From: a virus
Lineage: Duplodnaviria > Caudoviricetes
IMG/VR virus record: IMGVR_UViG_2744054452_000001
Span: 16,516 to 80,515 of that record
Strand: one strand, 5' to 3'
Length of the DNA stretch: 64,000 nt
This document shows, piece by piece, positions 1 through 64,000 of the stretch. The translations under genes were made by a program, and so were the position numbers. The notes below the pieces were generated by a model. That model worked only from the letters and a program-made list of their open reading frames with translations, was not told the origin of the DNA and did no database searches. Positions within the stretch are counted from its first letter, which is position 1. Every line of letters starts with the position of its first letter.

Positions 1-337
1 CACGCTCAAGCCGATCAAGAAGTGCGTCCGAGTCCATCGTTTGGCTGATCGAATTGCCCTCCTGTTTGTGGCCACGCTTGAGGTGCATGTGGCGACGGCG
101 GGTGCATTGATCTGCAGTCTGGTCAGGATGCAGCGAAAGGGCGCCACCGTGCAGTCGGTAGCTCACATCGGCGGCACTATCAATGAGTGCCGGCATCAGC
201 CCCTTGTGGACGATCACGCAGATGGTTTCTGCACAGCGCTCACTGTCATTCTGGATCTCGTAGTTGACGACGAATTCTTCCTTGTCTGTCTCGGAATTGA
301 GGTAAGTCCAGCTGGTGCGTTTGAACGTGAATTTCAT
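1..337 (-). CDS. hypothetical protein (runs off the left edge of the window)
   Basis: ATG at 337 lies just after the primase stop (339-341); the frame MKFTFKRTSWTYLNSETDKEEF... stays open to base 1. Not in the ORF track because it is partial. Confidence 0.6.
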   Translation of the reverse strand, partial: MKFTFKRTSWTYLNSETDKEEFVVNYEIQNDSERCAETICVIVHKGLMPALIDSAADVSYRLHGGALSLHPDQTADQCTRRRHMHLKRGHKQEGNSISQTMDSDALLDRLER

Positions 338-338
338 A

Positions 339-1448
339 TTAGTTGCGCATGCGTGCTGCTTGAAGCGTCAGAAGAATCATTGATTTTTTGCTGACTGGTG
401 TGGCGCGAAAGATGGCGTCGAGCACCATGCTTGGTGGCGTGATGACGTTGCCCGGGCCTTGGGCCGGGTCGTAGTCGGCCGGCAGCAGCGCAATGGAGAC
501 TTCCAGCCCTATTCCGATCAGCAGCTTTGACGCCTCGATCGCCTTGAGCAGTGCCTTGCCTTCGCCGTCCCACATAAAGGTCACATGCTTGAGGCCGCGC
601 CTGCGCATCTGGTCGAACTTTGCAACCTGGCCAGCCTCACCTGCGGAAAGGTGCATGCCGAATGTGGCCAGGGCGATCATGTAGTTCAGCCCTGTCGCCC
701 CGAGCAATGCTTGCCGAATAGCGATAGCGTCGAATGCCCCCTCCCCCACCACCGCGTGGGTATGGATGCCCTCAATGAACGTGTTCGCGTTGTAGAGGTG
801 CGATCCCGCGACCGCAAAGCCTGCAGGGAAGAGGTACTTGGGCTCACGAGTGCCGGATATGTCGCGGCCCTGGTAGCTCACTAGGGTGCCCGCCATGTCC
901 CTGATGGGAATGAGCACGCGCTGGTCGAAGGACACATACTTCTCGCCGCCGTCACTGGTCTTGTACGTGTACCAGCCGCCATGACAGTACGACAGCTCGA
1001 AGTGAACCAGGCTGTCCAGCGTCACGCCGCGGGCCTGCAGGTAGGCCAGGTTCTGCCCCTCGATTGGCAAAGGGATGCACTTGCTGGGCATGGACAGGTG
1101 GTCGGCAGGCTTGTATATCTCCCGCACAGGCTTAGCGGGTGCCCAGCCGGCGTCGGCCGCCAGGTCGATCAGGTAGTTGTCCAGGGCGTCACCATGGAGG
1201 CCGGAGATCAGGCGCACCAGCTTGAACTTGTTGAACTTTTCGCCGCAGGCTCCATGAAAACAGTTGCCGAGGCCCGTGCCTGCATTGACGTACACCTTGC
1301 GGCCGCCCTCACCACACGCGGGGCATGTCTCCACGTTCAGCTGCATGCCGTTGGTGCCGTAGCTCTGTGTGTAGTCGATGCCTTCGCGGTCGAAATACTG
1401 CTCAATGTCGATCTTCTCAAGGCAGCGGGATAGGTCTTTTGAATCCAT
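339..1448 (-). CDS. DNA primase (Zn-finger + TOPRIM)
   Basis: N-terminal CPAC...CFHGAC zinc ribbon; IPIRD...SYQGR...PKY; TOPRIM VGEGAFDA and DGE...D motifs; near a DnaB-like helicase. Confidence 0.9.
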   Translation of the reverse strand: MDSKDLSRCLEKIDIEQYFDREGIDYTQSYGTNGMQLNVETCPACGEGGRKVYVNAGTGLGNCFHGACGEKFNKFKLVRLISGLHGDALDNYLIDLAADAGWAPAKPVREIYKPADHLSMPSKCIPLPIEGQNLAYLQARGVTLDSLVHFELSYCHGGWYTYKTSDGGEKYVSFDQRVLIPIRDMAGTLVSYQGRDISGTREPKYLFPAGFAVAGSHLYNANTFIEGIHTHAVVGEGAFDAIAIRQALLGATGLNYMIALATFGMHLSAGEAGQVAKFDQMRRRGLKHVTFMWDGEGKALLKAIEASKLLIGIGLEVSIALLPADYDPAQGPGNVITPPSMVLDAIFRATPVSKKSMILLTLQAARMRN

Positions 1449-1759
1449 TACTGCACCTCGGGATATGCAGGCTCGGTTCCAGTGAATGAGTTGACCTCGC
1501 GCTTCAAGCGCAGGACTTCTTCCTCTAACTCCTTGATGCGCTCGCCGTTGTAGGTCGTGTCCAGCACCAGTTCATCATTGAGATAGACATGGGCACCAAT
1601 CACATCGCCCATTTCCACCTCATGCGCGCACTGGTGACACAGGCACTGGCGTCCAGCCTGATCGCACTCTGCGAGCTCTGCTGCTTCCTGGGGACTATTG
1701 GCCTTGTATGCGCCGCTGTTGCTGGCGTCATAGATGACGGTTACGTCGTACTTGTTCAT
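1448..1759 (-). CDS. hypothetical protein (CLCHQC motif, C-terminal coiled coil)
   Basis: Its stop overlaps the primase start; same orientation. Confidence 0.7.
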   Translation of the reverse strand: MNKYDVTVIYDASNSGAYKANSPQEAAELAECDQAGRQCLCHQCAHEVEMGDVIGAHVYLNDELVLDTTYNGERIKELEEEVLRLKREVNSFTGTEPAYPEVQ

Positions 1760-1770
1760 TTGTGTTGGGT

Positions 1771-1806
1771 AAAAAAAAGGGGGCTAGACCGTGATGATCT
1801 GCCCCT
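1771..1806 (-). terminator. intrinsic terminator between helicase and downstream genes
   Basis: Minus strand GGGGCAGATC-ATCAC-GGTCTAGCCCC followed by T8. Confidence 0.55.
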
Positions 1807-1867
1807 GTCTATGGACAATTAAACCCAAAACCAGCCCCTAAGAGACTCAGTTCTGACTTAGATTGTA

Positions 1868-3304
1868 TCAGGCTTCACCGATAACTTCAACGAGGAACTT
1901 TGCCCGTTCAATGTCCTGCTTGATGCTCAGCGTGACGCCGGTGCGCTGGTTGCGCGAGGCGGCAAAGTGCAAGCGTGCGTTGTTGGCAGCTCGCTCTTCT
2001 TCTGTCACGTTGATGGAGATCACCACGTCAGCAATGCGGATCTTGTTGAAGTCTTCGGCAACGTCTGTAGCGCCGGCAACGGCCTTCTTTGCACCCTCAC
2101 GATTGGTCTGGGTGGCGGTCAGCAGCGCAAAGCCCTCGGACATGGCCATACCGCGCAGATCCACATAGATCGTGCGGCTGTTTTCCTGCACGTTGTCGGT
2201 GCGGTACTCGGGCGCCATCAGGTCGGCATAGTCAACGACAACGAGGTCGAAGATGATGCCTTGCTGCTTGTAGCGCTCGATCAGGCGGCGCAGATCGCTA
2301 ACCTTCATCGAGCCTGTCGGGAACTCGTGTAGGGTCAGGCTAGACAGCTTCGCCAGGCGCTCCTTCACGCGAATCGAGACCTGCTCGGACTTCGCGTCCA
2401 ACTCATACATCGGTGTGTCTGAGAGGTTCGCGTCCATGCGGTCAGCGATGATGCCGTTTGCAACCTCAAGGGTGATGTAGAGCACCCGGAAGCCAGCATC
2501 GGCGGCATTGATCGCAAAGTTAATCATGGCCATGGACTTGCCAGACTTGGCAGCGCCCATGAGCAGCGACATTTCTTTGCGCCCCCAGCCCTTGTGATAC
2601 AGGTAGGCGTCGAGCTCTGGATAGCCCGTAGTGATGCCGTTGGGCGCGATGGCACCGCTTGCACGCAAGGCGCGCTCTTTGGTGCGTGCCTCCAGCATGT
2701 CGGCGTAGCTATAGCCCTCCGCACCGTGCGCTACGCCCACCTCAAGGGCGGCACGCATGATCTTTGCGATGCGTTCAAAGTCGCCCTTGTCAACGAGCTC
2801 GGCAGCTTCCAGCACCGCATTCGTGACGGCCTGCTTTTGGGCAAACATGCCCACCTTCTCGGCAACATAGTCTCGATCGGACAGGTCAACCGAGGGCAAG
2901 CGGGTTCGCACGAACTCGATGACCTGGCGGGCAACATCGGGAATGAGCGCCTTCTCAAGCAGCGCGTCCTTGATCGCTGAATTCAGCGTGACCAGGCTGG
3001 GCGCTTCCTTGTACTTGTTGAAGTGACGCTGGGCGATCTTGACCAGGCCGGCATGCGCGGGCTTTTCAAAATACTCAGGGCGCACCAGCCCATCCGTCAG
3101 CTGGCAGAACTTGGTGTCCCGCGTGAGCATCGCCGCGATCTTCTCTTGGAAGTCGAGGTCGAATTCATAGTGTGCCTCTGCGGGCGATGATGGGGCTGGC
3201 GCTGGTGCAGTTGCGGAGATAGCCGCGACCGCCACCGGTGTCATTCCAGGCAGAGTTGCTGGGTCTGCCACCACCACGCAGGCAGATCCATCGTAGCCAT
3301 CCAT
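1868..3304 (-). CDS. dnaB: replicative DnaB-like (SF4) helicase
   Basis: Walker A GAAKSGKS, YITLE, Walker B VVVDYADL, TATQTNR, and KIRIADVVI motifs. Confidence 0.9.
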   Translation of the reverse strand: MDGYDGSACVVVADPATLPGMTPVAVAAISATAPAPAPSSPAEAHYEFDLDFQEKIAAMLTRDTKFCQLTDGLVRPEYFEKPAHAGLVKIAQRHFNKYKEAPSLVTLNSAIKDALLEKALIPDVARQVIEFVRTRLPSVDLSDRDYVAEKVGMFAQKQAVTNAVLEAAELVDKGDFERIAKIMRAALEVGVAHGAEGYSYADMLEARTKERALRASGAIAPNGITTGYPELDAYLYHKGWGRKEMSLLMGAAKSGKSMAMINFAINAADAGFRVLYITLEVANGIIADRMDANLSDTPMYELDAKSEQVSIRVKERLAKLSSLTLHEFPTGSMKVSDLRRLIERYKQQGIIFDLVVVDYADLMAPEYRTDNVQENSRTIYVDLRGMAMSEGFALLTATQTNREGAKKAVAGATDVAEDFNKIRIADVVISINVTEEERAANNARLHFAASRNQRTGVTLSIKQDIERAKFLVEVIGEA

Positions 3305-3732
3305 TACTTGACCTCGGACTTGTTGAACTCGGGCAGGTCGATGGTGTCGATGGCGTGCTTGTAGATGATGGAATGCACGACCGTGTTGTTGCCAACTGAG
3401 CGCTCCATCGTCACGGTGAAGCGATCGCGGCGAACGATGATGCCGGTGATCTGCGAGCCGTTCAGACGGGTAATGGTGACGGGCTGGGCGTGATTTTGCA
3501 CATGAGACAGTGCCGCGTCATGACCCTCGGGCCGAGCACGCTGCACACCTGCGCCGCCGTTGCGGGCCTGGCCCTGCTTGCCGCCGCGGGCCGCCAGTGT
3601 CATCGTGGAGCGATCGGGACGCTCGACGCGCGGAGCTGCGATGTGGCGATGGGCCAGCACGCCGGGCTCAGCCGAGGCTTGGCGGTTTGCGTCAGAGGGG
3701 AATGCTGTGTTGCCGTGGATAGGGGAGTTCAT
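3304..3732 (-). CDS. hfq: Hfq-like Sm-fold RNA-binding protein with disordered N-terminal extension
   Basis: GHDAALSHV...PVTITRLNGSQITGIIVRRDRFTV...IIYKHAIDTI matches the Hfq Sm1 motif and the YKHAI Sm2 signature. Confidence 0.8.
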   Translation of the reverse strand: MNSPIHGNTAFPSDANRQASAEPGVLAHRHIAAPRVERPDRSTMTLAARGGKQGQARNGGAGVQRARPEGHDAALSHVQNHAQPVTITRLNGSQITGIIVRRDRFTVTMERSVGNNTVVHSIIYKHAIDTIDLPEFNKSEVK

Positions 3733-3830
3733 ACTGGTTCAATCATTCGGGCGTCGCCCGGTGCTCAAATTGTGTTTTTCAAGGTCTGGACTGACCAAGA
3801 TGCGAGCATTCTAACTGACTCAGTTCTGAC

Positions 3831-4514
3831 TTACTTAAATTGCTTGTAGTGAAGCAATGCAGCCTCTGCTTCTGCCGGGAAGAACCTGGTTGCCAGGGCT
3901 TCATCAAGCACGCCTTCTTTGATGAGTCGGGAGACCAGTCGATGACGGGGTGCGGCGCGCTTAGAGAGCTGATCCACGACGAACTCGATATGCGCAACTT
4001 GAACCGGGTGCTCTTCCCACTGCAGGGCAAGAAAGAAGGGTTCGCGGCTGTAGGTCAGCTCACGCGCTACCCGCTCCTTCCAAGCGTTGTAGAGGTCAAC
4101 CACGCTGTCGTAGCCATACATTTGGTTGGGGCGCGGGAAGGTGCGCCATCCATTGTTGATCGCTCGTCGCATCAGGAACTGCAGCGCCCACGGGTACGGG
4201 CAGCCGATTTTGTCGAGTACCTGCCGCGCTCTCCACACAGAGTTCGCCTCCCGGCTGCGAAGTGCGTCTGCCGGAGCTATCCCAACCACCGAGTCGGCCG
4301 TGCCGGTGTCCTTGCATGTTGCATAGAACTTCTTCGCCTGCTCGTTGTAGAAGTGCGCCCAGAGATAGGTGGCCTCAGTTGGGTGCAGAAGCCGGTAGTC
4401 AAACCATTTTCGCTGCAGCGCGTCAGGCTCCTTCTCTCTGAACTTCTCATCAATGATGAGCATGGACATTTCGTAGTGATCCCGGCTGAGTCCTGAGCCG
4501 AAGTAGGGTGTCAT
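3831..4514 (-). CDS. hypothetical phage replication-region protein
   Basis: 227-aa aromatic-rich ORF heading the replication block; its TAA lies inside an 18-bp palindrome. Confidence 0.75.
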   Translation of the reverse strand: MTPYFGSGLSRDHYEMSMLIIDEKFREKEPDALQRKWFDYRLLHPTEATYLWAHFYNEQAKKFYATCKDTGTADSVVGIAPADALRSREANSVWRARQVLDKIGCPYPWALQFLMRRAINNGWRTFPRPNQMYGYDSVVDLYNAWKERVARELTYSREPFFLALQWEEHPVQVAHIEFVVDQLSKRAAPRHRLVSRLIKEGVLDEALATRFFPAEAEAALLHYKQFK

Positions 4515-4635
4515 TTGTTCGCTGCCCCATTAAGAACGGTATTTAAGAGAGGGTTATATATAGGGGAAACGCGAAAATCGCTAACAAAATTTTCGCTTTA
4601 TGAAAAATCACCGGTAAGTTATTGAATTGAATAAT

Positions 4636-4671
4636 AAAAAAAGAACCCCGGAATGATGAATTCAGGGGTTC
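4636..4671 (-). terminator. intrinsic terminator after phoH
   Basis: Minus strand GAACCCC...GGGGTTC stem followed by T7. Confidence 0.65.
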
Positions 4672-4690
4672 GGAACGCTTGGGAGGAAGC

Positions 4691-5554
4691 CTATCTGCCT
4701 GTTTTAATCCATGCAGGGAGGTTCACCGTCAGTAGTTTAGACAGCCCGGTAGGACGGGAACTGGACTCGTCCTGGCGGGAATACACACCGAGCATGCTTT
4801 TGACAAACCCGGAGCGAACACAGTCTGCGATGGAGAACTCCACGACCGCGACTTCATCGAGCTTACCGGTGCGGCGGATTGCATCACCCATGCCAGAGAG
4901 ACCCTGAATGTCAGATTGATCCAGGTCGCCGCAGATCATCACCTTGCAATTCTGGCCAACTCGGGTGAGCAGCATCTTCATTTGCTCCGGCGTGGTGTTC
5001 TGCGCCTCGTCAACGATGATCCAGGCATCATTGAAGGTGCGCCCGCGCATGAATGCCAGAGGAAGGGGTTCTACCTGGCCACTCTTGAGCGCATATTCCA
5101 GTTGGCCAGCGCCCATGCTGTCCTTCATGATCTGTCGGACTGGCTCGATGTAAGGGGCGAATTTTTCATCCAGCTCGCCAGGCAGAAAGCCCAGCTTCTC
5201 GCCGGCCGCCTCGATTGCGGGTCGTGTAAGGACGATCTTGCTGATTCGCTTAGAAGTGAATGCCTCGCATGCCATTGTCACGGCAACATAGGTCTTGCCG
5301 GTGCCCGCTGGGCCTGTTGCGAAGATAAGCTGGCTCGTATTGATCGCGGAGATCAGGAGCTTCTGATTGGCGCTCTGCGCCTGCAGCTTTTTGGCTGGCC
5401 TGCTCGGCTGGTATTCCAGCTGAGCAAGTGCATTTGTAAGGTGTGAGTTCACCGGATCGCCCCGGCCAATGCGCCCACTTTTGTTATTTTTGTTCTTATG
5501 GTTGCTTGCGCTTGCCATCGTCATCTCCAGTGAACTCAGGAACGAACTATACAT
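4691..5554 (-). CDS. phoH: PhoH-family ATPase
   Basis: GPAGTGKT, TRPAIEA, LGFLPG, AFMRGRTF, DEAQN, LTRVG and GDLDQSD motifs. True start may be an ATG near 5518-5524. Confidence 0.92.
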   Translation of the reverse strand: MYSSFLSSLEMTMASASNHKNKNNKSGRIGRGDPVNSHLTNALAQLEYQPSRPAKKLQAQSANQKLLISAINTSQLIFATGPAGTGKTYVAVTMACEAFTSKRISKIVLTRPAIEAAGEKLGFLPGELDEKFAPYIEPVRQIMKDSMGAGQLEYALKSGQVEPLPLAFMRGRTFNDAWIIVDEAQNTTPEQMKMLLTRVGQNCKVMICGDLDQSDIQGLSGMGDAIRRTGKLDEVAVVEFSIADCVRSGFVKSMLGVYSRQDESSSRPTGLSKLLTVNLPAWIKTGR

Positions 5555-5652
5555 AGTCAGTCCTGACTTACCTATAAGGCAAATGAAGAAAGTTGAAATA
5601 TTTTTTCATTTCCACCTTCTTCACGTAAGTTACATTAAATCCAGATGCGAGA

Positions 5653-5674
5653 AAGCCCGCGCAATGGCGGGCTT
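5653..5674. terminator. hairpin terminator at the end of the late operon
   Basis: AAGCCCGC-GCAATG-GCGGGCTT. Confidence 0.6.
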
Positions 5675-5678
5675 GTCG

Positions 5679-5894
5679 TCACTTCTTGGCCGAAAAGCGA
5701 GCTATGCGGTCTGCCAAAACTCCCTGCAGCTGGGTCATCAACCCAGACTGACGCACCAGCAGCTTTGAGTCCTCCCAATCGAGCTTCGCAAACGCTTCGC
5801 CCGCAATGAACGAATTGAGCTTGGCCAGGCGTTCGTCCAGCTCGTTCTTCTCATGCACGACTCGCAGCTCGTGCGGCATCAGGCCGGCGGTCAC
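5679..5894 (-). CDS. small coiled-coil phage protein (crAss001_48-like)
   Basis: PHELRVVHEKNELDERLAKL...LL..Q...M..L..VL..RI pattern. A GTG start overlapping the upstream TGA is more likely than 5951. Confidence 0.6.
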   Translation of the reverse strand: MTAGLMPHELRVVHEKNELDERLAKLNSFIAGEAFAKLDWEDSKLLVRQSGLMTQLQGVLADRIARFSAKK

Positions 5895-6241
5895 AGGCGG
5901 CCGTCCTTCTTGGCCAGCTCTGTGAGCAGTTGAAAGCCCATCGGTTGCCACATCTGGCGCACGGCGTCCTCGCGGGCGTAATGGCGGCCCAGCTCGGCGT
6001 CGAAGTTCTTGGGCGAAACAACCTGGCTCTTGCCGACGATGGTGCCGCCGTTAGCCAGCGTGAAGATGCAGAAGGTCAGCAGCTCCAGTGGCTTGAGGTC
6101 GGCGTCCATGCCAAGTGGCACTTCCTTACCGACGTATGTGCCGGCCTCGATCGCTCCGTTGCGGCCGTCAGCGGCAGTGAAATAGTGCTCGCTCACGATG
6201 AAGGCTTCAATATCAGCCAGGGTCACTTTTGGGGCGTTCAT
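5891..6241 (-). CDS. N4 Gp49/Sf6 gp66-family protein
   Basis: VTLADIEAFI...LTFCIFTLANG...VSPKNFDAELGR..A...AV..MW..MGF pattern. Confidence 0.75.
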   Translation of the reverse strand: MNAPKVTLADIEAFIVSEHYFTAADGRNGAIEAGTYVGKEVPLGMDADLKPLELLTFCIFTLANGGTIVGKSQVVSPKNFDAELGRHYAREDAVRQMWQPMGFQLLTELAKKDGRL

Positions 6242-6861
6242 TCGCCACTCTCCTTGTTGTTGTTATTGGTGCAATAGGTCTGCACCCAGCCCACCAGCTT
6301 GTCGTGCTTCACGGCAAGGGCTAGATAGGTCTGTGAGCTTTCCTGGTCGCTCAGTGCAAGGTCTGCCCACGTAGGGGCTTGAGGCCCGGTGCCGGCGTCA
6401 TCAGCTCGGCCGGCAGCGGCGGCAGCTGGTGCCCTGCCCGCACGTAGATCGGGGTTGGTTTTTGCACGGGCTTCGTTGAGCAGGCTGACAATGCCAGGAT
6501 CGACGCGGCTGCCGCCCATCGAATCAGCCTTACAGGATTGAGATCCACTTTTCTTCCCTTCGTTGAGATATGCGGCAAGCTCGCGCTTCGCCCGGGTTGC
6601 GTCACCGCCCAGCCTTGCAATCTCTGCCTCGGCTCGTTCGCGGTAGTCGCTGGATGCGCGTGCGCGGGCTTCATCAATGGCCTCTTGCTTGCGCTTTTCC
6701 TCACCGGACTTTTGGGCGTATTCGTTGACCGCCTGGGTGTACCCAGCGGCTGTGCCCTGCAGACGACCTTCGATCTCGCCGGCGGCCCTGCCCTCTTGAT
6801 AGGTCAGGAAGACCGTGAGCACTGCAGCGCCAGCGATCGCGGCTTTCGACAACCAGGTCAT
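6238..6861 (-). CDS. i-spanin (Rz-like)
   Basis: N-terminal TM helix and periplasmic coiled coil, in the lysis cassette, with a nested lipoprotein ORF. Confidence 0.75.
   Translation of the reverse strand: MTWLSKAAIAGAAVLTVFLTYQEGRAAGEIEGRLQGTAAGYTQAVNEYAQKSGEEKRKQEAIDEARARASSDYRERAEAEIARLGGDATRAKRELAAYLNEGKKSGSQSCKADSMGGSRVDPGIVSLLNEARAKTNPDLRAGRAPAAAAAGRADDAGTGPQAPTWADLALSDQESSQTYLALAVKHDKLVGWVQTYCTNNNNKESGE
6351..6548 (-). CDS. o-spanin (Rz1-like lipoprotein) embedded in the i-spanin
   Basis: GTG at 6548; signal RLIRWAAAASILALSA-C (lipobox LSAC); Pro-rich mature region; alternate frame inside Rz. Confidence 0.75.
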   Translation of the reverse strand: MDLNPVRLIRWAAAASILALSACSTKPVQKPTPIYVRAGHQLPPLPAELMTPAPGLKPLRGQTLH

Positions 6862-7226
6862 TCGCTGTCCTTGTCTTCCTGGCGGTTCTGCGCGGCGCGC
6901 TCACCGAACCAGAAGCCCACCAGGGTCGCCACGATTGGGCCGATACCGTTCATGTATGCCTCTGCGGTAATGTCGTGGCGGTACCAGGCCATCGTGCAGA
7001 CCACGGTGAATGCCGTGGCGAACATCACGGTCATGAACGGCCGCGCGGCGGCATTGAGCACCTGCATCCAGGTTAGTGCCGTGGTTGCTTGCTCGCGCTC
7101 TGCCAGCGCCAGCTGCGTGCGTTCGCGGGCGGTGCGCGGGGCACCCCCCTCAATGCGAGGCGTCACGTTGAGCGCGCGGCCGGCGGCAGGGTCGTTGGGG
7201 ATCAGGGGTTCGCGGTCGTCTTTCAT
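6858..7226 (-). CDS. putative holin (2 TM)
   Basis: ATG at 7226 overlaps the endolysin stop; RPFMT...TM...TM-GFWFGER followed by a charged C-terminus. Confidence 0.65.
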   Translation of the reverse strand: MKDDREPLIPNDPAAGRALNVTPRIEGGAPRTARERTQLALAEREQATTALTWMQVLNAAARPFMTVMFATAFTVVCTMAWYRHDITAEAYMNGIGPIVATLVGFWFGERAAQNRQEDKDSE

Positions 7227-7714
7227 GGCACCAGCCCCGCGAGGTATTGGGTCTTTTTGCCCGGGCTGAACTTGGCGGTCAGTACCTGGCGCTTTGTGCC
7301 GACACTGATGTGAACCCAGCTCCCCTCCCAGATCAGTTGGCCAAACACAATGTTCGATTTCTGGATTGCGCGGCAGATCTCGAGCGGCGTGCCGTAGCGC
7401 GGGCATGTGAAATCGGCAGCCAGGCCCAGCAGGTGATCGCTGTTTTTGGATCCACCGACCGCAGCATTGACTTCGGGCGAGCGATAGCCGGAGCTGACGT
7501 GAATCACCTTGTTGCCCAGCAGGGAGCGCACTTGCTCCAGCAGTTGAGCTACCTTGAACAGATTGCGCAGGGCGTCTTGGTCAGGGATGTTGGACAGCCC
7601 CTTGCGCGTTGCGGTGTCGCTGCGTGTGAACTCCTGCAGCATGAAGTGAAGGGAAAGCTCAAGCGGGCGCTTGGCTGCGTCTGTGCGCAGCACGTTCTGG
7701 GTCGAAGCACTCAT
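7223..7714 (-). CDS. endolysin, peptidase M15 family
   Basis: LSLHF.L.EF.RS, SSGYRS..VN..VGGS..S.H..G.AAD and WVHIS motifs. Start at ATG 7714. Confidence 0.88.
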   Translation of the reverse strand: MSASTQNVLRTDAAKRPLELSLHFMLQEFTRSDTATRKGLSNIPDQDALRNLFKVAQLLEQVRSLLGNKVIHVSSGYRSPEVNAAVGGSKNSDHLLGLAADFTCPRYGTPLEICRAIQKSNIVFGQLIWEGSWVHISVGTKRQVLTAKFSPGKKTQYLAGLVP

Positions 7715-8052
7715 TGGCCAGCACCCTTCTGCAGGATGGGCAGTACCCAGGCAAAGGCTGCTGCGCCGCCGGCAGCCCACATGGCGCGCACAAGCCAGAT
7801 GGTCGTTTGAACACGGGTTTTGTCGCGCTCGTACTCGATGTAAATGTCCCGAACGGACTTCTCGACGGTGTCCAGCCGGCGCTCAACGCGGTCGTGGAAC
7901 TTCTGCATCATGGCGATGCGCTCGTCAATCACGGTGATGCGCTGCATGGCTTCTGTCATGCGGCGCATCAGCTCTTTCATTTCACCCAGCTCGTCTGCCA
8001 GGTGCTTGAGGTCGCGCTGAGTGGCGACATTCTGGTCTGTTGTGGTTGTCAT
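7711..8052 (-). CDS. coiled-coil protein with C-terminal TM (holin/antiholin-like)
   Basis: Heptad-rich body with one C-terminal hydrophobic helix; first gene of the lysis cassette. Confidence 0.6.
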   Translation of the reverse strand: MTTTTDQNVATQRDLKHLADELGEMKELMRRMTEAMQRITVIDERIAMMQKFHDRVERRLDTVEKSVRDIYIEYERDKTRVQTTIWLVRAMWAAGGAAAFAWVLPILQKGAGQ

Positions 8053-8124
8053 TATTCTTATAGTCCACTTAGTAAGTAAGTCAAAACTGACTTCTTAAAA
8101 AGCGGAGTATATAGACATGACGGA

Positions 8125-8379
8125 CTATTTACCAGTCGCTACCAATGCCTTGGGCGAGTGCTCGCGTGCCAGCTCTGCGCTGTAGGCTCCCCGGCAGTGG
8201 TTTGACTGCCAGAAAAAGAGTGCATTCACCACGGCGACGAAAACGCCCCACTTTCGGCTGCCGGCCGTCTTCATGCGCCAGGCGCGGGAGCAAATGGTCT
8301 CATCAGGCATGCCTGCCCAGAGAGTGTTCCAGAGCTGGCTCAGGGCAATGCCTACATGGCCAAGGTAGTTTTTCATCAT
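8125..8379 (-). CDS. small membrane-associated phage protein
   Basis: ALSQLWNT...G.PDET.CSRAW...LFFWQ.NHC pattern, typical of tail/lysis junction genes. Confidence 0.65.
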   Translation of the reverse strand: MMKNYLGHVGIALSQLWNTLWAGMPDETICSRAWRMKTAGSRKWGVFVAVVNALFFWQSNHCRGAYSAELAREHSPKALVATGK

Positions 8380-8393
8380 GCTTCCTTTTCTAT

Positions 8394-9110
8394 TTAATTG
8401 ATGATGGGTCGAGGTGTTATTTCGGTCGGCGTATCGCCTGGCTCATACGTGTCTTCTGGTGCATCTACTGGTGGCTGCGGGGTCGGCTCTGGCACACCTG
8501 GGTTTGATGGCACGGCATCTTCGACGCCTTCCCAGATGCATCCCCTCACCTCCTGAACGGTGGTCGCCTCCATGATGCGTTCACGCAGCTCGCGCGCCTT
8601 GACATGCAGTGAGCTTGCGTACAGGGCGAATGCCGCGGGCATGCCAATCACGTCCTCCCGGGATAGCTCGATGGTCGAGTTGTCGGCGCAGACCCAGAGG
8701 GTTGAGAAATCCTGGTCGAAGAATTTTGCAGCGATCGCCGCCTGCGCAGTGGTGTTAATGCGGGACGCGCTGCGTTCGTCGGAGTCGAACACCCTCCCCT
8801 TGTACGGAAAGCCCCTGGTTTCAAGACCGTCGCGGATTCGGACGATGGCGGCCCAGCGTGCAGCCTGTTCTTCTTCTAGCGGGCTCTGGTATGGGCCTGA
8901 GTCGATGATGCCCTCGGCAAAGAGCCTGGCGCGGGTCTTGCTGTAGACCTCCGATGTGAGTTCTGTGTATTCGCCGTCAATCTTCACGGAGCGAAATCCA
9001 AGCGACTGCTGAATCCCGTCCATATCGAAAGAGGTCAGCGCTGTGCCGACCCACGAAAACCCGTCGCCAGGATTGCATGCGACACTGCTGATGCTAAAGT
9101 TTCTTTTCAT
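8394..9110 (-). CDS. DUF4376-like tail fibre assembly protein
   Basis: RD......GF...G..FDSD..S..RI...W..ADNS...L pattern; paralog of 16747-17361. Confidence 0.7.
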   Translation of the reverse strand: MKRNFSISSVACNPGDGFSWVGTALTSFDMDGIQQSLGFRSVKIDGEYTELTSEVYSKTRARLFAEGIIDSGPYQSPLEEEQAARWAAIVRIRDGLETRGFPYKGRVFDSDERSASRINTTAQAAIAAKFFDQDFSTLWVCADNSTIELSREDVIGMPAAFALYASSLHVKARELRERIMEATTVQEVRGCIWEGVEDAVPSNPGVPEPTPQPPVDAPEDTYEPGDTPTEITPRPIIN

Positions 9111-9113
9111 TTT

Positions 9114-9605
9114 TTAACCGCCTGTTTGTTCGTAGTTGAACCAAGTTCTGTAGCCAGTGTTGAGATACGCGGCCTTTCCATTTGCAAAGGTCACATAGAT
9201 TTGAATGTCATGCCCGACCGGGCCGCCGGAGCCGAATGCGCTAATGTTGATCTGGGCAGCGCCAGCAACGCTGCACTGCATAAGGAGCTCATAGCCGGGG
9301 GTATAGGCGGTTGACGCCCAATTGGTCATATTTGCGAAAACAACGGATGTAATGGCTCCATTGTTTGTGGCGACGTATATGTAGGCTCCGCTTGTCCCCC
9401 TCTGCTCGTAGTAGTCGAGCCATGTAATTCCCGACACGTAGGCATAGGAGTTGGTCTTTCCCTGCAGGTTCGCCATGGAAATGGAGCCGCTTGGCACGCC
9501 GGCAAGGGAGCGCACTCGTGAGTCGTTCAGATTGAGCCCGCCTGCGCCGATGCCAAGCTCAGCGGCAACTTGCGCCATAGTGATCTGGCCTGTTGGAAGA
9601 GTCAT
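9114..9605 (-). CDS. small tail-tip/adhesin-like protein
   Basis: MTLPTGQITMAQVAAELG...RSLAGVPSGSISMANLQGK N-terminal module, directly downstream of the fibre. Confidence 0.6.
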   Translation of the reverse strand: MTLPTGQITMAQVAAELGIGAGGLNLNDSRVRSLAGVPSGSISMANLQGKTNSYAYVSGITWLDYYEQRGTSGAYIYVATNNGAITSVVFANMTNWASTAYTPGYELLMQCSVAGAAQINISAFGSGGPVGHDIQIYVTFANGKAAYLNTGYRTWFNYEQTGG

Positions 9606-9644
9606 GATGGGCGGCCATGGCCGCCCTCCTTTCCTTGTAAGAAT

Positions 9645-12600
9645 TTACTTTGTACGAATGGCCGCTTCGAGGCTTGCCAGGCGCAGTTCAAGCGCTTGGT
9701 TTTTCTCGTCCAGCTCCTTGATCGCCTCGACCAAATGAGGCACCAAGCGCTCGTACTTGAGGGTCAGGTAGAACTTGCCGGTTTTGGATTCGCCCTTCAC
9801 CGCTGTACGGTCGAATGGAGCCTGCTCAACCACCTCGGGAATGATCGCCTGCACGTCCTGAGCCAGCAGGCCGACCTCGGCCTTTTCCGGGTCGTAGCCA
9901 TACTTCGCGCCCAGCTTGTTGGCGTGGTAGTGGTAGCCGGTCAGCTGTGCAACGGCTGCCAGCGCACCCTTGATCGGCTTGAGCTTGGTCTTGAGGCGCT
10001 TGTCGGAGTAGTAGGCGGTGACGTTGCCCGTGAACGCGCCCTCATTGCCGACATACAGCGCCTTGCCGTTGTAGACCCGCACCCAGGTGGAGTCCTGCAT
10101 CATCATGCCGCCGCCGTATGACTCGCTGTACCAGCCGCAGTTGCCGGTCGTGCGCAGCCAGTCGCTCACGTAGATGCGGGTCGCGTTAACGCTATTGGCA
10201 ACATTCCAGTTGCCGCTGTTGTCCATTGCGCAGCCGCCGACATTTGGCTTGTAAAAGCCGATTGCGCCGGAGTTGCCATATGCATAGCCGCCACTGCTCG
10301 TGAAGAACAACTGCCCTTCACCAGAAGATGTGATCTTTACAGAGCCCGTGACCTCCAGACCGTTGCTGTCGGCACGCAGAAGCTGTGTGGTTACGTTGGT
10401 GCCCGCATTGATGTTGGCAGCACTTGCCCACGACAAATGCCAGCTTTCGCCAAGTTGACCGATGGCAAAGGAGTTGCCACCAGCTGTCTTTTGCGATGCC
10501 CATGCGTGCCAGGAGGATGCAGTGGAGGGGCTGAACACAATAGCGGCCTGGCCGCGGCCGGTGCCGTCAATCCACGATGCGGCGGCTGTTGGCAGCGTCA
10601 TAGCGCCCGACACATTGGCAGAGCCGTCGAAGCTCACGCCATTGATGGTGCGCTCGATAGCCAGTTTGGTCGCCGTGCTGGCGTTGCCTGTCAGCGGGCC
10701 GTTGAAACCAGCCGCGAACACCTGGCCAGCAAAGCCAGCGCCGCCCTTGACGATCAGGGAGCCAGTTGTTGTGCTGGTTGCGGCAGTCGTGGCATTGACG
10801 CGCAAAATACCGCTCAGCAAGTTCTCAGACTCGCCGGTCGAATAGATGCCATAGCGCACCCCGGAGAATGTGCCCGAGATACCGACCTTGATGCCATATG
10901 CGGTCGTTGCCGTGCCCGCCTGATTGCGCACATATGCCTCGTAGCCAATCATGTTGGTGGCGACAGCGGTGGAGTTATTCAGGTGGGGGTAGCTGTAGTT
11001 GCCAATGACAGTCGTAGCGGTCTGGTTGGCAGCACTCAACAGCGAGTAACCGCGCACGCCCTCAATGCGGCCGGTGACTTGCTCGGTGACAGTGCCTCCT
11101 GTTGGCTGTGAGACGACCGCATAACCCCGCACACCGTACAGCTCCTGGGTATGTGCACCGTCAATCGCATCCTGCGCCTCAAAGTGACCCGCAACGGTCG
11201 TCATGTTGAACCCCAGCTCCTTGCCGTTGGCATAGGTGAGGTAAGAGCGAATGCGGGCATATTCCCCGTAAGCGGTACGGGACGCCGTCAGTGCCCCGTC
11301 CTTCACATCGACAAGAATGCGGGAGCCGAAGGGGCTGGAGTTTGCCACGATGGTGTTCTGCAGCACGTCAAGCTGGACACTCGATGCGGAAGACGTGCCA
11401 ATACCAACGCGATCACCAAAGACGCTGACGCCCTTGACGCCCACACCGCCCAGCACACGCAGGGCGCCATCAGTTGCGTCAGTCTTGCTCGCAATAGAGG
11501 TGCTTCGGATGGTTGCTGCAGCGGTGGTCTCAAACATCGAGGCGACAACCTGGAGCACGCCGCCGGCCGAGCCCGTCGTGCCGCCGTAAGCCATGATGCG
11601 GGAGTCGTAATCGACAACAGACGTTCCACTGTGGAAGTCGATATAGGGCGTGGTCGCCACGGTGCCGTTGATGTCGCCAATCTCGATAGCTGCGCTCTTG
11701 CCGGTTGCCACGATGGAGAGTGAGTCGCTGATCGTTGGGCTGGTACTCAGCACCACGTTACCCGAGCCGGTTGACGTGGTGGTGCCGGTGCCGCCGCGGG
11801 CGACGGGAAGGGTGCCGGCGCTGATGTTCCCTGCGTTCAGCGAGGTCAGGGCCGCGCCGTTGCCGCTGAATGTGGATGCCGCGAGGTTGCCGTCCCAAAT
11901 ACCATTGCCGTTTTCATCCAGCAGCACCGCGTTCTTGCTAACCGAGTTCGTGTTGGCATCGACGTTGGCCTTGGTCATGTAGTAGGCGCGCAGCGTGCCC
12001 TGGTAGGTCGCAAGACCAATGGAGCCACTGGTCGTATTACCAGCCAGGAACGGCATGAACGCACCAGCTGTCGAGTTCGACGGCTGCAGGATGGAGCCAC
12101 CTGCGCGCAGGCTTGCAACGTAGCTCGTGCCAGTTGCAGAGGTGAAGCCATTGATCGTAGAGACCTGGCCGGGGAAGTTCGTGTTGCCGTTCTCGTCCAA
12201 GAGCGCGGCCTGGCGCTTGATTGCGGCAAACGATCCCGTGTACTGGCGCACATAAATCTGCTCAGATCCGTCATCGGCAGTGGCCAGCTCGGCAAAGCCG
12301 TTGTTCGTGGACGTGGCACCAACACCCAGGCGGAACGCATCGCTGCCGCCCATCTTCGCGTAGATGATCGGGGCAACCACGTTCGACACATTGGCGGCCG
12401 TCATCGAAATGTAGCTATTGGGGTCGTCAGGAACTACAAACTTCTTGCCTGGTTTCAGCTCCAGGTCGATTGAGTCGGTAAGGACGCGCTCCCATTCAGA
12501 CCAGTCGGAAACAGGCGTTCCCGTTGCGTCGTTGCCGCGAACAAAGAGCGCCTTGCCGTTGTTCAGGATCTGGGCAACGTCATTTCGTGCGGAGCTCCCC

Positions 12601-15600
12601 AGCACCACGCCGCCGAAGTCGGCAGCACCAGTAAAGGGCAGCGAGTCGGCATATGTGTTGGCACTGCTGTCAGTGCTTGAGCGGGAACCATGAAAGAAGC
12701 CAGCGGACAGCACAGTGTTGAGCGACTTGGCTGTTACGTCTTCGATGGATGCCGGCACCACAATGTCGCTTGTGCCGTCGAAGTCCGTGCCGTTGATCGT
12801 GCGAGTGTTCAGCAGCTTGGTGGCGCTGGCCACGTTGCCGCTAACGAACGCAACTTCTTGAGGCGCAGTCCATGAGTATGTGGCTACGTCGCCATGGGCA
12901 CGCACAAAAAGGCGCGTCTTGCCGGATTGCCACTCGTGGTAAATCTCAGTCGTGGCGATGCCCTGATGGCCAACCAGGCGAATGCGATTGCCGTAGGTGA
13001 TCGGGTATCCAGATGCGGTGCCGTTGTAGATGCCGTCAACGTACACGCCTGACGTGAGGCCGTAGGTCGCCGTGCCGGTGGGCATCGCTCCCGAGGCATT
13101 GCCGAGGTATGGGGCGTTGACAGTAATGTTGCCGGTGCCGTCGAACTCCACACCGTTGATGGTGCGTGCCGTCTGCAGCTTGTTTGCCGACTCAACGAGG
13201 GACGTGAGCGACCATGCCTTCCAGGTCTTGCCGCTATCGACCGACCAGCGCATTGCGCTGGCGTAAGGAGCGGTATCGCTCATGGCCTCTTGGACAATGC
13301 GCGGGCCGTTATGGCTGACACGGATCATGCCCCAGCTCGTGAGGTTCGTGCCGCTGATGCTTGGGCCGCCGGGCTGCACGCTCAGACCCTGCTGGCTGAA
13401 ATAGTCACCAGGGGTCACGAGGTTGTCGAGGTTCGCTGTCTTGCTCAGCAGCAAGCCGTCTGTGACGAAGTTGTCGAGCGCGCTCGGCTTGTAGGCGGTG
13501 GCGACCTTACCCATTTCGATCTGGACGTTGTCAACGTCCATGAACACAGGCGTGACTCCGTCGATACCGTTGATGCGGCCGAAATAGACGTAGACGCCAG
13601 TGGTGCCGGCGGGCGCAGGGCCGGCGGCCAGAATACAGCGCTGGAAGTCGGTCTCTGAGCCAATATCAAACGCCCGGCTTGGCGTGCTGATTGTTCCATT
13701 GGAGGCATTGCGCCACTGCAGGTACATGCGGAACGTCGCGCCTACAGTGCCACGGATATGCGAGCTGGCAACAACGAAGTCTCCTGGCTGCGCAGGGATG
13801 GTCGCCGCCGTCACAACGTCCATGTAGCGAGTCGCAGAGAGCTTTTCCCCGTACATGCGGAATGCCACGGAGCTTTGGGCCAGGGGTGACTCGACATAGG
13901 AGCGCGTCACCTTCTCGCCAGAAACCGCGCTGGTGCCCGCAATGCTGGAGCCAAAACCCTTCGGTGACACGGTCACTGTGCCTACCAGTGGCTCGCCCTC
14001 TTCTGTCCTTGCCTCAAAGCTGGAGTTGACCTGCAGGTTCGCACCGCCGACCGAAAGGGAGCTGTTGAGCACGTTGGAAAGGAGATCCGGCGACAGCTGC
14101 GCCTCCGGAACGAAACCGCCGGAGTCGAGCGTTGCAACGCCGCTCTTTGCCCCCGCCTTGTTGGCATCGAGCTTGGCGTTCAGGGCGGTCTGGGTCGCTG
14201 TGCTGATCGGCTTGTTGGCGTCAGACGTGTTGTTCACGTTGCCCAGGCCAAGGTCTGCGAGCGTCCATGCGATGTTTGCAGAGCCGTCGAATGAACGTGC
14301 CGTCGATCCGATGGTCACTGTGCGCGCTGTGGTCAGCTTCGCCGCGCTCCCGGTTGTGTTTTGGTTGCCGGTGGTGTTGACGCCAGGAAGGTCAATATTC
14401 GCGGTGCCGTCGAAGTTCACACCGCCAATAGAGCGCACCGTTGCCAGCTTGGCAGCAGCGGTTGCCGTGCCGCGTGATGTTGTGACGTTCTCGGCCCAAT
14501 CGGTGAAAACCCAGCCAGATGCGCCGCGAGCGCCAGTGCGCGACCAGGACGTGTTGCCGGAATAGACCGTCTGAATTACAGCAGAGCCAGCGTCATACAG
14601 GCGCCGAATGATGTGAATGACGCCCGTGTAAGAAGCGCTCGCGCCCAATGGGCCGTTGGTGTACGTACCGGACAGGGTATAGAAGCCGCCTGCCGTGGCC
14701 GTCACCATGGTGTCGAAGTCGGTTCCGCCGTCTGTGGCTGCCCCGCCGTTGCCTGGCGCATTGCGTGCCTGGGCAACGCCTAGCGCAACCAGTGCGCTCA
14801 GAGGCGCCTCACCAGTCAGCATCGACGCATCCAGCGCAGTCACAGGGATGATCGCGTTGCCAGAGCCGTCGAATACGGTCGCCGTACCAGTTGCCGCGCC
14901 AGCCATCGAAATGGTGCGGGCGGTCTGCAGCTTGGTGGCGGTGCCGGCATTGCCCGACACGGCCAGGGGCGGGTCATTGGTTGTATAGACCCGCTCCCAT
15001 GCACTCCACTCATTGACGCCGTAGAACGCACGCTGGTAGGTTTTTCGTCCAGAGTCAGAGCGGTAGGTCGTCAGCTCTTGGATGTAGCCGGCGGCGCGCC
15101 ACACGCGCAGAGAAAATGCCTCTCCCGTGGGGCAATTCAGCAGTGTTGCTGCCGTCACGTTGGCGGCGCAGTAGTACGCCCCTTCGTTTTTGAAGTCGTT
15201 GAGGTCTTGATTGGACGCGATGGGCACGCCCTGCCACTGCAGAGCGATATTGCTGGTGCCATCGAAGTTCACACCGTTGATGGTTCGCGCGGTCTGCAGC
15301 TTTGTCGCTGTGGCGGCGTTACCGGTGGTGCTCTGGTTGCCGGCAGTGTTCACGCCTGGCAGGTTGATGTTCGCCGTACCGTCGAAGCTCACACCGCCGA
15401 TCGTGCGGGCAGTCTGCAGCTTGGTGGCGCTAGCCACGTTGTCGGTCTTGGTAGCGGCACCAACATCAGCAGCCGACAGCACGACCGCCCCGGTCTTGCC
15501 GTTGACGGTCGTTACAGCCGCGGAATTGTTGATGCGGTAGAAGGCCGCCAGCACCTTGGAGTAGATCAGGAAGTCGCCTGCCTCGTACAGCACGCCACTC

Positions 15601-16688
15601 ACGGTTCCACCGACCTGGACGCGCCAGATAGAGGCAAGGCCAGGGGTTGCTGGATACTTTCCCGTGCTCAGATCCACGCCGCCCATTTCAGCGAACGAGT
15701 TCTGGACGCTGCCGACGATCGAACGTGCGGTGTCCTCGCTCTCTTTGGCGGCTGCAGCAGAAGCCGCTGCAGCGGTCTCGCTGGTCTTTGAGTTGGTCTC
15801 GCTGGTCTTTGCATTCAGCGCAGACGCCGCGGCGTTCGATGCGCTGTTGCTCGCCTCCGTTGCCTTGGACGATGCGGTCGATGCACTGCCGGCGGCCGCA
15901 GTTTGGCTGGCGGCAGCGTTGGTTTCGCTGGTCTTGGCCGCAGTTTGGCTGGCGGCAGCGTTGGTTTCGCTGGTCTTGGCCGCAGTTTGGCTGGCGGCAG
16001 CCGCAGTTTGGCTGGCAGCAGCAGCAGTTTTGCTCGATGCGGCGTTGGTCTCGCTGGTCTTGGCGTTGGTCTCGCTGGTCTTAGATGCCGTCTGGCTGGT
16101 TTTTGCCTGGTCGGCGTAGTATTTGGCACCGTAACCCTGGCCAGTCACCACTTCTGAGGTGGTCTGTGTTGCCCACTTTTGTGCCTGTGCCGCACTGGAG
16201 CTGGAGCTGGTTGCGCTCGCGGCGGCATTACCGGCGCTGGCTGCAGCATTGGTCTCGCTGTTCTTGGCGTTCGTTGCGTGCGTGTTGGACTTGGCGATGT
16301 TTTCAGTCGTGACCGCCATGGCCTCGCTGGCAACGACCGCAGACTCGGCTGCTTTTTCAATCGCCAGATTCGCACTCTCAAGCGCGCTCAGAACGTCCGA
16401 CGAGACAGTTTTGTGGGCATTGATAATGTCTGCCGCAGAGTGCGCCAGCTCACGCGAATAGCCCTGGACAGGGATGATCTCGTAAGGGGCGGTGGTGCTG
16501 GGGCCGGCGTATGCCCTGGCAAGCGTGATCTCAGTTGCCGAGACCACGGTTTTGATTTCGTAGTGTTTGCCGTCCGGGCCCACGAAGGCTTCACCGCGCT
16601 CAATGTTGTCAACAAAGTTGGCGAGCGAGCAAATGACCTTCGCGGAACCGTTCACGACGGTAGCGTTACCGCGCTTGTACCATTCCAT
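9645..16688 (-). CDS. long tail fibre with C-terminal intramolecular chaperone (S74-like)
   Basis: Stf-like AAASETNA repeats, eight KLxTxRTI-type repeats, knob-like modules, and C-terminal SDKRLK...GLLAQDV...YERLVP.LVEAIKEL. Confidence 0.9.
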   Translation of the reverse strand: MEWYKRGNATVVNGSAKVICSLANFVDNIERGEAFVGPDGKHYEIKTVVSATEITLARAYAGPSTTAPYEIIPVQGYSRELAHSAADIINAHKTVSSDVLSALESANLAIEKAAESAVVASEAMAVTTENIAKSNTHATNAKNSETNAAASAGNAAASATSSSSSAAQAQKWATQTTSEVVTGQGYGAKYYADQAKTSQTASKTSETNAKTSETNAASSKTAAAASQTAAAASQTAAKTSETNAAASQTAAKTSETNAAASQTAAAGSASTASSKATEASNSASNAAASALNAKTSETNSKTSETAAAASAAAAKESEDTARSIVGSVQNSFAEMGGVDLSTGKYPATPGLASIWRVQVGGTVSGVLYEAGDFLIYSKVLAAFYRINNSAAVTTVNGKTGAVVLSAADVGAATKTDNVASATKLQTARTIGGVSFDGTANINLPGVNTAGNQSTTGNAATATKLQTARTINGVNFDGTSNIALQWQGVPIASNQDLNDFKNEGAYYCAANVTAATLLNCPTGEAFSLRVWRAAGYIQELTTYRSDSGRKTYQRAFYGVNEWSAWERVYTTNDPPLAVSGNAGTATKLQTARTISMAGAATGTATVFDGSGNAIIPVTALDASMLTGEAPLSALVALGVAQARNAPGNGGAATDGGTDFDTMVTATAGGFYTLSGTYTNGPLGASASYTGVIHIIRRLYDAGSAVIQTVYSGNTSWSRTGARGASGWVFTDWAENVTTSRGTATAAAKLATVRSIGGVNFDGTANIDLPGVNTTGNQNTTGSAAKLTTARTVTIGSTARSFDGSANIAWTLADLGLGNVNNTSDANKPISTATQTALNAKLDANKAGAKSGVATLDSGGFVPEAQLSPDLLSNVLNSSLSVGGANLQVNSSFEARTEEGEPLVGTVTVSPKGFGSSIAGTSAVSGEKVTRSYVESPLAQSSVAFRMYGEKLSATRYMDVVTAATIPAQPGDFVVASSHIRGTVGATFRMYLQWRNASNGTISTPSRAFDIGSETDFQRCILAAGPAPAGTTGVYVYFGRINGIDGVTPVFMDVDNVQIEMGKVATAYKPSALDNFVTDGLLLSKTANLDNLVTPGDYFSQQGLSVQPGGPSISGTNLTSWGMIRVSHNGPRIVQEAMSDTAPYASAMRWSVDSGKTWKAWSLTSLVESANKLQTARTINGVEFDGTGNITVNAPYLGNASGAMPTGTATYGLTSGVYVDGIYNGTASGYPITYGNRIRLVGHQGIATTEIYHEWQSGKTRLFVRAHGDVATYSWTAPQEVAFVSGNVASATKLLNTRTINGTDFDGTSDIVVPASIEDVTAKSLNTVLSAGFFHGSRSSTDSSANTYADSLPFTGAADFGGVVLGSSARNDVAQILNNGKALFVRGNDATGTPVSDWSEWERVLTDSIDLELKPGKKFVVPDDPNSYISMTAANVSNVVAPIIYAKMGGSDAFRLGVGATSTNNGFAELATADDGSEQIYVRQYTGSFAAIKRQAALLDENGNTNFPGQVSTINGFTSATGTSYVASLRAGGSILQPSNSTAGAFMPFLAGNTTSGSIGLATYQGTLRAYYMTKANVDANTNSVSKNAVLLDENGNGIWDGNLAASTFSGNGAALTSLNAGNISAGTLPVARGGTGTTTSTGSGNVVLSTSPTISDSLSIVATGKSAAIEIGDINGTVATTPYIDFHSGTSVVDYDSRIMAYGGTTGSAGGVLQVVASMFETTAAATIRSTSIASKTDATDGALRVLGGVGVKGVSVFGDRVGIGTSSASSVQLDVLQNTIVANSSPFGSRILVDVKDGALTASRTAYGEYARIRSYLTYANGKELGFNMTTVAGHFEAQDAIDGAHTQELYGVRGYAVVSQPTGGTVTEQVTGRIEGVRGYSLLSAANQTATTVIGNYSYPHLNNSTAVATNMIGYEAYVRNQAGTATTAYGIKVGISGTFSGVRYGIYSTGESENLLSGILRVNATTAATSTTTGSLIVKGGAGFAGQVFAAGFNGPLTGNASTATKLAIERTINGVSFDGSANVSGAMTLPTAAASWIDGTGRGQAAIVFSPSTASSWHAWASQKTAGGNSFAIGQLGESWHLSWASAANINAGTNVTTQLLRADSNGLEVTGSVKITSSGEGQLFFTSSGGYAYGNSGAIGFYKPNVGGCAMDNSGNWNVANSVNATRIYVSDWLRTTGNCGWYSESYGGGMMMQDSTWVRVYNGKALYVGNEGAFTGNVTAYYSDKRLKTKLKPIKGALAAVAQLTGYHYHANKLGAKYGYDPEKAEVGLLAQDVQAIIPEVVEQAPFDRTAVKGESKTGKFYLTLKYERLVPHLVEAIKELDEKNQALELRLASLEAAIRTK
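15760..16110. repeat. coding tandem repeats (21/42-bp units) in the fibre Ala/Ser/Thr region
   Basis: GCCGCAGTTTGGCTGGCGGCAGC and TTGGT[CT]TCGCTGGTCTT units encode AAASQTAAKTSETN. Confidence 0.8.
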
Positions 16689-16746
16689 GTTTTTCTTCTT
16701 CTTATGTGGTTGGGCGCGGTAATTCTAAGTCAGTATTGACTTATCT

Positions 16747-17361
16747 TCAATCGCTCGGCCACTCTATCGCCTTGACCGCGTCGATGGTCGTGCAGCAGTT
16801 GATTTGGGCACGCAGGCTGCGGCCGATCGCATGGACAGAGTTTGTGTAGTCACCCAGCTGCGCGCAGATTTCCTGCAGCTCTTCGGCCCCCAGCGAAATT
16901 TCACCGTTGTCGGAGGTCGTCCACTCCACATGGAACCCGGGCACGTTCTGGGCGATCAGGGCATAGGACACGATCTTGCTGCGGCTCGAATCGTCGTTGT
17001 CGATCGGGATGCCGCGCCACTGAAAACCAGTTGCTTCAACGACCGCGCGTCGCTCCTTGATCTCTATCCAGCGAGCAGCCTTCACCTGCGCCAGCGAGCG
17101 CCCCTCGACCCATTCATGGGACACGAAGTCATAGATGGCACCCTCATACGGCGGCATGCCCAGCGAGACAACGACCTTGGCGTCGAAGTCCCAATAGCAT
17201 GTGCCGGAGTTGGCGGCTTGATAGCCATCGTCATCCAGCTCGATGGCGAGCAGTTCATCGCCAAACAGCGATTGGGCGTATTCGGTATCGGGTTCGCCCA
17301 GGGTGACAAGGCGAGCAATCTCGCCTGTCTTGCCCTTGACCCCTGCAAAGTAGCAGGTCAC
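16747..17361 (-). CDS. DUF4376-like tail protein
   Basis: EIK.RR......GF.W.G..ID.D..SR.KI...WTT.DN pattern. Confidence 0.7.
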   Translation of the reverse strand: MTCYFAGVKGKTGEIARLVTLGEPDTEYAQSLFGDELLAIELDDDGYQAANSGTCYWDFDAKVVVSLGMPPYEGAIYDFVSHEWVEGRSLAQVKAARWIEIKERRAVVEATGFQWRGIPIDNDDSSRSKIVSYALIAQNVPGFHVEWTTSDNGEISLGAEELQEICAQLGDYTNSVHAIGRSLRAQINCCTTIDAVKAIEWPSD

Positions 17362-20300
17362 TTTTTGATCTCCTGTAGCATCATTGTTCGATTGGTCACG
17401 CTGAAACCGAGCAGGTTGCCGCCTTCGCCATAGACGCGAATTGCGTATTGCCAGCGGCCAGCGTTTGCGTTGACGATGGTGTCAACGTAAGTGAGCACGA
17501 TTGAGCCCATGCCGTATGCATAGAGCGCGGTGCTGAATGCGCGGCTGTAGCCGATGACCAGGCCAGAGCGCACAACGGTCTCCCCTCCCCAGGGGTCGAT
17601 TCGGATAATGTCGGCCTTGTAGCTCAGGTTGGTGCCCTTGTAGGCCGCAACGTCACCGACCGGACGGAGCAGGAAATTGGCAGTCATCACCAGCTTGAAG
17701 GTGCCGCCGGACGTTCCAGATCCCGAGCAGGTAATGCCGCCGGTCATGATGCGGGCGTCGCCCAGCCAGCCCGTGTCGCCCGAGGCGATAGTTCCACTGA
17801 ACTGGTGATAGATGGCCTGTGTGACCGCCTGGTCTTTGATTTTCAGAGTCTCGACCTGCAGGTTGCCAATCTTCGCGGAGGTAATCACACCGTTCTTGAT
17901 GAACGCCTCGCTGATATAGACGCCGGGGTTGACGGTCTGGCCATTGATCGTGGTCGCGGTCGTCAGCACCTGGAACGGCGTCGATGTAGTGGCCAGGGCC
18001 GAGGTCTCTGGCGTGGCGATGATGAACTTATCGGACGCCACGATGAACGACGAGGTCGGTGCCGCGTTATTGGCCGTCGAGATCAACCCGAACCCGGAGA
18101 CATGCCCCTTGTTGTTGACCTTGACGGAATACTTGGCCTCTGTCCCGCTGATGCTGCTGGCGAGCGTGCTGAACTTTTGCTCCATGGTCACGCTGCCGCC
18201 GCCGGCTGTGTTCAGGCGGGCTGTCAGCTGGGTGATGCTGGTTGCGTTGGCACTGTCGGCGGTGGCACGGGTGCTTTCTTCTTTCGCCAGGCGGGCCTCA
18301 ACGCTGTTCACGGGCTTGCCCGTGGCGTCAAAGGTATTCAGGCGAGAGACCATGTCGGTGATCGACTTTGTGAGCACGCTGTCGGCGTCTGCCCGGGTCT
18401 TCTGTTCTGCTGCCAGCACGGCCTCGTAGGAGCCCGCAGGCTTGCCAGTCGCGCTGTACTTATCCAGGCGGGAGGTCACTGAGTTGATAAGGCTGGTGGT
18501 GGCAGAGTCACCATCTGCGCGCGCGGTCGCCTCGTTCTGAATCAGGTTGGTGGTGCTGGCCAGGTTAGAGGACACCGTGGTGGTCAGATTCGTGATGCGA
18601 GTGCTCAGCGCCGAATCTTCGGTCGCGCGGGTGCGTTCCTCAGTCTGGATCAGTGCCTTGACTGCCGAGTCATTGGCCGTCACGGTCGAGGTCAGATTCG
18701 TGATGCGGGTGCCCAGCGCCGTGTCAGCGGTGATGCGCGACTTTTCCTCTGTCTGAATCAGGGTCGTGAGCTTGGAGTCACCGGCCATGAATTCAGTCTG
18801 GGAGGAATTGATCAGGATCGTCAGTGCCTCGTCGCGCGAGACTCGTGCGGTCGATTCGGTCTGAATCAGTGCGCGAAGAGCTGCCGCCTCGGTGCTCAGC
18901 GAAGCCTGCATTGCCGTGATCGACTTGGTCAGCACGCCATCTGCATCAGCCCGGGCCTTTTGCTCGGCAACGATCAGACCGGACAGGCGCAGGTCTTCGG
19001 CGTCCATGGATACCTGCATGCCGTCGATCCGTGTGGTCATGGCGCTGTCGGCAGTGGTACGGGCAGTTGCCTCGGCCTGGATCAGCGCCCTGGCGGCGGT
19101 GTCGTTGGTCTTGACCGTGGCGGTCAGCTCTGTGACCGTCTTGGCGATAGCCTCGTCTGCCGTGGTGCGCGCCAGGGCTTCGGAGCCGACCGCCGCTGTG
19201 TTGGCGCTGTCGGCCAGTTTCAGCTCGGCATACACGGTGTCGATGCGTTTCCCCAACGCGGTATCGGCGTTGGTGCGAGCAGTGGCCTCAGAACCGACCG
19301 AGGCGGCTGTGGAACTGTCGGCCAGCTTCAGCTCAGCATACACCGTGTCGATACGCTTGCCCAGCGCTGTGTCGGCGGTGGTACGGGCTTCTGTTTCGGT
19401 TTTCACCGCACCCACGCTTGCGGTGTCGCCCGCGAGCATTTCGGCATAGACGGTATCGACACGCTTGCCGAGCGCTTCATCGGCGGCTGCCCGGGCAGTC
19501 TGCTCGGTGGTCACAAGGCCGGTGATGCGCTCGGTCTCAGTGGTCAGTGTTGCCGCCAGCTGCTCGATGCGTGTGCTCAGGGCTCCGTCTGCGGTGGTGC
19601 GTGCGCTCTCTTCAAGGGAGATAAGTGCTTTCAGGCTCTTGTCGAGCGCACCGGTCTGCTCGGCCACCAGGGCATTGACACGGGCAGCCTCGGCGGAGTC
19701 GGCGCTTACGCGAGCGGACTCTTCTGCCTTGATGGATGCCTTAATGTCAACGATCTCCTTGTCACGAGCCACCTGCTGTGCCGCGATCAGCTCGGAGACC
19801 TTGCCGATGGCAGTGTCTGTGTCAGTGGCCAGCTTCACGACCTCTTCACGCAACGAGGCAATGGCATTGGTGGTTGAGTTCTTCACCTCTTCGGTGAGCA
19901 CCACGGAGCGCAGCAGCAAGTCGCCGTCACGCTGCAGCTTCCAGCCCACAGAGCGCAGCTCTTCGCGCAGGCTCACCAGATCGACATTCAGGGCTTCGGA
20001 CAGGGAGGTCAGATCCTCCAGCGCCTCGGGCGTCAGGATGGCAGTCAAGTCACCGATCTTTTCGATCTCGGTGATGACCTCGCTGAAAAAGCCGGTGCGC
20101 TTGAACGATTCCTCAAGGCCATTGAGGATGTCGGTCACGTCTGTGTTGGCCTTGGCCTTCAAGACGCGGTCAGTCGGGTAAAAGTCCGAGTGAATGCCGC
20201 GCTTGTCGATGGCGCGCAGCTTGTACTGGCGCTCGGCACCAGGCGCCAGGTCTTGATGTGTCCATGCCGTCGCCACCGATGGCACGGTCTGCATCAGCTT

Positions 20301-22724
20301 GAACGGCTCGCTGTATGTGGGCGAGTTGGGGTCTGCCTCCTTGGCCCAGACCTCGACCGCGTTGATCTCGCTTGCGATGGCAGGATTGAGCTTCCAGCCC
20401 ACCACGATGGACAAGAAGCCATTGGACGCGCTCATTGAGGCGAACGGGGGCTGCACGGCCTGGCCAGTCTCGGGGATGAGCACGCTCTTGAACCCCAGGG
20501 CCAGGACGGCGCTGGTGGCCCAGGTCGAGGCAGAGCCCTTGAAATTGAGCGAGCGCACGCGCACCACATACTCGCCGGCGGGCAGACCATCGAACGAATG
20601 CGAGGGAATGCCGGTGACGCGGTTGCGCACGGGGTTGCCCGAGCTTGGCAGCAGTTCAACGTCCCAGCGCGTCACGCCTGCCTGCTTCGGCCAGGACATT
20701 TCGATGTTGCCGATGTAGGTGTCCTGGTCGCGGCTGGCATTGACAACCTCGACCTCCAGGCCGTCTGGTGCGGCCGGCACTTCGTTGCTCAGACCAGGGT
20801 TGCCGATGAAGCCCGGGTCATCCTCGAGCAGATCAAGGTTGTCGGCATAGGAGTATTTGCGCTCGTCATATTCCAGCGCTGTGATGCTGACAATGCGGCC
20901 ACCCTCGTTGCCGTTATCACCCGCGTCTTCGGCAACTGTCAGCACGCGGTAGAGGCGATCCTTGGCGTCGCCAGAAGCAGAGATCACCCATGTGGCGCCG
21001 ACGATTGGCGCGGACGCGCCGGTCGGGAGGGCTTCATTCAGACGCACCTGGTCGCCGGCGGTACCGTTGACCCACTGGCATGTGCCGGTGAACAGGCCGC
21101 CCGGCAGCATGATGTTGATCTTGTTGCTGTCGGTGCTAATGGCAACGGGCGCATCCAGCGTCAGGATGGTGCGGCGGTCTGTGTCCCCCACCGCTGCGGG
21201 GGTGATCTTCTTGATTCGACCACCCAGGCGCTTGCCGTAGCGCAGGTTGTCGCGCAGCTTGATGACCATGCCCGGGCTGACGGCAACGCCCTCAATACCC
21301 GTCGAGAACGTGACGGTCTCGGTCAGCAGGCGCTCAGACGCCAGGATTGCGCGGCCAAAGCGGTGGGCCTGGCCACGGGATGTGCAACCGTAGGCGGCAA
21401 CCTCGGTCTCGATAATCCCGTACTTCCTGATGCCTTCGGCATCCTCGACGTACTCGACCTTTTGACGGCCAAAGTCATTGAGGTCATTCCATGTCACCAG
21501 GGCAACGGTATGACGCGCGCTGATGGACGAACCCTGATAGCTGAACTTGCCATTGATGACATTGGAGTTCGTGAACAGGTACTCGGGCAGCGCGGGCCGG
21601 TCTTGCACGGGCACGATCGAACCAGATGCCATGTAGGCCATGCCAGAGAAGGCGCTGGCCATGTTCTTGACCAGCTCGTATGCCTGCACCCGGGCCTGCA
21701 CGTAGCAGTTCAGGGTGTAGCGTGGCTCCATGCCGCCTCGGCCGTCGCTGACCAGCTCGTCGCAATACTTGCCAATCGTGTAGAGCGTCCACTTATCGAC
21801 GCTGCCCTTGGGGATTTCACGACCCAGGCCGTAGCGCTCATTGGTCAGAAGGTCATAGAAGCACCAGGCGGGGTTGTCTGTCCAGGCGATCTTGAATGAA
21901 CCGTCCCAAGAACCGGCGTAGCTGCGTGTGGCGGGCGTGTAGTTGCTCGGTACGCGCACGCGCATGAGCTTCATGTCGTAGGCGCGATTGGGGATAGCGT
22001 CAAATGCCTCTGCATCAACGGTCAGGCCAACGATGGCGCTGTTTGCGTAGTTCAGCTTCGACTCAACGATCTCGGTATAGGAGCTGAAAATCGTCTTGTT
22101 GTTGACCGTGGCCTTGTCGGAATCGGGCGATAGGCGAACCATGCGGAACTGCCAAGGCGCCGAGCCCTGCAGGGGGAAGCGGTATTCGCGTTCGTAGGCA
22201 GCCGTGGTCTTGCCGACAATGCGGTCTTCGCCCACGGTAATCCAGACACCGCTGTTTGCGCTCTCCATCTGGAAGCGCATGCTTACTTCTGCGCCGTTCA
22301 GGTTGCCGTTGCCCGTGTCCTGGGTGGTCAGGGATGGGATGCGCAACTTCACCCGGATCGCATTCAGGTTCTCGTTGGTGATCGAGCGAGTCACCGGACG
22401 GTTGGCCAGCACCTCGACATTCACGCTCACTTCATTTTCGACAGCGCTAAAGCCAGGCATGTGCGCCTGGCCAAGAGTGCCGTTGCGAAACTCGACGGCA
22501 GCGTCAAAGTTCCTTGAGCCGTCCTTGTTCTCCAGGGGTGTCTCGTTCAGGTAGATGGAGCGGGCGCCATCGACCAGACCTTCGATCTCGCCCTCGGAAA
22601 CGAGGTCGAGCACGCGGGCAAAGGACTTGGAGCGCAGGGTGTTGTCTGCCTCAACTGCGCCGCCTCCACCGCCCGCACCCTTCTTTCGACCGGTGATGAC
22701 CGGCCAGGGCATATTGTGTTTCAT
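17358..22724 (-). CDS. central tail fibre / tip attachment protein (lambda J-like)
   Basis: DLVSEGEIEGL, WTDNPAW, GCTSRGQAHR motifs, FN3-like domains, long E..AR..AD coiled-coil repeats. Confidence 0.92.
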   Translation of the reverse strand: MKHNMPWPVITGRKKGAGGGGGAVEADNTLRSKSFARVLDLVSEGEIEGLVDGARSIYLNETPLENKDGSRNFDAAVEFRNGTLGQAHMPGFSAVENEVSVNVEVLANRPVTRSITNENLNAIRVKLRIPSLTTQDTGNGNLNGAEVSMRFQMESANSGVWITVGEDRIVGKTTAAYEREYRFPLQGSAPWQFRMVRLSPDSDKATVNNKTIFSSYTEIVESKLNYANSAIVGLTVDAEAFDAIPNRAYDMKLMRVRVPSNYTPATRSYAGSWDGSFKIAWTDNPAWCFYDLLTNERYGLGREIPKGSVDKWTLYTIGKYCDELVSDGRGGMEPRYTLNCYVQARVQAYELVKNMASAFSGMAYMASGSIVPVQDRPALPEYLFTNSNVINGKFSYQGSSISARHTVALVTWNDLNDFGRQKVEYVEDAEGIRKYGIIETEVAAYGCTSRGQAHRFGRAILASERLLTETVTFSTGIEGVAVSPGMVIKLRDNLRYGKRLGGRIKKITPAAVGDTDRRTILTLDAPVAISTDSNKINIMLPGGLFTGTCQWVNGTAGDQVRLNEALPTGASAPIVGATWVISASGDAKDRLYRVLTVAEDAGDNGNEGGRIVSITALEYDERKYSYADNLDLLEDDPGFIGNPGLSNEVPAAPDGLEVEVVNASRDQDTYIGNIEMSWPKQAGVTRWDVELLPSSGNPVRNRVTGIPSHSFDGLPAGEYVVRVRSLNFKGSASTWATSAVLALGFKSVLIPETGQAVQPPFASMSASNGFLSIVVGWKLNPAIASEINAVEVWAKEADPNSPTYSEPFKLMQTVPSVATAWTHQDLAPGAERQYKLRAIDKRGIHSDFYPTDRVLKAKANTDVTDILNGLEESFKRTGFFSEVITEIEKIGDLTAILTPEALEDLTSLSEALNVDLVSLREELRSVGWKLQRDGDLLLRSVVLTEEVKNSTTNAIASLREEVVKLATDTDTAIGKVSELIAAQQVARDKEIVDIKASIKAEESARVSADSAEAARVNALVAEQTGALDKSLKALISLEESARTTADGALSTRIEQLAATLTTETERITGLVTTEQTARAAADEALGKRVDTVYAEMLAGDTASVGAVKTETEARTTADTALGKRIDTVYAELKLADSSTAASVGSEATARTNADTALGKRIDTVYAELKLADSANTAAVGSEALARTTADEAIAKTVTELTATVKTNDTAARALIQAEATARTTADSAMTTRIDGMQVSMDAEDLRLSGLIVAEQKARADADGVLTKSITAMQASLSTEAAALRALIQTESTARVSRDEALTILINSSQTEFMAGDSKLTTLIQTEEKSRITADTALGTRITNLTSTVTANDSAVKALIQTEERTRATEDSALSTRITNLTTTVSSNLASTTNLIQNEATARADGDSATTSLINSVTSRLDKYSATGKPAGSYEAVLAAEQKTRADADSVLTKSITDMVSRLNTFDATGKPVNSVEARLAKEESTRATADSANATSITQLTARLNTAGGGSVTMEQKFSTLASSISGTEAKYSVKVNNKGHVSGFGLISTANNAAPTSSFIVASDKFIIATPETSALATTSTPFQVLTTATTINGQTVNPGVYISEAFIKNGVITSAKIGNLQVETLKIKDQAVTQAIYHQFSGTIASGDTGWLGDARIMTGGITCSGSGTSGGTFKLVMTANFLLRPVGDVAAYKGTNLSYKADIIRIDPWGGETVVRSGLVIGYSRAFSTALYAYGMGSIVLTYVDTIVNANAGRWQYAIRVYGEGGNLLGFSVTNRTMMLQEIKK

Positions 22725-22740
22725 GCTGTTCTTCTTCTAG

Positions 22741-24039
22741 TTATTTCGGCACGCGAACAAGGATGGTTCCGTCTGACGAATAGCGCGATGCGCCGGAGTC
22801 TTCGCTGGTGTAGCGCTCAACCGCGATGGAAATCATTGATCCCTCGCTGGTGGCCAGGTAGTCCATGACCGCCGGTGTCATCCAGGCAGAGTGCTGGGGA
22901 GAAAAGACCACGCCCTTACCGTTCTGGGCCGACCAGACCCCCTGCGTCTTGCCCTGGGTGATCCGGGCGTCATTGATCGTGGGGTCAGTGGTGTCGCGCA
23001 CGGCGCGCAAATTCAGTGCATTCTCGAAATACGACGAGCTGCGGCCGTCTGCCATCGAGTCAAAGGCGGTGCCCCTCCACTTCGCCGGATCTGCACCGTC
23101 TGCCCTGATGCCGGCGTCGGTCGTGCTCAGGCACATGACCGCGGCGTTTGAGCTCGGCCCGAAGCGGCGGCGACCCAGGTACACCGTGCGCTTGGCGCCG
23201 GCGCTGTCGGTCAGGGAGAAGTTCCCGAAGGAAATCAGGCCTTGGCGAAATGCATACGCCGGCTCTTCGGTGCGGGTGCGCGCCAGCTTGGTGCCATTGC
23301 CTGCAAACCAGCCGATCACGCGCACTCCAGACTCGGTCTCGCCCGTGAAGTCCAGGAAGAGGTTGCCGCCGAACTCGGTGTCGATCACCGCCTGGGTAGT
23401 CTCTTCGGACTTGGTCAGCAGCTCGTTGACGGACAGGCCGGCAGAAATGACGGCAGAGCCCGTAATCATTCGCCCGTAGCCAAATGGGACGGGATGGCCC
23501 TGGGCCTGTACATTGACTGCTCCATTGAAGATGAAGCTGGTGGAGTCGCTTTTCTCCTGGCCGCTGCTGATACCGGTGGTCGGTGTCAGCAGCTGCACCA
23601 CGCCGCCCAGCGCCATGGCCATGCCCATGCTGTACGCTGCAGCAGAAATGCCCGTCGCTGCGGTTGCGGCGGTTCCAGCTGCGGCGTTTGCTGCAACAGC
23701 TGCGCCAGGCATGTAGAAGGACGCCACCACCAGGGCCGCGCCCAGAATGATCTGCCCAATCCCGCCCTTCTTGGCACCCTGCAGCACAGGGGTCAGAAAG
23801 ATCGAGCCGGACACGGGCATGCCGAGCTCGCTCTCGGCAATCTGGATCTCGTCGCGCTTTTTGCCGCAGCTGAGCGTGTAGCCATAGCCTTTCTCGCCCA
23901 GGTCGCGCAGCGTCGCAATGAAGCCGCTGTGGTTCGCCTCCATTGCGCGCAGTGCCTCGGAGGGCGTGTCCACGTCAAACGTGTGCGAACGACCGTACTG
24001 CTTTGCAAGGGGGCCGTACAGACGGAGCTCACGCATCAT
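22741..24039 (-). CDS. tail assembly protein (lambda I-like) with C-terminal extension
   Basis: LRLYGPL...EALRA...F.GAVN..AQG.PVP.GYG....GS.VIS; about 230 extra C-terminal residues. Confidence 0.85.
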   Translation of the reverse strand: MMRELRLYGPLAKQYGRSHTFDVDTPSEALRAMEANHSGFIATLRDLGEKGYGYTLSCGKKRDEIQIAESELGMPVSGSIFLTPVLQGAKKGGIGQIILGAALVVASFYMPGAAVAANAAAGTAATAATGISAAAYSMGMAMALGGVVQLLTPTTGISSGQEKSDSTSFIFNGAVNVQAQGHPVPFGYGRMITGSAVISAGLSVNELLTKSEETTQAVIDTEFGGNLFLDFTGETESGVRVIGWFAGNGTKLARTRTEEPAYAFRQGLISFGNFSLTDSAGAKRTVYLGRRRFGPSSNAAVMCLSTTDAGIRADGADPAKWRGTAFDSMADGRSSSYFENALNLRAVRDTTDPTINDARITQGKTQGVWSAQNGKGVVFSPQHSAWMTPAVMDYLATSEGSMISIAVERYTSEDSGASRYSSDGTILVRVPK

Positions 24040-24772
24040 GCTTGACCCCCTTGTGGCGCATCACATGGGTGGTATGGCGACGCCAGTAGCCGCCATAAAC
24101 GTCTTTGCTGCTCAAGCGCCCGTAGAGGTGGTGGCCAATGAGGTCGTCACCGACAACAACGGCGGCATGGTTGGGCACATCGGACAGAACCTGCATCAGC
24201 AGCACATCCCCGATGCGCAGCGCCTCGGTGTCTTGGACGCGCTCAAAGCCCCACTTCTTGTAGTTGTCCAGGTACAGGTTCTGGCCCTTGGCCCACCACT
24301 CGTCCTCACGCACGGGGGTATCGAGCTTGATGCCGTGGGTCTGCCAGTACCATGCCTGCACGAAGCCGAAGCAGTCGAAGCTGCCATGGTGGAACTCCCG
24401 CTGGTACAGCGGACGGTTCTCAAAGTCGGGCTGTGTGTAGCTCCAGCGGCCCGCCGGCCAGCTGAGAATCACCCAGGGCAGGCCGGAGCGCTGGCACGAC
24501 GCCAGGTCGAAATCGCTGGGCAAATGGATGTAGTTGGGGTGCGAGTGAAACACCCCCACCAGCTCGCCCATGTCTTCGGCAGCCCGGTAGTCGGTGTCGG
24601 AGATGGCGAAATAGTCCCCGGGCTTGTCGGAGATATTTGCGCAGGGCACGTACTTGATGCCGCCGGCGGCGCGCACCAGCAGACCACATGCCTCCTTGGG
24701 AAACTCGCGCTGAGCGTGCTCCTGCATTGCCTGCTGCAGCGCAGGCGTCATTTCTTCTTCTAGTTCTTGCAT
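24029..24772 (-). CDS. tail tip protein (lambda K-like; JAB + NlpC/P60)
   Basis: EACG, HSHP....PS..D (JAB) and DCF...NHAA...HHL (NlpC/P60). Confidence 0.9.
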   Translation of the reverse strand: MQELEEEMTPALQQAMQEHAQREFPKEACGLLVRAAGGIKYVPCANISDKPGDYFAISDTDYRAAEDMGELVGVFHSHPNYIHLPSDFDLASCQRSGLPWVILSWPAGRWSYTQPDFENRPLYQREFHHGSFDCFGFVQAWYWQTHGIKLDTPVREDEWWAKGQNLYLDNYKKWGFERVQDTEALRIGDVLLMQVLSDVPNHAAVVVGDDLIGHHLYGRLSSKDVYGGYWRRHTTHVMRHKGVKHDA

Positions 24773-24773
24773 T

Positions 24774-25469
24774 TCACACTCGCATCAGGCCGGCGGCAGG
24801 GAAGCCGCCGAACGGGAGCACAGCACTGCCAAAGCGCAGCTTGCAGCTCCTGAGCCGCTTGCCACACTGGTCTTGTGCCTCTTCGGTAACAGGGTTGTCG
24901 TGAATGTCGGCACAGGGGCCGCCCGTGTAGCCGCAGTCAGCACCGCGGTATGCCCAGGGGCATGCGTTCTGAATGATCTGGCGACGCGGCAGCATCACGT
25001 TGGTCATTTCCAGGGACGAGCGCAGCTCAAACTCAACGACCGCGTCGTCCTCGGACTTCTTCTGGTCGATGAAATACACGTCGCTGGGCAGCTCGACCGT
25101 GGGGTCTGCCGTGGGGTTGCCGCCCTTGAAATTGACGGCATCGAGATAGCGGGCCGTCGTGCGGCGGCGCACCACCTTCGCGCCAACAATGTCGCGCTCC
25201 AGCAGCAGCGCACTGATGACGCCTTCAATGTTGGCCAGGCGCATCTTCGGCCTGGGCAGGCTGCCGTTGGTGGTCTGCTCAAAGCCCTCGATCAGCACGG
25301 GAAAGGGCGTGTATTGCCGGCCGCCCCACACGAGGGGGCCGAAGTATTCATTGACGCCAGCATGGAAGTAGTGCACCTCGTCATCCAGGTGCAGCTCGTA
25401 CATCGAGACAATGGCGCTCGGCTCAAGTGACTGCAGCTCTGCAGCCAGGGCAAGATTCAGCGTTGCCAT
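24774..25469 (-). CDS. minor tail protein L
   Basis: C.W.YRG..CGY.G, DQCGKRL..C..RF and FGGFP motifs. Confidence 0.92.
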   Translation of the reverse strand: MATLNLALAAELQSLEPSAIVSMYELHLDDEVHYFHAGVNEYFGPLVWGGRQYTPFPVLIEGFEQTTNGSLPRPKMRLANIEGVISALLLERDIVGAKVVRRRTTARYLDAVNFKGGNPTADPTVELPSDVYFIDQKKSEDDAVVEFELRSSLEMTNVMLPRRQIIQNACPWAYRGADCGYTGGPCADIHDNPVTEEAQDQCGKRLRSCKLRFGSAVLPFGGFPAAGLMRV

Positions 25470-25472
25470 GTC

Positions 25473-25814
25473 TTAAACCTCGGGCAGCTGCTCAAAGGTG
25501 CCCGAGAGCGCGGAGATCGTGCCGTGATCGCGCGCACGTTTCCACGAGCGGCACAGGTAGACGCCGCTGACCTCATCGGGATTCACCCAGATGAAGCCCT
25601 TGTAGCCTCCGTGCTCTCGCAGGAAGTCGTCAATCGCTTTGATCTCGGCCCGGGTGCCTGTGAATTTCAACTCCCAGGCTTCAAGGATCGGTGTAATGCT
25701 GTTTGGTGCGCGCTGTTCGTAACCGTCGCCCATCTTGGCGCTGCTTACGGATGGCTCAACGTTCAAGGACAGCGATGCGTCGGGGAACCACCCAAATGTT
25801 TTTCTTGTTGTCAT
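25473..25814 (-). CDS. minor tail protein M
   Basis: GDGYEQR and FL.EH.G...F.W motifs; position after the tape measure. Confidence 0.88.
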   Translation of the reverse strand: MTTRKTFGWFPDASLSLNVEPSVSSAKMGDGYEQRAPNSITPILEAWELKFTGTRAEIKAIDDFLREHGGYKGFIWVNPDEVSGVYLCRSWKRARDHGTISALSGTFEQLPEV

Positions 25815-25868
25815 GGGGAATCCAGTGGCTTGTTTGCCACTGGATTCTAAGTCAGCACTGACTTAGCA

Positions 25869-28800
25869 TCAAGACGCCAGGATACCCCCTTGACGCTTTT
25901 GGTTCATCAATTCCTCGCGCACAACGTCCTTGACGCGGTTTGCCAGGCCACGGGCGAATGCGTCATTGGTGCCGCCTGCCGAGCTACCGGTGGTCGATTC
26001 CTTGCCGCTGTCGTTGATCGTGATGTGGATGTTGTTGACGATGCCCTGGCCACCGCCCGACATGGTTACGGGGATACTGCGACCGTCAGGCAGCGGCACG
26101 TAGGCTTCGGAGTATTTGCCCTCACCGTACAGCGCCAGCTGTGGCGAATCAGCAATCCCGCCCTTGGCGTACTTGCGCAGAGGCACCGAGCCCAGCTCGG
26201 TCATGATGCCGCCATCGGCAAATGGTGTCGTTGGCAGCTTGAGGCCCAGGCCGGAGCTTCCGCTGCCCAGCGAGTAGTCCACCTTTGAGCCGCTGCCCAG
26301 CGGGCCGGTACCGGCGCCACCGCTCATCCAGCTACCAACGGCGCTCATGCCCATTTGGATCAGCACCGAGAATGCCTTGTTGGTATACAGGCGCGCCAGA
26401 TCCTTCAAGATGGACGACACCATGTCCTTGATGCTCGACTTGCCCGTGGTTGCGAACTCAAGGAATGCGTCGGACGCGGTCTGTGCCCAGCCTGCTGTGG
26501 ACTGTTCGAGGTTGTCAGAGAAGTGCCCCCACTCTTCTGCCAGCTTTTGCAGCGGAGGCTTGACCTGATCGACCATGGCCAGGGCGCGGGCACGGTTGTT
26601 CTTAAAGATGGCGTCCTGCAGTGCCGCCAGCTGATTTGCAGCTGCACCCTCGGCTGCCACGCGGTCATACAGGTTTTGCATTTCACGCGCGTGGGCATCG
26701 TTCTCGCCTGTGATGCGCTCCTGGCGTTGAATGCGTGTCTCATTGGTCAGGCGCCCGGACAGCTGCTGAGTTTCTGAGACCAGGTTGCGCATGGCGTTGG
26801 CAATATCAATCGTTGCTGCCTGGCTCTTGATGTTCGCAACCACATCGGCGAACGTCTGGCCTGTCTTCTTGGCATATGCCTCGTACAGGTCAGCGTGCGC
26901 CAGCAGCTGCTTGGCTACCGAGTTCATGCGCTGGGTGCTGGTGCTCACGCCCATGGGGTCGGAGATAACCTCCATGGCCTGCTCAAACTCTGGCGCCAGG
27001 GACTCGATGTAACGCGCAGCGTGCTCGGCCTTGCGTGCCATGGTCTGGGCATCCTTAATGTCCTGCTCCTTGGCGGCGTTGGCCTTGATCTGCTCGATCA
27101 GCCCATCCAGCATGGAGCGAGTGACCTTGTCCTTCTTGAAGGCGCCTTCCTTGAACTTCGTTTCCAGGTCGTTGATAACGTCAGCGACAGAAATGCCCTT
27201 CTTGCCTGTCTCGAGTACGTTGTCCAGTTCTTCGTCCAGGCGCAGCCGGTCGCCCTTCACATCGGACACGAGCTTTTCCCAGGCAGAAACGGCGGGCCCA
27301 TTGCCCTTTTTCTTGCCGGCCTTGTCGTCAGCGAGTGTCTCGGGCAGGATCGTGGCGCTCATTTGGTCGCGCAGCTCGCGTGCCTGGGCGCCCAGCTTCT
27401 TGACCTCGTCCAGCTTCGCCTGCAGGTTCACCGCGTCCTGGCCGGTTGACTTCTGCAGCTGTGCTGTCAGGGTGTCTTCCTGCTTTTTCCAGTGCTCTGC
27501 CTGCTGCGCATACCCCTCGGAAGAGATTTTGTAGCGCTGCTCGGTGAACTTCTTGAGCGCGGCCGCCTGCTCTTTGCTGCCGTCCTTGAACTTCTTGCGC
27601 TCTGCCTCGGCAGCCTGGTCAACGGCATCAATGCGCTTTTTCGTGCTCAGCTGCATTTCGTTGACGAACTGATCTGCCTGCTCGCGCATGTAGAAAGCAA
27701 CCTCGTCACCGGCCTTATCGCGCGAGATATTGGCGACCATCTGGTTGTAAACCTTCATGGCCCTGTTCAGCTCGGCGGTCTTCTGCTCGATGACTGCCTT
27801 TTCATCCCCGAGCTGCTTCTTGTCCTTGTTGAGGGTGATGGACTGGCCGCTCGCGGGATCGTAGATTTCGACCTTGTCGCTCTTGAGCTCTTCGAGTTCC
27901 TTTTTCAGGCGATCGACCTGCTCACCCTGGGCGTCACGCTCAGAGGCAGTCGAATGGCCGTCAGCGGCACGGCGCTGGGCCTGGGCAGCCGCCTCGGCGG
28001 CACGCTTCACGTCGTACCACTTCGCAACCAGCAGCCCAATGGCGGTGATCGCCACCCCCACCCAGCCGCCCATGGCATTGAGTACAGACCCGAATGCGTT
28101 GCCGGCAACCGTTGCCGCCTTCATGGCGAAAGTCTGGGCGTTCAGGGCGATGATGCTGCGGCCGAGTGCCGCGGTCTTTGCGGCAGTAGCCCTCTCAGCA
28201 CGCTGAATCGTGTTCACCAGGGCGCCAACGGTTCGGTCGTTGGTGTTCATCACCTGGGTCTGCTGCACGATCGTCTGGCTGAGCTTGCCGGCCTCCAGGC
28301 GCATCTTGTCGATCTCTCTGGATGCATTGCTCAGCTGGCCGATCTGGCGATTGATCGAGTTGACCTGCTTCTTGCTTGTCGCGTCTGCCAGCGATGCCTG
28401 CAGATTGGCCATGCGTGTATCGTGCGCAAGAATCGTCGCACGCATTTGCGAGTACGAGTCCATGCGCTGCTGCTGCAGCTGATTGATCGTGGCGTTCTCG
28501 TTGCGCACCACTGCGATCTTCTCGACGGCGGCGCGCTTCGATTCAGCAATCTCATTGAGCGTCGCATTGGCGGCATCACGGGCACGGGCAACATTCATCT
28601 TGCCGTTGTCGGCAATAGTCCTCGTGGACTCGGCAGCTGCCTGCGACAACTCCTTGAACTTGCTGCCGACAGCGCCCACGGCACCGCCCACCAGCGAGGT
28701 CTGTACCTTGTATGCCGCCCAGGCAAGTGCGGCGATCTTGATGTACTCGGCGTTGTCGTAAATGACCTTGCCCAGATCCTTCATCACGCCGATGGCTTCG

Positions 28801-29729
28801 CCCAGGCCACTGCCAAAATTGCGGCCAAACTCCCGGAATTCCGGGCTGGCCAGCATTGTCGTGAGCTCCTTGACCGCGGACTTCATGGCATCGCCAAATC
28901 CAGAGTCGGCAATGTCCTTGCTTGCCAGCATCCACTGCGTCTTGAGCTGCGCTGTCATGCCGACCCAGGTGGTCATCATTTCAGCTGCGGCGCCGTCGTT
29001 TTGGACTTTCAGCTCGCGCATCATCGCGGCGATGGCAGTCTTGGCAACCAGCGTGCCCTTGGAGACCGCCTTAGTCAGCTCTGCCATGGACATGCCGAGA
29101 CCCGTGGCCATGGCCTGCATGGCATTCGGAATCGCTTCACCGAGCTGCTGGCGCAGTTCTTCCATCGAGACCACGCCCTTGCCCGCCATCTGGGAGATAG
29201 CCACGGATGCGCGCTTGAGCACTTCTGAGGTGCCCCCGAACCGGGCTACAGAGTCCACCAGGGTTTGAAGCGAGCCATTGGTCGGGTCGATGCCGGCGGT
29301 CTTGAGCTTCACGAATGAGTCAGACAGGGCAGAAATCTCAAATGGCGCACTCTTGGCCATCTGGGTGATGAAGTTGAAGTCCCGGATGCCCTCGGCTGCC
29401 TTGGCCATCTTCTCTGTCTCTTTGGACAGACCAGCCATCAGCGCCTGCATGCGCTCCAACTCGCCCGCGTTCTTCATGATGTGCATCGGCAGGCGGCCGA
29501 ATGCGTCATACAGGTTCAGCAGGGCAAAACGCATCGTTCCAGTGACCAGTACGAAGTCACGGAAGCGATGCGTTACGGATTTGATTGAGGTCTCAGCCTT
29601 CTTTGCAGCCGGTGATACCTGCTCAAACTCGCCCTTCATCTTTTTGAGCGAGTCAGTTACCTTTTGGGCGATGACCTTGTAGCCGTCATCATCCAGCTCA
29701 AGACGAATCTTGATGTCGGAATCTCCCAT
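25869..29729 (-). CDS. tail tape measure protein
   Basis: 1286-aa helical protein; QM..KG.V..EEL..QL.E motif; C-terminal FADGG/YAKGG...GE...EA..PL. Confidence 0.92.
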   Translation of the reverse strand: MGDSDIKIRLELDDDGYKVIAQKVTDSLKKMKGEFEQVSPAAKKAETSIKSVTHRFRDFVLVTGTMRFALLNLYDAFGRLPMHIMKNAGELERMQALMAGLSKETEKMAKAAEGIRDFNFITQMAKSAPFEISALSDSFVKLKTAGIDPTNGSLQTLVDSVARFGGTSEVLKRASVAISQMAGKGVVSMEELRQQLGEAIPNAMQAMATGLGMSMAELTKAVSKGTLVAKTAIAAMMRELKVQNDGAAAEMMTTWVGMTAQLKTQWMLASKDIADSGFGDAMKSAVKELTTMLASPEFREFGRNFGSGLGEAIGVMKDLGKVIYDNAEYIKIAALAWAAYKVQTSLVGGAVGAVGSKFKELSQAAAESTRTIADNGKMNVARARDAANATLNEIAESKRAAVEKIAVVRNENATINQLQQQRMDSYSQMRATILAHDTRMANLQASLADATSKKQVNSINRQIGQLSNASREIDKMRLEAGKLSQTIVQQTQVMNTNDRTVGALVNTIQRAERATAAKTAALGRSIIALNAQTFAMKAATVAGNAFGSVLNAMGGWVGVAITAIGLLVAKWYDVKRAAEAAAQAQRRAADGHSTASERDAQGEQVDRLKKELEELKSDKVEIYDPASGQSITLNKDKKQLGDEKAVIEQKTAELNRAMKVYNQMVANISRDKAGDEVAFYMREQADQFVNEMQLSTKKRIDAVDQAAEAERKKFKDGSKEQAAALKKFTEQRYKISSEGYAQQAEHWKKQEDTLTAQLQKSTGQDAVNLQAKLDEVKKLGAQARELRDQMSATILPETLADDKAGKKKGNGPAVSAWEKLVSDVKGDRLRLDEELDNVLETGKKGISVADVINDLETKFKEGAFKKDKVTRSMLDGLIEQIKANAAKEQDIKDAQTMARKAEHAARYIESLAPEFEQAMEVISDPMGVSTSTQRMNSVAKQLLAHADLYEAYAKKTGQTFADVVANIKSQAATIDIANAMRNLVSETQQLSGRLTNETRIQRQERITGENDAHAREMQNLYDRVAAEGAAANQLAALQDAIFKNNRARALAMVDQVKPPLQKLAEEWGHFSDNLEQSTAGWAQTASDAFLEFATTGKSSIKDMVSSILKDLARLYTNKAFSVLIQMGMSAVGSWMSGGAGTGPLGSGSKVDYSLGSGSSGLGLKLPTTPFADGGIMTELGSVPLRKYAKGGIADSPQLALYGEGKYSEAYVPLPDGRSIPVTMSGGGQGIVNNIHITINDSGKESTTGSSAGGTNDAFARGLANRVKDVVREELMNQKRQGGILAS

Positions 29730-29783
29730 GACCTATCCTTGTTTTTCTTGTTATGTCGGACGGGCCACGGGAGCTAAGCTGGC

Positions 29784-30125
29784 CTAGATCATCATGGCCC
29801 GCAGTCGGGCAGAAGCGTCATGGTCGCGTTGGCTGTTGGCCATGATTACTGCCTTGGTAGAGCGCTTTACAGGCTCTGGTGCCTGTTCTTGCAGCCTTTC
29901 GGCAAGCGTCTTTGCAGACTCAGAGGACTGCGATGCAGAGAAGACCTGCAGATCCAGGAATGACCGGGCTGCACTGATGCGCTGGGTGAAGCCGGCCAGC
30001 TTCCAGAACGCGCGCATGGGCATGGCCATGGTGTTCTGGTAGGAGTGACCATAGGTGGCCATCACTTGCGCCAGCATGAAGCCCAGATCAATCGACTCGA
30101 TCAGGTCTTCCGTGCCACTCAGTCC
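29784..30125 (-). CDS. tail assembly chaperone GT (C-terminal part, reached by -1 frameshift)
   Basis: The -1 frame after A AAA AAG reads GLSGTEDLIESIDLGF-MLAQVM... without a stop. Confidence 0.75.
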   Translation of the reverse strand, partial: GLSGTEDLIESIDLGFMLAQVMATYGHSYQNTMAMPMRAFWKLAGFTQRISAARSFLDLQVFSASQSSESAKTLAERLQEQAPEPVKRSTKAVIMANSQRDHDASARLRAMMI

Positions 30126-30472
30126 TTTTTTTTATCGGCGTCGGGCGATTTCAGGACTTCCTCATCCATGTCGCCACGGATGAAGCGCAGGATCGCGCTC
30201 ATGGCGGGCAGCTGCAGGGAGCGCAGGTCTGCCTCGGGGAATTCGGGGATCGACTCCAGGATGTTCTTGATGGCCAGTTCAACCTGGGCGGACACAGCTT
30301 CGGGCTGCTTTTCCTTTGCGCCGCCCTGGGCTTCCAGATCCTCGGCGGCTTTCAGGTTGTCAATGAAGGCTTGAACGGACAGTTCCTTGACTTCGTAGTC
30401 GGTGCCCTTGAAGCGCAGCACGCGCTTGACTGTGGCGAATTCGTCAATGTTCAGGATTTTCGGTGCAGACAT
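30119..30472 (-). CDS. tail assembly chaperone G
   Basis: Lies between tail tube and tape measure; ends in the slippery GAT AAA AAA AAG GAC TGA. Confidence 0.8.
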   Translation of the reverse strand: MSAPKILNIDEFATVKRVLRFKGTDYEVKELSVQAFIDNLKAAEDLEAQGGAKEKQPEAVSAQVELAIKNILESIPEFPEADLRSLQLPAMSAILRFIRGDMDEEVLKSPDADKKKD

Positions 30473-30533
30473 TTTTTTCTTCTTATTGAGCTGCTGGGCG
30501 GCACCCGGCTGGGGCCGCCCATGGGGTCACTGG

Positions 30534-31403
30534 TTATGCGCCAGCGGTTGCGGCCATGTCGCCCAGGGCGAACAGCTTGCCGTCATTGGTGGGGTAGCCG
30601 GTGAAGTTGGCGTTGAACACACGCTCACTGTCGATCTGGTAGGCGAAGGACAGCTCACCGGGAGCGGCAGCGCGGTAGATGGTGAAGTCTTCCGATGTGT
30701 CGCTGTCGGGCTTGTTGATGGGGTGCAGGCGCAGTTCGCCGGCGAAATCCAGCAAGTCCAGGCCGGCGCCAGTCTGCACGTCCAGGCGCATCTTGGTCGG
30801 GGCAATGCCGCCGGCCAGGGTCGCACCAGATGCGGTTGCCTTGGAGCTGGTCGAGGACAGCTCGACAGCATTCGCTTCGGAGCCGTAGTCAATGGCGGTG
30901 ATGACCACCTTGGTAGTGCCTTCGCGCACCGACTGCACGCCGCCGTAGGTGCCGGCCGCGCCGGAGCGGTTGATCGCGGTCACGGTCTTGTTCAGCGTTT
31001 CGGTCAGGTCGGCGCCGATGTTGATCTGGTTGACGGATGCGACAGGGGTATTTGCCGCCACGAACGTGAACGTCTGGCCGCCCAGCTTGAAGGTATCTGC
31101 GGGTGCAGGCTGGCCGGTGAACGTCAGAGTGCCAGTTGCGCGCTTGCCATCGGTCACGATGGTGGAGCCAGGCATCAGGGCACCCATGTTTTCAATGGTC
31201 GATTCGGCCATGGGCACTGTTGCGGTCACGGTACGGCCCTGCACCAGTTCCTTGATGGGGGTCTTACCGTATTGGTCAACCTCCACCTTGTAGGTTTCGG
31301 TGGACACCGAAACCTCAACGCCGCCCTTGGTCAAGCCCAGGTCACGGCCCTTGAAGTAGCCGCGGCAAACGCCCAGCTTCACGTTTTCGGTCTTAGAAGC
31401 CAT
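30534..31403 (-). CDS. major tail (tube) protein with an inserted beta-rich domain
   Basis: LG.TKGGVEV......K.EVDQ.G.TP motif; synteny. Confidence 0.8.
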   Translation of the reverse strand: MASKTENVKLGVCRGYFKGRDLGLTKGGVEVSVSTETYKVEVDQYGKTPIKELVQGRTVTATVPMAESTIENMGALMPGSTIVTDGKRATGTLTFTGQPAPADTFKLGGQTFTFVAANTPVASVNQINIGADLTETLNKTVTAINRSGAAGTYGGVQSVREGTTKVVITAIDYGSEANAVELSSTSSKATASGATLAGGIAPTKMRLDVQTGAGLDLLDFAGELRLHPINKPDSDTSEDFTIYRAAAPGELSFAYQIDSERVFNANFTGYPTNDGKLFALGDMAATAGA

Positions 31404-31496
31404 TGCTCTATTTCCCTCTATTCTTATTCTTATGGGTAAGTCAGGACTGACTTAGCTATGTATTCTAAGCAGAGTCAGTCGGTGTGGCAACACCCT

Positions 31497-31928
31497 CTAT
31501 GGGGCGATGTAGTTGAGCTCGACTTCCATTTCAAACTCGTTGAAACCTCCGTCAGAGCTTTTGTAGGGGGTCGGTTCATTGACCACCCGGATGCCCCGCA
31601 GCAGTACGGACGTGCCGGCGCCGAGCAATTCGTCCAGGTGCTTGCCACTGATGACACGCTCCAAGCTGTCGGTCGCAAGACGCTCCAGCTGCCTTGCCAG
31701 GCGATAGCCACGCGAGTACGGCGCAGAGCGCACCACCATTCGCAGGCCACCGAAGCGCAGCAGCGGGATGTACGGGTCGATCGGCGTCCCCTCGGGGTAC
31801 GAGTCCATCAGCAGCACCCCGTGCTTGCACTGCAGGGGCATTTCGTTGATGAACACCTGGCCAAGGTCGAGGTCTGGGTGCGCGCGCGCGATCTCCATCA
31901 GGAAATCTGCCACAAGTTCCATCTTCAT
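31497..31928 (-). CDS. tail terminator / minor capsid-like protein
   Basis: Position between HK97 gp10-like gene and tail tube. Confidence 0.6.
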   Translation of the reverse strand: MKMELVADFLMEIARAHPDLDLGQVFINEMPLQCKHGVLLMDSYPEGTPIDPYIPLLRFGGLRMVVRSAPYSRGYRLARQLERLATDSLERVISGKHLDELLGAGTSVLLRGIRVVNEPTPYKSSDGGFNEFEMEVELNYIAP

Positions 31929-32443
31929 CGGGTTTTCCTCTTGCGGGTTCTGCTACGCGCCGTCTGGGTTGCGGGGCGGTATGCATTCTTGAGCTGTACG
32001 AATGCCGCTGGCTTGCCGCGGGCGACTGCTTGCAGCTCTTCTTTCAGTAGCAAGGTTCCCTCACGGACAGCACGCGCAAAGAACTTCCGGCCGACCTTGT
32101 TACCGGCCATGGCCTTCTTGCGTGAACCAGGGCCGAGGTTGTACTTGCCCTGCTCCATCAGCTTCGCGTACTCGCTCAGCGAGCCACTGCGCTTGCCGAC
32201 GCGCTTCGCGTCACCGTCGATATAGACCAGGTAGGCGTTGCGCCTGCGCGCGTCCTTGAGCGTCACATATTCGATGTTCTTCTCCAGCACGCCGGTCTTG
32301 ACCGGGGCGTAGCTGCGCGCCAGGTCGCGGATCATCTGGGCACGGCGACGCATTACGTCACTCATGCCCTTCATGGCCTTCTCGCCAGTCTGGGTGATCC
32401 TTGACTCAATGCTGCGCACATCGAAGTCGATCTTCATCCCCAT
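31925..32443 (-). CDS. HK97 gp10-like tail completion protein
   Basis: AR..APVKTG.L...I motif and basic composition. Confidence 0.7.
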   Translation of the reverse strand: MGMKIDFDVRSIESRITQTGEKAMKGMSDVMRRRAQMIRDLARSYAPVKTGVLEKNIEYVTLKDARRRNAYLVYIDGDAKRVGKRSGSLSEYAKLMEQGKYNLGPGSRKKAMAGNKVGRKFFARAVREGTLLLKEELQAVARGKPAAFVQLKNAYRPATQTARSRTRKRKTR

Positions 32444-32802
32444 TGCTCAGGCACCTTCTGATCGCACGTCAGTTCATAGTGGTCAAGAATGCCGCGCACG
32501 TTGAAGCGCGGCTCCCGGCCGATGACGCGAACCTTTGTTTCCAGCATGCCGATCACATCGTCAATGCGTACAACGCTCAGCGGCGGCACCAGGATGCGGA
32601 TCTCGGCAACCTCTTCCTCGGCATGGCCACGGGTGCCCGACGAGTCGGTACGCACCGTGGTTGCCATGGATTTGAAGCGCAGGCGCACCGGGGCGCACCT
32701 CTCCTTGACGGGACGCTCGGCATAGATCGGTTCAGAGTAAGCACTAACGCCCAACTTCTTGAACACGTCAATTCGCATGGTCGTGTACAGGAGTGATGCC
32801 AT
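32434..32802 (-). CDS. head closure (stopper) protein
   Basis: ATG at 32802 (MASLLY...); about 120 aa, beta-rich, ending in HYELTC; synteny. Confidence 0.6.
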   Translation of the reverse strand: MASLLYTTMRIDVFKKLGVSAYSEPIYAERPVKERCAPVRLRFKSMATTVRTDSSGTRGHAEEEVAEIRILVPPLSVVRIDDVIGMLETKVRVIGREPRFNVRGILDHYELTCDQKVPEQWG

Positions 32803-32804
32803 GG

Positions 32805-33674
32805 TCAGCCCCTGTTCAACCGAACGGAAAAGTCCAGCCAGCGACCCAGCGCCTGCGTTGCCTTCTTCGACGCAACACCCAGCGAAGACTCCAGCGTCTT
32901 TGCGGCGCCAAAGAACTGGCTCGACTCGCCCACGGTCATCGAGATCAGGCCATCCCGACGTGCCTGGCGAACAGGATCGTCCGTGATTGCCTCTGCCGCC
33001 TCGTAAATCTGGGCGCGAATCATCGCCGCCAGAAAGTCGGGGTCGAGGGCTGCAACCTCTGCGCGTTGCTCGGGCGTAATGGACGCCAGACGCTTGCCAT
33101 GGTGCTTGCATTGGGCGCGCACCACCAGCGGCAGGGACATGATGGCAAGGAACGCATCGCTCATCGCCACATTGCGCTCATGCCGATCCATGGCGAGCAG
33201 GTCTCCTGTGACCTGGATCGGGTAGTCGAGCATTTCCATCTGCATCGCGTCGTCAGCAAGGATGCCCGTCACCCAGGGCTTCATCATGCTGCCGCTGATC
33301 GAAACCAGCTGCCGGGTGTTGTGCAGGTTGCCAGAAACGTCTTCGATGGACACAACCAGCGCAATGCCCTCGCTTTTACCGCTTTCGGGCTGGCGCAGCG
33401 AGGTCAGTGTTCCGTCGAGAATGACGAGCAGGCTATCTACGGCGGCAGTTGGGTCATACGGGGTTGAGGTGCTGTCGTCTTGGTCTTCGCGGTCGATGGT
33501 CAAGACATGGCGGTCAACCGTGGCATCAAGCTCACGCTCGCGCACCAGGACGGCCCCATCCAGGCCGACCACAGACACCATTACGGCCGTTGGCAGGACA
33601 CGGGCGCCATTGGTGTCAACGATGGGCACCTGCACGCCCAGGCGTGCCCCAGGATCGGTACGGATTGGGGCCAT
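32805..33674 (-). CDS. head-tail adaptor-like protein
   Basis: C-terminal AQ..EA...G..S.TVGESS..F adaptor-like motif; synteny. Confidence 0.6.
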   Translation of the reverse strand: MAPIRTDPGARLGVQVPIVDTNGARVLPTAVMVSVVGLDGAVLVRERELDATVDRHVLTIDREDQDDSTSTPYDPTAAVDSLLVILDGTLTSLRQPESGKSEGIALVVSIEDVSGNLHNTRQLVSISGSMMKPWVTGILADDAMQMEMLDYPIQVTGDLLAMDRHERNVAMSDAFLAIMSLPLVVRAQCKHHGKRLASITPEQRAEVAALDPDFLAAMIRAQIYEAAEAITDDPVRQARRDGLISMTVGESSQFFGAAKTLESSLGVASKKATQALGRWLDFSVRLNRG

Positions 33675-33677
33675 GGC

Positions 33678-34076
33678 TTAGTTCTGCGCGGCCAGGATGC
33701 CGGTGATCAGATCCGTGATCGACTTGCCGCTCACGCCCAGAGGTGCGGCAATTTCACGCACGCCCTTGATGCCGCTCTTGTCGGCCACTGCCTCCAGTGC
33801 ATCGCGCGTCCAGGCCTCGCCGGCGGCAGGCTTCTCGTCCACAGTCACCAGGGGCTCCGGCGCGGGCGCGGCGGCAGCGCTCTTGAGCGTCACAACGGCG
33901 GGCTCGTTGGTGTCGGTGATCTCGTCGCCATGCTGTTCGACGCGCAGCAGAGCCTGCATGCGCTTGAACTCAATATCGCTGACGGGACTTGCAGAAATGC
34001 CGTCCTTGAAAGCGATGATGCCGAAGTAGCCCGAGAAGCCTTCGTAGCCAGCTTCTGTGATTTTCAGGTGTTTCAT
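33678..34076 (-). CDS. virion-associated protein with small C-terminal helical domain
   Basis: Follows the major capsid gene; GI..VREIA..LGV.GKSI..LI..IL. Confidence 0.6.
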   Translation of the reverse strand: MKHLKITEAGYEGFSGYFGIIAFKDGISASPVSDIEFKRMQALLRVEQHGDEITDTNEPAVVTLKSAAAAPAPEPLVTVDEKPAAGEAWTRDALEAVADKSGIKGVREIAAPLGVSGKSITDLITGILAAQN

Positions 34077-34166
34077 TCTTGGTTCCTAAACAAAAAAGAC
34101 GGGGCCGAGGTTCCACCACAGCTCCCGCCTTGCAAATAAGTCAGTCAGAACTGACTTATATCACGC

Positions 34167-35072
34167 TTACACGTTGGTCACACCAGCCAGGCGAGCCAGC
34201 GACTTGGTGGATTTCAGTGCCAGGCCGCAGTACCACTTCAAGCGGGTGCGGATCGCATCCTTGTTCTGCACGGTGCCGATGGTTTCCACGCGAATACCGG
34301 CAGAGGCACCGCCGTACAGGCCGTGCAGACCATCCAGCTCGTTCGCACGCACGGCGTACACCGAGCAGGTCGAGCTGTTGGAGCCCATCAGTTCATCACC
34401 GGGCATGAAGTCGTTGATGATGATGGGGCAGCCGTTGTGCGCCAGCACGGGCACGTCGAAGTTGGGATGCTGGATCATCGCGCCGGTGTTGCCGCCGGCA
34501 GCACGCAGCTGGGCCACGTAGGCACGACGGGTGCCGGAGCGCATCATCAGGAAGTCGGGGCCGCCGTTGGGCACGGAGTCCACCAGGTGATCCAGTGCGC
34601 TCAGGGTCAGCGCACCGCCATCCACGCCTGCCTCGATGGTCTGCTCGGCAGTGACCAGGGCTTTCAGGCCGTCGAATTCCTTTTCGTTCACGGACGAATC
34701 GCCGTTGACCACCGACTTCTGGAAGGCACGGGCCATCGACTTGGCTTTCAGTGCGATCTGCACGCCCAGCTGGTCTTCGGTGTCGGACATGGTTTCGGCC
34801 ATGAACTTGTCCACGTCCACGTCACCGATCAGGATGCGCAGCTTGGTGGTGACTTCCTTGAAGGTCGAAGCGTTTTCGGGCACCACTTCGTTCACGTCCA
34901 GGTAATCCACCGTTGCCAGCGTACCCTCGCGCTTGTACAGGTATGCCTTGCCGCTCACCTTGGTGAAGGGCAGCATGTTGTACATCTCGTTCGTGGTGAA
35001 AATTTCTTCCACGATGCCCTGGACAACTTGATCCTGGGACAGCTTTTCAGCTTCTACTTTCAGCAGAGGCAT
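34167..35072 (-). CDS. major capsid protein (HK97 fold)
   Basis: About 300 aa starting MPLLKVE at 35072; LPF..V.G, GD......EFDGL, R.KWY.GLAL motifs; strongly biased codons; follows the scaffold. Confidence 0.88.
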   Translation of the reverse strand: MPLLKVEAEKLSQDQVVQGIVEEIFTTNEMYNMLPFTKVSGKAYLYKREGTLATVDYLDVNEVVPENASTFKEVTTKLRILIGDVDVDKFMAETMSDTEDQLGVQIALKAKSMARAFQKSVVNGDSSVNEKEFDGLKALVTAEQTIEAGVDGGALTLSALDHLVDSVPNGGPDFLMMRSGTRRAYVAQLRAAGGNTGAMIQHPNFDVPVLAHNGCPIIINDFMPGDELMGSNSSTCSVYAVRANELDGLHGLYGGASAGIRVETIGTVQNKDAIRTRLKWYCGLALKSTKSLARLAGVTNV

Positions 35073-35186
35073 GTTTTCTCCGTTCTTCTTCTTGTTATAG
35101 GAGTGAGTAAGTTCTGACTTACTTATTTTATGAACACAGTTGCCATTTTGCAAGCGGCCAGATGCAAATACTGACCGCCATGCAAA

Positions 35187-36098
35187 TTAAGCAGCTGCCG
35201 CGGCCATGCGCAGGCCGGCACTAATGCGCTCGGCGGGTGTCATGGCGCGCTTTGTCGCCTCTGCCGCGATGCCCTTGCGGGCCGCGAGGGACGTATTGGC
35301 AGGGGCACTGCCGGCGCCAGGCTTTGCGTTGGAGCGCAGCATCTGGTCGCGTTCGGGGTCAGGGTCGGCCTTGACCAGCTGAATCAGAGCATCGTTGAAG
35401 GACAGGGGCTCGCCGCTGGAGTCAACCAGCTGCGTGCGTTCGGCGCTGCCACGGGGCTTGTCAAAGCCAACAACCTTGCCGTCGACAAAGTCGAAGTGCT
35501 CGCCGTAGACCTTGCGTGCCTTTGCGCGGGTCATCAGCAGCATTTCGCCAATCACGGGGGACGTGGCGAAGGCGTTGCCCACGGTCAGCTCACTGATCTG
35601 CTGCTGCAGACTGCCGATTTCGCTACGCAGTGTTTCGCGCTCAGAAACCGTGGATTCCATTTCTTCCTTGTGACGCTGCGCCATTTGCTGCGTCAGGCGG
35701 TCGTACTCGCCACGGGCTTCCAGCTGCTTGCGCTCCAGCTCAGCCTGCTCGGCCTTCCATGCCTTGTAGGCTTCCACGTCAACGCCGTCAAACTGCGCCA
35801 ACTTGCCCTGCAGTTCGGAGATCTGGCCCTGCAGCTGATTGGCGCGGCCCTTGTGCTTCATCACATCGCGCAGCAGGCCGGCTTCGGAGTCGGTCGGCTT
35901 TTTGGATCCATCGCCCTCTTCGGCGGTCTTGGTGCCGGCGGGGTCATCGCCTTCGCCATCACCTTCGTCCGATTCGGCCTTGCCCGGGGTGTTGCCCTCT
36001 TGGGCAGCGGCACCCGTGCCACCGGTATCAGAGCCGCCCTCACCGGCAGCATCCATCAGCTTGTGCAGCTTGAGCAGTTTTTGCAAACGCAGATTCAT
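35187..36098 (-). CDS. capsid scaffolding protein
   Basis: Acidic disordered N-terminus, coiled coil, PGAGS tail; between portal and capsid. Confidence 0.78.
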   Translation of the reverse strand: MNLRLQKLLKLHKLMDAAGEGGSDTGGTGAAAQEGNTPGKAESDEGDGEGDDPAGTKTAEEGDGSKKPTDSEAGLLRDVMKHKGRANQLQGQISELQGKLAQFDGVDVEAYKAWKAEQAELERKQLEARGEYDRLTQQMAQRHKEEMESTVSERETLRSEIGSLQQQISELTVGNAFATSPVIGEMLLMTRAKARKVYGEHFDFVDGKVVGFDKPRGSAERTQLVDSSGEPLSFNDALIQLVKADPDPERDQMLRSNAKPGAGSAPANTSLAARKGIAAEATKRAMTPAERISAGLRMAAAAA

Positions 36099-36170
36099 GT
36101 TCTTCTTCCTCGGCCAGTCTCTCGGCCTGATGTTGGTGATTCGGGGCCAGTCTCTCGGCCCCTGCTAAGG

Positions 36171-37793
36171 TCAGGAGGCAACCATTTCCTTGGCTGTCTT
36201 CTGGGTCGCGGCAGCCCTCACGGGGTCGCCGCCTTTGTTCGCGTTGCTGTCGCCGCCCTTCTCCGTACCAGGCAGCGATCCGGTGGCCTTGGCCATCTTC
36301 TGCGCCTGCTCGATTGGGTCGGGCGGCCACTTCTTGATCGCTGCCTCGATCACCTTGCGGTCGGACTTGCTCATTGCAGGGAAGAGCTTTTCGACCACCT
36401 GGAGCATTTGCTTGCGACGCACCTCGTCAGGCGCGGCCAGCAGGGACAGGCGGGCACCGATCTCAAACTCGTCATACAGGCTGCGCGTGTCGAACTTCTT
36501 GGGATACGCCAGCAGCTCGGCAACATCGGCGGGCACGGTCTCTTGGCCCTTCCAAAGCATGACGAGAGCCAGGATTCGGATCTCAGTTTGTTCAAGCGAT
36601 GCGGATTTCGCCGCCAGCAGCGAGTTAACGCGCTCAAAGTCGTAGGCTTTGGCAACGCCAGAGCTGTTATCGACACCACCGCCGTTGTCATCCTTGGTGC
36701 GCTCTGCACTCAGGCCAACGGAGTGGTAAATCTCATTGATGATCTTGCCGACCGCCGCCAGGATCATGCTTGCCTGGCGCGGGTCGGGACTGATGAATTC
36801 GGGCTTCTGGCCAGCCTCGCCGTTGTAGGTGAAGATGCGCTTCGTGCCGGCCTCAACCAGCTTTTGGTGCATGTCATCACCCGGCATCAGACCCTGGGCA
36901 GGCATGGTGAGCTGCGAGAAGGTCTGGTCTTGAATGATGGCGTCGAGGTTGCTCAGGTAGTTCGCGTTGGCGCGATCCAGGTAGGCAATGTCATCAATCA
37001 GACCCTGGGTCTCGTACAGCTCTTCGCTCAGTACGTGGTCTGCTTGCACGACTGGCACGACGCCAAGATCGTGCTTGCCCTGGGCCAGCATTGCGTAGCG
37101 TGATCGGCGCAGGTGACGACCGTAGCGCTCTTCCCCGATCAGGAACCACGAATCGCGCGTCCAAAGACGGAAGCGCTCAAGATATTTGCCCGTGGCATTC
37201 AGGGGGTCGGCGTCGTCGCGCACCATTTCCCGAAACAGAATCCAGTTCAGACGCCCCATTTCGTCATAGGACATATCGAGGGCATCTTGCGGCTTGACGA
37301 TGTAGGCGTAGACGCGGGCGCCCTGCTTTTTCTCGTCGGCCTTGCTCACTGCCTCATCGTCTTGCGCTGTGAGTGTGCTGTCCACCACCACCCAGACACG
37401 GCCAAACTTGCTCGTGGAGTTGCTGATCCGGCGGGAGAAGTTGTCCATGTTCAGGCCGGAGAGCGTCGCATTCTTCCAGAACGCGGCAATTTCCTCGGGC
37501 GCATCTTCACTGCGGTGAATTGGCTGCTTGAACAGGTACTTGTCGATCAGGTCAACGACCTGGCGTGTGTGATTGAAGCGATACGCGCGCTTTACGCGGC
37601 CAGCGTATTCCTCGTCGCCTTCCTTGAGGTAACGAAAAATGTTGTCCTTGAACCATGCACGGCCGCCCTCATAGGTAGCTTCCAGGAAGTTCCAATGCGG
37701 GAGATTTTCGTTATAGAGGGGGTGCCGCCGATCAATCAGCGAGGTCAAGGTGTCGGTCATTGCGTTTGTTTTTATTGTTTTCGCAGATGCCAT
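36171..37793 (-). CDS. portal protein
   Basis: 540 aa directly after TerL; Y..R..RA...N, GR.WV.VD and SG.AK..DF patterns. Confidence 0.85.
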   Translation of the reverse strand: MASAKTIKTNAMTDTLTSLIDRRHPLYNENLPHWNFLEATYEGGRAWFKDNIFRYLKEGDEEYAGRVKRAYRFNHTRQVVDLIDKYLFKQPIHRSEDAPEEIAAFWKNATLSGLNMDNFSRRISNSTSKFGRVWVVVDSTLTAQDDEAVSKADEKKQGARVYAYIVKPQDALDMSYDEMGRLNWILFREMVRDDADPLNATGKYLERFRLWTRDSWFLIGEERYGRHLRRSRYAMLAQGKHDLGVVPVVQADHVLSEELYETQGLIDDIAYLDRANANYLSNLDAIIQDQTFSQLTMPAQGLMPGDDMHQKLVEAGTKRIFTYNGEAGQKPEFISPDPRQASMILAAVGKIINEIYHSVGLSAERTKDDNGGGVDNSSGVAKAYDFERVNSLLAAKSASLEQTEIRILALVMLWKGQETVPADVAELLAYPKKFDTRSLYDEFEIGARLSLLAAPDEVRRKQMLQVVEKLFPAMSKSDRKVIEAAIKKWPPDPIEQAQKMAKATGSLPGTEKGGDSNANKGGDPVRAAATQKTAKEMVAS

Positions 37794-37939
37794 AGTAAGT
37801 CATTACTGACTTACAAGCAAGCAAAGAGCGGGGCACGGGCTGGGAACATCCCCAGGCGAGAAGGGAGGAAAGATCTAAAAACTTCCCGCCTACCCGTGCC
37901 CTGTCTCATGGCTTGCGGCGAGTATAACTCAGTTCTGAC

Positions 37940-39247
37940 TTATACCGAAACACCCAAAATTTCCACCTTGCGCACAGGGAATTCGTACTCGATGCAGTAG
38001 CCGGCCGCGTCAGCCGCGTGTTCGACACCTGCAGTCTTGTCAACTTCGCGGCTGTGGGGCTTGTACAGCGTCTGCTCAAGCGCCTCGATCAGCTTCTTGC
38101 ATCGTGGGTCAACGTACATGCGAACCGCACCGCTTGCGCTCTTGAGCATGCGGTTGACGGAATTCACGCGGTCAGCGACTGGCGGGTGCTTCTTACGGTA
38201 TTTCTGGCGCTTGAACCCGCGCTCACGGAACACGTCCAGGTCAGACTCCCCGCGCTGGTGCCCACGGTACGCGCCGGCGGGGTCGGGATAGATCGTGATC
38301 TGGTTGATGAAACGCCAGTACCGGCGCTCGATCTCGTCGCACAGCTCTTCGGTGTTGGAGCTCGGCAAGCAGATTTCATCGACGGCCCACAGCTCCTTGG
38401 TGCGCGGCTGGTACTGGAACACCACGGAACTCATGGGGTCGATGTTGAAGTCCTGCCCGATCCACAATGGCAGGTCGGGGTTGAACGCCAGGCTCTTAAC
38501 GTGCGTTTTTCGGTCGAATGCGTGATACACGCGGCCGCTCATGGTCTCGAATGACGCCTCAAACTCCTGCTTGAAGCTCTTTTCGTCCATGTCCTCACGA
38601 GCCGCCTGCAGTTCCTCCAACGGGATGAACGGCGAGGTGATCGTGGGGAACTGCCAGCTCATCCAGTCGCGCAGACCCTTCTTGCCCAGCGCGTAAAGCT
38701 CATGCAGGAAGTTGTACGCCTTGGGCGTGCCGATGAACAGGGCATGGCCGCCGGTGGATGCCAGCGTTGGGCGCAGCACCTTCTTCCAGGCCTCGGGGTC
38801 AATATCCTGCACCTCGTCCATGACAAGGTAATGGATCCCCACGCCGCGCAGCGAGTCGGGATTGTCCGCGCCCTTGAGCTCGATGCGCGTGCCATTGACC
38901 AACGTGATCGCCAGGATCGTTTCGTTGTACTTTTTGACCCACCCGCGCGGGATGGCCTCGACCAGCTCAGGCCACATGATCTGCTTGGCCATGCGGTAGG
39001 AAGGGGCGACGTACCAGACCAGGCGCTTTTTCTTGCGGGCGAACTTGATAAGGCTGGTCTTGGCCAGCTGGGTCTTGCCCCAGCGCCGGCCGGCGACCAC
39101 CACCTTGAAGCGGTAAGGCGCGCTGTAGACCTCCATCTGCTTCTTGTGCAGAAAGAGCGTGTTTTCAGGAGGGCGGAACGACTCGCGGATCTCGTCGGTT
39201 GCTTCGGAGACCGCTGCTGCTACCGCCGTGGGCACGAGAAGGGTCAT
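37940..39247 (-). CDS. terL: terminase large subunit
   Basis: AGRRWGKT Walker A, LVMDE Walker B, IGTP, QEFEASF, GQDFN nuclease motif, H.ADA.GY. Confidence 0.93.
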   Translation of the reverse strand: MTLLVPTAVAAAVSEATDEIRESFRPPENTLFLHKKQMEVYSAPYRFKVVVAGRRWGKTQLAKTSLIKFARKKKRLVWYVAPSYRMAKQIMWPELVEAIPRGWVKKYNETILAITLVNGTRIELKGADNPDSLRGVGIHYLVMDEVQDIDPEAWKKVLRPTLASTGGHALFIGTPKAYNFLHELYALGKKGLRDWMSWQFPTITSPFIPLEELQAAREDMDEKSFKQEFEASFETMSGRVYHAFDRKTHVKSLAFNPDLPLWIGQDFNIDPMSSVVFQYQPRTKELWAVDEICLPSSNTEELCDEIERRYWRFINQITIYPDPAGAYRGHQRGESDLDVFRERGFKRQKYRKKHPPVADRVNSVNRMLKSASGAVRMYVDPRCKKLIEALEQTLYKPHSREVDKTAGVEHAADAAGYCIEYEFPVRKVEILGVSV

Positions 39248-39873
39248 TCCAGACTCCCCAGCTCGTCCAGACCATCGGTCTCGCCCGCACCCATGTCGTC
39301 GGTTTCAGGAACTGCGTCGCGCAGCTGCTCGACTTCGCCCTGGGTCAGCTCGCGCACGGTCAAATCTGGCAGGTCGTCAATGTCCTCCATTGCCTCCATC
39401 TTTGGCACGTTCAGGAGGTCATAGGCTTCCTTGCGTGTGATGGCCAGCACCTCGGCAGCCATCTTGTAGACGGCCATCGACTTGCGCAGCGTCCCAACGT
39501 CCACGCCGGCGGCGCGGGACTTGTGAATGTCCTGAAACGCCATCTGTGCCAGCATCTGCGACATGCTGTAGTGGCGCTCTTTGACGGACTTAATGCGCTT
39601 GAGTGTTTCGTCCAGCTCGCTCCTGACGACCTCTTCGACCGCTTCTGCCACGGCCTTCGTCGCCGCGGTGCTGGCAACGTCCTCGACACTGGTGCCCTTG
39701 GAGATACCCATCTTGGCGAACAGGCGCGAGAAGGTCTCGGGGCGCTTGCCGAACTTCTTGGACAGATCAGCGAGGGTTACGGTGCCCGAAGTCCACAGTG
39801 CCGCTGCCTCTGCGCGCTGGCGGGGTGTCAGGTTGCCCCGAATCACCTTTTCCTTCTTGGTCTCTTCGCTCAT
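39244..39873 (-). CDS. terminase small subunit candidate (N-terminal HTH)
   Basis: HTH-like TLADLSKKFG.RPETFSRLF, helical middle, acidic tail; overlaps the terL start. Confidence 0.7.
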   Translation of the reverse strand: MSEETKKEKVIRGNLTPRQRAEAAALWTSGTVTLADLSKKFGKRPETFSRLFAKMGISKGTSVEDVASTAATKAVAEAVEEVVRSELDETLKRIKSVKERHYSMSQMLAQMAFQDIHKSRAAGVDVGTLRKSMAVYKMAAEVLAITRKEAYDLLNVPKMEAMEDIDDLPDLTVRELTQGEVEQLRDAVPETDDMGAGETDGLDELGSLE

Positions 39874-40046
39874 GCGCCCACCCCTTGCGCATGGCCTTCA
39901 CCCTCTTCCGTTTGGGCAAAAAAAAGGGCGGGTACTAAGCCCGCCTGTACTCCAAACTCGTCTGAGGTGTAGTGAGCGGAATTATAGCATCCAAATTCAG
40001 TCAGTTCTGACTTATTTTTTGGAATGCCGGTAGATGCATGGCTCAT
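39870..40046 (-). CDS. putative 58-aa leader ORF upstream of terS
   Basis: ATG at 40046 preceded by AAGAAGAAGAAGAAAAC; its TGA overlaps the terS ATG (ATGA). Confidence 0.4.
   Translation of the reverse strand: MSHASTGIPKNKSELTEFGCYNSAHYTSDEFGVQAGLVPALFFAQTEEGEGHAQGVGA
39918..39946 (-). terminator. intrinsic terminator upstream of terS
   Basis: Minus strand AGGCGGG-CTTAGTA-CCCGCCC followed by T8. Confidence 0.7.
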
Positions 40047-40170
40047 GTTTTCTTCTTCTTCTTGTTGGCCAGGGGCTCCGGGTCTGTGTCGGCCCGGGAA
40101 CCTCAAAAACACCTTACCCCCCATCTAAAAGGTATTCAGAGAACCTTATTAATAGGGGAAACCGAAAAAC

Positions 40171-40337
40171 CGCTAACAATTGTTAGCGCTATTCTTTTTA
40201 TAGCAAAAATAGCTCCCGGCAGTGAATATTTTTCTTTTCAAAATCAACGGTTTACAGCAAATCGCTAACAATTGTTAGCGCTATCGTTTCTGTAGCGCTA
40301 ACAATTGTTAGCGCTACTGTTTTGGTAGCACTAACAA
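40171..40337. repeat. three perfect CGCTAACAATTGTTAGCG palindromes plus a half-site
   Basis: Copies at 40171-40188, 40263-40280 and 40296-40313 (extends to 26 bp, 40292-40317); half-site at 40325-40337. Confidence 0.9.
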
Positions 40338-40340
40338 ACC

Positions 40341-40697
40341 TCAGTCCTCCAGTACGAACTCACCCGGCTCGACGGTGATTTCCGGCACTTCGTCTTCCAG
40401 TTCTGGGATGGGCACCGAGGCGGAAAGAGGACGAGGATCGTAGAAAGCCAGACCACCCGGAGCGAGCCCGAATGTCTGACGCATGCGGCCCCTTCGCTGG
40501 GCAACCCCCAATTTCACGATCAGCCCCTTGGTGGCCATGGCGCGGATCGTGAACTGCAGGGATGCCTTGCTGGCGGACTCGGTGAGATCAAGGATCTCGT
40601 CCAGGTCGGGATCGCCGCGCTCACGGATGAAGTCCATGATTTTTCGCTGCATGGCGGAAGGCGCCCTCTTCTTGACGGGCTTGCGTGCGACTGTCAT
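40341..40697 (-). CDS. winged-helix DNA-binding protein
   Basis: S.MQ.KI..FI...LDEI.....SKASLQ..I..M..KGLI.K pattern with a basic wing. Confidence 0.7.
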   Translation of the reverse strand: MTVARKPVKKRAPSAMQRKIMDFIRERGDPDLDEILDLTESASKASLQFTIRAMATKGLIVKLGVAQRRGRMRQTFGLAPGGLAFYDPRPLSASVPIPELEDEVPEITVEPGEFVLED

Positions 40698-41773
40698 TCG
40701 GCAAGCACCTCACCGCGCTGGATGCGCTCGAGTTCCTTCAACTGCTCTTTCAGCGCTTCGCGCTCGCTGGGCTTCAAGGGCGGCTCGTTGACGGGATACT
40801 GGCCAGCCCATGTCGGCACCCAGCCTTCCCAATTGCCACTAAGGGCGGCATCAGGCGCCTGCTCATCGAATGCCAGCAGAGGCATGACGTTCGGCAGCGG
40901 CTGGCTGGTGGGCGGGGCACTGAAAATCCAGTACACCGTAGCCGAATAGACCAGCTGCTGAATCTGGCGCACCACGTACTCGATGGCCAGCTCGTTCACG
41001 CGGGTCATGCCCAAGTCGCGCTTGTCGCCCGACTTCTCGACGGATGACCACTTGTAGTAGAACTCGCGCAGCTTGCGATCCATGACCGCGCGCTCGGCAT
41101 CTGGAAGCCCACGCAGCTCGGCCAGAACCGCGACTATGTCGTAGCCTGGCGCCTTGAAGTAGGCGGCAAAGAAGACCAGGCCATCATTGAGCGCCGATGC
41201 CGTCTTGGGGCGGGTGAACTTCATGCCCGTCTTCACTGAGAAGGGGTTGAAGCGGCCCATTGAACTGCGGCTCTCAATGAATCGGATTTCGTAGCGGGCG
41301 CAGTACATGCGATAGGCCAGGTTTTTGAACCGGTAGGCGATGCCGGCACCGCGGTACATGGTGTCGAGCACGGTGCGGTTGTTCCAGGCTAGGTTGCGGT
41401 TGATCCAGGCCAGGCGCGTCTGGTTGACCAGGCGGTTATCACGCCCGTTCACGTTTGGGCGCAGGCGCGGGAATACGTCGTTGCGGCCGCCGTCCAATGG
41501 GCGAGGGTTCGCAATGACCGTAACGCCGACGAGCTGGGGAGCTTCGCCTGGAACGCGCAGCATGCAGCGCAGAAAACGAGAACCCGCAGCCAGCGTGTGT
41601 CCCTTGTAATGCAGCTCACTGAGAGCATGCCAGTCGTCAACAGTGCCCCATTCCACATAAAGGTGCTTCATCAGGCTCAGCGTGTGGGACTTGCCGGGAC
41701 GCCGAGGCTGATAAAGGATCTCCACTTCCTGCTGCTCCAGCATGTCGGCAATTTTTTCTTGATAGCTTTTCAT
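40694..41773 (-). CDS. GNAT-fold acyltransferase (similar to the acetyltransferase half of ABC-ATPase/GNAT fusions)
   Basis: L..LHY; RTVLDTMYRGAGIA acyl-CoA-binding loop; SMGRFNPF..K.G motif. Confidence 0.7.
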   Translation of the reverse strand: MKSYQEKIADMLEQQEVEILYQPRRPGKSHTLSLMKHLYVEWGTVDDWHALSELHYKGHTLAAGSRFLRCMLRVPGEAPQLVGVTVIANPRPLDGGRNDVFPRLRPNVNGRDNRLVNQTRLAWINRNLAWNNRTVLDTMYRGAGIAYRFKNLAYRMYCARYEIRFIESRSSMGRFNPFSVKTGMKFTRPKTASALNDGLVFFAAYFKAPGYDIVAVLAELRGLPDAERAVMDRKLREFYYKWSSVEKSGDKRDLGMTRVNELAIEYVVRQIQQLVYSATVYWIFSAPPTSQPLPNVMPLLAFDEQAPDAALSGNWEGWVPTWAGQYPVNEPPLKPSEREALKEQLKELERIQRGEVLAE

Positions 41774-41785
41774 GCTGGCGCCTGA

Positions 41786-42115
41786 TCAGATCGCGTTAGC
41801 GGCCACCAACTTGGACAGGATCTGGGCCTCCGTGGCATCACCGGTGTGCACCAGCTTGGCGGTGGACTCGCCACTGCCATTTGCACGCAGGGAAACGACA
41901 GATGGCGAGCCACGCAGGCCCAGGGCACGGGCATCGGCCAGGTTCTCCTGAATGTCCACCGTCACCATGGGCACAAGGTTCTCTTCGCAGACCTTTTCCA
42001 GAATGGGCTTGAGGCGCTTGCAGGGCGCGCAATTGGCGGCAGTGAAGCACACCACCCCGTCAAAGCCGCTCAAAACCAGTTCGCGGTATGTCATATTTTT
42101 ATTGTTCAGGTTCAT
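41786..42115 (-). CDS. thioredoxin-like protein
   Basis: FTA..CAPCK.L.P active site and a cis-Pro (GSP) region. Confidence 0.85.
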   Translation of the reverse strand: MNLNNKNMTYRELVLSGFDGVVCFTAANCAPCKRLKPILEKVCEENLVPMVTVDIQENLADARALGLRGSPSVVSLRANGSGESTAKLVHTGDATEAQILSKLVAANAI

Positions 42116-42172
42116 ATCTAACTAAGTCAGTTGTGACTTACTTTTTATTTTAATTCAGCGCGACCGTGCTGG

Positions 42173-42376
42173 CTACTTGAGACTCGGCACGCACTCTTCG
42201 TACAGCCAGACGGCCAGGCCAATCACCGCCATGGTGATGAATTCAAAGACGCCGACCAGGAAGCAGGCAACCACGAAGGCCGCCAGCAGCAGCACGCCGA
42301 CCAGGCCGACAGTGACAGCCAGCAGCAGCACAAAGATGGCAATTACGACTGCCAGGACGTTGTAGATCACATTCAT
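42173..42376 (-). CDS. small membrane protein
   Basis: 67 aa, almost entirely hydrophobic. Confidence 0.6.
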   Translation of the reverse strand: MNVIYNVLAVVIAIFVLLLAVTVGLVGVLLLAAFVVACFLVGVFEFITMAVIGLAVWLYEECVPSLK

Positions 42377-42399
42377 AGATATTTCTCTTCGGGAAGGGG

Positions 42400-43083
42400 T
42401 CAGGAAAGGGCCGCGACGCGCTCTGCATCGCGGTTGAATACATCGACGGTCAGCTTTTCACGAAAGCGCTTGGTGATGCACAGATCAGGCGCCAGGTCAT
42501 CGACCATGTCGGTGTGGGTTGTGGCCACCAGCAGCGTGGCACCGACCTGGCGGGCCATCTTTTGCATGGTGTAGGCGACGACCTTGGCGGCCGTGCGGTC
42601 AAGGATGGCCAGGAATTCGTCGGCAGCCCAGACTTGAGCGCCGGTCTCGATGGCCTTTGCCAGCCGGAAGCGGTAGCGCTGGCCGTCCGACAGCTCGGAG
42701 GGGCGACGGCAGTACAGGTAGGCGTCTTGAATGCCGGCCACGCCCAGCAGGCGAATGGCGTCCTTGGCATCTTTGCCAATTTGGTCGATCAGGGGCTCGT
42801 CGGTGAAGGAAATCGAGTCCAGGTTGATGACGGAGTCGCCGGCAGCGGCCATCTGGGCTTGCAGCTCGCGCAGCAGCACGGATTTGCCCCCGCCCGACTG
42901 GCCAGTGATGTAAACCACGTCGCCTTGGGCAATCTGCAGCTCTAGGTTGTCGAAAACGACGAATTCCTTGTCATCCAGACCGATGCCAAACGCTTCGGCA
43001 ATGGTCAGCACACGGTCAGAGCGCTGGATGCGCGTCATAAAGCGCTTGTCGATCTTGTAGGTGCGTCGCACGGGGGCGTTCAT
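42400..43083 (-). CDS. stand-alone ABC-family ATPase
   Basis: GQSGGGKS Walker A, LSDGQ signature, AADEF Walker B, ATTH H-loop; ATG at 43083; no permease gene nearby. Confidence 0.88.
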   Translation of the reverse strand: MNAPVRRTYKIDKRFMTRIQRSDRVLTIAEAFGIGLDDKEFVVFDNLELQIAQGDVVYITGQSGGGKSVLLRELQAQMAAAGDSVINLDSISFTDEPLIDQIGKDAKDAIRLLGVAGIQDAYLYCRRPSELSDGQRYRFRLAKAIETGAQVWAADEFLAILDRTAAKVVAYTMQKMARQVGATLLVATTHTDMVDDLAPDLCITKRFREKLTVDVFNRDAERVAALS

Positions 43084-43733
43084 GCTGTCTCCTTCTCGGT
43101 GAGCTCTTGAACCCATTTGCTGAACGCAGCCGCACCGGTCTCCCCGGTCGTCTTCTCTGCGATCGCCAGCATCTTTGCGATACCCCGGGCGGTGTCGGTG
43201 GGCACGTCCTTGAATCCGAAGGCGCGCGCAAGAGTGACGCGTGCCTCTGCAGCTGCAGCTGTACGCTTTGTCAGCTCTGCTTCCTGCTCCTGCAGCACGT
43301 CGTCCATGTCCTCCATGAACGCGCTGGTGTCGATGGCGCCCAGGTCGGCCGTGCCAAAGTCCAGCTCCTTGGCATCAAAGATGCCGCCCAGCAGCTCGGT
43401 GTTGAATTCAGCCAGGTCAGCGGTCAGCTTCTGGGTGTCCAGATCACCGATAGCCACGCGGTTGTCTGCGAGGCGGGCGGCCTTGACCTGGTCGGGGGTG
43501 AGGTCGTAGCGCACCAGCACCAGAACCTCGGTCATGCCGAGCTCCAGGCATGCCAGGCGACGGCCATGGCCCTTGATGATGACGCCGAACTGGTCAACAA
43601 CGATCGGCTGGTCAAAGCCGAAGCGCTGGATCGACGCGGCAATTGCCTTTACCTGTGCCTTGTCGTGCTTTTTGGCATTCAGCTCATACGGAATGAGCGC
43701 GTGAATGTCCCATTTTTCAATCTTGCTATCCAC
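43080..43733 (-). CDS. ParB/Srx N-terminal-domain protein 2
   Basis: L.PY..NA.KH...I..FGF.QPIVVD...II.GHGR..A...ADNR; GTG start at 43733. Confidence 0.85.
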   Translation of the reverse strand: MDSKIEKWDIHALIPYELNAKKHDKAQVKAIAASIQRFGFDQPIVVDQFGVIIKGHGRRLACLELGMTEVLVLVRYDLTPDQVKAARLADNRVAIGDLDTQKLTADLAEFNTELLGGIFDAKELDFGTADLGAIDTSAFMEDMDDVLQEQEAELTKRTAAAAEARVTLARAFGFKDVPTDTARGIAKMLAIAEKTTGETGAAAFSKWVQELTEKETA

Positions 43734-43756
43734 TTTTCTTCTTCTTCTGTGGGTGA

Positions 43757-43897
43757 TTACTTGACGCGGGCGAGGATGACTCCGGCACTCTTTGCGCCAA
43801 GGTAAGCCTTGACCGTGTCGATGGCTGCCGCGTGGTCGTCTGTCTTCACGTCGAACTTGGAGACCTTGCCGCTCTTGTCCTTGAAGTACACGCGCAT
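43757..43897 (-). CDS. 46-aa hypothetical protein (below ORF-track cutoff)
   Basis: MRVYFKDKSGKVSKFDVKTDDHAAAIDTVKAYLGAKSAGVILARVK; GGAG RBS; fills the gap between the two ParB genes. Confidence 0.65.
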   Translation of the reverse strand: MRVYFKDKSGKVSKFDVKTDDHAAAIDTVKAYLGAKSAGVILARVK

Positions 43898-43899
43898 GG

Positions 43900-44577
43900 T
43901 TACTCCAGCCCCAGGTTGGACTTCGCGGCGTTGGCCACCTCCACCAGGGCCATGCCGGCGGCAACCAGGCTGTCTTCTTCCTTGTCGAAGCCACGGGCAA
44001 CGATGAGCTTCTTGATGAGCTTTTCGACCGCCTCGCGGTCTTGGACGGGCACCTTGAAGCGCATCAGCTCGGTCAGCTTGACCGGGCGCTCGGCGGGTGC
44101 AGGAGTCACGTCATCCAGCGGGTCAACGTCAGCATCGAAGCCGATCTTCGACAGGTCGATCTCGTCAACGGCCTTGAACATGCCGGCCAGCTCGTCCTCC
44201 GTGTACGGCAGCATGGCAGCAACGTCTTCCATGCCAATGTCCTGCAGCACGGAGTTCAGGCGGGTCACGTCATCAATGCCGTAGCCGCCGTTGTCAGCAA
44301 GGCCGATCAGCTTGGCCTGCTTGTCATCAATCTTGCCCAGGCAGATGACAGGCACTTGCTCATGGCCGAGGTCTTTTGCGGCCCGCCAGCGGTGCTCACC
44401 ACCTAGAATCTGAAAAGTGCCGTCATCCAGCTCACGCACGATGATCGGCTTGTAAAAATTGAGTTGCTTGAGCGAATTGCGCAAGCGCCCCTCCATTTCA
44501 GGAGAGACAACATTGGAGTTCCATGGGTTCGGGCGCAGGTGCCCCGTTGGAACGTAGATGATTTTCAGTTGATCCAC
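43900..44577 (-). CDS. ParB/Srx N-terminal-domain protein 1
   Basis: LRPNPWN.N...PIIVR.....FQILGGEHRWRAA...ADN. Confidence 0.88.
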   Translation of the reverse strand: MDQLKIIYVPTGHLRPNPWNSNVVSPEMEGRLRNSLKQLNFYKPIIVRELDDGTFQILGGEHRWRAAKDLGHEQVPVICLGKIDDKQAKLIGLADNGGYGIDDVTRLNSVLQDIGMEDVAAMLPYTEDELAGMFKAVDEIDLSKIGFDADVDPLDDVTPAPAERPVKLTELMRFKVPVQDREAVEKLIKKLIVARGFDKEEDSLVAAGMALVEVANAAKSNLGLE

Positions 44578-44647
44578 GATAATCGGGCCAATAAATGTAA
44601 GTCAGAACTGACTTACTTTAACTGCAAAGGCATACATAGGCAAGAAG

Positions 44648-46387
44648 ATGGTTCAGATTGGATATAACGCGGTTCACGCACAGGTTTTTGGCGCCACGAC
44701 GGAGGAAAAGGTCGAGATCCACCGGCTGCTGAGCGTCGATGTGGAGAATTCGACAGGCAACACGCTGATTGGCCTCGACAGCTCGCGCTGGACTGGCCAG
44801 ACGAGCTTTTTCAGCTTCGACAAGGGCACTTTCCCCGCCGGATTCGTTCATTTGGTCACGCAGGGGCTGCAGAAGTTCGGCAGCCAGGTGCGTGTGCAGC
44901 GCCCCGCCCTGCCCGAGCCCCTGGGGCCAGAGTTTCCCGAGGTCGATGAATTCGGCTACACCCCGCGCTATGACTATCAGCCCCGAGCGGTCGAGCAGCT
45001 GGTGCGCCATGGCCAGATCACCGTTCAGGTGGCGACCGGCGGCGGCAAATCACGCATCGCCCGGATGGCGCTCAAGCGCATCGACCGGCGCTCTCTGTTC
45101 CTGACCACCAGGGGCATCCTGATGCACCAGATGCAGCGCGAGATCGAAAAGATGGAGGGCGAGTGCGCAATCCTGGGCGACGGAGAATGGGGCATCCCCT
45201 ACACGAAGCCTGACGGTACAGAGGGCCGCCGACTGAGCAAGTTCTGCGTGGGCATGGTGCAGACGCTGGCGCAGCGCCTGGAGCCCAAGACCGTCAAATG
45301 GGAGCTGCAGGCGACGCTCGACCGCAACATGACTGCCCTCAAGAAGAAGGTGCAGGAATACAAGGCGCAGCTTGAAAAAGAAGGCATCAAGGGTCTGGAG
45401 CGCGCGAATCGCCTGGTCGCTTTTGAGGACGACCTGAAATCCAAGCTCCCTACCGAGGATGACCTGCGCCCCGAGATCGAGATAAAGGTCGAGCGTCACG
45501 AGAAGATGCGCCTGGCGACCCAGAAGATGCTGGCCAAGTTTGAGCTGGTGATCGTTGAAGAGGCACACGAGGTCAGCTCAAACAGCTTCTACGCGGTGAT
45601 GGAGTGCTGTACCGGCGCCTACTACCGCATGGCGGTCACTGCAACGCCCTTCATGCGCGAGGACGAGGCTGCAAACATGCGCTTGATGGCAGCGTGCGGC
45701 CCGGTAGCCATTCAAATTTCGGAGCAGACCCTGATCGAGCGCGGCATTCTCGCCCGCCCCTTTTTCAAGATTCTGCAGGTGCCTGCGGATAAGAAGCCCG
45801 CCCTACTGACTCGCAGCACCCCATGGCAGCGCGCATACACCCTGGGCATCGTTGAGCACGAGTACCGCAACAAGATGATCGCCGCCGAGCTGATTATGGC
45901 CAAGCGCTTCGGTCTGAACGCGATGGTGCTGGTGCAGCACAAGACACACGGCAGAATCCTCAAGGAGCTGCTGACCAAGTACGGACTGCGCTGCGAATTC
46001 ATCTTCGGTGAGGACAACCAGAAAGCCCGCGACAAGGCGATCAAGAAGCTGGCCACCGGAGAGATTGACGTGCTGATCGGCTCCACCATCCTTGACGTGG
46101 GTGTGGACGTGCCCAGCGTGGGCCTGATCGTGCTCGCCGGCGGCGGCAAGGCGGAGGTGGCGACACGCCAGCGCATCGGCCGCGGCCTGCGCGAAAAGAA
46201 GGGCAAACAGGCAGACGGCTCTCCCATGCCCAACTTCGCCTTCATCGTGGACGTGAACGACGACGCGAACAACTACCTGCAGGATCACGCCCTGCAGCGC
46301 CTGCTCATCATCCAGAAAACACCGGGCTTTGCCGAGAACATCGTCAAGCAGTTTGACTACGAAGCCCTGGGATTCAATCGCATTTAA
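44648..46387 (+). CDS. superfamily 2 DExH-like helicase
   Basis: RYDYQ, ATGGGKS, IVEEAH, TATP, LDVGVDVP and QRIGRGLR motifs. Confidence 0.9.
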   Translation: MVQIGYNAVHAQVFGATTEEKVEIHRLLSVDVENSTGNTLIGLDSSRWTGQTSFFSFDKGTFPAGFVHLVTQGLQKFGSQVRVQRPALPEPLGPEFPEVDEFGYTPRYDYQPRAVEQLVRHGQITVQVATGGGKSRIARMALKRIDRRSLFLTTRGILMHQMQREIEKMEGECAILGDGEWGIPYTKPDGTEGRRLSKFCVGMVQTLAQRLEPKTVKWELQATLDRNMTALKKKVQEYKAQLEKEGIKGLERANRLVAFEDDLKSKLPTEDDLRPEIEIKVERHEKMRLATQKMLAKFELVIVEEAHEVSSNSFYAVMECCTGAYYRMAVTATPFMREDEAANMRLMAACGPVAIQISEQTLIERGILARPFFKILQVPADKKPALLTRSTPWQRAYTLGIVEHEYRNKMIAAELIMAKRFGLNAMVLVQHKTHGRILKELLTKYGLRCEFIFGEDNQKARDKAIKKLATGEIDVLIGSTILDVGVDVPSVGLIVLAGGGKAEVATRQRIGRGLREKKGKQADGSPMPNFAFIVDVNDDANNYLQDHALQRLLIIQKTPGFAENIVKQFDYEALGFNRI

Positions 46388-46399
46388 TTTTATTTCAGA

Positions 46400-46429
46400 A
46401 TACCTCAATAATATTTTGAGGTATATAAT
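46400..46429 (+). promoter_or_regulatory. inverted repeat overlapping a TATAAT box
   Basis: ATACCTCAA-N7-TTGAGGTAT (46400-46424) and TATAAT (46424-46429) in an AT-rich gap. Confidence 0.55.
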
Positions 46430-46458
46430 CTAAATAATATTGACAGAGTTACAAGAAA

Positions 46459-46839
46459 ATGAGCGAAGAAAACAAAGAAGTCAGGAAGCCAGGCAGACCC
46501 AAGGGCAGCGTGGACACGAAGCCCCGTGCATCGCGCAAGTCTGGCGAGCGCGAGGAAACCCATCAGAGCAGCTATCGCATCACCAAGCGAGAGGCAGAGG
46601 GTCTGCAGGCGTTCCTTGGTGTGCTCGGCAAGGATGTGGGGGTCAGCACCTTGCTGGGTTTGATCGGACGCAATGCCGAGCAGCTGACCGAAGAGGTGGC
46701 ACCGGTGTTCGTGAACCTGTTGTCCAAGGATCGTGACGAGCAAAAGTCGGCTGTCCGTATTGCCGGCGCTGCCGACCGACTGCGCAAGTTTCTGACGCCG
46801 GATGAGCTGCAGCAGCTCGCTACAGAACTGAAAGCCTGA
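46459..46839 (+). CDS. putative DNA-binding protein (AT-hook-like RKPGRPK)
   Basis: GRP motif followed by helical segments. Confidence 0.65.
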   Translation: MSEENKEVRKPGRPKGSVDTKPRASRKSGEREETHQSSYRITKREAEGLQAFLGVLGKDVGVSTLLGLIGRNAEQLTEEVAPVFVNLLSKDRDEQKSAVRIAGAADRLRKFLTPDELQQLATELKA

Positions 46840-46842
46840 GAC

Positions 46843-47523
46843 ATGGCAGCCATGACCTCTATGTCGGAAGTGACTGCCCTGGTACTGGAGCGCGGCTCCC
46901 GCGACCCCGCGCACGTCGCAGGGCCAGATCTGACCATTGCGGTACGGGTGCTCAAATCCCATGGCGTCGCCCCGCCCAGCGGCTCGGCAGTCGCCGCGTC
47001 CACTGTCAAGAGGTGGTTCGCCTCTGTCCCCGCGGCCGCCAGCGTGGTCGTGGGCGGCAAGGCATGCCTCGTGCAGGCTCCGAATCCCGTGATTGACGAG
47101 CTGGTGCGTGCATGGACGGCAGACAACACCTCTGCCCTATCGAGCTACCTGCAGGAGTTCAAGACCATGCCCGACATGCTGGAGCTGGTCGGATTTGATG
47201 ACCTGGTGCCGGAGGACGCCCGGGTGCTGACCTGCACCGACCATGAATCGTTCCTGCACCTGCACACGGACATTGAATCGAAGGAGCCGACTCCGGCATC
47301 CAAGCCTGGGCCAAAGTTCATGCCAGAGGTAAGCGCCGCATTGGAGCGCAATCGGGATGCATTCGACGCGAAGTCAGAGCCCGTCAAGGTCACACTTGCG
47401 GAGGATTCCCTGGTGAACAAGCAGCTTGCAGAGCGCATGGCAAACGAGCTCGCGCGCCAGCGCGGAAGCGAGCAGACCATCGAGGAAGTGCTGGCGAGCC
47501 TGGAGGAAAGCGCATGGGCCTAA
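46843..47523 (+). CDS. hypothetical protein
   Basis: Tight operon packing and typical codon usage. Confidence 0.7.
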   Translation: MAAMTSMSEVTALVLERGSRDPAHVAGPDLTIAVRVLKSHGVAPPSGSAVAASTVKRWFASVPAAASVVVGGKACLVQAPNPVIDELVRAWTADNTSALSSYLQEFKTMPDMLELVGFDDLVPEDARVLTCTDHESFLHLHTDIESKEPTPASKPGPKFMPEVSAALERNRDAFDAKSEPVKVTLAEDSLVNKQLAERMANELARQRGSEQTIEEVLASLEESAWA

Positions 47524-48176
47524 CCATCGCTGACTACGCACGCCTGTACCGCTGCTACAACGAGCGGCGTGACGAAGCCCACCCCGGCATGCTCTACGAT
47601 CCGGGCGACACACGCTGGGCACGCTGGAACTCCGCTGCCGCGAGTGGGTACGTTTTCAAGGATCTCGGAAGCAAGGGAGCTGCTGGCACGACGCTGCCCC
47701 CTTCGGTGTCCGAGCGTCAGGGATTCGGCCAATACGTAGTGATGCGGGAGTTCAGTGACCATGCGAAGGTGGAGCGCCAGATCAATCGGCACGACTCCCT
47801 TTGGGATGCGTGCAAGGACTGTCTGCTCAGGGCAGGCATGTTCAAGACCCAGACCAGTGGCGGCCTGGTCATACCAGACCACACAATGCTGGCACAGATC
47901 GGGCGCGGCTGGACTTCTGGCCTGATGAACGAGCTGGTGAGCATGATCCGTGAAGACGTAAGGTTGAAGTCGGGTGATCGCCTGCGTGCCTACTTTGTGA
48001 AGAATGCGGCCCGTGACAGGGATGCGCTGCACGCTGCACGCGAAGAACTGGACAGGGAGCTGGCGCTGTACCGCTATTTGTCTGCAGAGCGCCAGAAGCA
48101 GATTGACAAGGCACAGGATGCGTTTCTGCATGACCTGACCCCAGCAGCTGCGAACCCCATGCAGGGGGTCTGGTAG
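47514..48176 (+). CDS. hypothetical protein
   Basis: Overlaps the upstream gene, GGAGG RBS, followed by a terminator. Confidence 0.7.
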   Translation: MGLTIADYARLYRCYNERRDEAHPGMLYDPGDTRWARWNSAAASGYVFKDLGSKGAAGTTLPPSVSERQGFGQYVVMREFSDHAKVERQINRHDSLWDACKDCLLRAGMFKTQTSGGLVIPDHTMLAQIGRGWTSGLMNELVSMIREDVRLKSGDRLRAYFVKNAARDRDALHAAREELDRELALYRYLSAERQKQIDKAQDAFLHDLTPAAANPMQGVW

Positions 48177-48215
48177 GCGGGTACAGGCGGCCCGCTTGGC
48201 TGGGGGAGCTGTGAG

Positions 48216-48237
48216 AAGCGGGCGTAAGCCCGCTTTT
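48216..48237 (+). terminator. intrinsic terminator
   Basis: AAGCGGGC-GTAA-GCCCGCTT-TT. Confidence 0.7.
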
Positions 48238-48500
48238 GCGTTTGTGCCAGGCCTGGCCAGGGCTCGGCTGTATAAGGCGCTGGATACAGGATCAGGCTGG
48301 CCAGGATTTTGGATCCACTGTGCAGGTGTGCGTGTGCCATGGTGGACGGTGCTGTGTGCAGCGTGCCGGCGTGCTTGTGCCAGGTATAAGGCACATGGGA
48401 ATTGCCAGCCATGGAAAAACGGCGTCAAGGGCCACCCACCCCGAGCGAACCCGCATAAGGGGTACAAGGTCGGGGCGAGGGGTTTCCCCCTCTTGTCGGT

Positions 48501-48869
48501 TTAGACCACCTCATTACCCGCGCTTGTCAGCAGGGGCAATGCATTGCATTCAAACCATTGCACCATTGCAAGGGCTAGTTGCGCTTGCTGCATGAGAGGG
48601 GCGCATTCTGCATTGTCAGTATGTATCGAGCTATCCCATGCAATGGTCGTTTCTTCTGGGTCGATCAGTTGCAGGGTAATAGACCCGGTTGCATAGTCGC
48701 GGTTCACATCAAACCCGATAGTGAGGGTTTGTGCTTCATGGTCTTGAGTCACGGTCACGTCATAGCAAACACCGGGCAGCAATTGCGGGTTTTGCTGGGT
48801 CAGGGCTTCGAGTGCTTGCGCTGCTGTGGTGAGTGCTTGTGCTGCTGTGGTCATGTTGATAGCTTTCAA
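48501..48869 (-). CDS. hypothetical early protein
   Basis: ORF in the motif-free zone; start may be ATG 48854. Confidence 0.65.
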   Translation of the reverse strand: MKAINMTTAAQALTTAAQALEALTQQNPQLLPGVCYDVTVTQDHEAQTLTIGFDVNRDYATGSITLQLIDPEETTIAWDSSIHTDNAECAPLMQQAQLALAMVQWFECNALPLLTSAGNEVV

Positions 48870-48924
48870 AAAGGGGGCTCAGTGCGCCCCTGCGCAGTGC
48901 AGGGGCAAGGGTCAGGGGTGAGGG

Positions 48925-49188
48925 TTACAGCGCAGCGCGTGCGCGTTGCAATGCTTTGAATTGAGCGCGGGTCATAGTGCCCCCTTGTGGGGGCATGGTG
49001 GGCGCTTGTGGTGCGCGGGCTTCATCGTCTGCCCAGCGTGCCCACGGTTTGCGGGCTGCGCTTGCTTGCATGAGTTCTAGGGCTTCGGTCTGAAACACGA
49101 ACCCAGCACGGGGCGCGCTGGGCATGTGACCCGTAGTCCCATTGGTGCGATACATAACCCCATCGTCGTCATACTTGATAACTGTCAT
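48925..49188 (-). CDS. hypothetical early protein
   Basis: ATGA overlap with the upstream ORF. Confidence 0.6.
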   Translation of the reverse strand: MTVIKYDDDGVMYRTNGTTGHMPSAPRAGFVFQTEALELMQASAARKPWARWADDEARAPQAPTMPPQGGTMTRAQFKALQRARAAL

Positions 49189-49388
49189 TTCGCGCCCCTT
49201 GCATTGAAACGGTTTTGCATGGTGCTAGGTGCTTTGATAACCATCACGATACTGACAAAGAACGCTGCAAGCTGAATGCAGAGTGCAGTGTCTCGCGTAA
49301 TGTGCCCTGCGATATTGAGGGCGATAGAGAGCACGGGGGCAATGATGCTAATCATCATTGCAAGAATTTCGGTTTGGTTCTTATTCAT
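49185..49388 (-). CDS. small 2-TM membrane protein
   Basis: Two hydrophobic helices. Confidence 0.6.
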   Translation of the reverse strand: MNKNQTEILAMMISIIAPVLSIALNIAGHITRDTALCIQLAAFFVSIVMVIKAPSTMQNRFNARGAK

Positions 49389-49448
49389 GTTCGCTATGCA
49401 CGGGGGTTCTTAGCCCCCTGCATAAGTAAGTCAGTTCTGAGTTATCAA

Positions 49449-50183
49449 TTAAGCAAACATTGCTTCGATCTGACCGGGAGTTGCACGCCCCATCAATTCA
49501 AGAAACGCGACAGTCATAGGGTGCGCGCGGTTGATGGTGTACGCTGCATTCTTGCCCTTGCCCACTGCATGCACTGCCCCGCAGACTTGCAAGAATCCCG
49601 ACTTCCCTACACTGCGGGAAATTTGCGTGGGCATGGTGCCCTTGTCGATCTGGGCGAGTTTTGCGCGAATCGCAGAGCGGGCAACGCCCCGAGTGTCTGC
49701 GCTCATTCCCTCGTTTTTCACTGCCCCCGTGCCCAGATACAGCAAAGCATCGTTTTGCAGGGGTTTACCGTCTGCATAGTCAAGCGCGAGCAAAATAACT
49801 GCGCTTGTCTTGTCGATGCTTTCCCACTTCGGGACAGGTGCGCTAATTGCGCCCAGAAACTGATTAAAACGCTTGATAGCTTTCATGGGCGCCCCGGTGC
49901 AGTAAATGCGCGAGGTGTCAATTTTGAGCTTTTCAATCGCGTTATCTAACTCTTGAGTCAGTGCGAACGGGCTAGAAGTGTCACCGCTGATAATGCGCTG
50001 CATGTCTTCGCTGCCCTCGACCGTGATCCCCGTATCAGGGTCAATAAATGCCCATGTGCGGGAATCGTTGAAAATCGCTGCATAGCGGGTTTTGAATGTT
50101 TCGGTCTTGCCCTCTGTATTGCGAGCGAAAATTTCTTCGCGTTGCTGGGCAGTCAGAACCGTGGTCTTGTCGAATTTTGTCAT
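49449..50183 (-). CDS. hypothetical early protein (244 aa)
   Basis: AAAGGGA RBS; first gene downstream of the AT-rich promoter block. Confidence 0.75.
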   Translation of the reverse strand: MTKFDKTTVLTAQQREEIFARNTEGKTETFKTRYAAIFNDSRTWAFIDPDTGITVEGSEDMQRIISGDTSSPFALTQELDNAIEKLKIDTSRIYCTGAPMKAIKRFNQFLGAISAPVPKWESIDKTSAVILLALDYADGKPLQNDALLYLGTGAVKNEGMSADTRGVARSAIRAKLAQIDKGTMPTQISRSVGKSGFLQVCGAVHAVGKGKNAAYTINRAHPMTVAFLELMGRATPGQIEAMFA

Positions 50184-50315
50184 TTTGAATCCCTTTAGGT
50201 TGATTAGGTTTGATTTACATGCGCCCTATGGTGAGCGCTATGTGATTAGAGACAGTCAGATTTTTAATGAACTGCCCCTAGGGGCTATGCTGTACTGCGA
50301 TCAGTGCAGCATGTT

Positions 50316-50530
50316 TGCATTGTAGCAGAGTTTTTTCTAGTAAATACAAAAATAATTATTTTTTGTGTTTACAGCTAAAACCCGCTGTATGCATCGCAGT
50401 GCTTGCTTGTGAGCATGTTTCGCTGCGATGGGGTCAATTATGCACCAATTTTTTAGGTATCCCGAGAAAAATTAGATAAATAATTATTTTTTGTTTTTTC
50501 GTGTATCCCAGCAAAAACTAAGCTATACTG
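50316..50530. promoter_or_regulatory. AT-rich divergent sigma70-type promoter block
   Basis: Minus-strand extended -10 TGCTACAAT (50319-50327); plus-strand TATACT (50524-50529); two AATAATTATTTTTTGT UP-like tracts. Confidence 0.55.
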
Positions 50531-50535
50531 CCTCC

Positions 50536-50790
50536 CATAGCGCAAGACGCTATGCAGTAGAATCGGTGCTAGTCACTGAGGGGCACCCCTCAGACTAGGT
50601 ACGAGGGGGAACCCTGCGTAACTGGAAAACGGTTTAATTCGATGCGTAGTCAGTACGCACTTATATCTGTTTTAATGCGATGCATAGTGAGCACTCGCAA
50701 CGCGAGATAGACCCACACAGCTCCCGTCCTATCCCATTGGGAGCCCTCTGCCGTATATAAAAATTGCGTCCTAAATGGATACGGGCTCGC
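50536..50790 (+). ncRNA. candidate structured small RNA
   Basis: No credible ORF; five hairpins in series starting about 7 nt after TATACT. Confidence 0.4.
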
Positions 50791-50912
50791 TGCCGTATAC
50801 AGATTTTTATGGGCTCGACGCATGCCCATAATGGAACACCGTGACGCAGGTGTCCCGGTGAGATCCTTGATCTCAGTTATTTTCTATAACCGTAGCGGTG
50901 TGCTACTTTCAT

Positions 50913-51203
50913 TTAGTGGATGCGCAAGAAAATCTCGTGCTCGTCCTTTATGCTGAATTCATCCAGGGGCTCTTCTCTACCTGCAAGTTGCTTGGTGGCG
51001 TAGTCGAAGAACTCTATTGCCTTCTGTATTGTTGGGAACTGTGCGTCGCCTTGTTGGATGCCGCTGCCCGCCTCGACACAAACCTCGAATGCCCTGCCGG
51101 ACTGTTCAAGCGTAAGTAGTATCTCGGCGCCGCCCTTCTTCACGCGGCGAAACATGATTCCATCGGTGATGGTTGCCGGTGTCTTACTTCTCATGGGTTG
51201 CAA
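50913..51203 (-). CDS. hypothetical protein
   Basis: 96-aa ORF with plausible composition. Confidence 0.55.
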   Translation of the reverse strand: MQPMRSKTPATITDGIMFRRVKKGGAEILLTLEQSGRAFEVCVEAGSGIQQGDAQFPTIQKAIEFFDYATKQLAGREEPLDEFSIKDEHEIFLRIH

Positions 51204-51494
51204 TTTTAAATGCCTGTGAGTGTTCGCTTACCGTGAGTCGCCGTTGACTGTGACTTCTCTGTGGCTTTACGTGGTATGTATGGCCTGTCATCTCTCCGAT
51301 CCCTCCGTGTGACATAGCCGGATTGTCACTGAAACACACTCAAATTCGGCACTCGATTACAGGAAGTTAATGCACCAAGATGGAGCAAAACGGAACTGCC
51401 TGAGCCTGGTCAACTGCCCGAGCCTGAGCCTGCCTGACCATTCTTAAGTGAGCCTGAACTAACCGGACTGCCACGGTGGATAGCCAAGAACGCA

Positions 51495-51516
51495 AAAAGC
51501 GGGCCAGGAGCCCGCT
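51495..51516 (-). terminator. intrinsic terminator
   Basis: Minus strand AGCGGGC-TCCTG-GCCCGCT followed by a T-tract. Confidence 0.6.
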
Positions 51517-51602
51517 AGGTGAGATGAGGGATGGATCAGATGGTGAGCGTCACACTGCAGAGGCAATTGTGTAAGTAGTATTCCTCATGGAATCGCAGTC
51601 AC

Positions 51603-51899
51603 TCAGCGCTGAGTTACCAGCCGGGCGCAGCCGGTCATGTCGTTGAAGAAGTCGAGAATCGCGCGCTTCACACTCTCGATGGACGCAAAGCCCGACTGCA
51701 CCAGGTAGTAGTCCAGGATCTCCAAGACGCTGTATTCGCGCTTGGCAGCTTGGATGAACCGATCTTCGTGCTCGTCGCATGGGCACACGGTGAAGGACGG
51801 GCCGCCGGAGGTGTCATAGCGCGCCAGGTCGAAGCTGATGGGCTGGGCACCGGGCATGGGAACCACGGTGAATGCATTAGGGATTTGAGTCGAGTTCAT
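51603..51899 (-). CDS. hypothetical protein
   Basis: Flanked by three 18-bp palindrome copies. Confidence 0.6.
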   Translation of the reverse strand: MNSTQIPNAFTVVPMPGAQPISFDLARYDTSGGPSFTVCPCDEHEDRFIQAAKREYSVLEILDYYLVQSGFASIESVKRAILDFFNDMTGCARLVTQR

Positions 51900-51990
51900 G
51901 GTTTTTATTGTCAGTTCTGACTTACGGATTGGGGCGCATTGTACTCAACTCTGACTTACACACGATCCATGTTTGCCACACGTCGCAGAC

Positions 51991-52392
51991 TCAGTTCCTG
52001 GGCATGTGCTTCTCAATCACATAGGTGCTCAATGCGTCCATCACATCTTCGTCACCCGGGACTGCCAGTGACTTCTCGCACGATTGCCATTCCTTGAGTG
52101 AACCACGGTGACGCAACAAGCCCGGGCCGCCCCACTCGCGCTCCTGGTCATCGTGGTCGATGTAGATCCAGTCATAGTCCTCATCGAGCCCTTCTGGGCC
52201 ATCGAGCATTGCATCGAGACTGATGAGACCGCTTGATGCGGCAACCAATGCTCCGCCCTCGGCGGTTGTGATGGCGGTGTACGTTCCCTGGTAGGAGCTC
52301 ACGCGCTCTTCCGCCAGGAAGTACGAGATCACGGTTTGGGTGCCGCGCCCCGAGTCATTCATGGTCAGTGAGTCGCAATAGATTTGTTTCAT
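51991..52392 (-). CDS. hypothetical acidic protein
   Basis: 133-aa ORF with typical codon usage. Confidence 0.6.
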   Translation of the reverse strand: MKQIYCDSLTMNDSGRGTQTVISYFLAEERVSSYQGTYTAITTAEGGALVAASSGLISLDAMLDGPEGLDEDYDWIYIDHDDQEREWGGPGLLRHRGSLKEWQSCEKSLAVPGDEDVMDALSTYVIEKHMPRN

Positions 52393-52707
52393 GCCCGGTA
52401 TTGTCAGACAGGGTCACGGCTGGGTCGGGGGATATGCTCTGCACGCTCCACTCCCCATGGGTGATACGCGGGCACGCCCGAACATATAAAAGCGCATGGG
52501 CGCGCGCCCGCACGAATCTCACCACCTTATAGGAAGCTCACAGGTATAAGGTAGTTGCTGGCGCCCTATAAGCCACAATGGATCTGCCCTATAAGGTAGT
52601 GCTGGATTCTTGGCTTATACGTGGAGCGGGTCTGCCATGGTGGACGTGGTGCCGCGATCCAGGTTGGATGCCGGCCGCGCTGGACTCAGGAGCTGTCCAT
52701 GACCCGT

Positions 52708-52909
52708 GCCTATGTCCATGTGGCACCTTAGCCGTACACGAAATCCACCCTGGCGGTCGGCCCGAGCCAGGTATGCGCCTATGTCCATGTGGCACCTTAG
52801 CCGTATGCCAAGTTCGCTATGCTTTCTGTAGCTGCCATCGCTTACGGGATAAGCGGTTGCTTCCAGTCTGGATGCACACCCATGTGGCCCCTTAGCCGTA
52901 CACGAAAAT
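52708..52909. repeat. direct repeats GCCTATGTCCATGTGGCACCTTAGCCGTA
   Basis: Identical 29-mers at 52708 and 52777; a partial third copy at 52880. Confidence 0.85.
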
Positions 52910-53393
52910 CATGGACACACTGCCCCAGCACCAGGGCGAAGGCATCAGCACCCTACCCATTCTGCCCAGGCACATCGAGCTCGGTCGTCCATGCTGGATG
53001 GGCAAGACCCAGGAATCTAGGCGACCCGTTTTCACTCTGGCGGGAAGCCACTGCCGAGGGGGTGGTTTGCCTTACGTCGAGGCTTGAGTTTATGTGTTCC
53101 TCTACAGGCACGGCGAAGGTGTGATTCTGGTCATTCCTATACCTGTAGGCGCATTGGTGGGTGAATGTGTGAGCGTGCCGGGTGTGGTTCGTTTTGGTGT
53201 GCCGATGGTTCTTGCTTGTTTCTCTACCTGTCGAGGCGCGTGATTGGTTCGGGTCTTTTCTCTTACCGGACGGGATGGTCTGCCTCTCGGTGGCGCATTG
53301 GTTTTGCTTCTCTCTATCACTGGTCGGCTCGGGCGACTTGGTGCGGGCGGTATTGGGGTGAGCCTTGATTGTGTTGACCGTATGTGCGGGGTG

Positions 53394-53482
53394 GGTGAGC
53401 CTGGTTGAGCCTGACTTTGATTGACTGCTTGGTGCGCGCTCTATTGGTGTTTTGTCTCGTGGTGAGCCTGGTTGAGCCTGAC
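53394..53482. repeat. direct repeat GGTGAGCCTGGTTGAGCCTGAC
   Basis: 22-mers at 53394 and 53461; further TGAGCCT cores near 53359, 53566 and 51401-51457. Confidence 0.8.
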
Positions 53483-53712
53483 CCTTGTGAACCGGTGCGC
53501 TATGCGGTTTGGTTGATCTCTCACCTATTGGGATTGCGCTTGCTGTGCCTGTGTTTGACTGACCCTGAGCCTGATTTAGCACCAGTCTTGCGCGGTTTTT
53601 GAGTGTCGCTATCTCGTTTGCGGCTTGTCTGCGCTTTTATTGACAGTATGCGCCGTAAGTCATTGATTTGATTTGTCTTTTCGACATTGTCAAATAGCCG
53701 TCTTGCGCAAAT

Positions 53713-53746
53713 AAAAAAAGCCCGCCAACTTATTCAGGAGGCGGGC
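53713..53746 (-). terminator. intrinsic terminator
   Basis: Minus strand GCCCGCC...GGCGGGC stem followed by T7. Confidence 0.6.
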
Positions 53747-53877
53747 ATTCAAACCTAATGCATGGGATTCAAAACCATGCTGAAAAGGCACTCCTGGGGA
53801 AAGCTCTTTCAGCATGGGGCTCATGTTGAGCCCTGTTGTGTCGCGGTGGGGTATTGTACCGTTTGCCCTACCGGCCC

Positions 53878-54237
53878 TTACCTGCCCTTGGAATAGAAAG
53901 AGTAGAGGTATGTGGCGTCCTCGACCGACTTTTTGAGCATGTCGTAGTTCTTCCTGTAGCTCTCTTCTACCAGGGGCTCCACGTTGTGCTCCTTTGCAAT
54001 TATTGCCGCCACTCTCTCGGTAGAGGCGCGGAGCGAATCGAAGGTTTTGAACTTGCGTGCGGTGTCTGCGTTGTTCCAGATCACATATACATGGCCAGGC
54101 ACTTCTTTATCGGGTGGTGAATACTCGGCCGGCACAAAGATGAATGAGACCTTCATGGCCAGGACGATCAGCACCAGGGCGATTACTGCGATGGGCCAGT
54201 ATTTGGCAGGGGACTTCTTGGATTGTTCTGCTGTCAT
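53878..54237 (-). CDS. membrane-anchored hypothetical protein
   Basis: Single N-terminal TM helix. Confidence 0.6.
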   Translation of the reverse strand: MTAEQSKKSPAKYWPIAVIALVLIVLAMKVSFIFVPAEYSPPDKEVPGHVYVIWNNADTARKFKTFDSLRASTERVAAIIAKEHNVEPLVEESYRKNYDMLKKSVEDATYLYSFYSKGR

Positions 54238-54291
54238 GGGCAAGGATTCTATGGGGCCAGTGCCTCACGGAATCCTTGTTTGACAGGAAGA

Positions 54292-54594
54292 TCAACGCTC
54301 CAGGCATGTGACCTTGGTTATCGGCCTCCCGCTATATGCGTACAGCAGCTGACTGTATGTGCCGGTGAAGATGACGGTCGGGGAGTCCCTGAATTCCACT
54401 GACCAGCGACAGACCGCCATTGCCTTGAGAATGCTGACCGCTTGCTGCTCCAGCGTGCCTCCCCTGCAGGAGCTACACATTCCGTCCTTGAGTGACGCAT
54501 AGCCCCGTTTGCAACCGCAGATGTACTGACCTGGCCGCGTGGTGCTGGGGCGCGGCGGCTTGTCAGGCGCGCTCTTGAATCTGCGCTTGGTCAT
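54292..54594 (-). CDS. hypothetical Cys-rich protein
   Basis: CGC...CSSC; ATGA overlap. Confidence 0.6.
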   Translation of the reverse strand: MTKRRFKSAPDKPPRPSTTRPGQYICGCKRGYASLKDGMCSSCRGGTLEQQAVSILKAMAVCRWSVEFRDSPTVIFTGTYSQLLYAYSGRPITKVTCLER

Positions 54595-55049
54595 GCTCGC
54601 CCCAGCATGCTCAGCAGATCAGCCGAGAACTGCTTTTGCTTTGCCCTGGCGGCCTCCAGCTTCGCTCGATCGGCCTTGCTGATGTAGCGCTCGTGCCGTT
54701 TGGTGTTCCAGGGCTGCTTGCGGAGAGTCCTGACCTTGCGGAATGACACACTTACGTCCCACTCAAAGCCGCCGTAATGAGGGTCGAACCTCTTGATGTA
54801 GCTGACCTCGTAAGCCACGGCCAGGCGCCAGCGATCCCCTGCTTTCATCTTCTTGCAGCGCCCGGGTGCCTCGTACACATGCCCATCGAGCATGCCGAAC
54901 TCTTCGACCGCCGCGGCGATGCTGCTTTCGTCCAGGCCCGAGCCCGACTGCACGAATGGAGCAGTGCTGTAGGTGCGGCGCCCATTCGTGTCATTGCCGG
55001 CGTCGATCACCAGCAGAGCCTTGCCCCTGATTGTGTGAGAGTTAGTCAT
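54591..55049 (-). CDS. hypothetical protein
   Basis: Overlapping stop/start chain. Confidence 0.65.
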   Translation of the reverse strand: MTNSHTIRGKALLVIDAGNDTNGRRTYSTAPFVQSGSGLDESSIAAAVEEFGMLDGHVYEAPGRCKKMKAGDRWRLAVAYEVSYIKRFDPHYGGFEWDVSVSFRKVRTLRKQPWNTKRHERYISKADRAKLEAARAKQKQFSADLLSMLGRA

Positions 55050-55306
55050 TACTTTCTATCCTGACATTGCAGGGGAACATTGATGCCCTTGCGTGCTGCG
55101 AATTCCTTGGTCAGCCAGAAGTTCTTCTTGCTGGTGTAGTTGCCGTCCTTGTCGCGGCACTTGTAGCCAGGTTCGGTGCGGCCAACGACTGTCCTGGTGC
55201 CAACGATCTCCCAGCTGGAGTGATCGGGGTGTGAGGAAGGGTGAATGTTCTCCGGGCCGCCCACGGCCTTGAAGAACTGATCCTTCGTGACTTCGACCAT
55301 GCTCAT
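55049..55306 (-). CDS. hypothetical protein
   Basis: Overlapping stop/start chain. Confidence 0.65.
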   Translation of the reverse strand: MSMVEVTKDQFFKAVGGPENIHPSSHPDHSSWEIVGTRTVVGRTEPGYKCRDKDGNYTSKKNFWLTKEFAARKGINVPLQCQDRK

Positions 55307-55749
55307 AAGCCGTTCTTCCTCATGATTTCGTCCAGGGTGCTCGGGCCGCCCGCTGCCTCACTGACGCGGCGCGAGAGGTCGGTTGGCCAGCACGATGCAG
55401 GCAGCAGGCGCTTGTCCCACATATCGCGCATGTGGGCGTCGATTTCGGCCAGCAGCGCTGCATTGCGGTCGTTGCGGTCGAAGTCAGGTGCCTTGCCCAG
55501 CGGGGGCTTCCAGAGTTCGCCGCCGTGGTAGGTGTAGCCGCGCCCCAGCAGCGTGCGCTCAGCGGCCTGGAGCCGGCGAGCTGAGTCATCTATCGCCATC
55601 ACGAGCGGATCACCCATACCTGCTGCATAGGCATCACGAGACCGCTGCTTGTCGCCTTTGTTCGCAGGGTCATAACGGGAATACCAGCTCTCAAATGAGC
55701 TATCACCAACATGCAGCCGTGGCGTGCTGTCTTGGTAGGGCGCTCTCAT
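55303..55749 (-). CDS. hypothetical protein
   Basis: ATG 55749 with AGGAGG RBS and ATGA overlap; GYTYHGGELWKPPLG motif. Confidence 0.65.
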   Translation of the reverse strand: MRAPYQDSTPRLHVGDSSFESWYSRYDPANKGDKQRSRDAYAAGMGDPLVMAIDDSARRLQAAERTLLGRGYTYHGGELWKPPLGKAPDFDRNDRNAALLAEIDAHMRDMWDKRLLPASCWPTDLSRRVSEAAGGPSTLDEIMRKNGL

Positions 55750-56315
55750 GCGACCTCCTTGATACAGGTGCCGCAGGGGCAGTGACTTTCCTTTTTCAGA
55801 TCCCAGCCGGCCTCGCGCGAGATACGGAAGTGCCCGCACAGGGATTCACCATTGCGGAAGAAGTGCTCGATCTTCGACCCGTAGAGGGCCGTGAAGCCGC
55901 CGATTTCAAAGGCGCGCTTGGCGATCATTTCGAGAATGTCGGACTTGGTCAGCTCGCGGTCGAGCCATTCATCGTCGTCCTCCGTGACCTTGTAGCCCAG
56001 GATCTCAACATCCTTGTACTTGGGCAGCTCGATGATGTAGTCGATGCGCGGCTCGTTCTCCTGGCTCCAGCGTTTGACCAGGCGGGCACCCTTGGCCAGC
56101 ATGGGCGGCACCGTGGCCTCAAAGTCTGCCTCGTCGTCGGCCGACCACCAGATTTGACCCAGCTCAAGGTGTGCGTAGCGCTCCGGCAGCGCCTTCGCCT
56201 CCTTTGCGATGTTGGCCAGGTGCTTGTTGAGAGCCTTGCGGTCGCCGGCCTCCCACAGCCTGTAGGCTTCGCTGTTGCGGGCAATGAGCCCTCCGTTGTA
56301 TTCGACGGTGCTCAT
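55746..56315 (-). CDS. hypothetical protein with C-terminal Zn-binding motif
   Basis: H...SLCG...CGTC; AGGAGG RBS. Confidence 0.65.
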   Translation of the reverse strand: MSTVEYNGGLIARNSEAYRLWEAGDRKALNKHLANIAKEAKALPERYAHLELGQIWWSADDEADFEATVPPMLAKGARLVKRWSQENEPRIDYIIELPKYKDVEILGYKVTEDDDEWLDRELTKSDILEMIAKRAFEIGGFTALYGSKIEHFFRNGESLCGHFRISREAGWDLKKESHCPCGTCIKEVA

Positions 56316-56319
56316 TGCC

Positions 56320-56778
56320 TTATGCCTCCTTCGTGTAGATGGCGATCTTGTGATAGTTGGTGGGCACCGGGGAGATCGAGGAGCCCAGAACCGTGCGACT
56401 GCCGGCCTGTGCCTTCTTCAAGTCGTTCTCGTTCAGGTAGCCGGCCGGGGTGAGCGCTTCGCTGGCGGACTTGCGCGCAACCAGGGCATACAGGCGCTCC
56501 AACTGCTTTGCCAGCATCAGGGCGTCATTGAGCATGTTGCCCTTGAAGTCAGTGATCCAGAAGACCTCGCCGGAATCGGTGCGGCCGTAGATGCTCCACT
56601 CGGTTTCGACGCCGCGGGGTGCCGGATCAAGCGAGCAGTGATAAACCTCGCCAGACGTGGGATGTGTCCATGTTTGATGCAGCTCGGTCGTGCCGTTCCA
56701 TTCCGACCATCCGTTGCTCATCACGGGGAGAATGGCGATACCGATTACTCGGGCGATCATGTTGCAGGCATTGCACAT
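56320..56778 (-). CDS. hypothetical protein
   Basis: Operon packing. Confidence 0.55.
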   Translation of the reverse strand: MCNACNMIARVIGIAILPVMSNGWSEWNGTTELHQTWTHPTSGEVYHCSLDPAPRGVETEWSIYGRTDSGEVFWITDFKGNMLNDALMLAKQLERLYALVARKSASEALTPAGYLNENDLKKAQAGSRTVLGSSISPVPTNYHKIAIYTKEA

Positions 56779-56840
56779 ATTTGGCTTTCTGTTGCTGTGT
56801 AAATTCGTTCTAACGCTTATGATTAAAGCGTTTCAAGCTA

Positions 56841-57098
56841 TTATTTTGTGAGCGTTGGTGCGGCGCAAAGAGCGGCGATTTGCTCCCGGCTCATCAGGCG
56901 CGTCAGGTGGTGGGTCTTGACCCACTCAATGTCCTTGGGCGTCATGGCGCGGTCGGGCTTGTCGCCCTCTTTGCCGTGTGAGCTGACCATCCAGTTCTTG
57001 AGGTCGTAGTACCAATAGCGGCGCGTGGTGGACGAAAAGCCCATCACCACCTCCTTGACCTCAAGCAGGCCCGGCTCTACAAGGGTGCGGTACAGCAT
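56841..57098 (-). CDS. hypothetical protein
   Basis: ATG 57098 (MLYRTLVEPG), TGATG overlap, GGAG RBS. Confidence 0.6.
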   Translation of the reverse strand: MLYRTLVEPGLLEVKEVVMGFSSTTRRYWYYDLKNWMVSSHGKEGDKPDRAMTPKDIEWVKTHHLTRLMSREQIAALCAAPTLTK

Positions 57099-57397
57099 CA
57101 GAGGGCTCGCTCCTGAATGAATACCGGGCAGCCGATGCGGGCCTTGTGGTTCATGGTGTGGCGCGTGTACTTGGTGAACACGCTCCATTCGCCCTTCTCA
57201 AGGACGGCAAACACGTAGCGATACGGGAAATACTGCTTCATGCGGTTCAGCTCCAGGCGAACGCGCTCGGGAACCTCGACACTGGAATTCGCAGAGACTT
57301 CCTGCAGGGGGTTTTCTGGTCGCGGCTCACGACGCTGACGCGGAGGGCGCCCGCGCTTGGCTGGGCTACTCGTGGTGGTGATTGGTGTTGCTTGCAT
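57098..57397 (-). CDS. hypothetical protein with AT-hook-like KRGRPP
   Basis: ATG 57397 just downstream of an 18-bp palindrome. Confidence 0.55.
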   Translation of the reverse strand: MQATPITTTSSPAKRGRPPRQRREPRPENPLQEVSANSSVEVPERVRLELNRMKQYFPYRYVFAVLEKGEWSVFTKYTRHTMNHKARIGCPVFIQERAL

Positions 57398-57408
57398 AAC
57401 TAAGAGTG

Positions 57409-58008
57409 TCAGTTCTGAGTTACGGACTCTTCGCGCTCGACATGCTGATCCACAGAGCAAGGGCCGCGGCCAGCCAGCAGTGCACGAACCTCGTCCAGTG
57501 AGATTGGCCCGAAGTGGCCCACCAGCTTCACCGTGTTGTCGATACCAACATCAAGCATGCGGGCGCCTCGCAAGCCTTCTGGTAGCCGCAGGGAGCCATG
57601 ACAGTGCCCGTGCAGGTGATAAGACCCGTAATGCATGCGGTTCCAGCTCAGAAATGGGAAGTGCGACAGGATCACCTTCTGCCTTCCTGTTGGTGTTTCA
57701 AACGAGAGCTCGTCGTATGTCTTGACGCCAGCCCATCCGGTGAGCTTCTTGAGGTTCTTGCTGCTGTCGTGGTTTCCCTTGATGAGGAACTTCTGGCCAT
57801 GCAGCCTTGAAAGGATCGCGTCTGTTTCCTCGACCGACAGCATGGAGAAGTCACCCAGAACAAAGACGCGATCGGACTTGCCGACCCTTTTGTTCCAATC
57901 GGTGATGATTGCGGAGTCCATTTCTTCGGTCGAGGAAAACGGGCGGGTTTCCCAATTAATCGCCTTCTTGTGCCCGAAGTGGTCATCGGCGGTGAAGTAA
58001 TCAGTCAT
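57409..58008 (-). CDS. calcineurin-like metallophosphoesterase
   Basis: D.HFGH, LGDFS, GNHD, LSHFP and HGHCH motifs. Confidence 0.9.
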   Translation of the reverse strand: MTDYFTADDHFGHKKAINWETRPFSSTEEMDSAIITDWNKRVGKSDRVFVLGDFSMLSVEETDAILSRLHGQKFLIKGNHDSSKNLKKLTGWAGVKTYDELSFETPTGRQKVILSHFPFLSWNRMHYGSYHLHGHCHGSLRLPEGLRGARMLDVGIDNTVKLVGHFGPISLDEVRALLAGRGPCSVDQHVEREESVTQN

Positions 58009-58197
58009 GCCCGGCCCCTTCCGGTGGTGATCTCGTAAATGCTTTCGCTGCTCATAGTAAGTCAGTATTGAGTTATTACCTCGGGTAGCCCCAGGTGGCG
58101 GGATCTGTCACATACTCGATGAAATACCCCACCGCCACAAACAGCAAAATGGTTAGAACCACGTCGAACACGGACACGACTGTTCGCTTTGACAGTT

Positions 58198-58569
58198 TCA
58201 TTTCTTTGCGAACGGCACATTAGTGCCTTGAATCTCACAGGTGGTAGTTTGCGTTTTGCCAACCGTTGTCGTTTTGCAAACTTCCCATTCATTACGGGTA
58301 TCGGTTTTGGAATCCGGGCAGCGCATTGAATACAGCCAGCGGTCATGCGGCTTGAATGCCCATGTTTCGCATCCGTCCTCACCGGTGCTGACTTTGCGGG
58401 GCTTGCGGTCAGCTTCTTTCTTGGCTTCTTCCGCGGCACGCTCTTGAGCCTGGCGCTGTTTTGCCTCCGGGCTAAAGCATGAGTCATAGCATGCGTGCAG
58501 GAGAAATGCACAGACGCCTATGGTCGTAGTCCATTTAAGGACTCTTCCCAGGTTAATGCGAATCACCAT
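58198..58569 (-). CDS. membrane-anchored/exported hypothetical protein
   Basis: N-terminal hydrophobic segment with Cys pairs. Confidence 0.55.
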   Translation of the reverse strand: MVIRINLGRVLKWTTTIGVCAFLLHACYDSCFSPEAKQRQAQERAAEEAKKEADRKPRKVSTGEDGCETWAFKPHDRWLYSMRCPDSKTDTRNEWEVCKTTTVGKTQTTTCEIQGTNVPFAKK

Positions 58570-58573
58570 GGCA

Positions 58574-59086
58574 TCATTTCCCGACCATTGGGATACGTGC
58601 CAGCTGCTGCTCACGAATGTCGATTCGGAGATTGCGTGCGGCGAGTGAGCTCAGGCACATTTTCAGGTCTTCTGGATGGCGCTCAACTGGCGGGCCGTCC
58701 AATGAGAATTCAGCAATGCCGTCACCGAGTCCAGCATTTTTGAGCGCCTGGTTGATAACCTGGATCAATGCCGACTTGCCAGAAGCGGAACTGCCAGCGA
58801 CAGTGATTTGAATGTCTGCCGGCACATACGTAACCCAGCTGTCCTTTGCATGAAAGAAGAAGGACTCGTCGCCGTCGGCAAATTCGATGGTCATTTCGTA
58901 GCCAGGTGCGAAGCGGTGAGTTACACGACCGACCTTTCCGACGAAACGAGAAATACGCTTGATGTAGTCGTCGCTCGGAAAACCGGGATGTGCGCTAGAG
59001 CGATTGCTATTGCCCATGATTCGCACGTCTTCCTCGGTGATGGTAATGCGCTCACCTACTTGGAAATTGCGAGGGGATTTATTCAT
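58574..59086 (-). CDS. hypothetical protein (SH3-like N-terminus; GSSASGKS segment)
   Basis: Appears to be a two-module fusion; the P-loop-like motif is truncated. Confidence 0.55.
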   Translation of the reverse strand: MNKSPRNFQVGERITITEEDVRIMGNSNRSSAHPGFPSDDYIKRISRFVGKVGRVTHRFAPGYEMTIEFADGDESFFFHAKDSWVTYVPADIQITVAGSSASGKSALIQVINQALKNAGLGDGIAEFSLDGPPVERHPEDLKMCLSSLAARNLRIDIREQQLARIPMVGK

Positions 59087-59112
59087 TTCGTACCTTGAAG
59101 TTTTGCGGTTTC

Positions 59113-59424
59113 TTATTCTTGTGATGCTGTTTTGGCGGCATCAAATTCGGCCTCCAGCTCGTATTGCTGCTTCAAGTTCTTTGGCTTGCGCTCAGCAACG
59201 AGCTTGCGGTATTCCTTGTTGCAGGCAATCAAGCCTTCTTTTTCCATGCGGTTGACCCAATAGCGGCCTGTTTCAATTCGGCAAATATCCAGCATGCGAC
59301 GTGCCGACTTATTCACGCAATGTCCGAGTGCCCACAGCACAATCGCCGCAACGATGCTCATGATGGCCACGGCCGCAATTGCACCGGCGTACCAGATGAC
59401 GCCGTCGATAATGATTTCTCTCAC
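59113..59424 (-). CDS. membrane protein
   Basis: AAGGAG RBS, GTG start, one TM helix. Confidence 0.6.
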   Translation of the reverse strand: MREIIIDGVIWYAGAIAAVAIMSIVAAIVLWALGHCVNKSARRMLDICRIETGRYWVNRMEKEGLIACNKEYRKLVAERKPKNLKQQYELEAEFDAAKTASQE

Positions 59425-59468
59425 TTGTGTTTCTCCTTAGCTGGATGTGGCGGAATTTAATGAGTCAG

Positions 59469-59756
59469 TCACTTCTGAGTTATCAGAGCCTCGATGCGGG
59501 GATCGAGCCCGACCAGGCGCCACACAACTTCACTCTTGCTGTGGTGGTTTTCTTCACGGCAGAGCAGCGTCACATCGGCCACTGCCGGCTCAATACCGAA
59601 GTCAGAAACCCGAGGGCAGCAGTCCTTCATGTGGGACTGAAAAGCACAGTACGCGCAGCTGTCCTCCAGATCCACGACATTGCCTGCCTCATAGCAAATG
59701 CCGTCTACCACCAGCTTGCTCTGGTCAGCCGAAAGTGTGTTCTCAGGCAGCGGCAT
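59469..59756 (-). CDS. hypothetical Cys-rich protein
   Basis: GAGG RBS; CAYCAF motif. Confidence 0.55.
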   Translation of the reverse strand: MPLPENTLSADQSKLVVDGICYEAGNVVDLEDSCAYCAFQSHMKDCCPRVSDFGIEPAVADVTLLCREENHHSKSEVVWRLVGLDPRIEALITQK

Positions 59757-60102
59757 GGACTACCTCTTGTGCCTTGCGGTGCAGGTTGAGCGCCAGGTCT
59801 TTGACCCACTGTTCGGTAGATGGGCACCATGTGACATGCGGATCATCGGGTGCCGCGCAGTCGTCGTCGTCGGTCGTGAAGCTCATTGACCAGGCAAGCA
59901 GGCACTCCGGGCAGATCGACTCCACCCCATGCATGTTGATGATGTGCCTGACCTCGGCCTGCCCTGGGATGTGACGGAAGGAGTCCTGCTGATTGCGCTG
60001 CACGCCGCACAGCGTCTTGCCTGCATTGAAGCCTGTAAATGTGAAGTGGAGCATTGGGTTCCCCGATCTGTTTCGATACAGGTATTGTTGGGCTGGGCGC
60101 AT
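59743..60102 (-). CDS. hypothetical Zn-binding protein
   Basis: H...TLCG...CPEC; start may be near 60054. Confidence 0.55.
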   Translation of the reverse strand: MRPAQQYLYRNRSGNPMLHFTFTGFNAGKTLCGVQRNQQDSFRHIPGQAEVRHIINMHGVESICPECLLAWSMSFTTDDDDCAAPDDPHVTWCPSTEQWVKDLALNLHRKAQEVVHAAA

Positions 60103-60153
60103 GGCGCACCCATAACTCAGTCAGTAATGACTTAGTAACTCAGGGATGACTCA

Positions 60154-60441
60154 TTAGCACTGGCGCTCGCGGCGCTTTTGGTCATTGCAGCTCGTGGAGC
60201 TGCCGCCGCCAAAGAACGGAAACCAGGACGAACTGCCTGTCGAGCTCGACTCGCGCGGCTTTGCCGGTGTCGATGTGCGTGCCGGGGTCGATGGACGAGA
60301 AGCAGGCGCCGAAGAACGTGCCACGGAAACAGAGCCTCCCCTGCCCCCGCCTCCACCTCCGCCACCCTTTGCGAATGCCGAGGTGCCAATGACTGTAAGT
60401 GCTGCTGCGGCGCAGAGCGCCAAGATAGTTGTGTTTTTCAT
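60154..60441 (-). CDS. exported Gly/Ser-rich low-complexity peptide
   Basis: Signal peptide ending in AFA, poly-Gly, terminal Cys pair. Confidence 0.6.
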   Translation of the reverse strand: MKNTTILALCAAAALTVIGTSAFAKGGGGGGGGRGGSVSVARSSAPASRPSTPARTSTPAKPRESSSTGSSSWFPFFGGGSSTSCNDQKRRERQC

Positions 60442-60478
60442 TTCAGTGAGTCAGTTTTGACTTAGGATTCTACCCCAC

Positions 60479-60775
60479 TCACTGCCGTGTCATTTCAATC
60501 ACGCCGACGTACTCGACATTGCGAGACCACATCATGTCGTCCAGCTCCTTGTCTGTGACCTCTGTACCGGCAAGGATCGCCAGTTGACAGTAGAGCGGAT
60601 CTTCGTGGTACGGGATAGGCGACTCAACATGAATGACCCCGGGCAGCTCCATCATCGTGTCACGAATTTTGACGGCGGCCGTTGTCGGTGCATCGACCAG
60701 AAACAGACGTGTGGGAGGGAGCTGAATTGTGGTGGACTGCATCATTTCTTGGTCTCGTTTCTTGTTTCGATGCAT
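60479..60775 (-). CDS. hypothetical protein
   Basis: ORF downstream of a terminator. Confidence 0.55.
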   Translation of the reverse strand: MHRNKKRDQEMMQSTTIQLPPTRLFLVDAPTTAAVKIRDTMMELPGVIHVESPIPYHEDPLYCQLAILAGTEVTDKELDDMMWSRNVEYVGVIEMTRQ

Positions 60776-60834
60776 GTATTCTGACCGCCCTCTTTTGGAT
60801 TCTCATGCGCGGTCAGGTCTCTGTTTGTCCAAAG

Positions 60835-60862
60835 AAAAGGCCAGTCACTGACTGGCCTTTTT
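60835..60862. terminator. bidirectional hairpin terminator
   Basis: AAAAGGCCAGTCA-C-TGACTGGCCTTTT. Confidence 0.7.
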
Positions 60863-60868
60863 GGGTGG

Positions 60869-61168
60869 CTAGTAAATAGCCATCAGCTTGTGGTAAATCC
60901 TGAACTCCTGGTGCACCATTTCTACTGCATGGCGATCTAGCCCCGCGATGCGGAATGTCAACGGGGTCACGCCGTCACCAGAACCGGGATGCTCTCGGAT
61001 GTATATCGTTGCGAGCGTGCCGTCCTCAAAGTGAACACACCAGCAAACCGCTGCGCCATTTGAACTCACGGGTTCGCCAAACAATGCAGTCATTTGCGAC
61101 ATTTTTGCCTGAATGAACCCCTGCAGAAACAGGCGGACTGAATGCCCAGGTACGAGCGTGAACTTCAT
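60869..61168 (-). CDS. hypothetical protein
   Basis: LQG.I......L.A.FGEP...W...F.DG..ATIY pattern; ATG 61168. Confidence 0.6.
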   Translation of the reverse strand: MKFTLVPGHSVRLFLQGFIQAKMSQMTALFGEPVSSNGAAVCWCVHFEDGTLATIYIREHPGSGDGVTPLTFRIAGLDRHAVEMVHQEFRIYHKLMAIY

Positions 61169-61188
61169 GGATTTCACCCCGTGATTCT

Positions 61189-61635
61189 TTAATGCTCGCT
61201 GGGCAGCAGCATGAGGCCGCTCTCGATGAAGAAGACCCACTGCCCAGGCTGAATGTCGGAATACTCGATATTTCGCTGGTAGTAAATCTCACCCATGGGT
61301 GCCTTAAACTGCGACTCATCGGCACGGGTGTGGGTTTCCAAGTCCTGACAAACGGTCAGCTTGCAACCCTCCTGATCCTTTTCGCGCTCAAGCAGCACGA
61401 AGCATATTCCGTGCTTTTTCCATGCCCGTGTCACCTCGGGCTGGGTCGTGAGAATATCGCGCAGCCAATATGCCCCGTTCTTGCCGCCCTGCAGAAAAAA
61501 GAACCTGACTCCCGGCGTGTATTCCATTGGGCCGAACTGTGATTTGTAGTTCTGCTCATGGCCGCCGTAATACTGTCGCAGCTCTGCGCTCAGTTGCTCA
61601 GAATTCAGGCCCAGGTGCTTTGTTTCGTCGTTCAC
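61189..61635 (-). CDS. hypothetical protein (DUF6876-like)
   Basis: YT.GV.......AYWL.D...I.YSD.......F......LLPSEH pattern. Confidence 0.65.
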   Translation of the reverse strand: MNDETKHLGLNSEQLSAELRQYYGGHEQNYKSQFGPMEYTPGVRFFFLQGGKNGAYWLRDILTTQPEVTRAWKKHGICFVLLEREKDQEGCKLTVCQDLETHTRADESQFKAPMGEIYYQRNIEYSDIQPGQWVFFIESGLMLLPSEH

Positions 61636-61692
61636 TTGTTACCCCTGTTGTTTCGTGAGCTTTTATTGTTCACCTCGGGCATTGGCGGGTTT

Positions 61693-62118
61693 TTAGCTCT
61701 CGTCCCAGGGATTAATAACCTTGCCTGGCATCAGAATATTGAAAGGCCCAATGTCGCGCGTTGCGACAAACATATTCCTTGAAACCGCTATCGAGGCAAT
61801 CATTGAATCCACAATGGTTGGATTAAAGCCCGCCTTCTTTGCCTTTGACACAGCAACTGAGAACACCCGGGCTGCGGCGGTATCGAAATCGAGTACGCGG
61901 CCATTGAAAAGTGCGAATACGTCGTTGTATGCGGCAAGCAGGCGTGTTTTCTTTTTGCCATCAGGCATCATTTCGACGCCAAACAGATTCTCCTGAATCG
62001 AAAGCGATGTAATGAATAGCTCGGCGGGCCTTTGGGCATTCAACCACTGTTTCACAGCATCATTTGCCGTGCCGTCACTGATGGCTGCCGAGATAACATT
62101 CGTGTCAAGGACAATCAT
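61693..62118 (-). CDS. vapC: VapC/FitB-like PIN-domain toxin
   Basis: MIVLDTNVIS...E...D.MIA.IA...VATRD..F...INPW. Confidence 0.9.
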   Translation of the reverse strand: MIVLDTNVISAAISDGTANDAVKQWLNAQRPAELFITSLSIQENLFGVEMMPDGKKKTRLLAAYNDVFALFNGRVLDFDTAAARVFSVAVSKAKKAGFNPTIVDSMIASIAVSRNMFVATRDIGPFNILMPGKVINPWDES

Positions 62119-62396
62119 TCTTCTGTGCCAAAAAATTCTTCAAGGTTCATTGGATTGGCAATCTCGTCGTTGCCAAACGACTCAACGAGACCAACATCGT
62201 CGTCCGTAATGCTGTACCGGGCACCAATTGCCGCGAGAGCATCACCAAAGCCAGTCCTTGTTCGGGGTTCCGGCATCAATAGTTCACTGAGCATCAAACG
62301 TGCCTCTTCTTCCATACTGCGGGCATTTCTCTTTGCTCGCAGCTTGAGCGCGATGCGCGCCGAGTCTGGGAATTTACGAATGGTCAGGGTAGACAT
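62115..62396 (-). CDS. FitA-like ribbon-helix-helix antitoxin
   Basis: MSTLTIRK.P......LK.RA..N.RSMEEEAR..L; ATGA-coupled to the toxin. Confidence 0.85.
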   Translation of the reverse strand: MSTLTIRKFPDSARIALKLRAKRNARSMEEEARLMLSELLMPEPRTRTGFGDALAAIGARYSITDDDVGLVESFGNDEIANPMNLEEFFGTEE

Positions 62397-62418
62397 TGGC
62401 AACTCCTAATCAATCAGA

Positions 62419-62451
62419 ATGTGCATGCATTTTCGGTCAATGCATGCACAT
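62419..62451. promoter_or_regulatory. likely TA autoregulatory operator (13-bp inverted repeat)
   Basis: ATGTGCATGCATT-N7-AATGCATGCACAT upstream of the antitoxin. Confidence 0.65.
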
Positions 62452-62457
62452 GGTCAA

Positions 62458-62907
62458 TTAAGAGCCCTTCATGTCGGCTGTGACCTCGTCTGGGATCTCA
62501 ACAACGTCCCCGTGGATGTGCTGTGCCACGGAGTTCATGATTGCGAACGCCAGGTCTTTGCTCAGTGTCAGACCACTGGTAAAGCCATCAGTTTTATATT
62601 GATAGGTGGTCACGCACCACTCTTGCTGTCTAGGCAACCACTTGATGGTGGGCTTGTGCTTCTCGATGACCTGTTTCATCAGGAAGGCACAGCTCAGGTA
62701 CGGAGGCATCGGTGAGCTCGGCTCCAGCTTCACCACGCCGGTGGTGTTGCACTGACCGCAGCTGCAGTCCTCTGTCCAGCCTGTCCCATGGACGGTGTAG
62801 CGGCCCTCCCCTTCGCATTTCGGACAGGTGACTTCGGTGTCGCCCTGGATTTGGGCGATGACCCATTCAAGAGCTCTGCCGCGCAGGTCGTTGGTGCGTA
62901 CCTTCAT
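62458..62907 (-). CDS. NinX/DUF2591-like protein with DnaJ-type Zn-finger insertion
   Basis: KV.T..L.G.AL.W..A...CPKCEGEG...CGQCNTTG...GD.VEIP. Confidence 0.65.
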   Translation of the reverse strand: MKVRTNDLRGRALEWVIAQIQGDTEVTCPKCEGEGRYTVHGTGWTEDCSCGQCNTTGVVKLEPSSPMPPYLSCAFLMKQVIEKHKPTIKWLPRQQEWCVTTYQYKTDGFTSGLTLSKDLAFAIMNSVAQHIHGDVVEIPDEVTADMKGS

Positions 62908-63311
62908 TGCAGCACCTCCGGTAACTCCACGGTGCCCACAATGTCGTCACCCGGCACCAGCCCCTGCGCAATGCCCTCAAGGTGGCTCAGCAAGGCACGC
63001 ATTGCGGCCTTGTTGCGGGTCTCGCCCACCATGCCCAATGTGCGGTCGTCGGCCGGGTCTGCTTCGCAGCAGGCCCACCAGTGGCCGAGACTGTGGCGCC
63101 AGAGTGTGCTGATCTTGTATTTGTCCATAAGGTCGCAAACATCGGCCGTATGGTCGTCAAGGCCAGGTGCCCTTTCCACGAGGTCATAGCTGTCCACAAC
63201 CCCCTTGGACGGATTCTTGATCGCGTAGTCATTGGGCCATACGTGTTTTGCGATCATCCAGCTCAGTTGGCCATTGTTCAGATCGTTGATGGATTTGGTT
63301 ACTGTCTTCAT
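62904..63311 (-). CDS. NinX-like paralog
   Basis: L....L.W..A...LM.KY.I...G.T...AAMRA...VELPE; ATG near 63311. Confidence 0.55.
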   Translation of the reverse strand: MKTVTKSINDLNNGQLSWMIAKHVWPNDYAIKNPSKGVVDSYDLVERAPGLDDHTADVCDLMDKYKISTLWRHSLGHWWACCEADPADDRTLGMVGETRNKAAMRALLSHLEGIAQGLVPGDDIVGTVELPEVLQ

Positions 63312-63316
63312 GCTCT

Positions 63317-63775
63317 TTACGCGCCCCAACGTGCCACCCATTGCTTTTCCAGCTGCTCAGTCTGTGTCTGGAGCTTCTTGTCCTGTGCTGGCTGGCAGAT
63401 CCTGATTACCTCCTGGCACTGCTCGACGGAGAAGTCCCCGATATGGCAGTCCCCTGGTTGCAGGCCCATCTTTGATGCGAGCCAGCTGTATGCGGCCTTG
63501 CGGTGCATGCCGCCGTCCTTCCACAGAGGGTCAAAAACGCCGTGCGCCAGGCTCTTCAAGCGGCGCAGCTCTGCGTTGGCCAGACGCCCGAGCGGCAGCG
63601 TGCCGTCGCTGACGGTGCGCCCTGATTTCGCCCCCTTCTTGTGGCAGCCCACGTAAGCCCCGCAGGGGGCGCACAGCCAGAAGTTCAGGGATGCGAGGTC
63701 TGGGCGGTGCGGGTAGATCACCTCGCCTGTCACCAGCTTGGCAGGCTGTTTGCAGTATTGGCAAGTGCAGCTCAC
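63317..63775 (-). CDS. zinc-finger protein (DUF3268-like)
   Basis: CQYC...C.PC.AYVGCH...PLG.LA...H..FD..W...AY.WLA...CHIG.F. Confidence 0.8.
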   Translation of the reverse strand: MSCTCQYCKQPAKLVTGEVIYPHRPDLASLNFWLCAPCGAYVGCHKKGAKSGRTVSDGTLPLGRLANAELRRLKSLAHGVFDPLWKDGGMHRKAAYSWLASKMGLQPGDCHIGDFSVEQCQEVIRICQPAQDKKLQTQTEQLEKQWVARWGA

Positions 63776-63993
63776 AGAATCACCTCCGTGCCATGCTTTT
63801 CGACGTATTCCGGCGTCAGGTTGTCTTCCAGATCAAAGTCTGGATCTACGGGCACCTGGAAGTATTTGCGTCCGTCGTAGTTGCATTCGGGGCAGTCCAC
63901 GCCGTCGGTGAAAGTGAGTTCGCCAGGATCGTTGACCCACACGCTGGCTTCCCGGCGAATACGCGGGCAACCGCAATGACAGGCATAGATCAA
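63772..63993 (-). CDS. small Zn-ribbon protein
   Basis: CHCGC...CPEC; may extend beyond the window edge. Confidence 0.55.
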   Translation of the reverse strand: MIYACHCGCPRIRREASVWVNDPGELTFTDGVDCPECNYDGRKYFQVPVDPDFDLEDNLTPEYVEKHGTEVIL

Positions 63994-64000
63994 GCGCTGC

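Follow-up and report, generated by a model that had tools for sequence, protein, structure and literature searches.

Hfq is a central hub of RNA regulation in bacteria. In structural terms, loops L3 and L5 of Hfq line the lumen with L3 nearest to the proximal face, U-rich single-stranded RNA is bound near the pore, and A-rich RNA is bound on the face that carries loop L4 (PMC3710371). Arginine R16 is nearly invariant across 384 cellular Hfq sequences and is required for annealing, and rim-arginine mutants of E. coli Hfq bind RNA with loss of annealing (PMC3753642). The E. coli Hfq also binds Rho with a Kd of about 40 nM, and Rho is inhibited by Rof/YaeO, which is structurally homologous to Hfq; both are Sm-fold regulators of a hexameric RecA-type ring helicase, and the one they act on is Rho, an RNA helicase of the host, and not a replicative DNA helicase (PMC12360218).

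Other small Sm-fold proteins without an assigned function are encoded by phages (PMC3710371 and PMC11373665; rows 6 and 14 of the BFVD search), and the one from a cyanophage is described as a pentamer that is missing the N-terminal helix (PMC3710371). They have no detectable sequence relation to the protein described here. The name “Hfq” has already been given by automatic annotation to members of the present subfamily in the Pseudomonas phage Nican01 and on plasmids of Cupriavidus, and Hfq is absent from the main text of the paper describing Nican01. Among the articles listed in the literature searches, none studied the function of an Hfq encoded by a phage. Here, we describe an Hfq-like protein encoded in the replication module of a phage and compare its RNA-binding surfaces, its tail and its gene neighbourhood with these systems.

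Results

A phage ORF encodes an Hfq-family protein with an Sm fold

The window, which is the whole stretch of 64,000 nucleotides that was analysed, comes from a virus record in IMG/VR that is 80,515 bp long and has tail, portal and terminase genes. The features of the locus are collected in Table 1.

Table 1. Position and supporting evidence of the Hfq-like gene, its parts and the surrounding replication module in the window.
Feature	Coordinates	Strand	Evidence
Hfq-like ORF, 142 aa + TAA stop, ATG start	3304..3732	-	ORF list, Pfam Hfq, purifying selection
Sm/Hfq core, residues 69-135	3328..3528	-	AF2, Foldseek, alignment to E. coli Hfq
Basic disordered N-terminal tail, residues 1-68	3529..3732	-	Composition, pLDDT, shared short motifs, variants
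Coupling junction	3302..3315	-	GAGG (3315-3312), 7 nt, then TAATG; sequence read directly
DnaB-like replicative helicase, 478 aa	1868..3304	-	Pfam DnaB_C E 1.9e-17; phrog_19 E 4.2e-81
Upstream conserved gene, phrog_2500, 227 aa, all-helical	3831..4514	-	phrog_2500 E 1.3e-39; AF2 pLDDT 91.9
PhoH-like ATPase, first gene of the module	4691..5554	-	Pfam PhoH E 3.4e-71; phrog_170 E 1.1e-83
DnaG-type primase, last gene of the module	339..1448	-	Pfam DNAG_N E 2.9e-10; phrog_47 E 5.1e-41
Small phrog_9984 ORF, between helicase and primase	1448..1759		

An earlier note on this DNA had read the ORF as a phage-encoded homologue of Hfq, proposed an HMM search and named the absence of a predicted Sm fold as one possible refutation. 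The search returned the Pfam Hfq family (PF17209) over residues 72-131 with an E value of 4.1e-11 and a score of 42.8 bits, where the gathering threshold is 27, and this was the sole Pfam match of the ORF. Both NCBIfam equivalog cut-offs for Hfq (TIGR02383 and NF001602) were missed, at 40.9 versus 61.7 bits and 32.2 versus 95 bits, respectively, whereas E. coli Hfq used as the positive control passed them with 99.6 and 148.5 bits. No PHROG family was found at E <= 0.01, the best being phrog_19781 (no assigned function) at E 0.011. The Sm fold is indeed predicted: in the AF2 model, built from an alignment of 61 sequences, the residues 71-140 have a pLDDT of 92-98 per 10-residue block, and a helix (71-80) is followed by five strands (84-89, 94-102, 106-113, 117-124 and 128-132). 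All the listed top matches of this model against PDB with Foldseek were Hfq, the highest TM score normalised to the target being 0.89, and the best PDB match by sequence was S. aureus Hfq (E 3e-4). The known helicase loaders such as lambda P, DnaC/DnaI, T4 gp59 and similar gave no Pfam or PHROG match for the ORF, and no loader fold occurred among the listed Foldseek matches.

The core contains the motifs EGHD (69-72), RRDRFT (101-106) and YKHAID (124-129) and a longer L4 loop. The Sm2 signature YKHAI, also claimed earlier, lies at residues 124-128 (Y124 K125 H126 A127 I128) and corresponds to Y55-I59 of E. coli Hfq, and D103 corresponds to the L3 aspartate D40. Thus, the protein shares with bacterial Hfq (E. 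coli b4172; S. aureus 1kq1) the N-terminal helix and five strands, YKHAI, the pocket of D9/F42/K56/H57 and the L3 aspartate. It differs in having a core identity of only about 30% to E. coli Hfq, a 68-aa basic disordered tail at the N terminus in place of the C-terminal tail, and a gene that lies in a phage replication operon. The product of the ORF is thus a true member of the Hfq family with an Sm fold.

The reading frame is under purifying selection and encodes a basic N-terminal tail

The tail of ~70 aa that the earlier note had described as basic and disordered comprises residues 1-68, contains 10 K+R and 4 D+E with a pI of 11.9, and is modelled with a pLDDT of about 53-59 and without secondary structure. 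In the AF2 model it exits the core beside the helix of the proximal face. The tails of the relatives are 16-85 aa long and net positive in 61/61; short motifs are common to the ORF and two relatives (P0002 and P0003) within an otherwise variable tail.

Variant sites were collected from contigs of four runs belonging to two studies. Among the 39 sites listed, 32 were synonymous against an expected 25% (binomial p 2e-13), with six further variants outside these 39; by codon position, 34 of the listed variants fell at position 3, five at position 1 and none at position 2. The listed variants in the tail were 11 synonymous and 4 non-synonymous. This synonymous excess shows that the frame is under purifying selection, and it rules out a non-functional or mis-called ORF. 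For the start codon, no strong SD was seen before the ATG at 3732, and the gene call of a 98%-identical relative (P0001) begins at residue 25. The ATG at 3732 is nevertheless favoured as the probable start because residues 5-17 are conserved in relatives that are 46-47% identical, and the variants listed at residues 7-27 are mostly synonymous (5 synonymous, 1 non-synonymous).

The proximal pocket is kept and two other RNA-binding surfaces are lost

Residues were mapped by alignment to E. coli K-12 Hfq and surveyed across 61 relatives. The pocket residues D9, F42, K56 and H57 are retained as D72, F105, K125 and H126, and Y25 and I30 are replaced with T88 and S93, in exact agreement with the alignment by eye in the earlier note. 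Y25, I30 and their neighbours form the distal A-site of Hfq. The other changes are Q8 to H71, R16/R17/R19 to Q79/N80/A82, F39 to R102 and Q41 to R104. Across the relatives, the proximal pocket is nearly constant, with D9 and K56 in 61/61, H57 in 59/61 and an aromatic residue at F42 in 61/61, and it has common gains, namely H at Q8 (61/61), R at F39 (60/61) and K/R at Q41 (61/61). At the distal positions, Y25 is aromatic in only 1/61 and I30 is acidic in 29/61. In the L4 loop of the distal face, the equivalents of L45 and Y55 are separated by 15 residues versus 9 in E. coli, and the length of this loop ranges from 10 to 26 residues in the relatives. At the rim, R16 is Q in 57/61, R16 and R17 are basic in 0/61, and R19 is basic in 34/61.

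As judged from these alignments, the proximal-pocket residues are kept and joined by extra arginines, and the distal A-site and rim R16 are lost throughout the family. The claim that the proximal face is kept and the distal face lost therefore held across the 61 relatives, but it was incomplete: the protein is more than an “Hfq minus mRNA face” because the rim arginine patch is absent as well.

The gene is invariantly placed upstream of the helicase in a replication module

The TAA stop of the Hfq-like gene (3306-3304) and the ATG of the DnaB-like gene (3304-3302) overlap at base 3304, as had been noticed from the letters. The DnaB-like helicase is 42-47% identical to those of Rhizobium phage RHEph10, Pseudomonas phage nickie and Salmonella phage SSU5. 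The phrog_2500 protein encoded on the other side of the Hfq-like gene gave no Foldseek match at E <= 1e-3, a best VIA Z of 5.9 and no usable match in the Atlas. A DnaB homologue is located directly downstream of the Hfq-like gene in 26/26 IMG/VR loci and a primase follows in 25/26; the distance from stop to ATG ranges from -8 to +9 nt in these 26 loci and phage nickie. Some loci have extra genes between helicase and primase and none has them between the Hfq-like gene and helicase. Tight gene junctions are common across phage genomes.

The pairwise identities of the Hfq-like and DnaB proteins co-vary (Mantel r 0.73, a value reached in 0 of 2000 permutations), which, at the level of sequence, shows co-inheritance and not interaction; the conserved adjacency may likewise reflect an inherited operon structure only. 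The module of PhoH, phrog_2500, DnaB and primase exists without the Hfq-like gene in SSU5 and in the Rhizobium phages RHEph10 and RHph_X66, and because these phages keep the module, the gene is dispensable for the helicase as such.

The single-stranded DNA-binding protein family SSB (PF00436) had no match in the genome of the window, in any of five complete Hfq-bearing relatives (0/5) or in a second set consisting of RHEph10, SSU5, RHph_X66, BUCTxx99 and the Hfq-bearing Nican01 (0/5). PF00436 is missing with and without the Hfq-like gene, and hence there is no anticorrelation that would speak for a replacement of SSB by the Hfq-like protein. Within the window, Rfam gave 0 matches, no other candidate RNA partner was found, tRNAs numbered 0, and scans for promoters and terminators stayed at or below the shuffle expectation. 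No RNA run was listed among the sequencing runs that carry the sequence.

A large subfamily is found in phages and phage-plasmids

The protein belongs to a subfamily that forms at least 150 clusters at 50% identity and is marked by the signature [KE]GHD...xRD[KR][FYW]T...YKHAI[ED] and a basic N-terminal extension. The window protein carries this signature and its gene occupies the slot directly upstream of the DnaB-like gene in a PhoH...primase module. In the 151 best library proteins, GH[DEQ] is present in 150 and all three motifs in 132; Pfam Hfq matches 60/61 relatives at E <= 1e-3. The subfamily has been found so far in phages and phage-plasmids, and it is not described in the literature searched. 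Its restriction to phages is tentative because the nearest ESM Atlas clusters bear bacterial labels (Acidobacteriota, few members). The earlier remark that a phage copy of Hfq is unusual stands for canonical Hfq among isolated phages, as a query with E. coli Hfq matched 7/50,697 phage records, several of them bacterial contigs of 386-501 kb, but it does not extend to this subfamily.

The GenBank phage records searched gave no nucleotide match to positions 1-9000 of the window and no tblastn match to the Hfq-like protein or the relative P0008. In species-representative genomes, the patterns FVAKGHD[AS]Q and [IV]xYKHAIE[SGV][VI], which miss the Cupriavidus-like variants, gave five matches and 0 confirmed cases. 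Six matches in Azospirillum chromids were set aside as canonical cellular Hfq outside the subfamily. In Stenotrophomonas phage BUCTxx99, the equivalent slot has a 69-aa ORF with no Pfam match and an hhalign probability of 0.7%.

The cultured relatives infect Hfq-bearing Pseudomonadota. In Nickievirus (nickie gp117; Nican01_00034 “hfq”), the homologous slot between the phrog_2500-like gene and the DnaB-like helicase is filled in six records. These orthologues overlap the helicase ATG by 8 nt, contain NGH..FDNYTIT motifs and match the subfamily profile with an hhalign probability of 90.6% and at rank 2 of the BFVD structural matches. They differ in being 89-105 aa long with a short tail and a degenerate Sm2 (FKS for YKH), and in scoring below the Pfam Hfq cut-off (23.4 and 19.2 bits). 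Two circular replicons of 106-107 kb in Cupriavidus metallidurans, which are phage-plasmid-like, have the same gene order as the window (PhoH, phrog_2500-like, Hfq-like, DnaB-like, primase). Their protein (WP_224446232.1, “RNA chaperone Hfq”) has 128 aa, a basic N-tail and the motifs NGHD...GRDAFT...YKHAI, with 36% identity over residues 41-134. They differ in being resident circular replicons of a cultured bacterium, typed as non-mobilizable, and in having a 25-nt gap to the annotated helicase start and A at the Q41 position.

Discussion

Family membership and fold are established, as are the residue pattern, the conserved position, the geometry of the junction and purifying selection; in the mechanism that we propose, the ring, its RNA specificity and a biological role are inferred from these. 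As a whole, the best explanation appears to be an Sm ring that binds RNA on one face and acts in the early or replication programme of the phage, and we give it a probability of roughly 0.5. The Hfq-like protein would assemble into an Sm ring, the proximal L3/L5 pocket of which would bind U-rich single-stranded RNA, such as 3' ends, through the equivalents of D9/F42/K56/H57 together with the gained residues, which are H at Q8, R at F39 and K/R at Q41. The N-tail, being flexible and basic, could serve as a second, non-specific nucleic acid-binding arm. Because it lacks both the A-rich site of the distal face and the R16 patch of the rim, which E. coli Hfq needs for sRNA-mRNA pairing, the protein would be a one-faced binder or holder of RNA, unlike the matchmaker of the host type. 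Its gene would share a message with the DnaB-like helicase, with translational coupling probable, and this common message would place its action in the early or replication programme. There it may either handle RNA required for replication or control the early operon post-transcriptionally. T4 RegA, a small RNA-binding translational repressor encoded within the phage replication gene cluster, has an unrelated fold and offers an analogy for such operon control, as a lead only.

The invariant adjacency and tight junction in 26/26 IMG/VR loci and nickie also suggest a partner of the helicase, with the Sm ring or the tail binding the DnaB-like hexamer or ssDNA as a loader, brake or fork accessory and RNA not being the main ligand. 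This reading we consider unlikely, although several observations agree with it. There is no recognisable loader or SSB (PF00436) in the genome of the window, in 5/5 complete Hfq-bearing relatives or in 5/5 further relatives, and the tail, which is otherwise variable, contains short conserved motifs. The Sm-fold proteins Hfq and Rof/YaeO on Rho are a precedent on a ring helicase and give the analogy for a possible partnership of Hfq-like protein and DnaB (PMC12360218), and E. coli Hfq is reported to bind ssDNA and affect M13 replication (PMC10392684). On the other hand, the strictest conservation lies in the residues of the uridine pocket, SSU5 and RHEph10 use an equivalent helicase without the Hfq-like gene, the missing SSB shows no anticorrelation with that gene, and the protein resembled none of the known loaders. 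That the Hfq-like ring is a cofactor dedicated to the replicative helicase is doubtful as well: an Sm ring of six-fold symmetry would be made one-for-one with the DnaB-like ring, itself six-fold, would dock on that ring or, at the origin or fork, on RNA or ssDNA, and would load, position or gate the helicase, for instance by holding an origin transcript or R-loop. If true, it would be the first Sm/Hfq protein acting directly in DNA replication, and the SSU5/Nickievirus-like phages and phage-plasmids would have a new class of accessory factor for their helicase.

An ordinary RNA chaperone, which would pair phage or host sRNAs with mRNAs using the N-tail in place of the rim arginines and another surface in place of the distal site, is improbable. 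The passing of Pfam Hfq, the database name “RNA chaperone Hfq” of relatives, the use of Hfq-dependent sRNAs by phages such as VpdS of VP882 (PMC13603594) and the predicted exit of the basic tail beside the proximal-face helix are in line with it. They are opposed by the two equivalog cut-offs that E. coli Hfq passes and this protein misses, by R16 being basic in 0/61 with distal positions variable or acidic, and by the E. coli rim-arginine mutants that bind RNA without annealing it (PMC3753642). Least probable of all is a takeover of the host, in which the protein would titrate the U-tails of host sRNAs, form mixed inactive rings with host Hfq, or bind host Rho and suppress termination: a kept face for sRNA 3' ends with the productive-pairing faces missing is the profile of a sponge, the gene lies in the early region, the hosts of cultured relatives have Hfq of their own and Hfq-Rho binding is a precedent (PMC12360218), but mixed rings are uncertain at about 30% core identity to E. 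coli Hfq, the strict linkage to the helicase gene is left unexplained, and such a gene would be expected to move or vanish more freely than the 26/26 synteny.

The gene defines a large family with its own Hfq-like protein, in which one canonical RNA face is kept and reinforced, two others are removed, and a disordered tail is placed at the opposite end. This protein would be a natural “separation-of-function” Hfq, useful for dissecting each surface. The cultured carriers, which are the Nickievirus phages of Pseudomonas syringae and the replicons of Cupriavidus metallidurans, make the question directly testable, and the family may reveal how the handling of RNA is tied to replication in phages, or how phages interfere with the riboregulation of the host.

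Gene setting of the Hfq-like ORF

The Hfq-like ORF lies directly ahead of the gene for a replicative helicase of the DnaB type (Pfam DnaB_C, E 1.9e-17; phrog_19, E 4.2e-81). The stop/start overlap read in the earlier note is present as a TAATG junction, in which the TAA (3306-3304) and the helicase ATG (3304-3302) have base 3304 in common, and a GAGG is found inside the end of the Hfq-like ORF, 7 nt before the helicase ATG. The IMG/VR record is linear, 80,515 bp long and 71% complete by CheckV. The window (bases 16516-80515; GC ~0.59) has genes for a portal, a large terminase and a major head protein, for a tail of the lambda type (J-like fibre, tape measure) and for a ParB-like protein.

Coordinates of features in the window
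Feature	Position	Strand	Remarks
PhoH-like ATPase	4691..5554	-	Pfam/PHROG profiles; heads local gene order
phrog_2500 protein	3831..4514	-	227 aa; between PhoH-like ATPase and Hfq-like ORF
Hfq-like ORF	3304..3732	-	142 aa, from ORF listing; between phrog_2500 protein and helicase
DnaB-like helicase	1868..3304	-	after Hfq-like ORF
Helicase residues 1-45	3170..3304	-	Ala/Pro-rich
Small phrog_9984 ORF		-	between helicase and primase
DnaG-type primase	339..1448	-	last of local gene order
Composite tail-fibre protein	9645..16688	-	2347 aa; matches many tail-fibre PHROGs
Central fibre	17358..22724	-	1788 aa; lambda J-like
Possible partition region	40694..44000	-	may be a partition system
ParB-like protein	43080..44000	-	within possible partition region
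Lower-GC stretch	48001..52000		GC 0.53 vs ~0.59-0.61 elsewhere

Helicase residues ~1-45 are a variable N-terminal extension directly after the coupling junction; no relative aligns there (tblastn matches all begin at query 45-48), and in one strain contig 3 nt are deleted in frame at 3268. The phrog_2500 protein is a conserved replication-module protein that all related modules have (SSU5_038, nickie gp118, RHEph10 gp031 and a Cupriavidus replicon). Its AlphaFold2 model is all-helical and confident (pLDDT 91.9), with no Foldseek match at E <= 1e-3 and a best VIA Z of 5.9, which is not meaningful. The ParB-like protein adjoins two ATPase genes with ABC-transporter-like PHROGs labels (phrog_886, phrog_293), and a partition system here would be consistent with SSU5-like phage-plasmid kinship. 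The ORFs tested in 46-56 kb gave no PHROG match.

The product is an Hfq-family member

Residues 72-131 matched Pfam Hfq (PF17209, E 4.1e-11) with 42.8 bits, passing the gathering score of 27, and phmmer against PDB sequences returned Hfq chains only (35 at E <= 1; best S. aureus 1kq1, E 3.1e-4). The AlphaFold2 model, made from a 61-sequence alignment, showed one helix (71-80) and then five strands over residues 71-140 (block-mean pLDDT 92-98). All top Foldseek matches listed against PDB were Hfq (target-normalised TM <= 0.89), the first three being an engineered E. coli Hfq that carries a long L4 loop. The homologue with an Sm fold proposed in the earlier note was thus recovered by both profile and structure, and so was its basic, disordered N-tail of ~70 aa, as residues 1-68 contain 10 K+R and 4 D+E (pI 11.9) and residues 1-60 lack secondary structure (pLDDT ~53-59). 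The NCBIfam equivalog cut-offs were missed (TIGR02383, 40.9 vs 61.7 bits; NF001602, 32.2 vs 95), both of which the control E. coli Hfq exceeded, and therefore the product is an Hfq-family member by homology and fold and does not count as equivalent to the cellular chaperone.

Proximal, distal and rim residues

Alignment to E. coli K-12 hfq agreed with the mapping made earlier, with D9, F42, K56 and H57 kept (D72, F105, K125, H126) and Y25 and I30 altered (T88, S93). Further substitutions were Q8 to H71, R16/R17/R19 to Q79/N80/A82, F39 to R102 and Q41 to R104, and 15 residues separate the equivalents of L45 and Y55 against 9 in E. coli. A passage of Mura et al. (PMC3710371) describes the lumen as lined by loops L2, L3 and L5, L3 being closest to the proximal face, with the U-rich ssRNA site near the pore and A-rich RNA bound by the L4 (distal) face. 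Panja et al. (PMC3753642) report R16 as nearly invariant among 384 Hfq sequences, and rim-arginine mutants as keeping RNA binding and losing annealing.

Alignment columns among 61 relatives (E. coli Hfq numbering, except G/H/D)
Position	Residues
G/H/D (70-72)	invariant
Q8	H 61/61
D9	D 61/61
R16	Q 57/61, basic 0/61
R17	basic 0/61
R19	basic 34/61
Y25	aromatic 1/61
I30	acidic 29/61
S38	basic 45/61
F39	R 60/61
Q41	K or R 61/61
F42	aromatic 61/61 (F28, Y28, W5)
K56	K 61/61
H57	H 59/61

Read with the surface assignments of both papers, these columns indicate a family that retains an invariant proximal pocket, made more basic by added arginines, and that lacks both rim R16 and any conserved distal site. 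The earlier reading of proximal kept and distal lost therefore extends to the relatives (the D9, K56 and Y25 columns); its wider interpretation stood for the family assignment and these two faces, but had not foreseen the loss of R16 and the missed equivalog cut-offs. The L4 segment spans 10 to 26 residues, Pfam Hfq matched 60/61 members, and each of the 61 N-tails has a net positive charge (+1 to +8), with cores near neutral; the disordered region has been relocated to the N-terminus and is basic.

Extent of the family

A word-indexed search returned only 3 relatives, and a profile search of 1.84 billion representatives returned 197 proteins at E <= 1e-3. Among the best 151 (the best 150 of the 197 plus P0001, a protein 98% identical to the window's), GH[DEQ] was present in 150, a YKHAI-like motif in 146, xRD[KR][FYW]T in 137 and all three in 132, and only P0143 was a canonical cellular-type Hfq. 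The median length was 108 aa, with medians of 38 aa (range 13-86) before GHD and only 12 aa after YKHAI. Two family patterns gave 5 matches in 185,579 species-representative genomes, of which 0 were confirmed. Since such patterns would miss divergent members, and the nearest ESM Atlas clusters (Hfq or Hfq_1 families, 112-154 aa) carry bacterial (Acidobacteriota) labels from few members, a phage- and phage-plasmid-specific family is the current picture and not proof.

With E. coli Hfq as query, 7 of 50,697 isolated-phage records matched, several being bacterial contigs of 386-501 kb. Canonical Hfq is thus rare in isolated phages, and to that extent a phage copy is unusual as first supposed, but the gene studied here belongs to a phage family. 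On four other IMG/VR contigs (L004-L007, e.g. L005 5998-6228) there is a gene for a canonical Hfq of 76 aa that lacks an N-tail, in unrelated context and with no DnaB nearby, so ordinary Hfq genes also occur on viral-classed contigs. Among the papers listed by the literature searches, none was a functional study of an Hfq carried by a phage.

Position before the helicase

Scanning IMG/VR for patterns from the family alignment gave 26 loci, each on its own contig, and several of these contigs measure 104-116 kb. By tblastn, a DnaB homologue (45-61% identical) was directly downstream in all 26 and a primase was present in 25, the remaining contig ending before the primase position; PhoH and the phrog_2500 protein were upstream in most. 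The Hfq-like stop was -8 to +9 nt from the helicase ATG (the first of its frame) in every locus and in phage nickie. Extra genes occupied the helicase-primase gap in several loci and the Hfq-like/helicase gap in none, making the place before the replicative helicase invariant and tightly joined. Identities of the two proteins co-varied (Mantel r 0.73, 0/2000 permutations), which shows co-inheritance only. Evolution is faster in the Hfq-like protein, whose identity to the window's copy was 23-34%, than in the helicase, at 43-60%.

The closest cultured helicase relatives were from Rhizobium phages RHEph10 and RHph_X66 (46-47% identity), followed by Pseudomonas phage nickie (45%), Stenotrophomonas phages (45%) and SSU5-like phage-plasmids (42%). 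RHEph10, RHph_X66 and SSU5 have the same module but lack the Hfq-like gene, and because SSU5 and RHEph10 do without it an obligatory replication role is disfavoured. A direct partnership with the helicase or with ssDNA, which would follow the precedents of Hfq-Rho and Rof/YaeO-Rho (PMC12360218) and of Hfq-ssDNA with M13 replication (PMC10392684), is a rather unlikely alternative. Canonical SSB was found neither in phages with the gene nor in those without it, giving no contrast.

The nickie slot holds an 89-aa 'hypothetical protein', overlapping the helicase ATG by 8 nt and present in 6 Nickievirus records. It scored 23.4 bits on Pfam Hfq, under the cut-off; its BFVD model (predicted viral structures) was structural match number 2 to the window's protein, and its Nican01 orthologue matched the family profile with an hhalign probability of 90.6%. 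In GenBank the gene of Nican01 is named 'hfq, RNA-binding protein Hfq', and 'Hfq' has 0 occurrences in the main text of the Nican01 paper (PMC11256456). In Stenotrophomonas phage BUCTxx99 (L039 2281-2490) a 69-aa ORF in the slot, with an 8-nt overlap onto the helicase ATG, had no Pfam hit and no significant match to the family profile (hhalign probability 0.7%). The slot may hold either an Sm-like protein too diverged to be recognised or a replacement of unrelated origin.

In PLSDB, two circular Cupriavidus metallidurans replicons of 106-107 kb, typed non-mobilizable (NZ_CP090528.1, L041, module 2799-7379; NZ_CP083720.1), hold the whole module in the order PhoH, phrog_2500-like, 'RNA chaperone Hfq' (128 aa, basic N-tail), DnaB-like and primase, adjoining a lysis-type peptidase gene. 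These 'plasmids' look like resident phage-plasmids. Six other PLSDB matches (Azospirillum chromids) were rejected as canonical Hfq.

Purifying selection and the start codon

Variants were taken from four public runs of two studies (freshwater and insect metagenomes), which contain 57-66% of the words sampled from positions 1800-4600 of the window; no RNA run was among those listed. Comparison of run contigs with positions 3200-3850 of the window gave at least 39 variant sites inside the Hfq-like ORF. The 39 listed fell at third (34), first (5) and second (0) codon positions, and 32 were synonymous against 25% expected from random changes (binomial p 2e-13); the reading frame is under purifying selection. 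The N-tail variants among them were 11 synonymous and 4 non-synonymous, and therefore the tail is coding. The gene caller started P0001 at an internal GTG, and no strong SD precedes the ATG at 3732; this ATG is nevertheless favoured as the probable start because of the tail variants and the conservation of residues 5-17 in relatives 46-47% identical.

Proposed mode of action

We propose, with a probability of about 0.5 for the whole, that the Hfq-like protein would assemble as an Sm ring holding U-rich single-stranded RNA at its proximal pore, with the basic N-tails as non-specific arms. It would not be capable of sRNA-mRNA pairing in the E. coli manner and, probably produced together with the helicase, may act in the early/replication programme. 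An ordinary RNA chaperone, whose positively charged N-tail would stand in for the rim, is a somewhat less probable reading than helicase or ssDNA partnership, given the equivalog scores and the absence of R16. Least probable is a part in host takeover, whether as a sponge or by antagonising Hfq or Rho of the host. The gene belongs to an Hfq subfamily that is distinct, unstudied and linked to the helicase, and whose surface layout is altered; the Cupriavidus replicons would offer a cultured system in which it could be tested.

Follow-up and report, generated by a model that had tools for sequence, protein, structure and literature searches.

The window is a 64,000-nt stretch covering positions 16,516 to 80,515 of the Caudoviricetes record IMGVR_UViG_2744054452_000001. 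At 40341–44577 it contained a cassette of eight minus-strand genes, running from the ParB1 gene to a winged-helix gene and located directly upstream of terS and terL. All genes listed for this region in an initial annotation were recovered at the same coordinates and co-oriented on the minus strand, and the two terminase genes came after the cassette, as that annotation had it. The cassette and its flanking features were organized as follows.

43900..44577, minus strand: ParB1, 225 aa, with a ParB/Srx N-domain (PF02195, E 1.6e-12; phrog_723, E 2.1e-49)
43757..43897, minus strand: 46-aa ORF between the two ParB genes, with GGAG before its ATG; kept by position only
43080..43733, minus strand: ParB2, 217 aa, of the methyltransferase-associated ParB-N type (phrog_930, E 9.2e-71)
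42400..43116, minus strand: soluble ABC-type ATPase, nucleotide-binding domain (NBD) only, 238 aa (PF00005, E 8.8e-12; phrog_293, E 3.7e-40)
42173..42376, minus strand: 67-aa hydrophobic two-helix membrane peptide, called from its sequence; not conserved
41786..42115, minus strand: thioredoxin with CAPC (PF00085, E 1.1e-9)
40694..41773, minus strand: GNAT-fold acyltransferase-like protein, 359 aa (phrog_886, E 1.7e-87; AlphaFold2 pLDDT 90.1; Foldseek and VIA GNAT matches)
40341..40697, minus strand: winged-helix-like protein, 118 aa (phrog_900, E 7.9e-6; Atlas leads)
40172..40312: 16-bp palindrome in three exact copies between the winged-helix gene and terS (three found vs. zero expected)
39927..39945, minus strand: hairpin with a T-run, resembling a terminator, 54 nt ahead of the terS ATG
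39244..39873, minus strand: small terminase candidate terS (phrog_867, E 4.2e-31), preceding terL in all relatives
37940..39247, minus strand: large terminase terL (Terminase_6N/6C; phrog_2, E 1.2e-51)
44648..46387, plus strand: DEAD/ResIII helicase, divergent from the cassette (Pfam and phrog_16), syntenic in all relatives

ParB proteins

The two ParB proteins displayed a ParB_N domain alone, with neither HTH nor C-terminal ParB domains detected, and no ParA was found within the cassette, in agreement with the first description of two ParB/Srx N-domain proteins with no obvious HTH and no ParA; a ParA-like ORF was located outside the window at contig positions 7443–8258, about 50 kb from the cassette. 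ParB1 had conserved GGEHR and DNGxYG motifs (alignment A6). ParB2 had its true start at the GTG at 43733, was overlapped by the ABC ATPase gene over 37 nt at its 3′ end, and contained an invariant GHGRRLA motif (alignment A5). PF02195 gave just 19.4 bits on ParB2, under the family cutoff; the protein did match phage DNA methyltransferases over their N-terminal domain (phrog_498, E 2.2e-35; PADLOC MTase_II, PDLC03229, E 5.8e-22), which bears out the tie between ParB-N proteins and DNA-modification enzymes drawn earlier. The 46-aa ORF had no sequence relatives at E<=1e-3, and small ORFs occupied the equivalent position in nickie, RHEph10, and Nican01.

ParB2 thus resembles the ParB–methyltransferase fusions. 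The cassette is also like the ParB-dependent 5mYOX systems: in the available text of bioRxiv 10.1101/2025.08.14.668559, one clade of phage thymine dioxygenases needs ParB-like partners, clade E dioxygenases are activated by ParB-like proteins, and genes for ParB and terminase are found together with those for the dioxygenases. Unlike both, the cassette had an ATPase–GNAT pair as the catalytic partner and two distinct ParB paralogs.

A plasmid- or prophage-type partition or DNA segregation system, with the ParBs binding a centromere and the ABC ATPase replacing ParA, was judged very improbable. It would suit the two ParB-family proteins, the unique triple palindrome adjoining the cassette, and the SSU5-type relatives, which are phage-plasmids; it sits badly with the lack of detected HTH and C-terminal ParB domains and with the separate ParA-like genes elsewhere in SSU5, RHEph10, and the contig here, and it offers no account of a GNAT partner or of the link to TerL (see below). 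The palindromes were moreover not conserved in relatives. Nickievirus phages also have the module, and temperate behaviour was not observed for the Nickievirus phage psageB1, as far as the available text of PMC8537276 goes.

ABC ATPase, membrane peptide, thioredoxin, and winged-helix-like protein

The ABC NBD had Walker A, LSDGQ, D166–E167, and H201 invariant in 14 sequences and gave 204 PDB NBD matches; a permease gene was found neither in the cassette here nor in those of SSU5, nickie, and RHEph10, so the protein was rightly named a permease-less ABC ATPase. No matches to the 67-aa membrane peptide were found in relatives. The thioredoxin, likewise recognized at first by its CAPC motif, had a tblastn match between the ABC and GNAT genes in 23 of 34 IMG/VR loci. 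For the 118-aa protein, MarR/ArsR-like Atlas leads (score 0.92, TM 0.55–0.62) were the sole basis for calling it winged-helix-like.

GNAT protein and its fused relatives

The initial annotation read the 359-aa protein as a GNAT with RxxGxG(A) and proposed structure prediction; the AlphaFold2 model displayed the GNAT alpha/beta fold with helices inserted at roughly residues 190–277, and motif A, R141-x-x-G144-x-A146, was conserved (R141 and G144 invariant in 47 sequences, A146 invariant in alignment A2). No Pfam or NCBIfam match was found among curated HMMs, and the sole PDB profile matches covered motif A of acetyl-CoA GNATs (E 0.024). Foldseek ranked two GNATs that acylate bases highest, Mu Mom (E 2.6e-4) followed by NAT10 (E 3.3e-4); in VIA, Mom shared the top Z (11.6) and gave the longest alignment, at 172 residues. 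By sequence, Mom gave an hhalign probability of 0.5% (E 0.12, 12 columns) and was absent from the PDB profile search.

The ATPase and GNAT had been proposed to be a split form of an ABC/GNAT fusion family, and this was upheld: among ten longer proteins scanned as fused relatives, nine had ABC_tran at the N-terminus and four had GNAT Pfams (Acetyltransf_1/7/10) at the C-terminus, the same order as that of the genes here, and all 80 fused loci were matched by HMMs derived from alignments of the phage ATPase and of the phage GNAT. The name given to relatives by JGI and GenBank annotators was that of the COG2401-type ABC-ATPase/acetyltransferase fusion; no paper was found under these names. The phage proteins were homologous to both halves of this fusion but were encoded by two genes (42400–43116 and 40694–41773), with the membrane peptide and thioredoxin genes between them.

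TmcA and NAT10, cytidine N4-acetyltransferases coupled to an ATPase, belong to the nucleic-acid acetyltransferases, the best-known enzymes of ATPase+GNAT architecture; in them a helicase-like ATPase is fused to the GNAT, and RNA is the substrate. The pair here likewise combines an NTPase with a GNAT and, by analogy, may act on a nucleobase amine; it differs from the fused helicase-like, RNA-directed enzymes covered in the available text of PMC13219725 in that its ATPase is a separate ABC NBD. According to the same text, the GNAT Mom carries an HTH-like insertion and modifies dsDNA by acylating the N6 of adenine within a degenerate SAS motif. The 359-aa protein shared with Mom the GNAT fold, an inserted helical element, and a presumably late place among phage genes, but had no profile-level sequence similarity to it; unlike Mom, described there as acting alone and using Gly-tRNA(Gly), it retained an acetyl-CoA-type motif A and had ATPase and ParB partners.

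Conservation and terminase linkage

The module was found in 31 of 50,697 phage records, all of them siphoviruses of roughly 84–122 kb (nickie, SSU5, and RHEph10 among them), and in 34 IMG/VR loci, with its gene order retained in both sets. The packaging link suggested earlier was strengthened: GNAT was followed by terL in all 34 IMG/VR loci (with ABC in 30 and ParB2 in 24), and the fused homologs in Planctomycetota and archaeal contigs had TerL alongside in 47 of 80 loci and ParB in 27 of 80. This synteny is far beyond chance, and the cassette is linked to packaging genes across very large evolutionary distances. In archaeal contigs, the fused gene adjoined TerL directly, often overlapping it, which suggests a direct partnership with the packaging motor. 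The linkage recurred across Proteobacteria, Planctomycetota, and archaeal viruses with differing gene orders and is thus hard to explain by inheritance alone. The region 40341–44577 is a virus-specific module tied to terminase genes, with a thioredoxin as part of it in this clade; its probable target is either the genome or the machinery that packages it.

The same linkage bears on the reading of the cassette as a host-takeover or counter-defence enzyme, which would acetylate host RNA (tRNA, rRNA) or a defence protein and would owe its terminase position to inherited gene order only. Its support comes from the NAT10-like Foldseek matches and from PHROGs, where the class 'moron, auxiliary metabolic gene and host takeover' includes both the ATPase and the GNAT family; given TerL adjacency in such distant viruses under differing gene orders, and PADLOC matches limited to generic ABC and ParB–methyltransferase domains, we regard it as improbable.

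Proposed mechanism of DNA acylation

The best explanation, which we advance tentatively and at somewhat less than an even chance, is that a ParB-targeted ATPase–GNAT pair acylates phage DNA for packaging; the domains and the linkage were observed directly, and DNA as the substrate and packaging as the time of action are our inference. Two ParB/Srx-type putative DNA-binding proteins would bring the pair onto phage DNA, presumably late in infection; ATP hydrolysis would drive substrate access; and the acyl-CoA-binding GNAT would move an acyl group to an exocyclic base amine, leaving packaged DNA modified. Such a scheme would parallel those of ParB-domain methyltransferases, ParB-dependent thymine dioxygenases, Mom, and TmcA/NAT10, and DNA acylation is made plausible, by analogy, by ParB domains of the methyltransferase-fused type and by Mom and NAT10 as the top Foldseek matches.

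Several features count against parts of this scheme. The conserved thioredoxin is left unexplained by DNA acylation; the terminator-like hairpin between the cassette and terS makes the presumed co-transcription with late genes less certain; and the acylation reading is weakened by the missing sequence-level relationship to Mom.

The tight TerL adjacency fits action on packaging proteins equally well. The ATPase–GNAT pair might thus acylate a packaging protein or small molecule (candidates being the terminase, the portal, the capsid, or polyamines neutralising packaged DNA), with the ParBs as separate DNA-end or concatemer-handling factors. We rate this as possible though unlikely: the archaeal gene arrangement and a thioredoxin suited to protein chemistry favor it, but ParB2 is of a type fused to DNA-modifying enzymes, and NAT10, a nucleic-acid acetyltransferase of ATPase+GNAT architecture, is among the top Foldseek matches.

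HGGM-free island and its relation to the cassette

The following features were identified 4 kb from the cassette.

48435..50529, no strand assigned: HGGM/KCCD-free island (from motif counts), corresponding to a single operon on the minus strand with four ORFs (244, 67, 87, and 122 aa)
49449..50183, minus strand: conserved island gene, 244 aa, with homologs within relatives' islands (AlphaFold2 pLDDT 87.3)

The absence of HGGM from this region, noticed earlier, was real: zero sites were present vs. 94–131 expected, which was unique in the 80.5-kb contig, and elsewhere in the contig the observed/expected ratio was 0.69–1.19, so the depletion was absolute and strictly local. The operon had an AT-rich region at its upstream end and a hairpin at the other. 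Islands recurred at the equivalent relative position in relatives with lineage-specific motifs (HGGM, MGGM, an HGGC core, or all GG); those of nickie, Nican01, and RHEph10 were almost without GG/CC, and the nickie island proteins contained no Gly, Pro, or Trp. Avoidance was common to phages with only 47–65% GNAT identity and was upheld across island proteins of only about 20–35% identity. A motif common to diverged phages and varying by lineage argues for a co-inherited, phage-encoded reader. The 244-aa protein, from its model and weak winged-helix matches only, is probably a multi-winged-helix nucleic-acid-binding protein.

The earlier expectation that cassette and island co-occur held only in part: nickie, Nican01, and RHEph10 carried both, but the cassette stood without an island in the whole SSU5 genome, in those parts of BUCTxx99 and JGB6 that were scanned, and within 7 kb to either side of 74 fused-gene loci, and the outcome was therefore mixed. 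That the cassette targets the HGGM motif missing from 48435–50529 is a separate and weaker proposal than DNA acylation itself, and we hold it doubtful. In its fullest form, which we consider unlikely, ParB–ABC–GNAT would be the phage's reader of a degenerate 2–4-bp word (HGGM here; GG in nickie and RHEph10), acylating every site during packaging (about 1 per 16 bp), and the early operon, purged of sites, would be the only part of the incoming genome left unmodified and open to being read.

A leader injected first, as in T5, accounts for the island at least as well as a link to the cassette does. The island would then be separate from the cassette, a pre-early leader as in T5 first-step transfer, purged of the motif of a nuclease-type agent (a phage host-DNA-degrading enzyme or a defence) acting while the leader is alone in the cell; by analogy with T5, we place this at somewhat less than an even chance. 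The island resembles the T5 region as a short early operon without nuclease target sites in a siphovirus (roughly 110 kb), and its extent as one operon, the absolute and local depletion, the lineage-varying motif with its implied phage-encoded reader, and the wide occurrence of the cassette without islands all agree with such a leader. The Nickievirus phage Nican01, like T5, has long direct terminal repeats ('DTR (long)' in Table 2 of PMC11256456, in the part available), and T5 is reported in the available text of PMC10644984 to be affected by R-M, CRISPR, and Ssp defences only when sites lie in the first-injected region. Against these points, the conserved island protein resembles a winged-helix binder rather than an enzyme, the agent being a postulated nuclease, and the island's place relative to genome ends and the two-step injection are assumed from T5; no terminal repeat was present in the public records. 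Unlike the T5 region of about 10 kb, the island is 1–2 kb, and its avoided motif is a degenerate 2–4-bp word at absolute zero.

Implications

An ATPase+GNAT pair, usually with ParB, next to terL in viruses of Proteobacteria, Planctomycetota, and archaea points to an undescribed packaging-coupled step. Were DNA the acceptor, Mom would no longer be the sole GNAT-based hypermodification of DNA, and the module would be the first of this kind to involve an ATPase and targeting by ParB. The island, where a degenerate 4-bp word is locally and absolutely absent, implies a reader of very short motifs that is probably phage-encoded; if the cassette were that reader, DNA acylation would be coupled to packaging, with an unmodified leader built into the genome. 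Both questions are tractable in cultured phages, with nickie, Nican01, and RHEph10 carrying cassette and island and SSU5 carrying the cassette only.

Source contig and related phages

The 80.5-kb viral contig IMGVR_UViG_2744054452_000001 (G000:C1; estimated completeness 71%), of which the window spans bases 16516–80515, shared gene content and order with siphoviruses of ~84–122 kb, among them, with hosts as given by their names, Pseudomonas phage nickie, Salmonella phage SSU5, Rhizobium phage RHEph10, and Stenotrophomonas phage BUCTxx99. The GNAT gene of the cassette was found in 31 of 50,697 phage records, every one from this phage group. Outside the window, G000:C1 carried a ParA-like ORF (contig positions 7443–8258, plus strand) matching the SSU5_033 region. 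SSU5 has a plasmid-prophage lifestyle, and the phage of this contig may have the same.

Gene content of the cassette

The cassette (window 40341–44577) was composed of ParB1, a 46-aa ORF, ParB2, an ABC ATPase, a 67-aa ORF, a thioredoxin, a 359-aa GNAT, and a 118-aa protein, followed in order by terS, terL, and portal. Every element listed in the initial annotation was found on checking the sequence, all on the minus strand; its winged-helix claim stood as to the presence of the 118-aa protein, while the winged-helix likeness came from Atlas leads only.

Cassette features outside the GNAT (window coordinates)
43900–44577, minus strand: ParB1 (PF02195, E 1.6e-12; phrog_723, E 2.1e-49)
43757–43897, minus strand: 46-aa ORF with GGAG ribosome-binding site
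GTG start at 43733 (a longer TTG frame was rejected), minus strand: ParB2 (phrog_930, E 9.2e-71)
42400–43116, minus strand: ABC protein, complete nucleotide-binding domain; Walker A, LSDGQ, D-E, and H-loop all invariant
Minus strand: CAPC thioredoxin (PF00085, E 1.1e-9)

ParB2 also matched DNA methyltransferase families over their N-terminal part (phrog_498, E 2.2e-35; PADLOC MTase_II, E 5.8e-22). No sequence relatives of the 46-aa ORF were found, and small ORFs occupied the equivalent position in nickie, RHEph10, and Nican01. No permease was present for the ABC protein, and the hydrophobic 67-aa ORF was not conserved among relatives. In 23 of the 34 IMG/VR loci a thioredoxin match lay between the ABC and GNAT genes; at E ≤ 1e-3, SSU5, nickie, and BUCTxx99 had none.

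The 359-aa GNAT and its fused relatives

The 359-aa protein matched nothing in Pfam or NCBIfam, and it belonged to the large, strongly conserved family phrog_886 (442 proteins at E ≤ 1e-3). Its AlphaFold2 model (47-sequence alignment, pLDDT 90.1) displayed a GNAT core interrupted at about residues 190–277 by a helical insertion, and R141-x-x-G144-x-A146 was conserved, which bore out the GNAT with RxxGxG(A) proposed initially. The Foldseek comparison of this model with the PDB ranked phage Mu Mom first (E 2.6e-4) and the cytidine acetyltransferase NAT10 second, all nine matches at E ≤ 1e-3 being GNAT-fold entries. Mom was thus a structural neighbor, yet no sequence relation to it was detected by phmmer, by the family profile, or by hhalign. 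Mom takes its donor group from aminoacyl-tRNA, as a part of PMC13219725 describes. The family profile placed the conserved segment on motif A of acetyl-CoA GNATs, and an acyl-CoA donor is therefore the more likely one for the 359-aa protein, as judged from sequence.

The exhaustive HMMER search yielded 159 representative relatives, many of 410–880 aa with the query matching their C-terminal half; ten longer relatives were scanned, and they contained an N-terminal ABC domain (9/10) and GNAT Pfams (4/10). Since these fused relatives combine an N-terminal ABC with a C-terminal GNAT, the window ABC and GNAT genes are, by domain architecture, the split form of a fusion family with domain order unchanged, in line with the split ABC/GNAT system first suggested. 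One fused homolog, P0261, harbored an intein (Hint plus LAGLIDADG) within its ATPase domain.

The HGGM-free island in the window

The motif-free stretch noticed initially at window 48435–50529 proved real: for HGGM and its complement, the window average predicts ~131 sites and the composition of the island itself predicts 94, and there were 0. Elsewhere no gap between the 4009 sites exceeded 152 bp, no second island was found in the 80.5-kb contig, and HGGM observed/expected ratios of 0.69–1.19 in the remaining contig indicated no depletion. The contexts at zero were exactly the six HGGM, the other ten NGGN contexts being normal or enriched. The island coincided with a single operon on the minus strand, which extends from AT-rich upstream DNA as far as a hairpin. 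Among 30 listed natural variants, one created an HGGM site, at the island edge (expected 4.5), a difference too weak to use.

Six explanations were judged not to fit: (i) chance (lambda×gap 132); (ii) assembly artefact (independent assemblies show the island); (iii) deaminase hypermutation (ORFs intact, Trp codons always followed by G or T); (iv) genome-wide restriction avoidance (remaining contig undepleted); (v) within the HGGM clade, avoidance of Type I-F or Cas9 PAMs (the island is rich in GGG and GGT); and (vi) Ssp CCA-site avoidance (ACCA and CCCA present). The literature search (supplements aside) gave no account of what the module does or of motif-free islands confined to one locality, and PMC12174588 reported PAM depletion only as a genome-wide statistical effect.

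The AT-rich region upstream of the operon (window 50330–50520) contained two copies of AATAATTATTTTTTGT, possible promoter or operator elements. In one study, the contigs from two runs lacked the 122-aa island ORF (window 48482–48886), with 405 bp replaced by 6 letters; this last island gene is thus dispensable in nature. The 244-aa island protein (isl244) had no Foldseek match at E ≤ 1e-3, and its relatives were not detectable by HMM in nickie, RHEph10, SSU5, BUCTxx99, or JGB6.

Islands in relatives

The comparison was applied to 19 regions (the window and 18 relatives' loci, near-duplicates L013/L014, L020/L036, L027/L030, and L028/L029 included), each reaching at least 2.5 kb past the divergent helicase gene between cassette and island. 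A motif-free stretch with lambda×gap ≥ 20 was present in 13 of the 19 (for example, 125 in L007, 115 in L036, 97 in L033+L045, and 92 in L010+L043); L018 avoided MGGM alone (18.6); and five regions were weaker, with depletion mainly of the HGGC core in L027 and L030, several-fold depletion of every HGGM context in L028, and no clear pattern in L029 and L034. The relatives' islands enclosed isl244 homologs of only ~20–35% identity, and therefore selection has maintained motif avoidance through long divergence. Five of 17 long viral contigs ended within the island or no more than ~0.3 kb away (starts of L004, L014, L029, and L032; end of G002/L043); these ends could mark the edge of a terminal repeat or a hypervariable site at which assemblies break.

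Six cultured phages were examined: nickie, Nican01, RHEph10, SSU5, BUCTxx99, and JGB6. Nearly GG/CC-free islands of 46–52% GC were found in nickie (1137 bp), Nican01 (1083 bp), and RHEph10 (973 bp, one site), each unique per genome in nickie and RHEph10, both scanned whole. Because their DNA is GG/CC-free, the island ORFs nickie gp019 (L039:14068–14622) and Nican01_00136/00137 (L051:4482–5426) lacked Gly, Pro, and Trp. The island ORFs annotated in nickie and RHEph10 gave no match to the isl244 profile, and none between the two phages. For such GG-free islands, Type I-F or Cas9 PAM avoidance is possible.

The supposed co-occurrence of cassette and island held for the window, most of the 18 relatives' loci, nickie, Nican01, and RHEph10, and failed for SSU5 (whole genome), the scanned parts of BUCTxx99 (29.7 kb) and JGB6 (19 kb), and 74 fused-gene loci, none with a free stretch >428 bp within ±7 kb. 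When gene content of G000:C1, nickie, and RHEph10 was compared with that of SSU5, nothing tracked island presence except a PhoH-like ORF.

The motif is lineage-specific yet conserved, which argues for a phage-encoded reader, with the cassette as candidate; against the cassette in this role, its distribution is much wider than that of the island. An island that is a first-injected leader kept immune as in T5, with no tie to the cassette, is a serious possibility at somewhat under even chances: the T5 precedent accounts for a purge that is absolute, local, and the size of an operon, with no modification needed, a portion of PMC10644984 describes defences working on T5 sites in the first-injected region only, and part of PMC11256456 records long terminal repeats in the Nickievirus Nican01. 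The reading in which the cassette modifies the genome and the island is its unmodified leader seems improbable.

Linkage to packaging genes and possible function

The adjacency to terminase claimed initially extended to all 34 IMG/VR loci, in which terS/terL followed the GNAT gene; ABC was present in 30/34 and ParB2 in 24/34, the misses being contigs that ended short of these genes. The fused-homolog scan, with one genome per prokaryotic species, gave 80 loci (L053–L132), mostly on Planctomycetota and Bathyarchaeia/Nitrososphaeria contigs, and the HMM search detected TerL in 47/80 and ParB in 27/80. The gene order was ABC-GNAT, ParB, TerL in planctomycetes, while in the archaeal contigs TerL lay immediately upstream of the fused ABC-GNAT, often overlapping it. 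From this TerL linkage, the Planctomycetota and archaeal MAG contigs probably hold proviruses or viral contigs.

Between the gene for the 118-aa protein and terS (window 40172–40312), the 16-bp palindrome GCTAACAATTGTTAGC occurred in three exact copies (expected 0); these could serve as an operator, a pac site, or a parS-like site, and the array was not conserved in relatives. A GC-rich hairpin followed by T8 (window 39927–39945, minus strand) came after a TATAAT-like box and preceded the terS start by 54 nt; together they could form a late promoter and terminator that require antitermination, and this arrangement would part the cassette from the terS/terL transcript. RHEph10 gp045 (L049:39826–40461) was annotated as the phage's own sigma-70-family factor, which would permit a host-sigma early class separate from later genes.

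As to the acceptor of ATPase-GNAT acylation, we prefer DNA, tentatively, on the basis of the methyltransferase-type ParB, the precedent of phage DNA-modifying enzymes dependent on ParB (described in part of bioRxiv 10.1101/2025.08.14.668559), the nucleobase acetyltransferase logic of ATPase plus GNAT, and the structural neighbors Mom and NAT10. A protein or polyamine acting in packaging is a less favored acceptor, nearly as likely as DNA; the thioredoxin is explained by neither. The terminase-linked ParB, ABC-ATPase, and GNAT system is well supported as a module, and the best evidence that its enzyme works with genome packaging is the deep TerL linkage, which holds across differing gene orders.

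What the first reader, a model, noticed from the sequence alone, without database searches (positions are those of the whole stretch)
48435..50529. A 2.1-kb zone free of [ACT]GG[AC] / [GT]CC[AGT] on both strands
Seen: reading 48435-50529 base by base, every GGA or GGC is preceded by G, every isolated GG is followed by T, and every TCC or GCC is followed by C. The 12 tetramers AGGA, AGGC, CGGA, CGGC, TGGA, TGGC and their complements never occur. At uniform composition about 2090x12/256, or ~98, would be expected. GATC, CCGG and GAAC are still present, so this is not general palindrome avoidance. The left edge is abrupt (last site GCCA at 48431), and the zone covers four ORFs plus their promoters. 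Inference: this is the first-injected or immediate-early DNA. It either lacks the target of the phage's own bulky virion-DNA modification, so host RNA polymerase can read it, or evades a host system that recognises this degenerate motif. T5's site-depleted first-step-transfer DNA is the known analogy; I know no described system with this motif.
Basis: partly seen in the sequence, partly recalled or inferred. Interest (0 to 1): 0.92.

Follow-up and report, generated by a model that had tools for sequence, protein, structure and literature searches.

The report
GG-motif-free early phage gene cassette
One small gene cassette in this phage and in many of its relatives is kept completely free of a short GG/CC-centred DNA word that is common everywhere else in their genomes, which points to an unknown DNA-targeting activity that this cassette must escape.

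Summary
Window 48435-50529 has 0 HGGM/KCCD sites. About 130 are expected, the next-largest gap in the 80.5-kb record is 152 bp, and synonymous shuffles give 46.6±4.7 sites.

The zone is one minus-strand transcription unit, from upstream region to terminator hairpin. It is built around a 244-aa protein of an unnamed family.

The same trait recurs in relatives:
- 38 of 80 IMG/VR loci have such a stretch downstream of the helicase.
- Four GenBank Nickievirus genomes have 1083-1137 bp with no GG or CC at all.

The core is GG/CC, and the tolerated flanking context differs by lineage. Selection is strong enough that the protein has no Gly, Pro or Trp in some lineages. Five loci (four distinct sequences; L032 and L033 gave identical values) carry one depleted and one normal paralogue, so the constraint lies on the DNA locus and not on the protein.

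T5's first 30 kb shows nothing similar. No methylase or transglycosylase was found. The ParB-ABC cluster occurs in every relative where the fetched DNA reached it, whatever the zone status.

Best reading: motif avoidance shields an autonomous early cassette from a GG-directed DNA-level activity, probably phage-encoded. The effector, the timing and the first-injection idea are untested. My searches found no description of this.

The parts
48435..50529 (.). Zone free of HGGM/KCCD on both strands (2095 bp between the last base of GCCA at 48431-48434 and GCCT at 50530)
49449..50183 (-). Core gene: 244-aa protein of an unnamed family. It has a nearly invariant T-x-x-T-Q-x-S stretch (T183, T186, Q187, S189). 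The C-terminal half resembles a winged helix.
   Evidence: family; 512 clusters at E<=1e-3; model pLDDT 79.4, best VIA Z 5.7 to MarR/ArsR-type chains, which is weak; no Pfam, PHROG or PADLOC match.
49185..49388 (-). 67-aa ORF that looks like a small membrane protein by eye. Its stop overlaps the start of the next ORF.
   Evidence: translation; only a sub-threshold Pfam match to a membrane-helix model.
48925..49188 (-). 87-aa ORF with no family match
48874..48890 (-). Terminator-like hairpin followed by a T run, directly after the 87-aa ORF
48501..48869 (-). 122-aa accessory ORF. It is absent from the ~98%-identical variant in runs X1 and X2, which skips 48482-48886. It is also motif-free.
   Evidence: joint 48481/48887 in 2 of 4 runs; weak phrog_10382 match, E 9.4e-4.
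48477..48492 (-). G/C hairpin at the far end of the unit. The zone ends about 45 bp beyond it.
   Evidence: sequence; fold
50184..50529 (-). A+T-rich upstream region of the unit. It holds two copies of a 29-nt element with a palindromic core (50342-50370 and 50470-50498). I read -10-like hexamers on the minus strand by eye.
   Evidence: repeat D1, inverted repeat I6; sequence. The consensus promoter scan found none.

Best explanation
The zone is a self-contained expression cassette: an A+T-rich upstream region, a conserved DNA-binding-type gene, variable small ORFs and a terminator. Purifying selection keeps it free of a GG/CC-centred recognition word on both strands. The selection acts on synonymous, non-synonymous and non-coding positions. 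In this lineage the word is HGGM.

The most likely reason is that a sequence-specific, DNA-level activity hits that word, by cutting, nicking, modifying or blocking it. A single hit inside the unit would stop the cassette from being expressed. The rest of the genome carries the word at the normal rate, so it must tolerate or recover from the same activity, or not be exposed to it yet.

I infer two further points. First, the activity belongs to the phage lineage rather than to one host, because the GG core is kept across hundreds of diverged family members. Second, the cassette is the first thing host RNA polymerase must read after infection.

Shown: the absence, its selection, its conservation, its tie to one gene family, and its locus-specific nature.

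Inferred: that it acts on DNA, that one hit suffices, the early timing, and the phage origin of the activity.
For: Absence and nulls.

Conservation in relatives:
- 38 of 80 helicase-anchored IMG/VR loci have a stretch with at least 12 sites expected and none seen.
- 15 of the 36 loci with at least 8 kb downstream of the helicase have at least 25 expected and none seen.
- All four Nickievirus genomes examined have 1083-1137 bp without any GG/CC, against about 104-119 per kb overall. Their zones differ from each other at 15-40% of positions.

Lineage-specific tolerated contexts, with GGC/GCC outside G runs essentially never tolerated (2 AGGC in the L013 zone).

Non-coding DNA is included. The zone runs from the upstream region to about 45 bp past the end hairpin. 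In phage nickie it runs from about 30 bp upstream of the promoter-like hexamers to just past a hairpin (read by eye).

Protein-level imprint:
- 0 Gly, Pro or Trp in 183-224 residues in 5 of 22 zone proteins tabulated.
- The median G+P+W content of the 150 best family representatives is 5.7%, against 13.1% for 120 helicases of the same phages.
- Met followed by Ala, Asp or Glu occurs at 17 of 860 Met against 461 of 2241. Trp followed by a residue whose codon must start with A or C occurs at 6 of 67 against 163 of 407.

Internal control: in 5 loci (L032 and L033 gave identical values, so 4 distinct cases) one paralogue is depleted and the other, 1.5-3 kb away, is normal. In L044 the counts are 0 against 60 HGGM. 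The L058 pair is 59% identical.

Close variants: of the 29 variant positions inside the zone among the 40 rows listed (237 more not shown) for ~98%-identical metagenome copies, only one creates a site (48450, at the edge). About 4.3 would be expected.

Precedent for the logic: the abstracts of PMC10644984 and PMC12455610 report that motifs matter only in the first-entering DNA.
Against: No effector was identified. There is no methylase or TGT in the record, which is only 71% complete. The ParB-ABC cluster does not track the zone.

No data exist on timing of expression or on genome termini. No RNA run is listed.

Some family members are only partly depleted or not depleted: L005 38 sites against 52 expected, L076 42 against 69, L063 25 against 52, L064 25 against 54.

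No zone was found in the 46,037 of 109,117 bases of phage BUCTxx99 that I scanned.

A homologue sits in a 450-kb Paraburkholderia MAG contig with 4 sites in and around the gene against about 55 expected. The element can therefore reside in a cell with all its other sites intact.

Contig depth is the same inside and outside the zone. This gives no sign of a sequencing-impeding modification outside it.

How the other early genes, which carry the word, would be expressed is unexplained.
Confidence: 0.5

Rival explanations
1. Leading-region restriction avoidance against a host nuclease, of the T5/BF23 or Murciavirus type. The cassette enters first and must be free of the target of a host defence. 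Its product then protects the DNA that follows.
For: The principle is documented in the abstracts of PMC10644984 and PMC12455610. Nican01 is listed as 'DTR (long)'. The rest of the genome is not depleted, as in T5-like phages.
Against: I know of no host system with a 2-4-bp GG word (recall, plus searches). DarT1, which acts on guanine, has no consensus motif (passages of PMC11543638). The same core is kept in relatives whose G+C content ranges from 46 to 61% and in 512 protein clusters. This argues against any single host's enzyme. The position of the termini is unknown. T5 itself shows no such word-free stretch.
Confidence: 0.2
2. Self-immunity to a nuclease that the phage itself deploys against host DNA. 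The cassette must keep working while GG-bearing DNA in the cell is being destroyed, and the remaining phage DNA is absent or shielded at that time.
For: In T5, how phage DNA escapes the A1-driven degradation is stated to be unknown (section 19 of bioRxiv 10.64898/2026.04.02.716235). A word-free cassette would be one solution. The phage encodes a ligase. Nickie is annotated with recombination and nuclease-inhibitor genes.
Against: No candidate nuclease was identified. The core protein's model is helical with a weak winged-helix match and no nuclease match. Prophage-like residence of the element needs the activity to be tightly off.
Confidence: 0.12
3. CRISPR PAM avoidance. The cassette cannot be targeted because it lacks the CC/GG PAM of type I-F or similar systems.
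For: In the Nickievirus genomes and L044 the cassette has no GG/CC at all. Genome-wide mild depletion of the I-F PAM in Pseudomonas phages is published (PMC12174588, passages read).
Against: The window's zone has 257 GG/CC against 277 expected, so a CC PAM is not avoided here. Tolerated contexts such as HGGT only or HGGA only do not match any PAM that I recall. Every other part of the genome remains targetable.
Confidence: 0.04
4. No selection on a motif. The zone would be a recently acquired foreign segment, a mutational bias, or a side effect of the protein's amino-acid needs.
For: G+C is lower in the zone (0.46-0.54 against about 0.60). Codon usage differs.
Against: Shuffling the zone's own codons still gives 46.6±4.7 sites. 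The non-coding parts are also free. The gene is syntenic and vertically conserved. Paralogues of the same family are encoded with normal GG content. Orthologous zones 15-40% diverged all stay free.
Confidence: 0.03

Closest known systems
First-step-transfer / terminal-repeat DNA of T5-like phages (T5, BF23)
   Same: A small early-acting part of the genome must be free of restriction targets, while sites elsewhere do not matter (abstract of PMC10644984). The early DNA coexists with massive DNA degradation, and how it survives is unknown.
   Different: T5's first 30 kb shows no stretch free of any 2-4-letter word (best score 14.9). The FST is about 10 kb with 17 genes, and the motifs concerned are ordinary 4-8-bp restriction sites. 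Here the zone is 1-2 kb, holds one conserved gene, and avoids a GG/CC core at near-dinucleotide level. No homology to A1 or A2 was sought or found, and two-step entry is untested.
Leading-region Type I R-M motif avoidance in Murciavirus (Autographiviridae)
   Same: The position of a motif in the first-injected region decides sensitivity. The leading region is variable and anti-defence-rich (abstract of PMC12455610).
   Different: That case involves one host's Type I motif and a few sites that escape mutants lose. Here roughly 40 to 130 expected sites per zone are purged, and the trait is conserved across a large phage family.
Sequence-context-specific phage DNA modification (Mom of Mu; DpdA 7-deazaguanine systems; CCD-specific chlorella-virus methylase and nickase), all recalled and not from any call
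   Same: These enzymes have short degenerate recognition words of 2-5 bp at very high site density. This is the only class of enzymes I know with words as short as HGGM.
   Different: No TGT/DpdA or methylase was found here. No GNAT/Mom-like match was found for the 359-aa protein. No exempt region is described for those systems, as far as I recall.
Genome-wide restriction-site or PAM depletion in phages
   Same: Selection removes short recognition words from phage DNA (PMC12174588, which cites Kupczok & Bollback 2014 and Rocha 2001 in its reference list).
   Different: Those effects are mild, statistical and genome-wide. Here the depletion is absolute and local, and it overrides amino-acid composition.

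Membership tests
T5-type first-step-transfer / leading-region site avoidance | The segment is the first DNA to enter the cell (at a terminus or in a terminal repeat) | not testable with these tools
   The record is a linear 71%-complete fragment. Only contigs were laid, so no read ends are visible. Nican01 is listed as 'DTR (long)' without a position, and the paper's supplements are closed.
T5-type first-step-transfer / leading-region site avoidance | The segment is free of the target word while the rest of the genome carries it | tested here: met
   0 sites against about 130 expected in the zone, and 61.4 per kb elsewhere
T5-type first-step-transfer / leading-region site avoidance | The segment encodes functions that protect or admit the remaining DNA | not tested
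   The four ORFs have no named family
   PF01702, PF00145 and PF01555 gave 0 matches in a 71%-complete record. The ParB proteins match only the ParB-like N-terminal part of PADLOC MTase_II models. The ParB-ABC cluster is present whatever the zone status.
   No raw reads or kinetic data are available. Contig depth is equal inside and outside the zone, which says little.
CRISPR PAM-free target | Absence of the PAM dinucleotide on both strands | tested here: not met
   The window zone has 257 GG/CC against 277 expected. The feature is met only in the Nickievirus genomes and L044.
Winged-helix / HTH DNA-binding proteins (for the 244-aa core protein) | A recognisable wHTH fold | tested here: inconclusive
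   The model has pLDDT 79.4. Foldseek found no match at E<=0.001 in the PDB or BFVD libraries. The VIA wide search gave Z 5.0-5.7 to MarR/ArsR/PadR chains over residues ~107-241, below the level the tool calls reliable.

The most novel reading that the evidence does not exclude
A widespread family of ~100-115-kb siphophages, the Nickievirus genus and its relatives, carries a lineage-encoded activity directed at GG/CC words. The activity could be modification, nicking or silencing of DNA. It would leave the incoming genome unreadable or vulnerable everywhere except in a 1-2-kb word-free 'ignition cassette'. The conserved T-x-x-T-Q-x-S protein of that cassette would then unlock the rest of the genome. 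The cassette's DNA constraint is strong enough to have removed Gly, Pro and Trp from the protein.
Probability: 0.3. Interest if true: 0.95.

Novelty: new variant of a known kind. Interest (0 to 1): 0.9.

Why it matters
Three reasons.

1. This is an unusually clean natural signal of selection on DNA words. Roughly 40 to 130 expected sites per zone are reduced to zero, across many diverged phages. The selection is strong enough to dictate which amino acids a protein may contain. A signal like this usually marks an enzyme–target relationship, and none is known with a GG-core word this short.

2. It makes an open question testable. How early phage DNA survives the destruction or blockade that accompanies takeover is stated as unresolved for T5. 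Here, cultured phages of a laboratory-tractable host carry the trait: nickie, Nican01, ZY21 and hairong, which infect Pseudomonas syringae.

3. The trait gives a sequence-only handle. Stretches free of GG words, and proteins free of Gly, Pro and Trp, can be used to find such cassettes in other viruses.

Tried and rejected
DNA and protein searches of the zone against GenBank phages found nothing. Single-protein locus scans of IMG/VR found nothing. Scans with the three-member alignment A1 found nothing in JGI metagenomes, GTDB genomes or IMG/VR.

I used their protein sequences only. By eye, 0 of their 19 Met are followed by Ala, Asp or Glu.

No RNA holder was listed for the stretch.

Tests that came back negative or uninformative:
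- DarT1 as a GG-directed enzyme: the paper reports no consensus motif.
- The PAM idea: not met in the window.
- Purine–pyrimidine alternation or a general dinucleotide bias: only CC/GG is depleted.
- T5 as a sequence-level precedent: no word-free stretch.
- The ParB-ParB-ABC-p359 cluster as the determinant: present in all relatives compared where the fetched DNA reached it.
- PADLOC: no defence or anti-defence model matched the zone proteins.
- Protein Atlas: feature scores of 0.80-0.81 are at chance level. Structure rows are AbiEi- or ArsR-like at TM<=0.5.
- PDB profile search: the only hit was SPO1 TF1 at E 0.26, which is chance level.
- Papers on Nickievirus (passages read): nothing on DNA modification or restriction.

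In one search, my count of substitutions 'creating GG/CC in the nickie context' is not meaningful, because neighbouring changes co-occur. I rely only on the fact that each diverged zone is itself free.

The many short contigs that hold family members might hint at a repeat or at uneven coverage. Gene length biases that comparison, so I draw nothing from it.

The full genome of phage BUCTxx99 was not scanned: 46,037 of 109,117 bases were. In the loci that showed no family member, the zone may simply lie beyond the 10-kb flank, as it does in nickie.
Full report
**The observation.** A script count over the window finds 4009 HGGM/KCCD sites and one gap of 2099 bp, between the site at 48431 and the site at 50530. 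The next-largest gaps are 152 bp. In the whole 80,515-bp record, of which the window is bases 16516-80515, it is the only such gap. Density elsewhere is 61.4 sites per kb. My own arithmetic (no call) puts that close to what mononucleotide composition predicts. All six tetramer pairs of the motif are at zero against 10-40 expected each. GGCC is also at zero, which the motif almost entirely implies. HGGT, HGGG and GGGM remain (43, 88 and 61). GATC, CCGG and GAAC remain.

Three nulls were run:
- Recoding the four ORFs with the phage's codon usage gives 87.5±6.2 sites.
- Shuffling their own synonymous codons gives 46.6±4.7, with a minimum of 32 in 2000 trials.
- Shuffling the 527 non-coding bases gives 20.7±4.0.

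Zero was observed in all three.

**Anatomy.** The zone holds four ORFs on the minus strand: 244, 67, 87 and 122 aa. Upstream is a 346-bp A+T-rich region with two copies of a 29-nt element that has a palindromic core. A terminator-like hairpin with a T run follows the 87-aa ORF. A G/C hairpin lies at 48477-48492, and the zone ends about 45 bp beyond it. The zone therefore matches one transcription unit plus its control region. The consensus promoter scan found nothing, so the -10-like hexamers are my reading.

Copies that are ~98% identical occur in contigs of four runs from two studies. In two of those runs the 122-aa ORF is missing, with a joint at 48481/48887. Forty of 277 variant rows were listed, and 29 of those lie in the zone. 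Only one creates a site, at 48450, which is 15 bp inside the left edge. About 4.3 would be expected from random changes of the same types.

**The genome.** The record is a linear IMG/VR fragment that CheckV puts at 71% complete. It encodes CobS/CobT-like proteins, ParA, an MqsA-like protein, a ligase, a primase, DnaB, Hfq and PhoH. It also has a ParB-ParB-ABC ATPase-thioredoxin cluster next to the terminase genes, and a DEAD-box helicase reading the other way. The helicase is 39-42% identical to those of Stenotrophomonas phage BUCTxx99, Pseudomonas phage nickie, Rhizobium phage RHEph10 and Salmonella phage SSU5. It is 55-81% identical to many metagenomic proteins that sit on contigs of up to ~113 kb.

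**Relatives.** An alignment of 14 helicases brought in 80 IMG/VR loci.
- 38 of the 80 have an HGGM-free stretch where at least 12 sites are expected.
- Of the 36 loci with at least 8 kb downstream of the helicase, 15 have a stretch with at least 25 expected and none seen, and 23 have one with at least 12. These lie mostly 1-6 kb downstream of the helicase.
- Phage nickie has one such stretch in its 112-kb genome, at 103937-105097.
- The orthologous stretches of hairong, Nican01 and ZY21 are free as well.

In these four Nickievirus genomes, 1083-1137 bp contain no GG or CC at all, against about 104-119 per kb overall. Their zones are only 60-85% identical to nickie's.

As a control, the first 30 kb of T5, including its annotated first-step-transfer DNA, has no stretch free of any 2-4-letter word beyond a score of 14.9.

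**The word.** Only the CC/GG step is affected (0.02-0.11 of expectation in the strictest zones). GC and CG rise in compensation. What is tolerated differs by lineage:
- Nothing at all in the Nickievirus genomes and L044.
- Only HGGT in L015, L018, L022 and L027.
- Only HGGA in L068 and L013.
- HGGT plus G runs in the window, L002, L003, L010, L011 and L057.

GGC/GCC outside G runs is almost never tolerated; the only cases seen were 2 AGGC in the L013 zone.

**The gene.** Most zones hold a 190-270-aa ORF on the strand opposite the helicase. BLAST groups these into several clusters. Profile comparison links the two largest clusters (E 1.9e-4, probability 48%) over a stretch with a shared T-x-x-T-Q-x-S motif. 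That motif is nearly invariant in a 23-member alignment.

A profile search of 1.84 billion representatives finds 512 clusters at E<=1e-3 and 202 at E<=1e-10. Nearly all source names are 'hypothetical protein' (two JGI rows carry a 'YqfB (UPF0267 family)' label). No precomputed Pfam domain is attached. Scans of the window's member, and of the 15 members of alignment A4, gave no Pfam match of note. The window's member has no PHROG or PADLOC match either.

An AlphaFold model (pLDDT 79.4) has no Foldseek match. It has weak winged-helix matches over its C-terminal half (Z 5.0-5.7). I therefore call it a probable DNA-binding protein and no more.

**Imprint on the protein.** Gly and Pro codons and the Trp codon all contain GG or CC. 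Accordingly, the zone proteins of the four Nickievirus genomes and of L044 have no Gly, Pro or Trp in 183-224 residues. Other strict lineages use a single Gly codon.

Across the 150 best family representatives, median G+P+W content is 5.7%, and 6 have none. For 120 helicases of the same phages the median is 13.1% and the minimum 11.6%.

Some dipeptides cannot be encoded without HGGM, and these are rare in the family:
- Met followed by Ala, Asp or Glu: 17 of 860 Met, against 461 of 2241 in the helicases.
- Trp followed by a residue whose codon must start with A or C: 6 of 67, against 163 of 407.

Ribosome-binding sequences are bent as well. By eye, the window's core gene is preceded by AAAGGGA rather than an AGGA-type word.

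**Locus, not protein.** A profile search of all fetched loci finds a family member in 37 of 93. Most are strongly depleted. Some are only partly depleted or not at all: L005 has 38 sites against 52 expected, L076 42 against 69, L063 25 against 52, and L064 25 against 54.

Five loci carry two paralogues 1.5-3 kb apart: L032, L033, L044, L050 and L058. L032 and L033 gave identical values, so there are four distinct cases. In each, one copy is depleted and the other is normal. In L044 the counts are 0 against 60 HGGM, and 0 against 22 for Gly plus Pro. In L058 they are 2 against 40 HGGM, and that pair is 59% identical. The family can therefore be encoded in ordinary DNA, and the constraint belongs to the cassette.

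A homologue also lies in a 450-kb contig of a Paraburkholderia MAG. It has 4 sites in and around the gene against about 55 expected.

**What could cause it.** Four features point to a DNA-level cause in which even one site is costly. The constraint covers both strands, all reading frames and non-transcribed upstream DNA. It stops at the ends of the unit. It reaches zero in zone after zone. The rest of each genome is not depleted. That pattern fits a cut, a nick, a blocking adduct or a tightly bound protein at a GG-core word.

The rest of the genome would have to tolerate this activity or avoid it. It might not yet be in the cell. It might be repaired or replicated later. Or the activity might be switched off by then.

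Two published abstracts establish the same principle: motifs matter only in the first-entering DNA. These concern T5-like phages and Murciavirus. A 2026 preprint states that it is unclear how T5 DNA escapes the A1-driven degradation.

I favour a phage-lineage origin of the activity. The GG core is kept across hundreds of diverged clusters and across relatives with 46-61% G+C, while the flanks vary like an evolving specificity. This is inference.

I could not name an effector:
- No TGT, C5 methylase or N4/N6 methylase was found in the record.
- The 359-aa neighbour has no family match.
- The ParB-ParB-ABC-p359 cluster is present in every compared relative whose fetched DNA reached that region, whatever the zone status. 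This includes L058 and L076.

Nican01 is listed as having long direct terminal repeats (Table 2 of PMC11256456). Their position is not given in the text, and the supplements are closed. Contig depth is flat across the zone.

**Rivals.** A host nuclease, on the T5 or Murciavirus model, is possible. It would need a very widespread host enzyme with a word that I cannot find described. DarT1 has no consensus.

Self-immunity to a phage nuclease that destroys host DNA fits the logic, but there is no candidate gene.

PAM avoidance fails in the window, where GG/CC is at 257 against 277 expected.

Foreign origin, mutation bias and protein-composition artefact are contradicted by the synonymous shuffle, the free non-coding DNA, the diverged but still free orthologues, and the paralogue pairs.

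**Novelty.** My literature searches found genome-wide PAM depletion and leading-region restriction avoidance. They found no local cassette free of a GG-core word and no protein stripped of Gly, Pro and Trp by a DNA constraint. The library lacks most subscription journals, so this is not proof of absence.

I file the finding as a new variant of motif avoidance in early DNA. If the effector proves to be a lineage-encoded GG-directed chemistry with an exempt ignition cassette, it would be a new kind of system.

**Verdict.** The mechanism is open. Interest is high.

Noticed in passing
window 48482-48886: Runs X1 and X2 hold a ~98%-identical variant that skips these 405 bp, with 6 other letters at the joint. 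This removes the 122-aa ORF. The deletion starts next to the terminator-like hairpin at 48874-48890, so the ORF looks like an add-on that is nevertheless motif-free.
   Followed up: partly
window 51978-52437: In runs X2 and X3 these 458 bp are replaced by 423 other letters. This looks like a cassette swap among the small early genes.
   Followed up: no
L084 5130-5225 (phage nickie, MG018927 about 105129-105224): Three copies of a C-rich 15-bp direct repeat lie immediately downstream of the GG/CC-free stretch and straddle the start of the next gene. They may be binding sites for the zone protein.
   Followed up: no
L068 14890-16177; L013 17148-17908: These are variant zones in which every GG context except HGGA is absent. 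HGGA occurs 35 and 30 times. This is the mirror image of the lineages that tolerate only HGGT.
   Followed up: yes
L032, L033, L044, L050, L058: These loci hold two paralogues of the zone protein family 1.5-3 kb apart. One is encoded in motif-free DNA and one in ordinary DNA. L032 and L033 gave identical values.
   Followed up: yes
L094 9853-10682 (Paraburkholderia MAG contig, 449,862 bp): A family member sits in a motif-poor stretch inside a very large bacterial contig. This suggests a resident (prophage or plasmid-like) form, or a binning or assembly chimera.
   Followed up: partly
window 50342-50370 and 50470-50498: Two copies of an A+T-rich 29-nt element with a perfectly palindromic 14-nt core lie 128 bp apart in the upstream region of the cassette.
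   Followed up: no
window 43080-44577: The two ParB-N proteins match only the N-terminal ~150 positions of PADLOC 'MTase_II' models, which is the ParB-like part. No methyltransferase domain is present.
   Followed up: partly
whole record (G000): The record is a linear IMG/VR fragment estimated at 71% complete. By synteny with nickie, the missing part would hold the polymerase, recombination and nucleotide-metabolism genes. No second family member is present in the part held.
   Followed up: partly
L084 394-1485 (nickie 100393-101484); Nican01 93533-94663: A ~1.1-kb stretch without annotated genes lies about 2.5 kb upstream of the zone in Nickievirus genomes. It was not examined, and it could relate to the reported long terminal repeat.
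   Followed up: no
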